Below are positions 1-37,418 of a DNA stretch of 37,418 nucleotides, one piece after another (the stretch's first letter is position 1; each line of letters starts with the position of its first letter). The DNA comes from Candidatus Scatosoma sp. (GTDB taxonomy: Bacteria; Bacillota; Clostridia; Christensenellales; Borkfalkiaceae). A program made the position numbers and the translations under genes. The DNA lies in assembly GCA_045605705.1 (NCBI GenBank), contig JAZUQM010000051.1, positions 1 through 37,418 on the forward strand, in the 5' to 3' direction. The notes below the pieces were generated by a model. The model was not told the DNA's origin. It did no database searches and saw only the letters and a program-made list of their open reading frames with translations.

Positions 1-880
1 TCTTTCAAAGAGCTTTCGCGGTATGTACGCCGTGAACAATTTGAATATGACCGTCCCGCAGGGCAGCATATACGGGTTTATCGGGGAAAACGGTTCGGGT
101 AAGTCCACAACGGAAAAGCTCATTTGCGGACACCTCGTCCCCGACGGCGGCGAAATTAAGCTATTTAGCAGGGATTACACGGACGCAGGCGTGCGCGTTC
201 GAATCGGCGCGCTTATCGAAAACGCGGGCTGTTTCCCGGGCTCTAGCGTGTATCAAAATTTGATGATGCAGGCGATCAATTTAGGACTTGAAAACCGCGA
301 AGAAGAAATCGACCGCGTACTTAAAATCGTACGCATGGAAGAGAGTAAATTTATCAAGTTTAAGAGCTGTTCCCTTGGCATGAAACAACGCATCGGGATT
401 GCGATGGCACTGCTTGGCGAACCCGCCCTGCTCATTTTAGACGAGCCGATTAACGGTTTGGATACTGACGGGATGCGGATTATGCGGGAAATCCTCGTAG
501 ATATTACAAAGACCTACGGCTGTACCGTTTTGATTTCTTCGCATATCTTAGGCGAGTTGGAAAAGATTGCAACCCACTACGGCATTATCCGTCAAGGAAA
601 AATGATTATGGAGCTTTCCGCAAAGGATATGGAAAACCGTGCACGCGTGTTCACTTCCTTGAAAACCGCAGATATGCAGGGCGCCTTGCAAGCGTTAAAG
701 GAAAAGTACCCTTCCGTGCGCTTAGAAGAGGAGTATCTCCGCGTTTACGACGTAGACAACACCGAAGAAATCGTAGAATACCTTATCAAAAAAGGTTACG
801 TGGTCAATGAAATCAAGAAAAATAAAATCGGCTTAGAAGAATATTACGTCGAGCTGATGAGCCAAAAGGAGAACGAGTGA
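1..880 (+). CDS. ABC transporter ATP-binding protein, 5' end cut by window edge
   Basis: Walker A GENGSGKST, signature SLGMKQR, Walker B LLILDEP and H-loop SSHIL are present. The frame stays open back to base 2 (LSKSFRG...) and aligns with the N-terminus of the paralog at 1717..2619. Confidence 0.9.
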   Translation, partial: LSKSFRGMYAVNNLNMTVPQGSIYGFIGENGSGKSTTEKLICGHLVPDGGEIKLFSRDYTDAGVRVRIGALIENAGCFPGSSVYQNLMMQAINLGLENREEEIDRVLKIVRMEESKFIKFKSCSLGMKQRIGIAMALLGEPALLILDEPINGLDTDGMRIMREILVDITKTYGCTVLISSHILGELEKIATHYGIIRQGKMIMELSAKDMENRARVFTSLKTADMQGALQALKEKYPSVRLEEEYLRVYDVDNTEEIVEYLIKKGYVVNEIKKNKIGLEEYYVELMSQKENE

Positions 881-881
881 T

Positions 882-1706
882 ATGGAAAAGCAATTAACGT
901 TTGAATCCCCTACCTTTAAGCAAAGAATCAAGGGTATGCTCGGTGTAGACTTTTACCGCTTATTCCATACCCCTCTCTTTTATATCTTCTTAGGCATAGC
1001 CGCAATTATTCCCGCCATGCTCATCGCCATGACGGGTATGGCAGGACCGAATGGAGAACCTGCGCAGCCGCTTTTTACCAACGTTTGGCAGGCGATTGCA
1101 GCCGATACCCCTATCTACGGCTTTGAGGGGATTGAAAAATACGCAAACATGAATATGGTATTCATTTTCGGCGGGATTATGGTTTCCATATTTATCGGGC
1201 ACGATTACAAAAGCGGTTACGTAAAACAGCTCTTTACAACGCATGCGAAAAAGCAGGATTATATGATCAGCAAATCCTTAACCTGCGCCTTTGCAATGGT
1301 ATGTATGTGCGTTACGTACTTATTCGGCGGTATCGTAGCGGGCGCGCTTACACAAACCTCCTTTGCGGCAAACGCAGGCAATCTCATTTGCGCAATCCTC
1401 GGCAAAATGATTATGAGCTTGGGTTGGGCAAGCCTTTACACCTTCTTAAATATCATTTTTAGAAAGTATTTCGGCGTATCGATTGCCTCGTCTTTCTTCT
1501 TTGGAACGGGTATTTTGGTTATCGCCGTGGGCTCTATCGCCGGCAATACCCCTCTTTTGAACGTATTCCTGTACGGCTCGTCCGTGTACGCCTGCCTGTC
1601 GAGTAATATTTGGTCGGTGGTCGTTTGCTTGGTTGTGTCCGTGGCGTGGACGGGTATCTATAACGTTTTGGGCACGCATATTTTAGAGAACAGCGACGTC
1701 TATTAA
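882..1706 (+). CDS. ABC-2 type transporter permease (multi-pass membrane protein)
   Basis: It starts 2 nt after the ATPase stop. It has about 6 hydrophobic segments and is arranged like the 2621..3415 paralog. Confidence 0.75.
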   Translation: MEKQLTFESPTFKQRIKGMLGVDFYRLFHTPLFYIFLGIAAIIPAMLIAMTGMAGPNGEPAQPLFTNVWQAIAADTPIYGFEGIEKYANMNMVFIFGGIMVSIFIGHDYKSGYVKQLFTTHAKKQDYMISKSLTCAFAMVCMCVTYLFGGIVAGALTQTSFAANAGNLICAILGKMIMSLGWASLYTFLNIIFRKYFGVSIASSFFFGTGILVIAVGSIAGNTPLLNVFLYGSSVYACLSSNIWSVVVCLVVSVAWTGIYNVLGTHILENSDVY

Positions 1707-1716
1707 GGAGAACGCT

Positions 1717-2619
1717 ATGAACGCTATTGAAATAAGAAATTTAACCAAAAATTTTGGGGAAAAACAAGCTCTTCAAGGCTTGAATATGACCGTGCCCGAG
1801 GGTAGCATATACGGGTTTATCGGGGAAAACGGTTCGGGAAAATCCACGACGGAAAAGATTATTTGCGGGCTTATCCACCCTTCGGGCGGCAGTGTAAAGC
1901 TCTACGGCAAAGACCATACCGACGCCGAGGTTAGAGCGAAAATCGGCGTCTTAATTGAAAGCCCCGGCTGTTTTCCAAATATGACCGTTTGGAACAACCT
2001 GATGCTGCAAGCGGCGAATTTGGATATCCAAAATCCCGAAGAAGAAATACGGAAAATGTTGACCCTCGTCCGCATGGAAGGCGCGGCGGGCAATAAATAT
2101 AAGAATTGCTCGTTGGGTATGAAACAGCGTATCGGTATTGCCATGGCGCTGCTTGGCAATCCTGCACTGCTCGTTTTAGACGAGCCGATTAACGGACTGG
2201 ACGCAGACGGCATGCGCATTATGCGCGAGGTCTTGGTGGACATTGCAAACCACGGCGCAACGATTGTCATTTCCTCGCACATCTTGGGCGAGTTGGAAAA
2301 AATTGCAACCCACTACGGTATCGTCCGCGGGGGGAAAATGATTGCTGAAATGACGGCGGAAGAGCTCGAAAACAGCTGCCGCACCTTTATCTCCGTCGGC
2401 GTGAAACAAAAGGAACTTGCAAAGGCGCTTTTGAACCGTAAATATGTACGCGTAGAAGAAGACGAAAACGGCTTTATCCGTGTTTACGACCAAACTACGC
2501 CCGAAGAAATCGTTAGCTATTTGTACGATAATTGCATGCTCGTAAACGAAATCAAAACGGATAAAATCGGCTTGGAAGAATATTATATCGACCTTATGAA
2601 TGGCAAAGGAGCAAGATAA
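1717..2619 (+). CDS. ABC transporter ATP-binding protein (tandem paralog)
   Basis: Walker A GENGSGKST, SLGMKQR, LLVLDEP and SSHIL are present. An SD AAGGAG lies upstream of the ATG. Confidence 0.92.
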   Translation: MNAIEIRNLTKNFGEKQALQGLNMTVPEGSIYGFIGENGSGKSTTEKIICGLIHPSGGSVKLYGKDHTDAEVRAKIGVLIESPGCFPNMTVWNNLMLQAANLDIQNPEEEIRKMLTLVRMEGAAGNKYKNCSLGMKQRIGIAMALLGNPALLVLDEPINGLDADGMRIMREVLVDIANHGATIVISSHILGELEKIATHYGIVRGGKMIAEMTAEELENSCRTFISVGVKQKELAKALLNRKYVRVEEDENGFIRVYDQTTPEEIVSYLYDNCMLVNEIKTDKIGLEEYYIDLMNGKGAR

Positions 2620-2620
2620 T

Positions 2621-3415
2621 ATGGGATTTTCTAAAAGAGTAAAAAGTATGCTGAAGGTAGATACGAAAAGACTGTTTATCAGCCCTTTCTTTTACATTAT
2701 GGTAGGGATTTCGTTTGTCGTGCCCATTCTCATTTTGGTGATGACCACCATGATGGACGGAACGGTCAGCACGAATCCGCAAACGGGGGAACAAACGGTC
2801 ATGAAAGGCTTCGATTACGTTTGGCAAATCCTCGGTTCGGTCAGCGCTTCAGGAGATAGCACGGGGGCAGGTATGAGTATGGACCTCGTAAGCATGTGCA
2901 ATATCAATATGATGTACTTTGCGATAGCGGCGTTGGTTTGCGTATTCGTTTGCGAGGATTTTAGAAGCGGTTACGCGAAAAACCTCTTTACCGTCCGTGC
3001 GAAAAAGAGCGATTACGTCGTTTCCAAAACGCTCGTCGGGTCTATCGGCGGCGCGGCAATGATTTTGGCATTTGTGCTTGGCGCTCTTATCGGGGGCGGA
3101 GTTTCTAGCCTTCCCTTTGAAATGGTTGGATTTAACTCTTTTAATTTGTTTTGTTCCATTCTTACGAAAGTATTGCTCGTACCCATTTTTGTTTCTATCT
3201 TCTTAACCATGAGCGTTATCGGTAAACAAAAAACGTGGCTTGCTATATGCCTTTCGCTTGGTATCGGTATGTTCCTGTTTATGATGATTTCTATCGCAAG
3301 TCCGCTTGACGCAGGGCTCATCCATATCCTTTTATGCTTAGTAGGCAGCTTAGGGTTTGGGGCAGGCTTGGGCGCAATCAGCAATTTGATATTAAAGAAA
3401 ACGAGTTTGGTATAA
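2621..3415 (+). CDS. ABC-2 type transporter permease (tandem paralog)
   Basis: It is a hydrophobic multi-pass protein. I prefer the ATG at 2621 (AAGGAG at 2606-2611, 9-nt spacer) over the ORF-track start at 2600, which overlaps the ATPase by 20 nt. Confidence 0.75.
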   Translation: MGFSKRVKSMLKVDTKRLFISPFFYIMVGISFVVPILILVMTTMMDGTVSTNPQTGEQTVMKGFDYVWQILGSVSASGDSTGAGMSMDLVSMCNINMMYFAIAALVCVFVCEDFRSGYAKNLFTVRAKKSDYVVSKTLVGSIGGAAMILAFVLGALIGGGVSSLPFEMVGFNSFNLFCSILTKVLLVPIFVSIFLTMSVIGKQKTWLAICLSLGIGMFLFMMISIASPLDAGLIHILLCLVGSLGFGAGLGAISNLILKKTSLV

Positions 3416-3420
3416 GAAAA

Positions 3421-3447
3421 ATCGGGCGAAAAACGCCCGATTTTTTA
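3421..3447 (+). terminator. Intrinsic terminator after the ABC operon
   Basis: Hairpin ATCGGGCG-AAAAA-CGCCCGAT followed by a T-run. Confidence 0.8.
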
Positions 3448-3564
3448 TTCTTTACAAAACCTTTACAAAACATTATCAAACTGCTTACAGTATTTTATTA
3501 AAACGCAAACAACCCTTTCGTATACTATAAGTACAAAGTAAAACGAAATAAGGAGAACTACAAA

Positions 3565-3906
3565 ATGACTACTGAAACGAAAACGATTGAACGAATCCGC
3601 GCGAGCTATACGCCGAGAACGATTACCAAATTTGACGAATTAAAAGCGCTTGACAGAAAGGTAAAACGCCCTGCTCAAATTTTTGCTTACGTTTACGGTT
3701 CTATTTCCTCTTTAGTGCTTGGCACGGGTATGTGTTTAGCCATGAAAGTGATTGGCAATAGTATGGTGCTTGGCGTTGGTGTTGGGCTTGTTGGGATTGC
3801 TCTTACCCTTACCACGTACCCTATTTTTAATGCAATACTCAAGAGAAGAAAAAACAAATATGCAAAGCAAATTTTTGAACTTTCGGACAGTTTATTAAAT
3901 AAGTAA
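3565..3906 (+). CDS. Small membrane protein, unknown function (2 predicted TM segments)
   Basis: SD AAGGAG lies 9 nt upstream. The protein has a polar N-terminus, then two hydrophobic helices, then a basic tail. Confidence 0.6.
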   Translation: MTTETKTIERIRASYTPRTITKFDELKALDRKVKRPAQIFAYVYGSISSLVLGTGMCLAMKVIGNSMVLGVGVGLVGIALTLTTYPIFNAILKRRKNKYAKQIFELSDSLLNK

Positions 3907-4159
3907 AGCTTATTAAACGGCAAATCGGTAAGCGCGGCTATAATATAGAGATTTCCTCAAACGATTTATCCAAGGCTTATCTACACAAAGAAGGACTGAA
4001 ATTTTTCTATAATTTTTAACCTAATTTTAGCCCGATTTTACTCCCCAAACCCACGTATTATCGCTAAAAAGGCACAAAAAAACGGGCATTTTTAACGAAA
4101 AAACCGCTAAAATGCCCATTTTGTGAAGGGCGGACAAAAAAGATATTTTCGTGAGTTTT

Positions 4160-4347
4160 TGTATGGACTTGAACTCGTGCGCCACATCACGCCGTGAGGC
4201 GTGTATGGAATCAATGCAAAGCATTGTATGGAATCCGTTGCAAGACGGTATGGAATCAAGCCGCAGAAAATACACCTTTGGTGATGCCATGTGCCTTTGG
4301 CAATACCATACACGCTTGCGCGTGATTCCATACCAAGCCTGCGGCTT
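4160..4347. repeat. Hairpin-interleaved short-repeat array A (core GTATGGAAT direct, then inverted)
   Basis: Direct cores lie at 4202-4211, 4226-4235 and 4248-4257, with a degenerate one at 4160-4168. Inverted cores lie at 4324-4333, with degenerate ones at 4284-4291 and 4303-4310. They are separated by unique 11-16 nt hairpins at 4188-4203, 4212-4226, 4235-4248, 4273-4283, 4292-4302 and 4311-4324. Confidence 0.7.
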
Positions 4348-4351
4348 GAAT

Positions 4352-4387
4352 AAAAAAATCGACAAGTCGAAACTTGTCGATTTTTTT
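4352..4387. terminator. Bidirectional intrinsic terminator abutting the tRNA-Gln 3' end
   Basis: An A-run, the hairpin ATCGACAAGT-CGAA-ACTTGTCGAT, then a T-run. Confidence 0.75.
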
Positions 4388-4461
4388 GGCTGGGGCGAAG
4401 TGATTCGAACACCCGAATGACGGAGTCAGAGTCCGTTGCCTTACCGCTTGGCGACGCCCCA
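4387..4461 (-). tRNA. tRNA-Gln (anticodon CUG), CCA encoded
   Basis: Manual cloverleaf: acceptor TGGGGCG/CGCCCCA, D arm GCCA-AGCGGTAA-GGCA, anticodon arm ACGGA-CTCTGAC-TCCGT, T arm GGGTG-TTCGAAT-CACTT, discriminator G plus CCA. The layout closely parallels E. coli tRNA-Gln. Confidence 0.9.
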
Positions 4462-4634
4462 AAATGTAGAACTTACCGTTCACTTTACGTGCGTTATTTT
4501 ATCAAACTTTTTTGCTTTTGGCAAGCGTTTTCATACCCTTTTAAGAACTTTTTTCAAATTTCGACGAAAAAAGTCCGCACTCCTCTTTTTTCGCGCGGTT
4601 TTCTATTTTATCATGAGAAAAAAAGGAGTTTTTT

Positions 4635-5198
4635 ATGTTACTGAAAGATATCACTGATAAGCCTATTCTCGTAGGCGACAGCTTCCAAGGCGTTTGCCGA
4701 GGGGTTGGGATTTCCTTGAAAACCTACGCCGTAAAATACCTGCTTTGCGCAAGCACCGCTACGCAATCCGCACCCGATTTTGCCGTTGGCGTAACCGCAA
4801 TACAAACCGTTGACGATGCAATCCGCCTTATAAGACTTAGGGCGGTATACCCCAAGTCCTGCGCAAAAATCTTCTTAGGCGCGCCCGTCTATTCGTTCGA
4901 GGGCGGATACCTTGGAAAAGTTGCCGATTTGCAAATGCAGAATTTTATAACGACTGCACTTATCACCGACCGCGAGGAACGCTTTTCCGCGACCTCGCTT
5001 TATGCCTGCTCGGATGCGGTTATTCTCAAAAAAGAACAGCCCTATCCCTTAGGTCAACGCATACCTGCCCCTTATCTTTCTCTTATCGACGGCAAAAAAG
5101 ACGGTGTGGTTACCAAGCCCGTTTTACGGGCGGCGATTGAACGTCGGGCTTTGATCAACCTTACTCTTTCTCTACCCCCGTTTCGCATAGAGCTCTAA
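4635..5198 (+). CDS. Hypothetical protein, possibly two PRC-barrel-like (YlmC/YmxH-like) repeats
   Basis: SD AAAGGAG lies upstream. The family assignment rests only on motif resemblance by eye and is weak. Confidence 0.6.
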   Translation: MLLKDITDKPILVGDSFQGVCRGVGISLKTYAVKYLLCASTATQSAPDFAVGVTAIQTVDDAIRLIRLRAVYPKSCAKIFLGAPVYSFEGGYLGKVADLQMQNFITTALITDREERFSATSLYACSDAVILKKEQPYPLGQRIPAPYLSLIDGKKDGVVTKPVLRAAIERRALINLTLSLPPFRIEL

Positions 5199-5827
5199 AC
5201 GGCGTACTTTGCCGAAAGCTTAATCAAGAACGAACACAAATCATTGACGGCGCGAAGATCTCCCGTCGTCCACCCCTCCTTTTGTAAATATAAAGAGAAG
5301 GCGTTTTCCAACTCGTTCGCTTGTAAGCGTTCGGCAGGGGATAACGGAGCTTCTTTCAATTTTTTCAAAAGCGCACTTGCGTAGGCAAGCTTTAAGGGCG
5401 GTTCTTCCCCGCTCTCCTCCTCAGGTTTCAAAACGGTATTCAACCTTGTACGGACAAATACGTTTTCTTTATCAGGCAGGGTAAATTGCAATCTCCGCCG
5501 TAATTCCGCGCGCTTTGCTCTGCGCTCGGCAACCCGTTTTTTTATTCCCAATAAACCCGATAAAAAAAGATAGGTACAGCCTGTAAAAACAAACAATACC
5601 CCGCCCCCGATCAGTCTTGTAACCGAGCTTTCTATCAGTGCGGCAAGCGCGATGAACGCAGCGCCCAAAACAAGCGCGGACATAGCGGCAAAACAGCCTG
5701 CATTGTCCAAAAAATACCCAAGCAGCACCCCCAGCAGTAGCGTACCTGCGGCAATCAAAGTAACGACAAGCAATATCTTCTCCTCAGCATAAACGCCGTA
5801 TAACCACTCAAAAATCCACATATACAA
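5195..5827 (-). CDS. Membrane protein, unknown function (N-terminal TM helices, charged C-terminal domain)
   Basis: SD GGAGG lies 9 nt upstream of the ATG. The protein has three or four hydrophobic segments followed by an RRAKRAELRRR linker. Confidence 0.6.
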   Translation of the reverse strand: MYMWIFEWLYGVYAEEKILLVVTLIAAGTLLLGVLLGYFLDNAGCFAAMSALVLGAAFIALAALIESSVTRLIGGGVLFVFTGCTYLFLSGLLGIKKRVAERRAKRAELRRRLQFTLPDKENVFVRTRLNTVLKPEEESGEEPPLKLAYASALLKKLKEAPLSPAERLQANELENAFSLYLQKEGWTTGDLRAVNDLCSFLIKLSAKYAV

Positions 5828-5828
5828 A

Positions 5829-5860
5829 GCCTCCTTTTAGGTTTTTCCCAAAAAGGAGGC
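5829..5860 (-). terminator. Hairpin after addA; its 3' arm contains the SD of the next gene
   Basis: GCCTCCTTTT...AAAAGGAGGC forms a 10-bp stem. On the minus strand it is followed by TTTGTATATG, the start of 5195..5827. Confidence 0.4.
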
Positions 5861-5900
5861 TCGCATTTTTTCATATTTTCGAAAATTTTGTCAAAGCGCG

Positions 5901-8900
5901 TCAAAACTTGAAATCCACTTGAAATCCGTAGTAGAGGCTGACAATGGAACAACGGATTTTCTCCAAGGGGATACGCATAATTTTGGAAACCGCTCTTCGA
6001 TACAAATCCAGCTGCGGTGCGTAGTGCTTTTTAAGATATTCCGCGCCCCCGCGGGAGAATTTATAATCGATGATTTGCACTTCGCCGTCCTCACCCACGG
6101 CAAGAAGATCTATCGCGCCTTGGAAGATAATCTCCTCTTGATTTTCCCCAAGCCGCACATTATCCACGCCCTCTTTCTTTGCATAGGTGTCCGCAATCGG
6201 CAAGGATACAAGAAATTTTTGCTCTTTATACAGCCGCTTGCCTTGCAAGCTTCTAAACACGGGGTTAGACAAAATTTCCACAAGCTTATCTTCATTCATC
6301 TCGCCCATGTCCCCGCCGTTTTGCCTTTTGATAAGCTCTTGCAAAAGCGGTTTTTCTATCAAGTTCCCCTCGCCGCCATATAGCAATGAGAAATCGAATT
6401 TTTCCAAAAAAGCATGGTAGGCAATACCCGCCTCTTTGCTCGTCGCGCCCTTTTTATCGTACTCCTCATCCTCGTCAAAGAAGGTCTGCATATCGTCTTC
6501 CTCGCCGTAAACAGGTTTTGCAAGGAGTTGCGTCGCCGAGCTTTTTGCCGGCAAGTTTTCCAACCCCTCAAAGGAATATTCCCACAAAAACGCACGCATG
6601 ATTTCTCTTGCCAACTCCTCATCGGGACGGAATACAAGCGCAGTGCGCTCCTGCTTAGGGATTTCCGCCATACTATCCTCCACGACGTATTCCTGCCAAA
6701 CGGAGAAATCGGTAAATTCGGCAAAAGAGCGGGCAAACCTTACGTCCGGCATCGCCGTAGGGCCTTCGAAAACCATATGCAAGCCGTACTTCGCGCGGGT
6801 GAGCGCTACGTAATACAAATTCAAACCGTCCGCGCGGGAGCTTTCCGCCTCGTTTTGCTCGTGCAAACGCCGAAGAAGGGTGGTGGACTTGGTCATGCTA
6901 CCCTCGTCGAAGGCGTAAGGCGCAAGCCCGTACTTTTCCTCCACCTCCACTTCATCTCTATCAATACCGCGGAAAGGCGCGCTTAGATTATCCAAAATGA
7001 CGATAGGGTATTCCAATCCTTTGGACGAATGCATGGTAAGCACCTTGACCGAATCCTCGCCGCCGTTTTCGCTATATTCAATCTTATAACCCAAATCGCG
7101 CAATCTATCCAAAAAGGCATGCACACAAAGGGGCTCGGGCGAGCCTGCCTCTTCGATAAAACGGCGTATACGCTTGACCGCAGCCACACCGTTTGTGCGT
7201 GCAAGCAGGTCGCTTTCCATTCTCGTTTGCGAAACGATACGGGTAAGCAGCTCTCCCACGTCCAACACACGGGAAAGCACACGAAGTTCTTCAAAATAAG
7301 TGTAAAACTTTTTCAGCTTATGTGCCAAGAAGTCCTTTTGCTCTGCGGCGTAACGTTTGCATGCCGTTCTAAAAAACTTCTCGTCCTTATACGCCAAACG
7401 AATATCCGTCAAATCGTCCGCCGTCAAATTTCCTACTGCGGAAAGAAGGACGCTGCAAAGCGCAATATCCTGCGCCCCGTTATCGATCAGTGAAAGCAAG
7501 TCAATCAAGGCTTTGATTTCTGTAAACTCGCAAATATTTACAGCAGCCGCGGCATTGACGGGTATCCCCTCCGCCGCAAGCGATTCTACAGTGCGGGCAA
7601 TTTGCCCCTGTTTTTTGCGCGAAAGCACGGCGATATCCGCATACCTCACGGCGCGGTATTCCCCCGTGTCGGGGTCGAAAAACTGATTATGCCGTTCGTC
7701 CTCGATAATCGCGCGAATGATTTTTGCAAGCAAGCTTTCCTCTGCCGCCCGTTTTCCCGCCTGCGCCTTTACCGAGTACACCCCGCGCTTTTCGGCGGGC
7801 TTTTTTTCTTCCTTGCCGACGAAGTGTATACTTACCTTACCGCTATTCGGCTCATACCTGCCCCCCTTCTCCATGCGGGAATCGCGGGCATAGTCCACCG
7901 AACAGGTCTTGGGCGTCATGGCCAAGGAAAACTGTGCATTGACCGCGTCGAGCACCTTATCCGCGCTCCTGAAATTGCGGGTCATAAACAAGTTTTGTCC
8001 ATCGCCGTTTTCAAACTCTTGCTGTTTTTCCACGAAGAAGCGGGACTTGCTCCCTCTAAACCCGTAAATCGCCTGTTTGACGTCGCCGACAAGGAACAGG
8101 TTCTCCCCGCTCAAACGGGAAATTAACTCCTCTTGCACGGGATTGACGTCTTGATACTCGTCCACAAACACGTAGCGGTATTTTTGCCTGAGCTCTTGTA
8201 CAACCTCCTCGTTACTCAAAAGGGCAAGCGCTTTATGCTCCAAGTCATTATAATCAAGCACCCCTCTATCCGCTTTGAGCGCCTCGTATTTATCATCAAA
8301 GCGGAGCAGGTATTCGCCAAGCGCCTCCGCCGTTTCTCCTGAGCGCAGGAAATTTGCAAGCTCTTCCTCCCGCGTTTTGGTTTTGGAAAGCTCGTCGTCG
8401 TAAATCTTGACGATGCGCCCTTTCAAAAACGCCAAACGCTGAATATGCAATAGCTTTTCCGCGCTGTCCTTTTTGGACGAACGGTTAACGCTAAATTTCG
8501 GCTTTTGCACGGCGCAAGCGGAAAAATAGTCCTTTGCGCTTACCGTTTGCTCTAAAAGGTCAATAAGCTCCTCGCAAAGGGCAAGCTGACCGCTTCCCTC
8601 AAAGCCAAGAAAGTACGCGCGTTCGTCCTCGACAAGTTCGCGATAATATACGCACTTTTCGTCCAACTTTTTCTTCAAGTCAGCGCAAATCTTATCAAAG
8701 GTATCCTCGTCGTAACCTTTGCAATTTTTCAAATACTCCCGATAATCGGCACGGTTTCTCAAATGCTCGTACGCGGTTAGAAAAAGCTTGCGCAAGGTCT
8801 TGTCGCTTTTCTTTCTCCAATACACGGAAAGAAGATGATAAAACTTTTCCTCTTTTTGCTCGTAGCCTTCTTCAAACAGCTCGTCCAAAGCCGCATTTTT

Positions 8901-9308
8901 AAGCGCCGTACCCTCGGCGTCGTCCCCGCCAATCACGCGGAACGCATTATCCACGCCCGCCGTAAAAAAATGGGTGCGAAGCAGCTTTGCGCAAAAAGAG
9001 TGTATCGTGGAAATATCCGCGCTGGGAGTTTCGGCAAGCTGTTTTTTCAAAAATGAGCGTCGTTCGGGCGTTACCCCCTCGCGGTTGATTCCTTCAATTA
9101 ACGCCTTGGAAAGCTTTTCTTTCATTTGCGACGCCGCTTTTTTGGTAAAGGTTACGGCAAGCAACTCGTCCACGCCCGAGCCCGACTCGATAAGGCGGAT
9201 AATCTTTTCAATCATAACCGTCGTTTTGCCGCTTCCTGCGGAGGCGGAAACAATCGTTTTGCCTTGCGCGTTAATGGCATTCAGTTGTTCCTGCGTAAAA
9301 CTTGCCAC
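5901..9308 (-). CDS. addA: ATP-dependent helicase/nuclease AddA (UvrD/PcrA-type helicase with C-terminal PD-(D/E)XK nuclease)
   Basis: Walker A SAGSGKTT, the DEYQD motif, and the C-terminal nuclease motif GAIDLL...IIDYKFS. A GTG start is preceded by GGGAGGGG. It lies directly downstream of addB. Confidence 0.93.
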   Translation of the reverse strand: MASFTQEQLNAINAQGKTIVSASAGSGKTTVMIEKIIRLIESGSGVDELLAVTFTKKAASQMKEKLSKALIEGINREGVTPERRSFLKKQLAETPSADISTIHSFCAKLLRTHFFTAGVDNAFRVIGGDDAEGTALKNAALDELFEEGYEQKEEKFYHLLSVYWRKKSDKTLRKLFLTAYEHLRNRADYREYLKNCKGYDEDTFDKICADLKKKLDEKCVYYRELVEDERAYFLGFEGSGQLALCEELIDLLEQTVSAKDYFSACAVQKPKFSVNRSSKKDSAEKLLHIQRLAFLKGRIVKIYDDELSKTKTREEELANFLRSGETAEALGEYLLRFDDKYEALKADRGVLDYNDLEHKALALLSNEEVVQELRQKYRYVFVDEYQDVNPVQEELISRLSGENLFLVGDVKQAIYGFRGSKSRFFVEKQQEFENGDGQNLFMTRNFRSADKVLDAVNAQFSLAMTPKTCSVDYARDSRMEKGGRYEPNSGKVSIHFVGKEEKKPAEKRGVYSVKAQAGKRAAEESLLAKIIRAIIEDERHNQFFDPDTGEYRAVRYADIAVLSRKKQGQIARTVESLAAEGIPVNAAAAVNICEFTEIKALIDLLSLIDNGAQDIALCSVLLSAVGNLTADDLTDIRLAYKDEKFFRTACKRYAAEQKDFLAHKLKKFYTYFEELRVLSRVLDVGELLTRIVSQTRMESDLLARTNGVAAVKRIRRFIEEAGSPEPLCVHAFLDRLRDLGYKIEYSENGGEDSVKVLTMHSSKGLEYPIVILDNLSAPFRGIDRDEVEVEEKYGLAPYAFDEGSMTKSTTLLRRLHEQNEAESSRADGLNLYYVALTRAKYGLHMVFEGPTAMPDVRFARSFAEFTDFSVWQEYVVEDSMAEIPKQERTALVFRPDEELAREIMRAFLWEYSFEGLENLPAKSSATQLLAKPVYGEEDDMQTFFDEDEEYDKKGATSKEAGIAYHAFLEKFDFSLLYGGEGNLIEKPLLQELIKRQNGGDMGEMNEDKLVEILSNPVFRSLQGKRLYKEQKFLVSLPIADTYAKKEGVDNVRLGENQEEIIFQGAIDLLAVGEDGEVQIIDYKFSRGGAEYLKKHYAPQLDLYRRAVSKIMRIPLEKIRCSIVSLYYGFQVDFKF

Positions 9309-9310
9309 GG

Positions 9311-12300
9311 TTATTTCCCCTCCCTTATCTCTTTTGCTATGTTCGCAATCGTACTCGGCTCGATTGCGCTTTCCTTTCTCGGTGAATAAACGTCCTTGTT
9401 AAATCCGCACATACCGCCGTATTTACAGTATTCACAGCTTCCCTCGTAGGGCGTTGGCGCAATAAAGCCCTCTTTTATTTCCTTACAACCCTGCCTAGCA
9501 ACGTGCACGGAGTAATCGACAAAATCGCTAAATACCTCCTCGTCCATAACTCGCTTTGCTGCCGCTCCGTTTTTCAGCGCGGCAGGGAAATACTCACTCT
9601 TTACGGTATCCGCATCCTTGGATAAGCTTTTATCCCCGCAAAGGAGCGCGTCCTCGCTTCCATTCAAGAACCCTTTCATACGGAACCTGCCCTCGTCGTC
9701 GCTGCGGTAATCCACGGATGCAGGGAAGTAAAAGACCCCGGCAGGTATGCGTTCACCCTTCAGCTCGGACATGTACATTTGCATTTGAATTTTTCGACCC
9801 GTATAGTAAGAAGTCGCCGTATCGTCGATAGAGCCCGTCTTATAATCCACCACGCGCACGTATTTCTCCGTACCATCCACACGGTCAACCTTGCCATGGA
9901 AAAAGTCGGCGTTGACAGGCGCTTCCGTTTGCTCGACCTTAAAAGCGGAGTTTTTAATCTGCCTGTACGCAGCCACCGCAACGTCCGCCCCCTCTTTCAA
10001 AAGCTTTTGAGAAAAGACCAGCCCCGAGGCGGTATCCTGCTGCATGGCGTATACCGACCCTTTTAGAAGCTCCTCGCCCACCGCCATTGCATAGGCGCGA
10101 AGCTCTGCTTCGGTAGAAATTTCCTCGATTTTTTTCGATATGCGTTCCAAAAGCTCGTGCACGAAATTTCCCGTATCCACGGCAAGCACAGCAGCCTCTT
10201 CCCGTTCCTTTAGCTTCAAGCCCCTTTCCGCAAAATGGCGGAACGGGCAGGAGAAATACCCTTCAAGCGAGGTAGGCGACACCTTCCCATTCTTAAAAAA
10301 TAATTCTTCTCCGCGTTGGGCGCATACCTGCCCCCCTCTATTTTTCAAATAATCGTCCTTTTCCGTAACGCTCAGTTTGTCAAGCGCGGTAAATAGTGAG
10401 GAATACTCCAAACGGGTATCCTCTCTTTTTGCCTCGTATTGGCTTTTTTCTATGAGCAATTGCCTAACGGCAGGCACGGGAGCAGAGCAAAGATAGGGGA
10501 AGTCCTCCACGTCAAGCTTTTTCCTGCGGGGCAATTTCCTGCCCTCTCCCCCGCAAAACAGGGTATCCACGTAGCGGAAAATATCGCTAAGCGCGGGCTC
10601 GCTACCGTCTGCGGACAGGGGATAGGAAAGGTGGAGTTCCTCCAAAAACGTACAAAGATTTAAGGATACGCTTTCTCTTGCACGGAGATTTACCTCGGCA
10701 ACGGTAGGCTCGATCAGCGCTTTCACGTCAGCAAGACGGGCGATTTCCTTATCGGAAACGATAGCGGTATCCGCGCCGCACCGCGGCACGGCGTCCGTCA
10801 TGCCCAAAGCAAACAGCGCGCGCACCTTTTCAATACGGCTTTCCGTGATATCCCCAATAAACACTGCGTCCGCTTTCAAGGGAATGAGGGAAATTTCCGT
10901 AGCGTCCAAACCGTCGCAAAGTACCGCCTCAAACTCCCCTGCCGTCATTTCTCTAGAACCTGTCAAAAGCTCCGCTTCCGCAAGCACTTTCTCCAAGGCG
11001 CGGGAGATTTGCGAAAGATAGCTCTTTTGCGCCACGTCCGCAACGCTATTTTCCAATTCTTTTAAGGTTTTTTCCACCTCGAAATCAGCAAGGATTTTTC
11101 TCACGGCAGCGCAATAACCTCGACCATGCCCCCTTGCTTTGATGTTTTCAGTCGCCGTCAGCACACGCGCACGACAGTTTTCCAAATAAGCGATATCGTA
11201 GCCCTCCAAGGCGTCGCCCGTTTTGATAGCGCGCTTTGCCCCGCCTCGGTAGTTGGCGAATTTAAGGAGATAATTTCTATATTCGTCGCTTTCGCCAAAA
11301 AATAAATTTTGCGTAAGCGATTGCACCGCAAGCGGAGAAAACCCCTCCTTGACCGTCCTAAAGCAATCCAGCAAAAATCTGCTTACGGGGTGATTTTTAA
11401 GGGACTTTTTCTCGTCGATAAAGCAGGGAATACCGTATTCCTCAAAAGCCTTTTTAAGAGGTAGAGAATAGGCGGAAATATCAGGCACAAGCACCGCAAA
11501 ATCCCGATAACGAACGTTGGGATTCTCCGCCATACCGCGACGGATTTTAACGGCTACGTACTCCGCCTCCGCCATTTTATTTTCCGCTTCGTATAAGCGA
11601 ATACGTCCCGTTTCTTTGCGGGATTTTGCGCGAACGGGATTAAATAAGCCCTTGCGTAAAACCTCCGCGTCGCCGTCAAGCGGTTGTCCCTTATCCAAAA
11701 TACGCACCTTACCGTATTCCCCGCATACGCGCGCAAAGGTATCGTAAGCACGGTTGGTATACAGCTCCTCCTCGCCTGCGCAAAACACGCCGATGACGTT
11801 TGCCGCCGTTTCGATTGCCGCGCGCACCGTTTCCCGTGCCTGCGCCGTAAAGGAATTGTAACAAAGGAAAAAGACGTTGACGCCTTTCAGCAATCCCTCT
11901 TTTCTCAACCTTTGAGGCAACAAGGAGAGATATTTGCTTTCGTCTACAAACCCACCATCACGCAAAAACTCTGCGTAGCCCTCGTAAATGAGCGCAAGGT
12001 CGGCAATCTTCTTTTTCAACATATCTTCGGGTAGCAGGGCAAGACTCTCCCGCAAAATTTCAGGCGTGATTTCGGACGCGGAAAGCTGCGCCAGCGTTTC
12101 ATAAATACAGCGGGCGTTGTTGCCTATACCAGAAAGCGAGGTAAAGCATTTCAACGCGCCCTCTCGCTGTAAACGGGTCATGACTTCCCCTACTGCCATA
12201 ACGGAGCCTTGCTTGGAGATGACCTGCTCTTCCGTTTTTAACAGTCTGGCAAAGGTGGACACGTGCGAGCGAAAAGTCCCGCCCAAGCGGTTCATCAAAG

Positions 12301-12436
12301 CCCGCTCGGCAAGCAAAGTCAATCTATCCTCGCAAAAGATGAGATTTATACCGCCCTGCTCCTCATACGCTTTGGCGTACTCCGCCATAACCTCCATGCA
12401 CTCGGACAGGGTATATGCTTTTAATACGGCGTTCAT
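9311..12436 (-). CDS. addB: Helicase-nuclease AddB (inactive-helicase subunit with C-terminal nuclease and Fe-S cysteines)
   Basis: Nuclease motif DRVD...VVDYKTGS, and the cysteine set FSCPF plus CEYCKYGGMC. I chose the start at M9 (MNAVLK, ATG at 12436) because GGAGGG lies 6 nt upstream. Confidence 0.9.
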   Translation of the reverse strand: MNAVLKAYTLSECMEVMAEYAKAYEEQGGINLIFCEDRLTLLAERALMNRLGGTFRSHVSTFARLLKTEEQVISKQGSVMAVGEVMTRLQREGALKCFTSLSGIGNNARCIYETLAQLSASEITPEILRESLALLPEDMLKKKIADLALIYEGYAEFLRDGGFVDESKYLSLLPQRLRKEGLLKGVNVFFLCYNSFTAQARETVRAAIETAANVIGVFCAGEEELYTNRAYDTFARVCGEYGKVRILDKGQPLDGDAEVLRKGLFNPVRAKSRKETGRIRLYEAENKMAEAEYVAVKIRRGMAENPNVRYRDFAVLVPDISAYSLPLKKAFEEYGIPCFIDEKKSLKNHPVSRFLLDCFRTVKEGFSPLAVQSLTQNLFFGESDEYRNYLLKFANYRGGAKRAIKTGDALEGYDIAYLENCRARVLTATENIKARGHGRGYCAAVRKILADFEVEKTLKELENSVADVAQKSYLSQISRALEKVLAEAELLTGSREMTAGEFEAVLCDGLDATEISLIPLKADAVFIGDITESRIEKVRALFALGMTDAVPRCGADTAIVSDKEIARLADVKALIEPTVAEVNLRARESVSLNLCTFLEELHLSYPLSADGSEPALSDIFRYVDTLFCGGEGRKLPRRKKLDVEDFPYLCSAPVPAVRQLLIEKSQYEAKREDTRLEYSSLFTALDKLSVTEKDDYLKNRGGQVCAQRGEELFFKNGKVSPTSLEGYFSCPFRHFAERGLKLKEREEAAVLAVDTGNFVHELLERISKKIEEISTEAELRAYAMAVGEELLKGSVYAMQQDTASGLVFSQKLLKEGADVAVAAYRQIKNSAFKVEQTEAPVNADFFHGKVDRVDGTEKYVRVVDYKTGSIDDTATSYYTGRKIQMQMYMSELKGERIPAGVFYFPASVDYRSDDEGRFRMKGFLNGSEDALLCGDKSLSKDADTVKSEYFPAALKNGAAAKRVMDEEVFSDFVDYSVHVARQGCKEIKEGFIAPTPYEGSCEYCKYGGMCGFNKDVYSPRKESAIEPSTIANIAKEIREGK

Positions 12437-12533
12437 TTCGCGCCCTCCTTTTCTTCTCACTCTATTATAGCATACTTAAAGGGAAAATTTCAGCTTTTTT
12501 TCACAATAAATTTGCGGAAAACTTGATTTTGTT

Positions 12534-12562
12534 TTTACAAAAGCAAAAGAATGTGGTATAAT
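12534..12562 (+). promoter_or_regulatory. Sigma-70-type promoter for the lipoprotein gene
   Basis: TTTACA, a 17-nt spacer, then TGgTATAAT (extended -10). Confidence 0.5.
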
Positions 12563-12614
12563 AATAGAAAAGTTTGCTTTTTAAGGCGGAATACCACCGC
12601 CAAACGGAGAAGTT

Positions 12615-13571
12615 ATGAAAATGAAAAAACTTGCCCCCGTCCTTGCGCTTACCCTGTGCGTTTCGGCATTTAGCGGTTGTACGGGCGATCAAAGAGAGTC
12701 CTTCTACAGCTTTTGGCAACAAAATTCCCAGGTCAAGGAACACATTTACGAAACCCTCGTATACGACGTGGAATTCGAGGCGGAAAGCGGGCTGGATAAA
12801 ATTGGATATGAGCTTGTCTATGATAACGGACAATACAAAACCGTGCTTGTCAGCGAGGAGGTAGACGGAAAAATCGTTTATACCTATACCACGGAGTTTA
12901 CGATTACCGTTACCTATACCCTTCATTCCGCATCCGAAAGCTTTACCGACCGTATCGTCAGCGTCAGCAAATTCTATGACGCGGAAAACGCTTTGCGTCC
13001 CATCTCCTCCACAAAGGAAATCCTCAGCCATTCCCCCGCAAGCGGCGGCTCGATGCTGGAAGTAAGCGATTGCTACCAAACCTTTGAATATTCCGTAGCC
13101 ACCGTTTACGACGCTGACGGCGAAGAGGGAAAAAGCACGGTTACCAAGAAAGGTAAATCCCCTGCGGAAAAGAGTTTTGAAATCGACGAAAAGCACTACC
13201 GCTATCTCGACAACGAGCAGTTGCTTTTCGCAACACGCGGACTTTCTACTAGTGTAAGCACCGCAAAGCTGTTATCGTACAGCCCCTTTGCAAATGCCGT
13301 GCAAACGGTTTCCTTAAGCTTTGCCCAAGAGGAAAGCGCAGCCTTTACCTTCTTGAAAAACGGCGTAGAGAGTACGCAAACCATTACCTATCGCCCTCTC
13401 TCCATGGTTTTAGACGAGAAAAATCCCGGCGCAACGCAAACGGTATGGATTGCCAAAACGACGGAACCGGCAAATAACGCCCACCGTAACGTGATACTCA
13501 AATTGCAAACCCCGCTTTCGTATAATTTAGGAACTTTAACGTATTTCCTTAGTTCTGCAACCTACCAATAA
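12615..13571 (+). CDS. Lipoprotein, unknown function
   Basis: Signal peptide with lipobox: MKMKKLAPVLALTLCVSAFSGC. Confidence 0.75.
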   Translation: MKMKKLAPVLALTLCVSAFSGCTGDQRESFYSFWQQNSQVKEHIYETLVYDVEFEAESGLDKIGYELVYDNGQYKTVLVSEEVDGKIVYTYTTEFTITVTYTLHSASESFTDRIVSVSKFYDAENALRPISSTKEILSHSPASGGSMLEVSDCYQTFEYSVATVYDADGEEGKSTVTKKGKSPAEKSFEIDEKHYRYLDNEQLLFATRGLSTSVSTAKLLSYSPFANAVQTVSLSFAQEESAAFTFLKNGVESTQTITYRPLSMVLDEKNPGATQTVWIAKTTEPANNAHRNVILKLQTPLSYNLGTLTYFLSSATYQ

Positions 13572-13576
13572 AACTT

Positions 13577-13607
13577 AAAACGGCTTACCCAAAGGTAAGC
13601 CGTTTTT
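13577..13607. terminator. Bidirectional terminator between the lipoprotein gene and hpt
   Basis: AAAA, the hairpin CGGCTTACC-CAAA-GGTAAGCCG, then TTTTT. Confidence 0.8.
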
Positions 13608-13610
13608 CTT

Positions 13611-14159
13611 TTACTTTTCATATACCGAGCGTTTCAAAATTCCAACGAACGGCAGGTCGCGATATTTTTCCGCATAATCCAAGCCGTACCCGATAACAAA
13701 CTCGTCTTCGATTTCAAAACAGGTAAAATCGGGTTGAATATCCGCCGTACGGCGGGCAGGCTTATCCAACAAAGACACGATACGGATATCCGCAGGGTTT
13801 CTCGTTTGCAGCATCTCCTTCAATACGTACATGGTATTGCCCGAATCAATGATATCCTCTACGATAAGCACGTGCTTACCCTCGATATTAGAGAGAATAT
13901 CCAAGCCGACGGACAGCTTACCGCTGCTTTGTGTGCTTGCTCCATACGAGGACACCTTCATAAACTCCATGGACACGGGTACGGTCATCGCCCGAAGCAA
14001 GTCGGAGAAAAAGACGACGCTCCCTTTCAAAATACAAATAGCAATGGGACTTTTCCCCTCGTAATAGGCGTCTAGTTCCTTTGCGACCTTTTTAATTCGA
14101 GTTTGAATTTTAGATTTTGAGAGTAAAACTCTTTCGATTTCATCCTTTCGCTTTTGCAT
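13611..14159 (-). CDS. hpt: Hypoxanthine phosphoribosyltransferase
   Basis: PRPP-binding motif VLIVEDIIDSGNT, and the typical C-terminus GYGLDYAEKYRDLPFVG. It lies downstream of tilS, as in many Firmicutes. Confidence 0.93.
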   Translation of the reverse strand: MQKRKDEIERVLLSKSKIQTRIKKVAKELDAYYEGKSPIAICILKGSVVFFSDLLRAMTVPVSMEFMKVSSYGASTQSSGKLSVGLDILSNIEGKHVLIVEDIIDSGNTMYVLKEMLQTRNPADIRIVSLLDKPARRTADIQPDFTCFEIEDEFVIGYGLDYAEKYRDLPFVGILKRSVYEK

Positions 14160-14163
14160 CTCT

Positions 14164-15480
14164 TTACTCCTTTGTGTCTTTCTTTTTTAAGGCTATATAC
14201 AACACGGACCTAGTATCGTCCGTAATTTTTACTTTTTGAGAAATCTCCACCCCGCAAACGGCGTATACTTCCTTCCCCACGGCAATCACGGGAAGATGCG
14301 CGCGCTCAAAGCTAGGGATTTTTTTCTCGTTAAACAACTTTTTAAGGCTCTTTCTTCCCCCGCCGAAATGCTGTATTTCATCTCCCTCTTCCCGAAAACG
14401 AAAAACCGCATTAGCAGGAAGCCTATCCTTATCCAAGCGTAATATCCGCCAAGGCGATACGTTCTCTTGAATAGGCGCGGTCGATATTTTCACCTCGTAC
14501 CTGCCCCCGTCAAATCCATTTTCATCAAAGGGCTTTTCTTGGCTTTTCTCCGCAGAGAACTGCTCTTTTTTATAAAAGAAAATCCCCTCCGCCGTTTTTT
14601 CAGCAACGATGCCTTGAGGCAAATCCAGCCTTGCACTGCGCTCTGCACTTTGCAAGCCGTATACGCTTTCAAGATGTAGCGCCGTGTAATCCTTCTCTAG
14701 CCCCATAGTCTTCAAGGCAAGCAAGCACGCCCGACGAAACAAAGGCTTCTTTTCACAAAAGTCCACGCAAATTCCCTCGTCAAAAACCGTCAATAGCGGC
14801 TTAGCGTACTCATACAACAGCTCGTCGTCCTCCGCCGCAAGCTTGGCAAAACGGACAAGCCCGTCCGTTGCCCCTGCGACCGCCTCGTTTAGCTTTGGTA
14901 AAACCTCTAAGCGCAGTTTATTTCTCGTTGCCTGCGTCTCCAAATTGGTCTTATCCACGCGATAGGAAAGGCTGTGGTTTTGGGCATATTCCTCAATTTT
15001 CGCCCTCGTCCATGAGAGGAAGGGACGGATAAGATACCCGTTCGCCTCATACATGCCTCCTACACCTGAAAGAGAAGTCCCCCTTGCCAAACGGAACAGC
15101 ACCGTTTCCGCATCGTCGTTTTTATGGTGCGCCGTAGCGATAAAATCCGCTTTTCCGCTTTTTACCAACGAGGAAAAGCTTTCATAGCGAAATTCCCGCG
15201 CCACCGTTTCCAAGCTCTTTTTATCCCGATTGACCCGCGCAGGGCAGTCCTCGCTAAACAGGAATACGGGCACGCCCCACTTTTTACATAATTCTTGAAC
15301 AAATTGCATATCCAAAAGGCTGTCTTTGCCCCGAATCCCGTGCTCACAATGCACTGCCGAAAGCAAAAAGCCGCACTCGGTCTGTCGGTTTTTTAGATAA
15401 TGCAAAAGGCAAACGGAGTCCACGCCCCCGCTTACCGCTACGCATATTTTTTTACCCTTGTAGTTTTGCAAATCCGTCAT
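14164..15480 (-). CDS. tilS: tRNA(Ile)-lysidine synthase
   Basis: PP-loop motif VAVSGGVDS near the N-terminus. I chose the start at MTDLQNY (ATG at 15480) rather than the ORF-track extension to 15558. Confidence 0.9.
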   Translation of the reverse strand: MTDLQNYKGKKICVAVSGGVDSVCLLHYLKNRQTECGFLLSAVHCEHGIRGKDSLLDMQFVQELCKKWGVPVFLFSEDCPARVNRDKKSLETVAREFRYESFSSLVKSGKADFIATAHHKNDDAETVLFRLARGTSLSGVGGMYEANGYLIRPFLSWTRAKIEEYAQNHSLSYRVDKTNLETQATRNKLRLEVLPKLNEAVAGATDGLVRFAKLAAEDDELLYEYAKPLLTVFDEGICVDFCEKKPLFRRACLLALKTMGLEKDYTALHLESVYGLQSAERSARLDLPQGIVAEKTAEGIFFYKKEQFSAEKSQEKPFDENGFDGGRYEVKISTAPIQENVSPWRILRLDKDRLPANAVFRFREEGDEIQHFGGGRKSLKKLFNEKKIPSFERAHLPVIAVGKEVYAVCGVEISQKVKITDDTRSVLYIALKKKDTKE

Positions 15481-15597
15481 AGAGATAGTATACCACACTT
15501 TGCTCCCTTTTGCAAGGGCATCAGCACAGGTTAATAAAAAATCGTGATAAAAATACACCCCAAGAGCAGGTTCGCTCTTGGGGTGTCCGTATTTGAA

Positions 15598-16719
15598 TTA
15601 GTCGCCGAAGCAAACGCCCATTGCTTTTGCCATGGTTACAAGCTCACCGTTGGGGTCAACGTTTTTGGTCTTTTGACCGATTACGTCCTCCAAGGACACG
15701 TCTACGATTTTATCGCCTTGCAACGCAACCATTCTGCCGAAGCCGCCCTTCATGCAAAGCTCAACCGCAGCATAGCCGTAGCGGGAAGAAAGCACTCTAT
15801 CGTGCGCCGTAGGCGTACCGCCGCGTTGAATATGACCAAGCGTGGTTGCTCTTGCCTCCGAGCCGGTCAACTTTTCAAGCTGATCCGCAACAAGCGCGCC
15901 AACGCCGCCCAAACGGATAGAGTCCGCGCTGTCCTCAATAACCTTCAAAACGACCTGTTTGCCGTCCAAGGACTTCGCACCTTCGGAAACTGCAACGATA
16001 GAGAACTCCTTACCGTTTGCTTTGTCCGCCTTGATTTTTTCTGCTACTTTGTTGATGTCGTAAGGGATTTCAGGCACCAAAATAACGTCTGCCGCGCCCG
16101 CAATACCTGCGTGCAAGGTCATCCAGCCAGCGCCTCTACCCATGATTTCCACAACCATAACTCTATGGTGGGACATACCCGTAGTACGGACTCTGTCCAA
16201 GCCGTCCGTTGCAATCGAAATTGCCGTATCGAACCCGAAGGTATAATCGGTATTTGCAAGGTCGTTGTCAATTGTTTTGGGGATTGCAACAACGTTAACG
16301 CCTTTGCGGGAGAAATCTCTTGCGGAAGTAAGCGTACCGTCGCCGCCTAAAATGAAGAGCGCGTCAATACCCGCAGCCTTCAAATGCTCAACCGCAACGT
16401 CGGAAACGTCCTCGTAGGTAAGCTTGCCGTTTTCGTCGCGAACAAAGTTGCCGTCCGCGTCTTTTACAGGGTATTGGAAGAGGTTATCCTTGTTAGAGCT
16501 GTACAAAATCGTACCGCCTTTCGTGATGATTTCCTCTACGTCCTCCAAACCAAGCTTCACGAAATCGCCGTGATAAAGCCCATGATAACCATGGCGAACG
16601 CCCATTACCTCCAAGCCGTATTTGGAAACGGCAGTTTTAACAACCGCACGAATAACGGGATTTAAGCCCGGGCAGTCCCCGCCGCCCGTCATAATAGCAA
16701 TCCTTTGTACCTTACTCAT
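15598..16719 (-). CDS. pfkA: 6-phosphofructokinase (ATP- or PPi-dependent not resolved)
   Basis: Motifs MTGGGDCPGLN, LGGDGT, PKTIDNDL and MGRGAG are present. Confidence 0.9.
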   Translation of the reverse strand: MSKVQRIAIMTGGGDCPGLNPVIRAVVKTAVSKYGLEVMGVRHGYHGLYHGDFVKLGLEDVEEIITKGGTILYSSNKDNLFQYPVKDADGNFVRDENGKLTYEDVSDVAVEHLKAAGIDALFILGGDGTLTSARDFSRKGVNVVAIPKTIDNDLANTDYTFGFDTAISIATDGLDRVRTTGMSHHRVMVVEIMGRGAGWMTLHAGIAGAADVILVPEIPYDINKVAEKIKADKANGKEFSIVAVSEGAKSLDGKQVVLKVIEDSADSIRLGGVGALVADQLEKLTGSEARATTLGHIQRGGTPTAHDRVLSSRYGYAAVELCMKGGFGRMVALQGDKIVDVSLEDVIGQKTKNVDPNGELVTMAKAMGVCFGD

Positions 16720-16763
16720 AATTTTTTCTCCTTATGACCTCTTCTTAATTATTTAACGCAACT

Positions 16764-16792
16764 ATTTTACCATAAATTTTGAAAAAAGTAAA
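16764..16792 (-). promoter_or_regulatory. Candidate promoter for pfkA
   Basis: On the minus strand: TTTACT, a 17-nt spacer, then TGGTAAAAT. Confidence 0.4.
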
Positions 16793-16871
16793 TAGAAAAT
16801 CGTTAAAAATACGCAATATTTCTATTTTTTTCTCCGCTGGGGTTACCCACCCGCCTAAAAAAGGATAAAGC

Positions 16872-17846
16872 TTAGTCTATCTCGCCCGAGGGAGGCGTAA
16901 TATCAACGTTATAACCCGTGGGCAAGCCCATAACGGGATAACCGCTGTCGTCAAATTCTACGCGCTGAATATTAAAGTAACGCGGCGCGTAGGCGGTTTC
17001 CTTATTATGCTCGTTCATGACGTGATAAGCACACCAAACCTCACTGCCGTCGGGCGAAAGGAAAAAGGACGCATGCCCGGGGCCGTACAGACCGTTTCCG
17101 TGTACGAGAATGGGCTTATCGTGTTTTTTCCAGTTCTTTGCGTCGCAAAGCGAACCGCCAAGATGCTCCAACACCCCAAGACAATAATTGTCCGACCAAC
17201 ACCCGTTTGCCGAATAAATGATAAACAGTCTGCCGTTACGTTCCAGGAAAAAACCGCCCTCGACGATTGCATATTTCCCAACGTAAGGAGGGGTAAGCTC
17301 CCATGCGAGCTCGGCACGCGCTATGGTAGCGGTATTTTTCCCGCAGGTATACGGATTGACTAAATCGCAAATATCCAGTACCTGCCCGTATACGGGGTCG
17401 AAGCGGGAAGAACAAAGATACTGTACGCCGTCAGGCGCGGTGTATATCGTAGGGTCAATCGACGCAATATCGGGCGAAGGCATACCGCGAAAAATCCATT
17501 CCCCCTCAAAAGGGTCGTCCGCAGGACCCTCCATGACAAAAAGCCGTTTCTCGCCGTCCGGCTCGGGCGTAATCGCACCGCTGGTATAAATATACCACTT
17601 TCCGTTGGAACCGCGGTACATTTCGGGCGCCCAAATATCCCTCCAAATCCCATCGCGCTCGCCATTTGGCGTATATATCGTAATCGAATCGCCGTCCGTT
17701 AAAACGGTATGGGCATGACGGCTGCGAAAAAGCTCCAGCTTTGCTCCGCACGTATACAGCGCGTAATAATACCCCGTTACAGGGTCGAACGTCATAAACG
17801 GATCGGGCGCATCAATTGGGGCTATGGGATTTCTAAACTTTTGCAT
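16872..17846 (-). CDS. Glycoside hydrolase family 43 (beta-xylosidase/arabinofuranosidase-like)
   Basis: N-terminal NPI..DAPDP, WAPE and five-bladed-propeller-like repeats. I chose the start at MQKF (AGAGGTG SD). Confidence 0.85.
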   Translation of the reverse strand: MQKFRNPIAPIDAPDPFMTFDPVTGYYYALYTCGAKLELFRSRHAHTVLTDGDSITIYTPNGERDGIWRDIWAPEMYRGSNGKWYIYTSGAITPEPDGEKRLFVMEGPADDPFEGEWIFRGMPSPDIASIDPTIYTAPDGVQYLCSSRFDPVYGQVLDICDLVNPYTCGKNTATIARAELAWELTPPYVGKYAIVEGGFFLERNGRLFIIYSANGCWSDNYCLGVLEHLGGSLCDAKNWKKHDKPILVHGNGLYGPGHASFFLSPDGSEVWCAYHVMNEHNKETAYAPRYFNIQRVEFDDSGYPVMGLPTGYNVDITPPSGEID

Positions 17847-17991
17847 AACGAACACCTCTTTCGCGATATTTATTATAAATATCGTTTGCTCGCCATATTA
17901 TATCACAAACCTTTGAATATCTCAACCGTTTTAAGGCACGTAAACCTTTTTATTTGAAAAAAATACAACAATTTTTCCCGTGCATTCATAC

Positions 17992-18015
17992 AAAAACGCA
18001 CCCATAAAGGGTGCG
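17992..18015 (-). terminator. Terminator downstream of the DUF4926-like gene
   Basis: Minus strand: CGCACCC-TTTAT-GGGTGCG followed by TTTTT. Confidence 0.6.
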
Positions 18016-18081
18016 CCTGCGTGTCTGTTACGAACGATTCTGCTGTAAATCAGGTTTTAGTCCTGATTTGAACCCAGCAGG

Positions 18082-18366
18082 TTATTTGTTTCTAAACAAA
18101 TCCTTAAATTCTTTAACCAACTTTTGGTCGGCAACTGAACCTGAAATTACCCTAAAATCTTCTTTTTTGATTTCTATAACGGGTTGAATACTTTTCCCTG
18201 TAAAGGGATTATAAAAATCCGCAACTACAAAACCGTATTTTTCTATAAAATTAGCCATTACTGTACCAATATACCCCTTGAACAATCCTTGAGCTGCATA
18301 ATTATCATTTAATAAAATAATTGCGTCCATTTCATCCACTAATGTATTGTTTTGATATTTATTCAT
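18082..18366 (-). CDS. DUF4926-like small protein (putative polymorphic-toxin immunity protein)
   Basis: The pattern D-x-I-x-LL-x-D...GL-x-KG-x-IGTV...(V)V-x-F...I-x-I matches what I recall of DUF4926. An AAGGAGGG SD lies upstream. The region is AT-rich relative to its neighbours. Confidence 0.6.
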   Translation of the reverse strand: MNKYQNNTLVDEMDAIILLNDNYAAQGLFKGYIGTVMANFIEKYGFVVADFYNPFTGKSIQPVIEIKKEDFRVISGSVADQKLVKEFKDLFRNK

Positions 18367-18448
18367 AATTTCCCTCCTTAATAGCTATGTCCTGAATAAG
18401 GTGTAATCAATTCTATTTTGCCTTTTGGTTTTAGCTTCCATATTGTAT

Positions 18449-18745
18449 TTACTTTTTGCCATCGTCATACTTATCGCTAAAAAGATACTCAGAAAACTTA
18501 TTTATATCACAAGTTGTATTCGCTGTAATATACGGTATTGGCTTTGTTATTTTTTCAAGCCGACATTGACAATTTGGAGGCTGTGGATATTTCGGCATTT
18601 GTTTCACAATAAAATAACAACCGTTAAATTTATCGCAAGCATCCTGCCAATCGTTTGGTTGCGCTATCCACTCAATCCAATCGTCTTCTTTTAGCGATAA
18701 AAAGTTTTTCAGCAACTTTTCCGCTATTTCGTTTAGTAACCCCAT
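18449..18745 (-). pseudogene. Fragment resembling the end of a MuF/SPP1-gp7-type domain plus the start of a C-terminal toxin module
   Basis: A PNCQC motif (compare the H-x-NCRC end of MuF domains) is followed by DINKFSEYLFSDKYDDGKK and a stop. The likely start is MGLLNEI (AGGGGG SD). The ORF-track N-terminal extension runs through a terminator hairpin. Confidence 0.4.
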
Positions 18746-18760
18746 TATATCATACCCCCT

Positions 18761-18804
18761 AAAATAAAGCAAACAAACGAACCCGCTCGGATTCGTTTGT
18801 TTGC
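18761..18804 (-). terminator. Strong intrinsic terminator upstream of the toxin-fragment ORF
   Basis: Minus strand: GCAAACAAACGAA...TTCGTTTGTTTGC followed by TTTATTTT. Confidence 0.7.
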
Positions 18805-18886
18805 CACAGTATATCATAGATTTTTGCTTCGTCAACAGGGTACTGCCAACTTTTTATGATTTTTATATTTTTTTATAAATAGCAAG

Positions 18887-18926
18887 AAAAAATCGACAAA
18901 TTCTTGTCGAAATTTGTCGATTTTAT
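18887..18926 (-). terminator. Terminator attached to the duplicated tRNA-Leu 3' end
   Basis: Hairpin ATCGACAAAT...ATTTGTCGAT with flanking A/T runs. The stem sequence is shared with the tRNA-Gln terminator at 4358-4381. Confidence 0.65.
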
Positions 18927-18947
18927 TGGTGCGGACGAAGGGACTTG
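18927..18947 (-). repeat. 21-nt duplicate of the tRNA-Leu 3' end (att-like direct repeat)
   Basis: TGGTGCGGACGAAGGGACTTG is identical to 19244-19264. Confidence 0.9.
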
Positions 18948-19034
18948 CGCCTTTAGCGGCGCGCCCCGCCCCGACGTTATCAACGTCGGGCTTTGCCGTC
19001 AAGCCTACCATTATCCAATTTTCGTAAGCCAAAG

Positions 19035-19121
19035 CGTTTTGCTCTCGCAAAACGGCTCTTCTCGTGCAAAGTGCGGTTTGCTTTGCACTCGGTCACCGCA
19101 AACGCCCACTCATGCGTTTGC
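19035..19121. repeat. Three evenly spaced 8-bp-stem hairpins sharing a GCAAA/TTTGC core
   Basis: CGTTTTGC-TCTC-GCAAAACG at 19035-19054, GTGCAAAG-(9 nt)-CTTTGCAC at 19064-19088, and GCAAACGC-(8 nt)-GCGTTTGC at 19098-19121. Confidence 0.65.
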
Positions 19122-19204
19122 TCATCTCGCCCCTAAAAAGTATTGTTAATACTTTTCTTGACGGGCAGCTCGTCCCTCAAGTCCCTTCATGCTCGTGCGT
19201 ATCG

Positions 19205-19244
19205 AAAAATAGGCGATGCCCTACTTGGGCATCGCCTATTTTTT
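19205..19244. terminator. Bidirectional terminator abutting the tRNA-Leu 3' end
   Basis: AAAAA, the hairpin TAGGCGATGCC-CTACTTG-GGCATCGCCTA, then TTTTT. Confidence 0.8.
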
Positions 19245-19328
19245 GGTGCGGACGAAGGGACTTGAACCCACACGGTGTTACCCACAGGAACCTGAAACCT
19301 GCGCGTCTGCCAATTTCGCCACGTCCGC
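19244..19328 (-). tRNA. tRNA-Leu (anticodon CAG), class II, CCA encoded
   Basis: Acceptor GCGGACG/CGTCCGC, D arm GCG-AAATTGGCAGA-CGC, anticodon loop TTCAGGT (the same loop as E. coli tRNA-Leu CAG), a long variable arm and T loop TTCAAGT. There are two U-U mismatches (31-39 and 50-64), hence not full confidence. Confidence 0.85.
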
Positions 19329-19344
19329 GTTTTTTCCCAGCCGA

Positions 19345-20052
19345 TTATGCAATCGGCTGAATTTCCGTCTTTTGTAAAGTATTGTCCTTGCGTTCGATAC
19401 ACCAGGCTTTTCCGCCGCTCACTACGCTGCCGACGACTTTTCCGTCTTCTATCACCAGCGCTGCGTTATCTTCTATCCCGTAAGCACAGTCGTAATTATA
19501 ACACACTATTTTGTCAAAGTCAAGCATTCTCGCGTTATAATGGGGAGAAATTACGCCTTTTTTCCAACCCAAACCTTGGAACATAGAGTACTTTTCACCC
19601 GTGTCGCCATTCACCGTAGACGAGTCTGTATAAATATCCGTAAACCAACAAATTGCGCCTGCCGAAAGCCCTGCAAGGATAACTCCACGCTCGTATGCAT
19701 CCTGAATTAACGGCAAGAAGCCCGACTTTTTCCAGTGCTCCATCATGAACACCGTATCGCCCCCGCCAACGTAGATAACGTCCGCTTTTTCAAACTTTGC
19801 GCGCATTTTTTCTAAGTCAACGTCCTTATACACCGACAGCGCGACGTCCGTTTTGATATTAAATATCCCCGTATATACCTTATGAAAGGTATTATAATAC
19901 GGCATATAATCATGACTAGCAGTAGGAATGAACAGAGCGTTGGCTCTATTCTCCCCTGCGCGCGCTTTGGCAAGCCCTGCGATATATTCGTCTATTTTAA
20001 GCGTGGTTCTTTCGCGGAGCTCTCCCCCGCCGATGGCGATAATCCGTTTCAT
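19345..20052 (-). CDS. Peptidase S51 family (dipeptidase E-like)
   Basis: N-terminus IIAIGGG, YVGGGDT, and the nucleophile elbow GLSAGA. Confidence 0.8.
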   Translation of the reverse strand: MKRIIAIGGGELRERTTLKIDEYIAGLAKARAGENRANALFIPTASHDYMPYYNTFHKVYTGIFNIKTDVALSVYKDVDLEKMRAKFEKADVIYVGGGDTVFMMEHWKKSGFLPLIQDAYERGVILAGLSAGAICWFTDIYTDSSTVNGDTGEKYSMFQGLGWKKGVISPHYNARMLDFDKIVCYNYDCAYGIEDNAALVIEDGKVVGSVVSGGKAWCIERKDNTLQKTEIQPIA

Positions 20053-20534
20053 TTACCTAACCTTTCGAGTTCGACTCTCGTCAGGTTACAATACTTCTCT
20101 TCAATCGCTTTGATTTTTGCAATACGTCTATCGTGGCGTTCCCCGCCCTCGTATTCACAGGTCAAGAACGCGTTTACGATTTCTTCCATCATGCCTACGC
20201 CTACTACCTTTTCCCCGAACGCAATCATATTGGCGTCGTTATGATAGCGGGTATATTTTGCACAATAGACGTCGTGGCAATGCGCGCAGCGAATCCCCGG
20301 CACTTTATTCGCCACGATAGAAACGCCGATACCCGACGAACAAACGACGATACCGCGCTGACAATCCCCGCGCGCAACCGCCTCCGCTGCCTGCACGGCA
20401 AAATCGGGATAGTCGCAGGAATCAAAGGTATTCGTACCAAAATCCGCTACCTCGTGTCCGTTCTTTTCCAAATACGCAATCAGCGCTTTCTTCAAATTCA
20501 GCCCGCCATGGTCGCAAGCAACTGCAATTTTCAT
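20049..20534 (-). CDS. rpiB: Ribose-5-phosphate isomerase B, with about a 12-aa tail read from the junction element
   Basis: Motifs MKIAVACDHGG and CSSGIGVSI are present. The C-terminal CNLTRVELERLGK is encoded by the repeat. The stop TGA overlaps the next ATG (ATGA). Confidence 0.9.
   Translation of the reverse strand: MKIAVACDHGGLNLKKALIAYLEKNGHEVADFGTNTFDSCDYPDFAVQAAEAVARGDCQRGIVVCSSGIGVSIVANKVPGIRCAHCHDVYCAKYTRYHNDANMIAFGEKVVGVGMMEEIVNAFLTCEYEGGERHDRRIAKIKAIEEKYCNLTRVELERLGK
20058..20088 (+). repeat. Junction palindrome element, copy 1
   Basis: TAACCTTTCGAGTTCGACTCTCGTCAGGTTA lies between rpiB and the S51 peptidase gene. Confidence 0.9.
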
Positions 20535-21073
20535 AAACTTTCTCCTATTTCTTTTTTCTTTCTTGGCGTAGGCGGAAGTGCATACGCCTTCAAATCAAGT
20601 TTTTCAATCAACGCGGACATGCCCCCCTCTAACAGCGTATAAACACGGCGGTATTCCTCCACGTCTTTGCCGTAAGGGTCGGGGATATTACAGCCCGCAA
20701 GCTCTTCAAACGAATACACGTTGTTTTCTATCTCTTCTGCGCCTGTTTTTCGCAAAACGTTCCAACGCATATCCATAAGATACTCTCTATGCCTTTCGGT
20801 CATGCACACGAATGCAAAGCCCTCTTTCAAGACCTTCTCGCTCATGGGCGTAGCGGAAAACTTATCTACCGTGAATCCGTTTTCTAAAAGCACCTGCGCG
20901 GATTTGGGATTTATCGTATCCCCTTTTTTTGCGCTAATCCCCACCGAGCACACCTTAAACCCGCGGAGCTTTGCTTTTTTCAGCGCCTTTTTAAGTAAAT
21001 ATTCCGCCATGGGAGAACGGCAGGTATTACCCGTGCAAACGAATACGATTTTTTTTAATTTAGTACCGCTCAT
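20531..21073 (-). CDS. Low-molecular-weight protein phosphatase (YwlE-like Tyr/Arg phosphatase)
   Basis: P-loop VCTGNTCRSPMAE. It sits between tsaC and rpiB, as in the B. subtilis ywlC-ywlE-ywlF arrangement. Confidence 0.88.
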   Translation of the reverse strand: MSGTKLKKIVFVCTGNTCRSPMAEYLLKKALKKAKLRGFKVCSVGISAKKGDTINPKSAQVLLENGFTVDKFSATPMSEKVLKEGFAFVCMTERHREYLMDMRWNVLRKTGAEEIENNVYSFEELAGCNIPDPYGKDVEEYRRVYTLLEGGMSALIEKLDLKAYALPPTPRKKKEIGESL

Positions 21074-21098
21074 CTCGTACCTGCCCCCCTCTTTCGTG

Positions 21099-22112
21099 TT
21101 AGTGTTTGATATCTGCGGACGTGCATGCCTTTGTCAAGCGATTGAGCACACCCGTCATTTTCCCGTCCTGTTTTTTCGGCGTTACGGCGATAAGCGTATC
21201 ACAAACCTTTTCCGCCTCGCGCAGCAAACCGTATAGCCTTGCCGCCATTTCCTCTTCCGTTTTGCCAAGGTTAAAAAGGAGAACGTCTTCCTTTTCAAAA
21301 CAGGTCAGCCTTTCTTCTTCGCAAAGCACCGCTACGCGGTTGCCTGCCTCTTTTTCCTTTTTGCACTGCGCCATTGCCTCGTCCACGCCTTCATACAGCG
21401 CCGTTTTACAACGGGGTGCGTAGTGTTTATACAATACCCCGGGGCTTTTTACCTTCTCACCTTGGGTTAGGGTCGGGGTATATTCCTCGCAAGCGCCGAC
21501 CACCTTCGCTATCATTTCCTTAGTAATAAGCCCGGGGCGCAGGATAACGGGGATTTCGCCCGTAACGTCGCACACCGTACTTTCTATCCCCCCTTCGCAA
21601 GCCCCGCCGTCTAAGATAAGCGGGATTTTTCCCTCAAAGTCCTCAAAGACGTGAAGTGCGGATGTCGGGCTGACGTGCTTAGACAGGTTTGCGCTGGGCG
21701 CGACGATAGGAATATCCACCGCCCGCAAAAAGGCTTGCGCGCCCTCGTGCGCGGGGATTCGTACGGCAAGGGTATTGAGCCCGCAGGAAACGCGGGGGCT
21801 TACCTTGCCCGTCGAGGGATACACCAAGGTCAAAGGCCCGGGCAAAAAGGCGTCCCGAAGCGCCTTGGCATACGGCGGGTCATAATCGATGATTTTCGTT
21901 AAGTCGTAATCCTTATGCACGTGCGCGATAAGCGGATTGTCGGCAGGTCTGCCCTTGACCGCGAAGATTTTTTCCACCGCGTTATCGTCAAAAGCGTTTC
22001 CGCCTAAGCCGTACACCGTTTCCGTCGGTATCGCCACCACACCGCCGTCAAATATGATATTTTTTGCCTCCAACAAGCTGTCGGGGGTGATTCGTTTGAT
22101 TTGAGTTTCCAT
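21099..22112 (-). CDS. tsaC: L-threonylcarbamoyladenylate synthase, long Sua5/YwlC form
   Basis: The YrdC-domain motifs PTETVYGLG, KGRP..NPLI and SANLS are present, plus a C-terminal Sua5 domain. Confidence 0.9.
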   Translation of the reverse strand: METQIKRITPDSLLEAKNIIFDGGVVAIPTETVYGLGGNAFDDNAVEKIFAVKGRPADNPLIAHVHKDYDLTKIIDYDPPYAKALRDAFLPGPLTLVYPSTGKVSPRVSCGLNTLAVRIPAHEGAQAFLRAVDIPIVAPSANLSKHVSPTSALHVFEDFEGKIPLILDGGACEGGIESTVCDVTGEIPVILRPGLITKEMIAKVVGACEEYTPTLTQGEKVKSPGVLYKHYAPRCKTALYEGVDEAMAQCKKEKEAGNRVAVLCEEERLTCFEKEDVLLFNLGKTEEEMAARLYGLLREAEKVCDTLIAVTPKKQDGKMTGVLNRLTKACTSADIKH

Positions 22113-22255
22113 AATAAGATACAGTACGAGGCTGTAAAGTGGGTAGATGCGAGCAGTTCAAGGAAGGTGCGGATTTGCCGACGGGCGCGTACATAGGCGT
22201 ACGTAACCAAGGCAAAAAGCAAGCCTGACGAAGAAATGCGACGCATATACACGCT

Positions 22256-23764
22256 TTACTCAAAAGGTAATTCGTCGTCCGTTGCCCTGTTTAACTCGCT
22301 CTTTCTTGCAGGAGGGGGTTCGGGCGGGGTGTAATCGTCCTCGGGAGCTTCGTACTCCTCATCCTCGTCCAAGCCGTGCGAAGCACGGGTATATTCAGGC
22401 GGTTCGTCGTCGCGATTTTGCTCGTCCACGTCCACGAACTTGGTACATTCGCCGATGAACTTAAGCGCAACGCGGCCTTGCTCACCACCTCTGTGCTTGG
22501 CGATAATGAGTTCGGCTGCGCCCTTGACAATCTTACCCGAAGCAAGCTCTTCCTGCGTTGCAATCGCCTCAGGACGGCTGATGAACATAACGATATCCGC
22601 GTCTTGCTCGATTGCGCCCGATTCACGAAGGTCGGAAAGCTGAGGTTCTTTGGATTGAATACGTCTAAGCTGCGAAAGCGCGATAACAGGCACGCCAAGC
22701 TCCTTTGCCATGATTTTCAAATCACGGGTAATGGACGCGATTTCCTGTTGTCTGTTTTCGCTGCCCGCCATGGAAGAATCCCCGTTGGACATAAGCTGGA
22801 TATAGTCGATCATAATTATATCCACCCCCCCTGCCGTCGTTTTTAAGCGGCGGCATTTGGAAAGGATTTCCGCAGGCGTTACGCGCGAGGAATCGTCAAT
22901 ATAGATATTGCTCTTTTTTAGCTGATCTGCCGCAAGCATAAGCTTTTTCCATTCTTTTGCGCTCAAACTACCGTCCAAAGCCTTTTGCATGCTCACGTTT
23001 GCATACGAGCATATCAATCTTTGTACGATTTCCGAGCGAGGCATTTCCAGCGAAAATACGGCGCAGGTCTTATTCGAGTGCAAAGCCGCATGTTCAACGA
23101 TATTCATGGCAAGCGAGGTTTTACCCATACCGGGACGAGCCGCAAGGACGATGAGAGCCCCCGGCTGCAAGCCGTGGGTCATTTTATCCAAGCGCTTATA
23201 TCCCGTAGGAATACCCTTAAAGGCATTCGGGTCAGACTGCAAAAGCTCGAACTTATGCAGCACATCCCCGATCACGTCGCCGTCGTTCATGGGCAGGAGC
23301 GCAGAACGCTCGGACTGCTTAGAGATATCGTAAATCGTCTTTTCCGCAAAGGCAAGCGAGGCTTGCTCGTCCGTGCCCTTCATGGACGTTTCGATAATTT
23401 TTCTTGACGCACGAATTAAGCGGCGGTTGATACTGTCGCGGGAAATAATATCGTAATAGGACTTATAATTCGCCGCAGACGGAGTGATTTGCGTAAGCTC
23501 GGTCAAATACACGATACCGCCCGCTTTTTCAAGCGTGCTTTCGCTCTCAAGCTCGTCCGCTACGGTAACGAGGTCAATGGGTTTACGCGCGTTAAATACC
23601 CGCTGCATTGCGCGCAGGATATACTTGTGCGACTCTTGATAAAAGTCCTCTTCACTCAGTTTATCTACGATATCCACCGCGATTTCATTGTCGATGAGCA
23701 TACACCCAAGCAGCGCCATTTCGGCGTCGCGGTTATAGGGCATCGTATTCATTTCGTTTGCCAT
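22256..23764 (-). CDS. dnaB: Replicative DNA helicase DnaB with about a 55-aa acidic/proline-rich C-terminal extension
   Basis: The N-terminal domain has AE.ALLG. Walker A GARPGMGKTS, Walker B IMIDYIQL and the arginine-finger region SQLRR are present. AGGAG lies 7 nt upstream of the ATG. Confidence 0.93.
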   Translation of the reverse strand: MANEMNTMPYNRDAEMALLGCMLIDNEIAVDIVDKLSEEDFYQESHKYILRAMQRVFNARKPIDLVTVADELESESTLEKAGGIVYLTELTQITPSAANYKSYYDIISRDSINRRLIRASRKIIETSMKGTDEQASLAFAEKTIYDISKQSERSALLPMNDGDVIGDVLHKFELLQSDPNAFKGIPTGYKRLDKMTHGLQPGALIVLAARPGMGKTSLAMNIVEHAALHSNKTCAVFSLEMPRSEIVQRLICSYANVSMQKALDGSLSAKEWKKLMLAADQLKKSNIYIDDSSRVTPAEILSKCRRLKTTAGGVDIIMIDYIQLMSNGDSSMAGSENRQQEIASITRDLKIMAKELGVPVIALSQLRRIQSKEPQLSDLRESGAIEQDADIVMFISRPEAIATQEELASGKIVKGAAELIIAKHRGGEQGRVALKFIGECTKFVDVDEQNRDDEPPEYTRASHGLDEDEEYEAPEDDYTPPEPPPARKSELNRATDDELPFE

Positions 23765-23775
23765 AAGATTGCTCC

Positions 23776-23807
23776 TAACCTGACGAGAGTCGAACTCGCA
23801 AGCCTTA
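23776..23807 (-). repeat. Junction palindrome element, copy 2 (inverted orientation, one arm degenerate)
   Basis: The plus strand reads TAACCTGACGAGAGTCGAACTCG (23 nt, a perfect reverse complement of 24031-24053), then CAAGCCTTA. Confidence 0.85.
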
Positions 23808-24023
23808 AAAGTTTATTTTTCGCATATTTCGTCAAATGCGTTCTTGTAGTATATCGATACGACTGCGCCCACCTTCGCCAAAATCTGCTGAAAAATATTT
23901 CTTTTAAGGTGCTGCGCAGTTTTTACAAGCAAAAAATGAGATGCAGACAAGGCGGGCTTTACAGGCAATACCCAAGTATTGTCAAAAAGCCCAACGAAGT
24001 ATCCAGCCATTTTTTGCCGTTAA

Positions 24024-24053
24024 AACCTTTCGAGTTCGACTCTCGTCAGGTTA
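24024..24053 (+). repeat. Junction palindrome element, copy 3
   Basis: AACCTTTCGAGTTCGACTCTCGTCAGGTTA. Its last three bases, 24051-24053, are the pepF stop codon (TAA on the minus strand). Confidence 0.9.
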
Positions 24054-25832
24054 ATCAAGTAAAGTTTTGAATTCCTCCAAGGTAGAACGGAATTCTTCCA
24101 TAGCCGCCTCGAAAGGCGCGGTGGTGGTTAAATCCACACCTGCCCCCTTCAAAATGGATACGGGGTCGGTGCAGCCGCCCGAAGAAAGGAAACGGAAATA
24201 ATCGTCCACTGCGGGCTTGCCTTCGGTTAAAATACGCTTTACAATGCTCATTGCAGAAATGATACCCGTTGCGTATTTATACACGTAGAACGCAGTATAG
24301 AAATGGGGAATTCTTGCCCATTCGTACGCGATTTCGGGGTCATGAATTAAGCCCTCGCCGTAATATTGCTTGTTGAGGTTGTAATACACTTCGTTCAAGC
24401 ACTCCTTGGTAAGCGCCTCGCCTGCTTCGGCTTTTGCATGGGCGATTTGTTCAAATTCCGCAAACTGCGTTTGACGGAACATGGTGGAACGAATGGTATC
24501 CATGTAATAGTTGAGCAGGTATTTTTTGAGGTTCTTATCCTCCGTTTTCTTATACAAGTGCTTTAAGAGGAGCACTTCGTTTACCGTACTTGCGATTTCC
24601 GCAAGGAAGATGGTGTAATTCGATTTATTATACTCTTGCGCCTCGTTGGATTTATAGGTATGGAGAGCGTGCCCCATTTCGTGCGCAACCGTGAAGATAT
24701 CATTGGTCGTTTGCTGATAGTTCAAAAGCACGTAAGGGTGTACGTCGTAAATACCCGTGGAGTATGCGCCGCTGCGCTTGCCTTCGTTTTCGCAAACGTC
24801 AATCCAGCCTTCCTCTTTTGCCTTTCTCAACAGATTTTGATAATCCTCGCCAAGGGGCGCAAGACCTTCGATAACAAGCTCGTACGCCTCTTCAAAGGGC
24901 ATTTTGATTTCCGCGTCCTCAACAAGGGGAACGAACAGGTCGTACATATGTTGTTCCTTTACCCCTCTTGCCTTTTTGCGAAGAGAGATATAATCGTGCA
25001 TAACGGGCAATGCGCCGTGTACCGCGTTTACGAGATTGTTGTAAACGACGGGCTCTACGTCCTCGCCTGCCATTGCCATAGCAAGACAGCTATCATAGTT
25101 TCTTACCGTCTTATAGAATACGTTCTTTTTAACGTTACCGTGGTAGGTTTGCGCAATCGCGTCAATGAGCTTGATATACGCCTCGTAATATTTTTTGAAC
25201 CATTCCTCTCTTTCCGCGTCCGTACCCGTATGCAGCACCACGCCGTACATACCGTGGCTCATTTGCACTTCTTCGCCGTTAAAGCTTGCTTTGGGCAGGT
25301 TGAGGTTTGCGTTATCGAGCATAGAGAATACCCCTTGGAACCCACGCATAACGTCCCCGCCGAGGGTAAGCAGTCTTTCTTCTGCCTCGCTAAGTACGTG
25401 TGCCTTGGATTTTGCGATTTTACGCAAGGAATATTCGTAAGGTGCAAACTCGGGGTCGTCGATAAAGCTTTGCAAAAGCTTTTCGTCCAAAGCAGTAAGC
25501 TCGGGATCAACAAACGCAAACTGTGCGAACACCTTAGCAAATAAAGCCCCTACCTTTGCGTTTGCCGAGGTGTATTTGGAGATACGTACGTCCTCGTCGT
25601 GGCGCATATGCGCGTAGAGGTATACCCTTTCCAAACGACGGGAAATTTCGTCGATGGTACGGAAACATTTAAGTAAGGTTTCACGGTTGTGAAGATTGCC
25701 CTTGAACGCGGAAAAGTCGCAATTTGCGTAGTCCGCTTCCGCACTGTTAAACGCCTCTTCCCAAGCCTCGTCCGTAGGGAAGATATCGTTAATTTTCCAT
25801 TTTAAGTTTTCTGAAATTTCATTTCTTTCCAT
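24051..25832 (-). CDS. pepF: Oligoendopeptidase F (M3B metallopeptidase)
   Basis: Zinc motif HEMGH, and the length and overall pattern typical of PepF. Confidence 0.9.
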   Translation of the reverse strand: MERNEISENLKWKINDIFPTDEAWEEAFNSAEADYANCDFSAFKGNLHNRETLLKCFRTIDEISRRLERVYLYAHMRHDEDVRISKYTSANAKVGALFAKVFAQFAFVDPELTALDEKLLQSFIDDPEFAPYEYSLRKIAKSKAHVLSEAEERLLTLGGDVMRGFQGVFSMLDNANLNLPKASFNGEEVQMSHGMYGVVLHTGTDAEREEWFKKYYEAYIKLIDAIAQTYHGNVKKNVFYKTVRNYDSCLAMAMAGEDVEPVVYNNLVNAVHGALPVMHDYISLRKKARGVKEQHMYDLFVPLVEDAEIKMPFEEAYELVIEGLAPLGEDYQNLLRKAKEEGWIDVCENEGKRSGAYSTGIYDVHPYVLLNYQQTTNDIFTVAHEMGHALHTYKSNEAQEYNKSNYTIFLAEIASTVNEVLLLKHLYKKTEDKNLKKYLLNYYMDTIRSTMFRQTQFAEFEQIAHAKAEAGEALTKECLNEVYYNLNKQYYGEGLIHDPEIAYEWARIPHFYTAFYVYKYATGIISAMSIVKRILTEGKPAVDDYFRFLSSGGCTDPVSILKGAGVDLTTTAPFEAAMEEFRSTLEEFKTLLD

Positions 25833-25863
25833 ATCGAGATAGTCTCCTAAATATTTTTTAGAT

Positions 25864-26059
25864 GAAAGTGAAGTTTATCTTGGATAAGAGAAGTTGCGGC
25901 TATGCCGCAGTGAAGTTTTTTTGCCTCGTAAAAAGGTTATGGCTGTTATTAATATTTCCATAACTTGCCCCAAAGGGACAAACTTCACTTTCCGCAAAGC
26001 GGAAAACTTAACTTGCCGTTAAGCAAACTTATCTTTTGCCCAAAGGGCAAAAACTTCAC
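25864..26059. repeat. Hairpin-interleaved short-repeat array B (core GTGAAGTTT direct, then inverted)
   Basis: Direct cores lie at 25868-25876, 25888-25895 (GAGAAGTT) and 25910-25918. Inverted AAACTT cores lie at 25980-25988, 26004-26014, 26025-26033 and 26051-26059. Interleaved hairpins lie at 25875-25887, 25895-25909, 25936-25964, 25967-25979, 25991-26003, 26007-26023 and 26036-26050. A 13-nt perfect long-range complement joins 25864-25876 and 25980-25992. Confidence 0.7.
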
Positions 26060-26062
26060 GCT

Positions 26063-27418
26063 TTAATTCTTAAAGCTATGAATAGGGGCAGGAATAGTCC
26101 CCCCTCTATTGATAAGGCGCGAGCTGTCGCACTCGTTTACGGGCATAATAGGCGCACGCCCCAAAAGTCCGCCGAAGCTTACCTCGTCGCCGACCTTTTT
26201 ACCGGGTGCAGGGATAATACGCACAGCCGTCGTTTTGTTGTTAATCATACCGATTGCCGCCTCGTCCGCGATCATTGCCGCAATCGTAGTTGCAGGGGTA
26301 TCGCCGGGGATGGCAATCATATCCAAGCCCACGCTGCATACGCAGGTCATTGCCTCTAATTTATCGAGCGTGATTTTGCCTGCCTCCGCTGCCTTAATCA
26401 TGCCGATATCCTCGGATACGGGAATGAACGCGCCCGAAAGCCCGCCAACCCGCGAGGACGCCATAACGCCGCCCTTTTTCACCGCGTCGTTGAGCATAGC
26501 AAGCGCCGCCGTCGTACCGTGTCCGCCGACCGTTTCTATGCCGAGCTCTTCCAAGATTTGCGCAACCGAATCTCTTATAGCAGGTGTGGGCGCAAGGGAC
26601 AAATCGACAATACCGAACTGCGCGTTCAAGCGCTTTGCCGCCTCCTTGGCAACAAGCTGACCTGCGCGGGTAATTTTGAACGCCGTACGCTTAATCATTT
26701 CCGCAGCCTCGTCCAAGTTAGCGTCGGGAATTTGTTCAAGCGCGTGCTTGACAACGCCGGGGCCGGAAACGCCTACGTTGATTACGGTATCCGCCTCGCC
26801 TACGCCGTGGAATGCACCCGCCATGAACGGATTGTCCTCCACCGCATTACAAAAGGCAACCAGCTTCGCCGCGCCGATACCGTCTTTATCTTTCGTCAAA
26901 AACGCCGCCTCTTTGAAGACCTCGCCAAGCATTTTGACCGCTTCCATGTTGATACCCGATTTACTTGAACCTACGTTGACGGAAGAGCAAAGTCTATTCG
27001 TCGTAGCAAGTACTTCGGGAATGGTGCGAATGAACACGCGCTCGTAATCCGCCGTCGCTTTATGTACAAGCGCGGAATACCCGCCCAAAAAGTCGATACC
27101 GAGCGTTTCCGCCGCCCTATCCAGCGCCTTACCTACAAGCGGAGCTTTTTCAGGGAATGCCGCCGTAATCAAGCTGACAGGGGTAACCGAAACGCGCTTA
27201 TTGACGATGGGAATACCGTATTCCCCTGCCAAATCCGCAGCGGTTTTTACGATATTCTCCGCTTTTTTACAAACGAGGTCGTACACCTTTGCCGCCGTTT
27301 CCTCCGCTGTGTCGCGGATACAACCAAGCAAAGATATCCCCATGGTAATCGTGCGGATATCAAGGTGTTCCTTTTCCACCATTGCAATCGTTTCTAAAAC
27401 GTCTTTATTTGTGAACAT
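26063..27418 (-). CDS. UPF0210/DUF711 family protein (PFL-like)
   Basis: The N-terminus has [11 protein letters not shown]. At about 450 aa, it is paired with an upstream ACT-domain UPF0237 gene, which is the usual arrangement. Confidence 0.85.
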
Positions 27419-27428
27419 CTTGTACCTC

Positions 27429-27698
27429 TTAAATGCTATGCATGGCGCTGAACACGTCCTCGTGCTGCATGTAAATTGCCATGCCGATTTGCTTGCCCAT
27501 TTCTTGGCATTCTTTTGCTAAAACGGAAAGTTCCTCTTGGGTTTCACTCAAATCCACAATCATAATCATCGCGAAATATTCTCCCATAATCGTTTGCGAA
27601 ATATCCTCGATATTCGCGCCCTTGCTCGATAAAAACGCGCTGACCTTTGCGATAATGCCTTTATTGTCCTTACCCGTTACCGTAACGACTGCTTTCAT
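27429..27698 (-). CDS. ACT domain protein (UPF0237 family)
   Basis: [20 protein letters not shown]... I chose the start at M10, with a GGAGGAG SD overlapping the upstream stop. Confidence 0.85.
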
Positions 27699-27699
27699 A

Positions 27700-28254
27700 T
27701 TACTCCTCCTCTTCGACCTCTTCAAACTCGAGAGCCTGTTTTTCTAAAATTGTATATTGCAAAATCATGTTGCTTTGCGTAATATAGTGCACTAAATCCC
27801 CGCTTTCAAAGGGCGGGAGAGGTTTTTCCTCGTCCCAATACGCCTCACGCTCTAACCATTCCTGCTTTTTCTTGCTCCAGGTTTCAAACACACAACCTAA
27901 AACGTCTATATTATCCTTTTGCAGGGCTTTCCGCTCAAATTCGTAAAAATAGTTGCGTTCTTCGTTTTTCAATCCCTCCGAAAGGTAGGTAAGCATTTTG
28001 AAATATTTCTTACATCTCCCCCCCTTGATCGCCAAATAAGGAAAGGAAAACCCGATATATACCGCCGACCCAATCCATACGCAAAGCTTAGGTAAAATTT
28101 GCAAGGGGTGGGCGTAGGGCAGGGAGATATAATAGCAAAGCCAAGCGATACAATATACCGCATATACCGCCGTTATTCCCCAAAATACCCCGTAAATTTT
28201 ATTTTTTTGCTTATAAACCGCCAAATAATCAGCGTCGTTATAAACGTTTGTCAT
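27700..28254 (-). CDS. Membrane protein, unknown function (2-3 TM segments plus an acidic C-terminus)
   Basis: I chose the start at MTNVYN so the gene does not overlap degV. It has hydrophobic N-terminal segments and an EEVEEEE tail. Confidence 0.6.
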   Translation of the reverse strand: MTNVYNDADYLAVYKQKNKIYGVFWGITAVYAVYCIAWLCYYISLPYAHPLQILPKLCVWIGSAVYIGFSFPYLAIKGGRCKKYFKMLTYLSEGLKNEERNYFYEFERKALQKDNIDVLGCVFETWSKKKQEWLEREAYWDEEKPLPPFESGDLVHYITQSNMILQYTILEKQALEFEEVEEEE

Positions 28255-28268
28255 ATAACTCTCCGTGC

Positions 28269-29114
28269 TTATTTTTCGTATGCAAACAAGACGCCCAGCG
28301 TTCCCTTTCCGCAATGGCTGGTGATGATAGAGCCTGCCACCGTTTCAATAATTTCGTCAAAGTCAAACACCTCTTTCACCTGTGCCTTCGCCGCGTCCAC
28401 AAGCTCTTGATCGGCAGAAGAATGGGTGATAAAACAACGGCTCTTATCGTAGTTAGGATACATTTCCTTCAAATCGTTAACGTACTGCTTGATAAGGAAA
28501 GACATCTTCCCTTTGTATTTTTTACCGGGAACAAGCTGACCGTCTTCCATGTAGATAAGCGGGTGAATTTTGAACATCGCCGCCACCGTTTTCACCATAC
28601 CCGAAACACGACCGCCTTTATGTAAGTAGTCGAGATTGTCAGGTACGAACGAGGTATTAACGCGTTCTCTCAATTCTTCGATAGCCGCCACGATTTCCTC
28701 TGCGGTCTTACCCTCGTCGCGTAAATCGCAAGCCTTCAAAACCAGCAAGCCTTGCCCGGAAGAAAGCGCCTTACTATCGATAACGTGCACCTTCCCGCCA
28801 AAGCTCTCCGCCGCTTGCTTTGCAAAGTTATGCGAACCCGAGCTTTTCGCGGAAATATTGAAGTGGATAAGTTCGTCGCCAAACGCAAGCTGCTCTTTGA
28901 AAAAGTCTTCATAATCGCCGATGCTAGGCGCGCTGGTTTTGGGAAGCTCTTTAGTGCGTTCTACAAACGAGAAAATATCCTCGGGCGTAATATCCACGCC
29001 GTCGTGATAAGCGTTTGCCCCCAAATTTACCTGCAAGGATAAAATCCCTACCTTTCTTTCCTCAACCAAATGGTTCAAATCACAGGTGCTGTCCGAAGTA
29101 ATTCTAATTGCCAT
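28269..29114 (-). CDS. DegV family fatty-acid-binding protein
   Basis: The N-terminus is MAIRITSDSTCDL. At about 280 aa, it shows the typical DegV pattern. Confidence 0.88.
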   Translation of the reverse strand: MAIRITSDSTCDLNHLVEERKVGILSLQVNLGANAYHDGVDITPEDIFSFVERTKELPKTSAPSIGDYEDFFKEQLAFGDELIHFNISAKSSGSHNFAKQAAESFGGKVHVIDSKALSSGQGLLVLKACDLRDEGKTAEEIVAAIEELRERVNTSFVPDNLDYLHKGGRVSGMVKTVAAMFKIHPLIYMEDGQLVPGKKYKGKMSFLIKQYVNDLKEMYPNYDKSRCFITHSSADQELVDAAKAQVKEVFDFDEIIETVAGSIITSHCGKGTLGVLFAYEK

Positions 29115-29125
29115 AATGTTTCTCC

Positions 29126-29785
29126 TTATTTTCCAATGAAAAATATTCTTTCTAAAATATCTTTATATTCATAAGCCCAATCGGGCAAATATCCAACCAC
29201 GTCGCTTGATTTATACAAGCAATCCTTCAAATGCGAGCCGTTGGGATATTCGTGATAACGGCTGTCCTTGCTGTCGCAGCGGTTGTCGCCAAGAAAGAAA
29301 ATCTCCCCCTCGCCTACCGTGTACGTGTATCCGTTAAAGCTGTAACCGTCTTTATCACTGTAATACGCATAAGGCTCGTCCACCGGCTCAAATTCCTGCG
29401 TACCTTTATAGCAAATTTCAAGCCGTCCGTTTTCAAAGCGGACTTGATCTCCTTCTTTGGCGATCAAACGCTTAATCAATAGCCCGTCTTTGATGCCCTG
29501 GCATTCCTCATATCCGCTCACGTCTACCACGATAATCGTACCGTAGTCAAGGTCCTCTGCATTTTTTATCCGCCGAACCAAGAGCTTATCACCGTGCTCT
29601 AAGGTGTTGACCATGGACGAACCGTCCACCACTACGCCCCAAATATTCGCCGTCCACCATACCCGAAAAACGCAAAGCAATAGCGCAACGCAAAGTAAAA
29701 CGGTATAAAAAATAAAATTCGTCCGCCCTTCCTTATAGCCGTAGCGCGCCTCGTATAATTCGCTGTTTTTCAGGTTTTGTTCCAT
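29126..29785 (-). CDS. lepB: Signal peptidase I
   Basis: Motifs GSSM..TL, KRLIAKEGD and GDNRCDSKDSR, plus an N-terminal TM helix. I chose the start at MEQNLK; the ORF-track extension upstream is read from the junction element. Confidence 0.88.
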   Translation of the reverse strand: MEQNLKNSELYEARYGYKEGRTNFIFYTVLLCVALLLCVFRVWWTANIWGVVVDGSSMVNTLEHGDKLLVRRIKNAEDLDYGTIIVVDVSGYEECQGIKDGLLIKRLIAKEGDQVRFENGRLEICYKGTQEFEPVDEPYAYYSDKDGYSFNGYTYTVGEGEIFFLGDNRCDSKDSRYHEYPNGSHLKDCLYKSSDVVGYLPDWAYEYKDILERIFFIGK

Positions 29786-29797
29786 TGATTCCGTCCT

Positions 29798-29828
29798 TAA
29801 CCTTTCGAGTTTGACTCTCGTCAAGTTA
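29798..29828 (+). repeat. Junction palindrome element, copy 4
   Basis: TAACCTTTCGAGTTTGACTCTCGTCAAGTTA. Bases 29826-29828 are the stop codon (TAA) of the upstream hydrolase-like gene. Confidence 0.9.
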
Positions 29829-31526
29829 TAACCACAAGATATTGGTGATGGCAAATTCCTTTTCTTCTTCCGCGCAATCGAACACGAGCGCACTGCCGCT
29901 GAAGAAATTATCCAAAGGCGCGCCGTAGGTTTCCCCTTTGAAATCCGCCGCCTTTAAGATGACGCGCTTCCATTTCCCGCCGCCCTTGATTTCGACCTCG
30001 CAGGAATAACGCTCCTCTTCCGTTTCCACGTCCGCAACCTCAATCGTTACAAGCAAGGTTTGCGTTTCTTTAGAGTATGCGTCAAATTCCAAAAGTGCAT
30101 TTTCCTCGGGCACGTAGCGAGGAGAACTGATTTTATAGGTACGGATACCTCCCACCGAGTACGCGCCGTTCACGTCGCCGTAGCCCACGGACATCTTGGG
30201 TATCGCTTCCCTTTCCAAAAAAATCCCGCCGATGGAATAATCCTCGTATTCCGCCACACCGAAGCAGTCCATTTCTTTACCGGAAAAGAGTCTGCGGCTC
30301 TTTACCACCCCCGTTTCCGGCCGAGTCAAGCGCTTGGACGTGATTTTGGACATCACGCGGAATCCGTTAATATACTTGGCATATGCGTAAACGAACACGG
30401 CAGTCGCCCCCTCAAAGGGTTTAACGACGTGGCTAAGCGTACCGTTTTTCACCGTTCTGCCTTGTACCTTATGCACGCACCGCCATTCGCGATAGGTCGA
30501 ACGGGTCTTTACGTCCGCCTCCGCATAGAAGATACCTGCTTCCTCCAAGAGCCCTTCCTTATCGCATTCCACCACAACTTCTACCCCTCCGTCAGCGTCC
30601 TTCAACGCCACGTTAAGGGTGTCGGGAATATAAATTTCTCTTCCCTTCAAGTTCTTTTCCAAGAATAAATCCATATCCAACAACGCGTTCGGCCCGATAC
30701 AGCCTCCGCTGTCGGGAGAATATACAAGCGCGTTGCCGTCGTCGTTGCCGATTCTAGAATACGTGTCGTACGCCCTGTCGCAATCAAACCGCTTATCTCT
30801 AAGCGCACAAAGCATCAGCACGGGGCACTTAACGTAAGGCGCGTAGGATTGCGCCTCTACCGCCGCGATATAGCGGTGGCGGTTATCACTTAAATGGTGT
30901 GCGACGTTTGCGCCGAATTTCGCGATATTAAGGAAGGAATACCACCCCGCCGCATTGATGGGCACGCCGCATTTGATATCGGGCGAAAGCATGGTTTGCC
31001 ACGCAATTTCTCCGCCCGTGCGCACCCCCACCACGCCGATATTGCCGATATCAGGCAGGGACTTAAGGTATTTTACTGAATAGAGCGCAACGTACGTCCA
31101 TTCCACCCAGCAGGTTTTATCAGAGTCTACGTCCATAAGGGAATGTAGCCCCTCGGCTCTCTCATAGTTACCTTGCGAAAGCGATTCGGGATACACGGTA
31201 CGCATGACCGTACCGTCGTCCGTACTCATTTTTCCTGAATAATCGGGTACGAGCACGGCATAGCCTCTATCGACGAAATAGTCCATAAGCTCGGTATCAG
31301 GGGTTTTTCCCGCGTCAGGCAAAAGCAGTACGGCAGGCGTTTTTCCCGGTGTATTCGGGCGGGCAAAGCGCGCGTAAATGCGGACGCTGCCGTCCGTTCC
31401 CTCGTGCCCAGAATAAGAAACGTGGAGATAAGTTCTATCGCCCTTATCCTCCTCGCCCCAAACACTGGTACAAAGCGGCGTATTCAAATTGTATTTTTTC
31501 CAAAGGGAAATTGCGCTAACAATCAT
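29826..31526 (-). CDS. Alpha/beta-hydrolase-fold-like protein with an extra C-terminal domain, function unknown
   Basis: The region PAVLLLPD...YAVLVPDYSG...GVVGVRTGG...CPVLML resembles esterase/dienelactone-hydrolase folds. The start is uncertain. I prefer M50 (31526) because the longer ORF would run through the divergent promoter at 31599-31627. Confidence 0.6.
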   Translation of the reverse strand: MIVSAISLWKKYNLNTPLCTSVWGEEDKGDRTYLHVSYSGHEGTDGSVRIYARFARPNTPGKTPAVLLLPDAGKTPDTELMDYFVDRGYAVLVPDYSGKMSTDDGTVMRTVYPESLSQGNYERAEGLHSLMDVDSDKTCWVEWTYVALYSVKYLKSLPDIGNIGVVGVRTGGEIAWQTMLSPDIKCGVPINAAGWYSFLNIAKFGANVAHHLSDNRHRYIAAVEAQSYAPYVKCPVLMLCALRDKRFDCDRAYDTYSRIGNDDGNALVYSPDSGGCIGPNALLDMDLFLEKNLKGREIYIPDTLNVALKDADGGVEVVVECDKEGLLEEAGIFYAEADVKTRSTYREWRCVHKVQGRTVKNGTLSHVVKPFEGATAVFVYAYAKYINGFRVMSKITSKRLTRPETGVVKSRRLFSGKEMDCFGVAEYEDYSIGGIFLEREAIPKMSVGYGDVNGAYSVGGIRTYKISSPRYVPEENALLEFDAYSKETQTLLVTIEVADVETEEERYSCEVEIKGGGKWKRVILKAADFKGETYGAPLDNFFSGSALVFDCAEEEKEFAITNILWL

Positions 31527-31598
31527 AAAGTTCTTCCCGTCCGTTTTATTGCCTTTTACAAATTTTTTATTTTTATCGAGAAAAAACACCAAAACACC

Positions 31599-31627
31599 TT
31601 GCTTTTGTTTTTGAAAAAGGGTATAAT
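31599..31627 (+). promoter_or_regulatory. Sigma-70-type promoter for the DnaD-like gene
   Basis: TTGCTT, a 17-nt spacer, then TATAAT. Confidence 0.55.
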
Positions 31628-31744
31628 GGTCATACTCTCGCCAAAAGAGCAAATTATCTATTCTATTATACACTATTTATTGAAAGAAAGCAAGAAAGTT
31701 TTTAATAAAAGCGTAAATTTTTTACGAAAGGAAGGGTGTGTTTT

Positions 31745-33484
31745 ATGGCGTTTTGCAATTTTTCCAAGGAATACGACAGCGGACATACGATTATCGACAA
31801 CAAATTCATCACGAAATACCTTCCGGAAGCGGACGGCTTTGCCGTAAAGGTTTACCTTTACGGTTTGTATCTTTGCGAAAACCGCGAAACGGATTTTTCC
31901 GTAACCAACATGGCGGAAGCCTTAAAAACCACCGAAGAGGAGATTCGCCAGGCCTTTGCCTTTTGGGAAGATTACGACCTTGTAGAAATCCTCGCCAAGG
32001 AACCCCTCACCGTGCAATATTTGCCCGTGCGTTCGGCAGTCGGCAGACCCAAGAAAATCCGCTATGAACAGTACGCCGATTTCAATAAGGAATTACAAAG
32101 AAAAATGCAAAAGGTGGGCAAGTTCGTTTCCGCAGGCGACTACGTCAAATATATGCACTTCCTCGAAGAAAATACCCTGCAGCCGCAGGCGTTGCTCCTG
32201 ATTGTGGAATACTGCATCAATAAACAGGGGGAGGCGGTTTCCCCTTCGTATATCTTCAATAAGGCGAAAAAACTCATTCGTGCAGGGCTAGTTACCTACG
32301 AGCAGGTGGAAAAGGAGCTGTCTACCTATAACGCCCACGAGGGTGATTTACTCGCCGTATTCACGGCAATGTCCGCTTATCAGCGCACCCCCGACGAAAG
32401 CGATTACGCGCTGTATAAAAAATGGACGGAAAACCTCGGCTTTGCCAAGGACGGTGTACTTACCGCCGCGCGTAAATTAAAGCGCGGCACCATGAACGGT
32501 TTGGATCTAAGCCTTACCGAACTCGCGGAAAAAGGCAAACTTAGCGCAAAGGAAATCGAAAGCTATCTTAGCGATAGAGAGGTCTTGGCAAGCCTCACTT
32601 TCCGTTTAGGCAGAAAGTTGGGTGTGAAGATACAAAATCCTGCCCCCTATATCGACGAATACGTGGAAAAGTGGTATAATTACGGCTTTGAGGACAGTTC
32701 GCTTTTGGACCTCGCTCTGTTTTGCATGAAAACGGAACGCGGGGACTTCAATTCCTTAGACGGGCTTGTACAATCTCTCTTTGCGGACGGCGTAGTTTCC
32801 GCGGAAGGCGTCAAAGAATTTTTGAAAGGCAAAAACGCGGATTTGAAGCTGTTTACCAAGCTCCGCGAGGCATGCGGCGCTATTCGAAACAATGCCGCCA
32901 ACCTTTCTCTTATCGCCACGTGGCGGGAATGGAAGTTTAACGACGATATGATTATCGAGGCGGCGAAACGCAGCTCTACAAGCGCCAACCCCATTCCGTA
33001 TATGAACAAGATCCTCGCTGACTGGAAACGCGGGGGTGTGTACGAGGTGAAAGACATTCCCGACAATAAAACGACGGGGGCAGGTACGGGTTCAACGCAA
33101 AATTCGCGCGGATACACTAACCCCGCCATCGAGGCGCTCAACGCTAAGACGGATAGAGAAAGGTATTACGCATTACTTCGCGAAAAGGCGCTTACCCGCG
33201 CGGATAAATATTTAGCGAAAGCCAACAAAAACGCTCGTTTTAAGGAAATATCCACACAGCTTTCCAAGATGGAAATCGCGCTTGCAAAAGCAGAGGTATT
33301 CGAGCCGACTAAGCTCCCCTCCCTCACGGAAGAGAAAGCCGAGCTTTTAAAAGAACGGCGGAGCATTTTACAAACGCTTGGGATTGACGAGGAAGAATTG
33401 AAACCGCAGTTTACCTGCGCAAAATGTTCAGACACAGGCTTTTTACCCAGCGGGGTAGCCTGCAACTGTTATAAGGCAAATTAA
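31745..33484 (+). CDS. DnaD/DnaB(Firmicute)-type replication initiation protein with a C-terminal Cys4 module
   Basis: It has repeated DnaD-like (DnaB_2-type) segments, for example YI.KIL..W. The C-terminus is CAKCSDTGF...CNCY. The ATG is at 31745. Confidence 0.75.
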   Translation: MAFCNFSKEYDSGHTIIDNKFITKYLPEADGFAVKVYLYGLYLCENRETDFSVTNMAEALKTTEEEIRQAFAFWEDYDLVEILAKEPLTVQYLPVRSAVGRPKKIRYEQYADFNKELQRKMQKVGKFVSAGDYVKYMHFLEENTLQPQALLLIVEYCINKQGEAVSPSYIFNKAKKLIRAGLVTYEQVEKELSTYNAHEGDLLAVFTAMSAYQRTPDESDYALYKKWTENLGFAKDGVLTAARKLKRGTMNGLDLSLTELAEKGKLSAKEIESYLSDREVLASLTFRLGRKLGVKIQNPAPYIDEYVEKWYNYGFEDSSLLDLALFCMKTERGDFNSLDGLVQSLFADGVVSAEGVKEFLKGKNADLKLFTKLREACGAIRNNAANLSLIATWREWKFNDDMIIEAAKRSSTSANPIPYMNKILADWKRGGVYEVKDIPDNKTTGAGTGSTQNSRGYTNPAIEALNAKTDRERYYALLREKALTRADKYLAKANKNARFKEISTQLSKMEIALAKAEVFEPTKLPSLTEEKAELLKERRSILQTLGIDEEELKPQFTCAKCSDTGFLPSGVACNCYKAN

Positions 33485-33524
33485 AACTTTTTCAAAGATT
33501 TTTTTGAAAGTATAGCAAAAACGC

Positions 33525-33553
33525 TTGCATTTTTCAAAAAAATACAGTAATAT
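33525..33553 (+). promoter_or_regulatory. Candidate promoter for tRNA-Ser
   Basis: TTGCAT, a 17-nt spacer, then TAATAT, about 30 nt upstream of the tRNA. Confidence 0.5.
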
Positions 33554-33585
33554 AAATAGGCGCTTTCGTGAAAGCGCACTATTAT

Positions 33586-33676
33586 GCAGAGATGTCTGAG
33601 TGGTTTAAGGAGCACGATTGGAAATCGTGTGTGCGCCTGAAACGTACCGGAGGTTCGAATCCTCTTCTCTGCGCCA
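33586..33676 (+). tRNA. tRNA-Ser (anticodon GGA), class II, CCA encoded
   Basis: Acceptor GCAGAGA/TCTCTGC, D arm TCT-GAGTGGTTTAA-GGA, anticodon arm CACGA-TTGGAAA-TCGTG, a long variable arm, T arm GGAGG-TTCGAAT-CCTCT and G+CCA. It is collinear with E. coli tRNA-Ser GGA. Confidence 0.92.
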
Positions 33677-33680
33677 ACGA

Positions 33681-33708
33681 ATAGCACCCTTTTCGGGTGC
33701 TATTTTTT
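33681..33708 (+). terminator. Terminator after tRNA-Ser (module T1)
   Basis: ATAGCACCC-TTTTC-GGGTGCTAT followed by a T-run. Confidence 0.8.
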
Positions 33709-33838
33709 GTTGGTACAGAGAAGAGATTGAGTACTCTCTGCATACGCGGAGGTTCGCGCGAGCCACGAGAAAGTACGAATTTTATTTCTTCTCTTATCCC
33801 ATTCGAGTGGCGACGCTTTGTTGCATAGCAACAATTTT

Positions 33839-33854
33839 CCTCTTCTCTGCGCCA
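33839..33854 (+). repeat. 16-nt duplicate of the tRNA-Ser 3' end
   Basis: CCTCTTCTCTGCGCCA is identical to 33661-33676. Confidence 0.9.
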
Positions 33855-33884
33855 CAAAAAAAGGAAGGTTTATGCCTTCCTTTT
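33855..33884. terminator. Bidirectional terminator (serves the acyltransferase gene on the minus strand)
   Basis: An A-run, the hairpin AAGGAAGG-TTTATG-CCTTCCTT, then T-rich sequence. Confidence 0.7.
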
Positions 33885-33896
33885 CTATTTTTCAAA

Positions 33897-34673
33897 CTAT
33901 TCCTCAGCTACGGCAATTTCTTTTTCAAGCTCGTCTATAAAAACTTCCTTTGCGCCGTCTGGGATATCAAATTGCATTTGACCAAGCTCGTTGCAACGGT
34001 TTAAGCATTTTGCGATAACCTCTTCCCTCGTTTCCTTGTTGGCGATAAGCTGGGAATAAAAAACGGGCTTATCTACGATATACAAGCCATCCTTCTTGCG
34101 GAAGTAGGTAATGTAAATCGGCACGTCCATACCTTTCTTTCTACAAACCTCAGCAAGCGCAACGAAACCAGGGTGAAACCCTTGCAACGTTTCCAAATAT
34201 CCTTGCGTAGAATCTTCAGGAAAAATAACGATATTATCCCCCTGCTGAAGCGCATTGACACTTTCTCTCAAGGTTTTTAACAACCTACCGTCGCGGTACG
34301 TGGAAATTAAATTTAATCCCTTATAAAACAAATTCGTCAAAGGACTGGCAATCAAACAAAACAGCCTCGCCAAGTGCAAATTCCAGTGCTTCTTTTCATG
34401 ATAATATACCCGAGTTTGATACTTATACATAGGGATTAACCCCGAATTCATTTCACTTGCACCCCACATGCGCACAGGCTTATCGCAATAAATTTCCAAA
34501 GACATGGGTGCGTCCGTGCCCTCGTGATTACTTAAAATAATTCCACCATGATTAAATTTTTCACCAAGGTAAACAAAGGTAGGCTGTTTATATCTGCCCT
34601 TCATCAGCCTCTTTAATAACCGAAACCACCATTTCCTTTTTTGTATACTGTTCTTCTTTTGATTTTTTCTCAT
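33897..34673 (-). CDS. 1-acyl-sn-glycerol-3-phosphate acyltransferase family (PlsC-like)
   Basis: The H(X4)D motif is NHEGTDAP, and FPED is present. I chose the start at MRKNQKK, downstream of the promoter at 34706-34734. Confidence 0.8.
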   Translation of the reverse strand: MRKNQKKNSIQKRKWWFRLLKRLMKGRYKQPTFVYLGEKFNHGGIILSNHEGTDAPMSLEIYCDKPVRMWGASEMNSGLIPMYKYQTRVYYHEKKHWNLHLARLFCLIASPLTNLFYKGLNLISTYRDGRLLKTLRESVNALQQGDNIVIFPEDSTQGYLETLQGFHPGFVALAEVCRKKGMDVPIYITYFRKKDGLYIVDKPVFYSQLIANKETREEVIAKCLNRCNELGQMQFDIPDGAKEVFIDELEKEIAVAEE

Positions 34674-34705
34674 TGAGTACTCCGTCTTCTGTAATGCAAT
34701 AAGGC

Positions 34706-34734
34706 AATTATACTCTTCGTAAAAGAATAAATCA
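34706..34734 (-). promoter_or_regulatory. Sigma-70-type promoter for the acyltransferase gene
   Basis: Minus strand: TTGATT, a 17-nt spacer, then TATAAT. Confidence 0.55.
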
Positions 34735-34793
34735 AACGTTATACCGCCACTAAATCCAAGTTTCACCTAGTTTACATAAGACTTCACAAAGCA

Positions 34794-34833
34794 ATCACGC
34801 AGCAGGAAAATCCTGCCGCGTGATATGTTTTTT
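34794..34833. terminator. Hairpin immediately after the stop codon of the Na/Pi fragment
   Basis: ATCACGCAGCAGG-AAAAT-CCTGCCGCGTGAT (12 of 13 bp), with a T-run on the plus side. Confidence 0.5.
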
Positions 34834-34841
34834 CTCTAGTT

Positions 34842-35057
34842 TTATTGTTGCAATAATTTCTTTCTCGACGCGCTTTGCGAACCCGTGGGGTCGAGGATAC
34901 TGTAGCCGACGTTGATAAGGTGGTCGCCTACACGCTCTAACCCTGCAATCGTCGAGGTGAAGTAGGGGCTGAGCTCTACCTTGCAAAGCCCTTCCGCAAG
35001 ACGGGTGTAGTGGCTCGCCGCGAGCAAACGCTTCATACCGTCCACTTGGTTTTCCAA
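34842..35057 (-). pseudogene. Detached 3' fragment (last about 71 codons) of a Na/Pi-cotransporter/PhoU-domain gene
   Basis: The translation matches the C-terminus of 36363..37418 at all but 3-4 residues. There is no 5' part. Homology ends at the stop codon on one side and at about 35058 on the other. Confidence 0.85.
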
Positions 35058-35063
35058 AAACGA

Positions 35064-35092
35064 ATAGCACCCCTTGTGGGTGCTATTTTTTT
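35064..35092 (+). terminator. Terminator module T1' (copy of the tRNA-Ser terminator) with no plus-strand gene upstream
   Basis: AACGAATAGCACCC..GGTGCTATTTTTT is shared with 33677-33708; only the loop differs. Confidence 0.7.
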
Positions 35093-35121
35093 ACAATTTT
35101 TTATAAATAAGCATTTTTATA

Positions 35122-35150
35122 TTGATTTTTTCCTTAAAAAGTGCTATACT
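35122..35150 (+). promoter_or_regulatory. Sigma-70-type promoter for the leader of the bPH-domain gene
   Basis: TTGATT, a 17-nt spacer, then TATACT. Confidence 0.5.
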
Positions 35151-35322
35151 AACTTTGCTCAACAATTTGAATACTGCACGGCAAGCGTTTACAAGGGGGC
35201 ATTGCACCCTTTTTTAGGCTTTTCACACATTGAATTTGAAAAAATACGAATTCCATCAGTGAAGAGCGTTTTACGCTTGTCTAGGTAAAATTGTTGAGCG
35301 ACAATCGGAGTTTGTGTTTTTT

Positions 35323-35351
35323 GTGCGCTAACTTCGGTTGGCGCACTTTTT
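35323..35351 (+). terminator. Intrinsic terminator inside the 5' leader of 35382..35783 (candidate attenuator)
   Basis: GTGCGC-T-AAC-TTCG-GTT-G-GCGCAC followed by TTTTT, ending 30 nt before the ATG. Confidence 0.65.
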
Positions 35352-35381
35352 CTTATCAATAAATTATAAAGGAGAAACAAA

Positions 35382-35783
35382 ATGGGCTATTTAGAAAAAA
35401 ACGTTGTCAGTCCTAATGAAACCATTAAACTCAAACCTCAAAAAAATCCCGTATTCCTCGTTTTTAGATGGATTTGGGGTGTATTGGGCTGTTGGCTGTT
35501 GCTTATCCCTACCATTAAAGCAATCAAGGCTACCATAGAATATAAAACCACCGAATACTTGGTTACCGATAAAAAGGTAATGGAAAAATACGGCTGGGTT
35601 TCCACGCATACGGACGAAATGCCATTAGAGAAAATTGAAAACATCGTGGTTAATTACACCTTTTGGGGAAAAATATTAAACTACGGTACGGTAACCTTCC
35701 AGGGAACCAACCGCAATAATATTAATTTCCGTTACATAAAGGACGCTGAATCCGTAAAACGGGAAATGAATTCGTTATTATAA
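35382..35783 (+). CDS. Membrane protein with a bacterial PH (bPH_2/YdbS-like) domain
   Basis: It has one or two TM helices, then YLVTDKKV...G...(E)...PL.KIENI...G.I.F, typical of DUF304/bPH_2. AAGGAG SD. Confidence 0.75.
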   Translation: MGYLEKNVVSPNETIKLKPQKNPVFLVFRWIWGVLGCWLLLIPTIKAIKATIEYKTTEYLVTDKKVMEKYGWVSTHTDEMPLEKIENIVVNYTFWGKILNYGTVTFQGTNRNNINFRYIKDAESVKREMNSLL

Positions 35784-35809
35784 CTAATACCTAGAAAAAG
35801 TGCAATTTT

Positions 35810-35847
35810 AATGGCGTAGCGATAAAATCGCTACGCCATTACTTTTT
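35810..35847. terminator. Bidirectional terminator between the convergent bPH and YegP-like genes
   Basis: AATGGCGTAGCGAT-AAA-ATCGCTACGCCATT (14-bp stem) followed by a T-run. Confidence 0.85.
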
Positions 35848-35853
35848 CTTCTT

Positions 35854-36255
35854 TTATTTCTCCAAGCTTTCATCTACCACTTCTGCGTTGACTGCGTTTA
35901 CGGAAACGCTTTTCAGTCCGTTCATGACCCCGCTCTTGGATTTGTAACCCTCTTCGCTCATCGCGATACTTTCGCCGTTGGAGGCAATCAGGCGATAGCG
36001 ATATAAGCCCGCTTTATCAAAATACACCTCGAATTTAGGGCATGTTTTAGAAGTAGGATTTTTCAAGGTTTGGTCCTCTATTCTATCCTCTTCAATGCAG
36101 CGAGCGGCATGCTTACCAATACTCTCCATGCCCTTTTTACAAGCCGATTTCGTGGAGTACACCTGCGACGAAACGGCGATTTTCTCCTTGTTTGCCGCAT
36201 ACAAGCTAAAATTGAACGCGCCCGAAGGCGTCTTTTTAATAACGAATTTTCCCAT
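35854..36255 (-). CDS. YegP-like protein, tandem DUF1508 domains
   Basis: There are two repeats of the F.(F/Y)...G.(F/Y)(R/N)(F/Y).L.A.NGE.IA.S(E/Q).Y.SK pattern. Confidence 0.75.
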   Translation of the reverse strand: MGKFVIKKTPSGAFNFSLYAANKEKIAVSSQVYSTKSACKKGMESIGKHAARCIEEDRIEDQTLKNPTSKTCPKFEVYFDKAGLYRYRLIASNGESIAMSEEGYKSKSGVMNGLKSVSVNAVNAEVVDESLEK

Positions 36256-36311
36256 AACCTTTTCACCCCTTTGTATATTTCCGTGGAGAATCCTCCACGC
36301 CTATATTATAA

Positions 36312-36352
36312 CAAAAAAAATCCCGTTTGTAAATACACAAACGAGATTTTTT
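36312..36352. terminator. Terminator after the Na/Pi cotransporter gene
   Basis: An A-run, the hairpin AATCCCGTTTGT-(6 nt)-ACAAACGAGATT, then a T-run. Confidence 0.7.
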
Positions 36353-36362
36353 ATAAAAATTT

Positions 36363-37418
36363 TTATTGCTGCAAAAGCTTTTTCTTGGACGCGCTCTGCG
36401 AACCCGTAGGGTCGAGGATACTGTACCCAACGTTGATAAGGTGGTCGCCTACACGCTCCAAGCCCGCAATCGTGGAAGTGAAATAGGGACTAAGCTCTAC
36501 CTTGCAAAGCCCTTCCGCAAGGCGGGTATAGTGGCTTGCCGCAAGCGAACGCTTCATACCGTCCACCTCGTTTTCCAAATCGGTCAGGTCAAAAAGTCTA
36601 TTTGTTTGCGCGTCGTTAAAGGTTTCCGTTGCGACCTCGAACATCTCCAAAACCTTGCCCTGCATTTCGTTTAAGTCCGCCTTTGCGGAATCGGAGAAGC
36701 GCAAATCCTTGCCCTGCATTTCCACAGCGATTTCATGGAAGTTTTCCGCATGGTCGCCGATACGCTCCAAGTCGTTCAATACATGGAAATAAGTACCGAT
36801 TGTCTTTTCATCTTTCGCGTCCACGAGCGCGGAAAGCTTAATCAAATATTTCGTAAGCGCGTGGTTAGTAAAGTTGATAATCTTTTCTCTGCCCTTGATT
36901 TCCGCCGTCAAATCACTCGCACCGTCCTTCATTGCCTCAAAGGATTTTGTAAGGTTTTCCTTGGCAAGGGATGCCATGTATTCCACTTCCTTCTTTACCT
37001 GCATGAGCGCAACGGGAGGGGTTTTTAACAAAAGCTCGTCGACGAACTTGAGCTGCATACCATTGCTCTTTTCGGGTTTTTCCTTGATTACCACGGTAGC
37101 AAGCTTTACAATTTGTTTCAAGAAAGGAATTAAGATAATCGTATTCAATACGTTGAAGGTAACGTGGAACCAAGCCAACTGCATTTGAGGATTGCCGGGC
37201 AGGCAAGTTTGCAATAATTGCACCACGAAGCCCTTGAACGGCCAAACGAGCGCCATGAACACGAGCGCGCCAAATGTCTTTACCGAGAAGTGCATAAACG
37301 CAGTACGCTTTGCGTTGACGGAAGCACCAAGACACGCAAGCAAGGCGGTTGCGCAAGTACCGATATTCGACCCCAAAACGAGAAACAATGCATCCTCTAA
37401 ACGAAGCGTACCCGTACC
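36363..37418 (-). CDS. Na/Pi cotransporter family protein with C-terminal PhoU-like repeats, 5' end beyond the window
   Basis: A TM region is followed by two PhoU-like motifs (DLERIGDHAENF and GLERVGDHLINV). The ORF is open to the window edge. Confidence 0.85.
   Translation of the reverse strand, partial: GTGTLRLEDALFLVLGSNIGTCATALLACLGASVNAKRTAFMHFSVKTFGALVFMALVWPFKGFVVQLLQTCLPGNPQMQLAWFHVTFNVLNTIILIPFLKQIVKLATVVIKEKPEKSNGMQLKFVDELLLKTPPVALMQVKKEVEYMASLAKENLTKSFEAMKDGASDLTAEIKGREKIINFTNHALTKYLIKLSALVDAKDEKTIGTYFHVLNDLERIGDHAENFHEIAVEMQGKDLRFSDSAKADLNEMQGKVLEMFEVATETFNDAQTNRLFDLTDLENEVDGMKRSLAASHYTRLAEGLCKVELSPYFTSTIAGLERVGDHLINVGYSILDPTGSQSASKKKLLQQ

Follow-up and report, generated by a model that had tools for sequence, protein, structure and literature searches.

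Palindromes at gene junctions in a gut Clostridia contig as probable parts of a MITE-like mobile DNA family

Why does one imperfect palindrome of 31 nt recur at gene junctions within a single string of minus-strand genes? The question is raised by a window of 37,418 nucleotides, the whole stretch of Candidatus Scatosoma sp. contig JAZUQM010000051.1 that was analysed, in which an initial annotation described four equivalent 31-nt elements. The coordinates and sequences of the four copies are borne out by a check of the window. The 31-mer is exact at 20058-20088 (copy 1), carries one mismatch at 24023-24053 (copy 3, whose first base is A) and two at 29798-29828 (copy 4); the reversed copy 2 is perfect over 23 nt (23776-23798), with its 15-mer core CGAGTTCGACTCTCG reversed at 23784-23798. 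Dinucleotide-preserving shuffles never matched the 31-mer (0 matches) and matched the 15-mer 0.04 times on average. The hairpin originally drawn, with a 6-bp stem, a 2x2 internal loop, a 4-bp stem and a 7-nt loop, is also the computed MFE fold of the 31-mer, at about -11 kcal/mol. The equivalence of the four copies does not survive: the window instead holds one 278-bp element, of which copies 2 and 3 are the ends, and two solo remnants. With a probability of roughly 0.78, the palindromes belong to a MITE-like, non-autonomous mobile DNA family of an uncultured ruminant-gut Clostridia lineage.

The complete mobile unit, a member of subfamily A, occupies 23776..24053 and separates the stop codon of pepF from the dnaB SD; like all features described below, it is on the minus strand. 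A TA stands at each edge (24052-24053 and 23776-23777), and copies 2 and 3 are the inverted ends of the unit. The left terminal inverted repeat (TIR; unit nt 1-27, 24027..24053) contains copy 3 and forms the 5' strand of helix P1; together with nt 24-31 this end can alternatively form the local 31-nt hairpin, and its first three bases serve as the TAA stop of pepF. The right TIR (nt 252-278, 23776..23802) contains the reversed copy 2 and forms the 3' strand of P1. Copy 2 at this right end has a T-loop-like orientation in the mRNA sense. Between the ends lie two regions defined by the RNAalifold consensus and pair counts. Arm A (nt 28-135, 23919..24026) is a long imperfect hairpin with the conserved unpaired blocks ATACYKCGTT and GCCTTGTCT. 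A mini-hairpin (nt 136-144) and arm B (nt 145-251), together spanning 23803..23918 and helices 4-7, are the most sequence-conserved part of the unit (…CAGATTTTGGCGAAGGTGGGCGCAGT…ATACTACAAGAACGCATTTG…). The adjoining host flank (23762..23775) carries the dnaB SD GGAG (23775-23772), a 7-nt spacer and the ATG (23764-23762), and the same flank follows a unit of a different subfamily in locus L121 and one of subfamily A in L129. The 278-bp unit is non-coding. Its 65-codon ORF, orf65 (23813..24010), is spurious: it has no Pfam match, is broken by in-frame stops in the L050 and L026 copies, distributes its variable sites 13/14/16 over the codon positions, and finds only 6 small protein clusters among 5.8 billion proteins.

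Further gene junctions in assemblies of related gut Clostridia carry the unit at 88-95% identity: 278-bp units of subfamily A lie at L005:5518-5795, L050:6587-6864, L129:457-734, L130:3064-3341, L131:561-838 and L138:39-316. These junctions are non-orthologous and involve unrelated genes, for example PDT-patatin and a uvrA-like gene. Across the family, units measure 275-278 bp, start with TA(A/G)CC and finish with GG(Y)TTA, and have subfamily-specific ends in which the outermost 23-27 nt form inverted repeats. In subfamily A each end contains a small internal palindrome, the 31-mer; subfamilies B, C and D share the 275-278-bp architecture with ends that have no local hairpin, and the end sequences of subfamilies B-E are unrelated to those of A. 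Subfamilies A, B and D coexist in one assembly (GCA_017503525.1) with completely different terminal repeats, different subfamilies are found at one and the same site, and the 215-nt interior is better conserved than the ends. Chimeric or decayed copies of the unit also exist. Orthologous junctions, to which the initial annotation had pointed as an informative comparison, lack the element: the pepF-dnaB spacer of syntenic relatives (DnaB 86-87% identical) is 22 nt or an unrelated 75 nt, rpiB encodes 150 aa in loci L121-L128, and no unit occurs anywhere in seven syntenic relative loci of about 20 kb.

One insertion can be read in rpiB. Copy 1, the first solo remnant (20058..20088), consists of 27 nt plus a duplicated TA (20087-20088 and 20058-20059) and lies in the last sense codon of this gene. 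The rpiB ORF (20049..20534) reads through the entire copy to a TGA stop that overlaps the ATG of the S51 peptidase gene. The product measures 161 aa, while relatives have 150 aa, and its C-terminal tail is encoded by the element (…EKYC-NLTRVELERLGK-stop). Deletion of 29 nt gives an RpiB of 150 aa ending AIEEKYCR-stop, with the S51 ATG directly after; 150 aa is the length of 102 of 120 homologues, and the commonest tail is AIEEKYCK. Because removal of copy 1 with one TA restores the 150-aa protein, insertion at a TA dinucleotide with duplication of that TA is shown for this copy. All 10 aligned units start and finish with TA. Since the closest relative compared has only 94% DnaB identity, we infer TA duplication for full units from the TA…TA of each copy and from the single TA shared wherever a unit adjoins another unit or a palindrome (L139; L049).

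The second solo remnant (29798..29828), with 2 substitutions, lies between the stop of a hydrolase gene and the lepB SD. Direct reading of this junction after removal of the remnant and one TA gives …TTA TAA GGA CGG…, and because both the hydrolase TAA stop and the lepB AAGGA SD remain, both pre-existed. The initial annotation had correctly recognised the TAA of the element in the stop codons of pepF (24051-24053) and of the hydrolase gene (29826-29828), and its distances to the ATG codons are accurate (S51 5 nt and lepB 12 nt from the element, dnaB 7 nt after AGGAG). Its view that every copy sits at a junction with a TAA stop holds for pepF and the hydrolase, but copy 1 is embedded in the 3' end of rpiB and its TAA is out of frame. 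What was described as the element supplying both a stop and an SD arm is mostly an insertion-site effect: the TAA stops are the target TA plus the first A of the element, and the SDs (AGGAG, AAGGA, AGG) are host flank retained after the duplicated TA.

The solo 31-mers consist of unit nt 1-25 followed by AGGTT and A, and in the full unit AGGTT forms direct repeats at nt 26-30 and 273-277, at the base of the large foldback. In the "nearly precise excision" of Tn10 and Tn5, slippage during replication occurs from one short direct repeat to another, both at the base of long inverted repeats. In like manner the solos would be deletions between the 5-nt AGGTT repeats flanking the foldback, leaving a small palindromic scar. 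Because their sequence is the exact product of such a deletion, we infer that the solo 31-mers are slippage remnants of full units and not independent elements. Solos in other genomes differ in architecture, being tip-to-tip in L026 and L049 and of a right-end type in L032 and L117, a heterogeneity that is expected of deletion products. The two solos of the window represent one deletion type and could equally descend from a 27-nt unit moving by itself.

The family fold is covarying, with three helices, and comprises a closing helix and two long arms. Double changes across subfamilies affect 51 of 93 pairs, internal arms included; these include 18 of the 26 pairs of helix 1 (P1), 12 of 19 in helix 2 and 5 of 7 in helix 3 (RNAalifold consensus, arm A). 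Paired cells reach 95.5%, compared with 81% in shuffles and 36-45% when the partners are slid. In 9 of 10 units the MFE is lower for the sense strand, and in at least 10 of 11 informative cases the unit has the sense orientation relative to both of its neighbouring genes. The hint of an RNA-level effect in the U-G versus C-A pair of copy 4 reappears family-wide: the mRNA-sense strand shows 66 G-U against 14 A-C, and the counts for the other strand are 25 and 23. This asymmetry is, however, inseparable from ssDNA constraint or strand-biased mutation. Covariation, G-U excess and sense bias point to a single-strand-dependent step, and the preservation of the fold by compensatory changes between subfamilies suggests that propagation needs a folded single strand. 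Covariation of the internal arms is not expected of a classical MITE and counts against the MITE reading.

Bacterial MITEs are known to carry TIRs, 5'-TA-3' termini and RNA stem-loops and to form in-frame gene fusions (PMC2229807). Among them, Correia/NEMIS of Neisseria and RUP of Streptococcus pneumoniae, the latter linked to IS630-Spn1, have TA target duplication. This family resembles them in being small and non-coding, in its TIRs (about 24-26 bp) and duplicated 5'-TA-3' at both termini, in its many insertions in transcribed intergenic spacers, in the pairing of its ends into a long transcript stem and in its capacity to fuse to or terminate neighbouring ORFs (PMC2229807). It is unlike them in size (275-278 bp versus 104-155 bp), in its two long covarying internal arms, in combining unrelated TIRs among the subfamilies of one genome with a conserved interior, and in having no known cognate IS. 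The bcr1 repeat of the Bacillus cereus group is likewise a non-autonomous Firmicute repeat with a non-conserved genomic distribution, transcribed and with a multi-arm "cruciform-like" fold kept by compensatory changes (PMC3184786); it differs in its length (about 155 bp) and its 5-bp direct repeats, in place of a TA duplication, and shares no sequence similarity with the present family.

The REP/RAYT- or IS200/IS605-style coloniser of junctions proposed initially was essentially right in kind, as a mobile hairpin-bearing repeat, but both assignments are unsupported. It is unlikely that the 31-nt hairpin is itself mobile through the action of a RAYT/Y1-type enzyme on a DNA hairpin, with the 278-bp unit as a REPIN- or BIME-like composite of inverted hairpins and spacer. 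Such mobility would accommodate three near-identical, TA-flanked 31-mers within 10 kb, and the strand asymmetry fits ssDNA transposition. REP/REPIN-RAYT systems similarly have short palindromes and inverted doublets that form hairpins with compensatory changes, and their singlets coexist with doublets and have been interpreted as defunct remnants of REPINs (PMC3116915). A Y1_Tnp gene is present in a relative (L127:20243-20713), but L127 carries no unit, and neither a RAYT gene nor a Y1 transposase gene was seen in the window. The TIRs of 23-27 nt, the TA duplication, the one intragenic copy, the lack of a GTAG/CGTC tag and the 215-nt conserved interior, compared with the short spacer of REPINs, all argue against these assignments. 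Because subfamilies B, C and D share the architecture but have no end hairpin, the hairpin is not the conserved module; the interior is the better conserved part, and the solos, structurally heterogeneous elsewhere, are explained by AGGTT microhomology. Decidedly unlikely, too, is a host-selected cis-acting RNA in which the hairpins and the 278-nt fold process, stabilise or translationally couple the polycistronic mRNA, with spread being secondary. The predominant sense orientation, the G-U excess on the mRNA-sense strand, the covariation of all long helices and the conserved unpaired blocks favour it, and co-transcribed MITEs such as Correia and ERIC affect mRNA processing and stability (PMC2229807). 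However, the same junctions in close relatives are without elements, one site is occupied by different subfamilies, copy 1 has altered the RpiB C-terminus, and units abut one another or are chimeric or decayed. Moreover, neither a terminator-like U tract, a promoter-like site nor an Rfam family match was found, and in Firmicutes the orientation of an element relative to genes is confounded with the direction of replication.

A functional RNA mimic, either the "enzyme strand" of a hammerhead ribozyme or a tRNA acceptor/T-arm minihelix, is very improbable. The mRNA sense reads UAAC-CUGACGA-GAGUCGAACUC-GAAA-GGUUA, in which an exact CUGANGA…GAAA core encloses a short helix, and the opposite sense has a tRNA-like 7+5+7+5+7 nt layout with a UUCGACU T-loop; its 18-mer CGAGTTCGACTCTCGTCA matches, letter for letter, the T arm found in genuine tRNA-Gly(ccc), tmRNA, tRNA-Asp and tRNA-Thr genes, and about 105 of 120 genome matches of this 18-mer are tRNA/tmRNA genes. 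These likenesses were rejected as coincidences: no hammerhead, tRNA or other Rfam match appears at the elements even at E<=10, ARAGORN calls nothing there, and the sequence offers no substrate strand or cleavage triplet, circular permutation included. Nor is the core kept in variants, copy 4 having C3->U within it and the L032, L049 and L117 forms lacking GAAA; the ends of subfamilies B-E are unrelated, and in three of the four copies the T-arm reading is antisense to the mRNA. Least credible is an operator for a dimeric DNA-binding regulator of the downstream genes, which had been suggested to occlude the SD. Dyad symmetry and proximity to ribosome-binding sites are compatible with this, but the sites lie inside operons and not at promoters, none of which was found; one is within rpiB, two are the ends of a repeat that occurs beside unrelated genes elsewhere, and the arms vary freely between subfamilies while pairing is kept.

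Under the preferred reading of a MITE-like mobile family, a non-coding, active-looking unit of 275-278 bp would insert at TA and duplicate it. Intragenic insertions would be lethal and intergenic spacers are tiny, so that survivors would be found at a TA in or beside a stop codon, just upstream of the next SD. There the target TA and the element's first A would create TAA and the host SD would be retained; at a TA in the last sense codon, as in rpiB, the gene would gain a 12-aa element-encoded tail. Slippage between the AGGTT repeats of a full unit would leave the solo 31-mers. Neither a transposase nor an autonomous parent turned up in the window, the retrieved loci, or phage, plasmid and viral collections, and the complete TIR divergence between subfamilies in one genome is awkward for a sequence-specific DDE transposase. 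Propagation may proceed via a folded single strand, most likely ssDNA on the lagging-strand template or a transcript. The family would be selfish DNA that survives at gene junctions, and not a purpose-built gene-junction signal.

The palindrome recognized in the initial annotation is real. The 31-mer TAACCTTTCGAGTTCGACTCTCGTCAGGTTA at 20058-20088 (copy 1) occurs again at 24023-24053 with one mismatch (copy 3) and at 29798-29828 with two mismatches (copy 4), and its 15-nt core is found in reverse orientation at 23784-23798, inside 23 perfect nucleotides at 23776-23798 (copy 2); shuffled sequence produced none of these. Folding reproduced the hairpin proposed for the copies, with a modest predicted stability of approximately -9 to -12 kcal/mol each. 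A single minus-strand gene string contains all four. It begins with a DLH-type hydrolase gene (29826-31673), followed by copy 4, lepB (ATG at 29785), DegV and the genes up to DUF711, and continues with pepF (24051-25832), copy 3, the small reading frame orf65, the reversed copy 2, dnaB (22256-23764), Sua5, LMW-PTP, rpiB (20049-20534), copy 1, the S51 peptidase gene (19345-20052) and tRNA-Leu. The copies are not, as first thought, four equal 31-nt elements; BLAST showed that copies 2 and 3 and the 215 nt between them are one 278-bp repeat.

The genomic distribution of this repeat is that of a dispersed element. A scan of a genome collection with the 18-nt core of the 31-mer recovered, besides tRNA/tmRNA T arms, three loci in ruminant-gut 'Clostridia bacterium' MAGs. 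BLAST of the entire repeat (23776-24053) gave 95% identity at two loci in other assemblies, L005:5518-5795 and L050:6587-6864, with part of the repeat carried by a third (L026), and the neighbouring genes differ among the three. A search with orf65 returned only six small protein clusters, the contigs of which led to more units of exactly 278 bp each, including those of L131-133, L139 and L140. Others of these units lie upstream of dnaB in L129 (457-734), at a prephenate dehydratase/patatin junction (L130) and, in L138, at the same site as in L005. Across assemblies at least eight distinct, non-orthologous junctions are occupied. The units are 275-278 bp in size and contain no transposase gene or real ORF. 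More specifically, orf65 was rejected as a small protein or toxin: it has no Pfam hit, in-frame stops in two copies and no codon periodicity, its variable sites being spread 13/14/16 over the three codon positions. An exact-pattern metagenome scan for the 31-mer gave 0 matches, and one for an interior 20-mer found only 3 loci. The fetched loci were searched for the family with an nhmmer profile. The family was not found in the Rfam, plasmid, phage and viral collections; the sole viral match (L137) was a chance one inside a phage gene.

Further subfamilies, of 275-277 bp, came to light through the interior 20-mer and through the syntenic loci of DnaB homologues; they have their interior in common with the window unit (subfamily A) and differ from it and from one another in their ends, yet within each subfamily the two ends are mutually complementary. 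These are subfamily B (L121:3214-3490, end TAACCAAGCGAGAACCAGTCGAACG), C (L135 and L136, end TAGCCRCTCAAGACCGAATTGARCCAG), D (L121:6687-6962), E (L049) and a sixth type (L139); subfamilies A, B and D are found together in one MAG, GCA_017503525.1. The terminal inverted repeats (TIRs) are 23 nt and perfect in the window unit and 23-27 nt long in subfamilies B-E. In an alignment of 10 units the length is fixed at 275-278 bp with hardly any indels, despite approximately 40% divergence between subfamilies. No unit was found in approximately 140 kb of syntenic relatives in which gene order is intact and DnaB is 86-87% identical; there pepF and dnaB are separated by 22 nt or by 75 unrelated nt. The comparison of orthologous junctions advised in the initial annotation found the same junctions empty in these relatives. 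The family is a new family of miniature inverted-repeat elements (MITEs) with a narrow distribution, in uncultured ruminant-gut Clostridia.

Closer relatives present a different picture at dnaB. The leader GGAGCAATCTTATGG is identical in the window, L121 and L129 (DnaB 94% identical), and in all three a unit occupies the same TA; it belongs to subfamily B in L121 and to subfamily A in the window and L129, which implies either a hot spot or replacement. To the left of the L129 unit lies a gene other than pepF, which suggests that the unit was the site of a rearrangement or that the assembly is chimeric. The unit at L140:140-417 combines a left end resembling that of subfamily A with a right end resembling that of subfamily C, such that the closing helix cannot form; it arose either by recombination between subfamilies or as a chimera of metagenome assembly. 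DnaB itself has 502 aa in the window, about 55 of which form an acidic, proline-rich extension at the C-terminus (…DEPPEYTRASHGLDEDEEYEAPEDDYTPPEPPPARK…, 22256-22450); a length of 499-516 aa is common to the 120 best homologues listed for the clade.

The ends of the units and the genes that flank them are revealing of how the element is inserted. All ten aligned units start and end with TA, and where a unit abuts another unit or a palindromic remnant (L139; L049) one TA serves both neighbours, an indication that TAs at element ends are favoured as targets in their own right. The abutting units belong to different subfamilies (L139:1-526; L049:1-285 and 5740-6045). The history of copy 1 can be read from RpiB, which in the window has 161 aa and the C-terminus …AIEEKYC-NLTRVELERLGK. 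Among its 120 best homologues 102 have 150 aa, the commonest tail is AIEEKYCK, and none has NLTRVELERLGK, a 12-aa element-encoded tail (20049-20088) that replaces the usual final K/R. Removal of 29 nt from copy 1, with one TA kept, gives a 150-aa RpiB ending AIEEKYCR* and then directly the S51 ATG (…TGTAGGTAAATG…), while deletion of 31 or 27 nt fails to do so. Because only the 29-nt deletion restores RpiB, copy 1 corresponds to 27 nt plus a TA duplication in the last sense codon. When the unit and one TA are removed from pepF/dnaB, the junction reads …CTT GAT TAG GAG CAA TCT T ATG (…GATTAGGAGC…), with a TAG stop overlapping the AGGAG Shine-Dalgarno (SD) sequence; the same operation on copy 4 at hydrolase/lepB gives …TTA TAA GGA CGG… (…TTATAAGGAC…), in which stop and SD are both already present. 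From the TA at both ends of every aligned unit and the single TA of abutting ones, full units too appear to duplicate their TA.

Element removal at the three sites thus indicates that the TAA stops consist of the target TA plus the first A of the element, and that the SD sequences belong to the flanking host DNA. The initial annotation was correct on stop codons and start distances for copies 3 and 4. The TAA of copy 1 is not in frame with rpiB, whose ORF continues across the entire copy. At its left end the full unit has, within 34 nt, a stop in each of the three reading frames, and an upstream ORF also ends inside the element in L050 and in the subfamily D unit of L121, as is expected of survivable insertions. 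The seemingly designed module of stop codon, hairpin and SD is thereby explained away as an artefact of insertion and selection: a TA-targeting selfish element would land in a compact genome, and only insertions at junctions would survive.

The 31-mers lacking the rest of the unit (copies 1 and 4 in the window) have a plausible origin within it. AGGTT is present at both nt 26-30 and nt 273-277 of the unit, and deletion between these repeats yields exactly TAACCTGACGAGAGTCGAACTCGAA-AGGTT-A, the solo 31-mer. A foldback of approximately -100 kcal/mol has the two AGGTT repeats at its base, an arrangement on which replication slippage classically acts. In L026 and L049 the solos are joined tip-to-tip and fit a deletion between CGAG repeats; those in L032 and L117 are of the right-end type. 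Because solo architectures are heterogeneous, deletion scars appear to be a better fit than a defined 31-nt mobile unit.

A further property of the units is the conservation of their fold. The RNAalifold consensus of the 10 aligned units, from four subfamilies, consists of a closing helix, P1, in which the two TIRs pair (nt 1-27 with 252-278), arm A, a mini-hairpin and arm B. Double compensatory changes affect 51 of 93 pairs, compared with 29 after shuffling and 8-12 when the partner is slid by 1-3 positions; correspondingly, 95.5% of cells are paired, against 81.2% after shuffling (0/500 reach the observed value) and 36-45% after sliding. The covariation extends beyond P1 to the internal arms. 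The conserved blocks (ATACYKCGTT, GCCTTGTCT, GCAGTYGTAT and ATACTACAAGAACGCATTTG) are mostly unpaired or in arm B. The mRNA-sense strand has 66 G-U versus 14 A-C oppositions (25 versus 23 on the other strand) and is the better folding strand in 9 of 10 units, and at least 10 of 11 informative units lie in sense to both neighbouring genes. Covariation and strand asymmetry exceed what binding of TIRs by a transposase explains, and point to the importance of a folded single strand, either lagging-strand-template ssDNA or transcript. GC skew in the window just follows the gene strand, so replication and transcription are inseparable here. Two causes that involve no selection may also be at work: the correction of quasi-palindromes on a hairpin template, and C->T mutation biased towards one strand.

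Among known systems, the unit matches bacterial MITEs in the features that define them, being small (below their limit of roughly 400 bp) and non-coding, with TIRs, TA duplication and dispersed polymorphic sites; the exception is a parent insertion sequence (IS), none being known for the family. The systems working most like it are Correia/NEMIS, RUP and ERIC, which have TA termini, form co-transcribed stem-loops and become fused to ORFs (PMC2229807). In the Firmicute repeat bcr1, compensatory changes maintain a multi-arm fold (PMC3184786). The present unit is likewise multi-arm with compensatory changes. The REP/RAYT relationship first suggested is not borne out, as the ends read TA(A/G)CC rather than carrying the conserved GTAG or CGTC tag that the 20-40-nt extragenic palindromes of that system have at one end, and copy 1 is intragenic. 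The IS200/IS605 alternative would make the units PATEs, which have same-orientation subterminal hairpins at the two ends, no terminal inverted repeats and no target duplication, and insert 3' of a fixed tetra- or pentanucleotide; here the ends are inverted repeats pairing over 23-27 nt, TA is duplicated and the left flanks have nothing in common except TA. An integron attC site is an imperfect palindrome with R''(RYYYAAC) and R'(GTTRRRY) boxes, located at the 3' end of the ORFs of a cassette array that adjoins intI. The genes flanking the unit are instead housekeeping genes in conserved synteny, the unit measures 278 nt versus 55-150 nt, AAC/GTT becomes AGC/GCT in subfamilies C and D, and the window contains no intI.

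Functional RNA readings were similarly weighed. As to intrinsic terminators, which are GC-rich hairpins with a U tract behind them, there is no terminator-like site in 23650-24150 and no T run after copies 1 and 4; no promoter-like site was found in the unit. Two TA-flanked perfect palindromes elsewhere in the window, of 29 nt (19210-19238) and 33 nt (35809-35841), have an A run before the hairpin and a T run after it, one lying after tRNA-Leu and the other between convergent genes; these are ordinary bidirectional terminators rather than family members. In sequence, the mRNA-sense strand is a perfect hammerhead enzyme strand (CUGACGA-helix-GAAA). A hammerhead was rejected on the absence of any Rfam hit at E<=10, of a substrate strand (even with the unit circularly permuted) and of a stem I/III partner, as well as on a C3->U change in the core of copy 4 and the loss of GAAA in variants. 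The opposite strand forms a 31-nt acceptor/T-arm minihelix, and its 18-mer CGAGTTCGACTCTCGTCA (20066-20083 and equivalents) has a perfect match in the T arm and acceptor start of tRNA-Gly(ccc), tmRNA, tRNA-Asp and tRNA-Thr in many bacteria, including related Clostridia (L004, L007, L008, L016 and others). Genome matches to this 18-mer are mostly genuine tRNA/tmRNA T arms. ARAGORN and the Rfam tRNA models call none of the elements, the identity is confined to subfamily A, the ends of subfamilies B-E being unrelated, and in 3 of 4 copies the strand that reads as a T arm runs opposite to the mRNA, all of which speak against a tRNA minihelix or att site; the identity may reflect either origin or chance.

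The mobilizing enzyme was sought in several places. No cognate IS with matching TIRs was found in the window, the fetched loci, plasmids, phages or viral contigs, and the window contains neither a transposase gene nor a Y1 (RAYT) gene of the single-copy kind that the repeats flank in REP/REPIN systems. A Y1_Tnp gene of the IS200/IS605 type is present in a relative (L127:20243-20713), in an apparent integrated element with DNA methylases and DUF4313/4314; that locus contains no family unit. A tentative possibility, given roughly one chance in four, is that the 275-278-nt units represent an undescribed class of structure-dependent mobile element, moved as folded ssDNA or RNA. It is raised because of the paired yet sequence-variable closing helix and two covarying arms, the conserved unpaired blocks and invariant unit length, and the strand-asymmetric G-U content and sense/lagging-template orientation. 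The enzyme would then recognize shape and the TA(R)CC tip rather than TIR sequence, much as IntI reads attC and HUH enzymes read hairpins. If true, shape reading would explain how a single genome can contain three subfamilies whose ends are unrelated.

The family has consequences for its hosts and for their annotation. It rewrites gene 3' ends, as in the RpiB tail, gives rise to spurious ORF calls such as orf65 and, since most copies are on contigs of 0.5-4 kb, probably breaks metagenome assemblies; it may also be of use as a strain-level marker. Its stand-out feature is the covariation of the whole unit together with unrelated ends within one genome, and the unusual completeness of this covariation recommends the family for studies on the mobilization of hairpin-rich miniature elements in Firmicutes.
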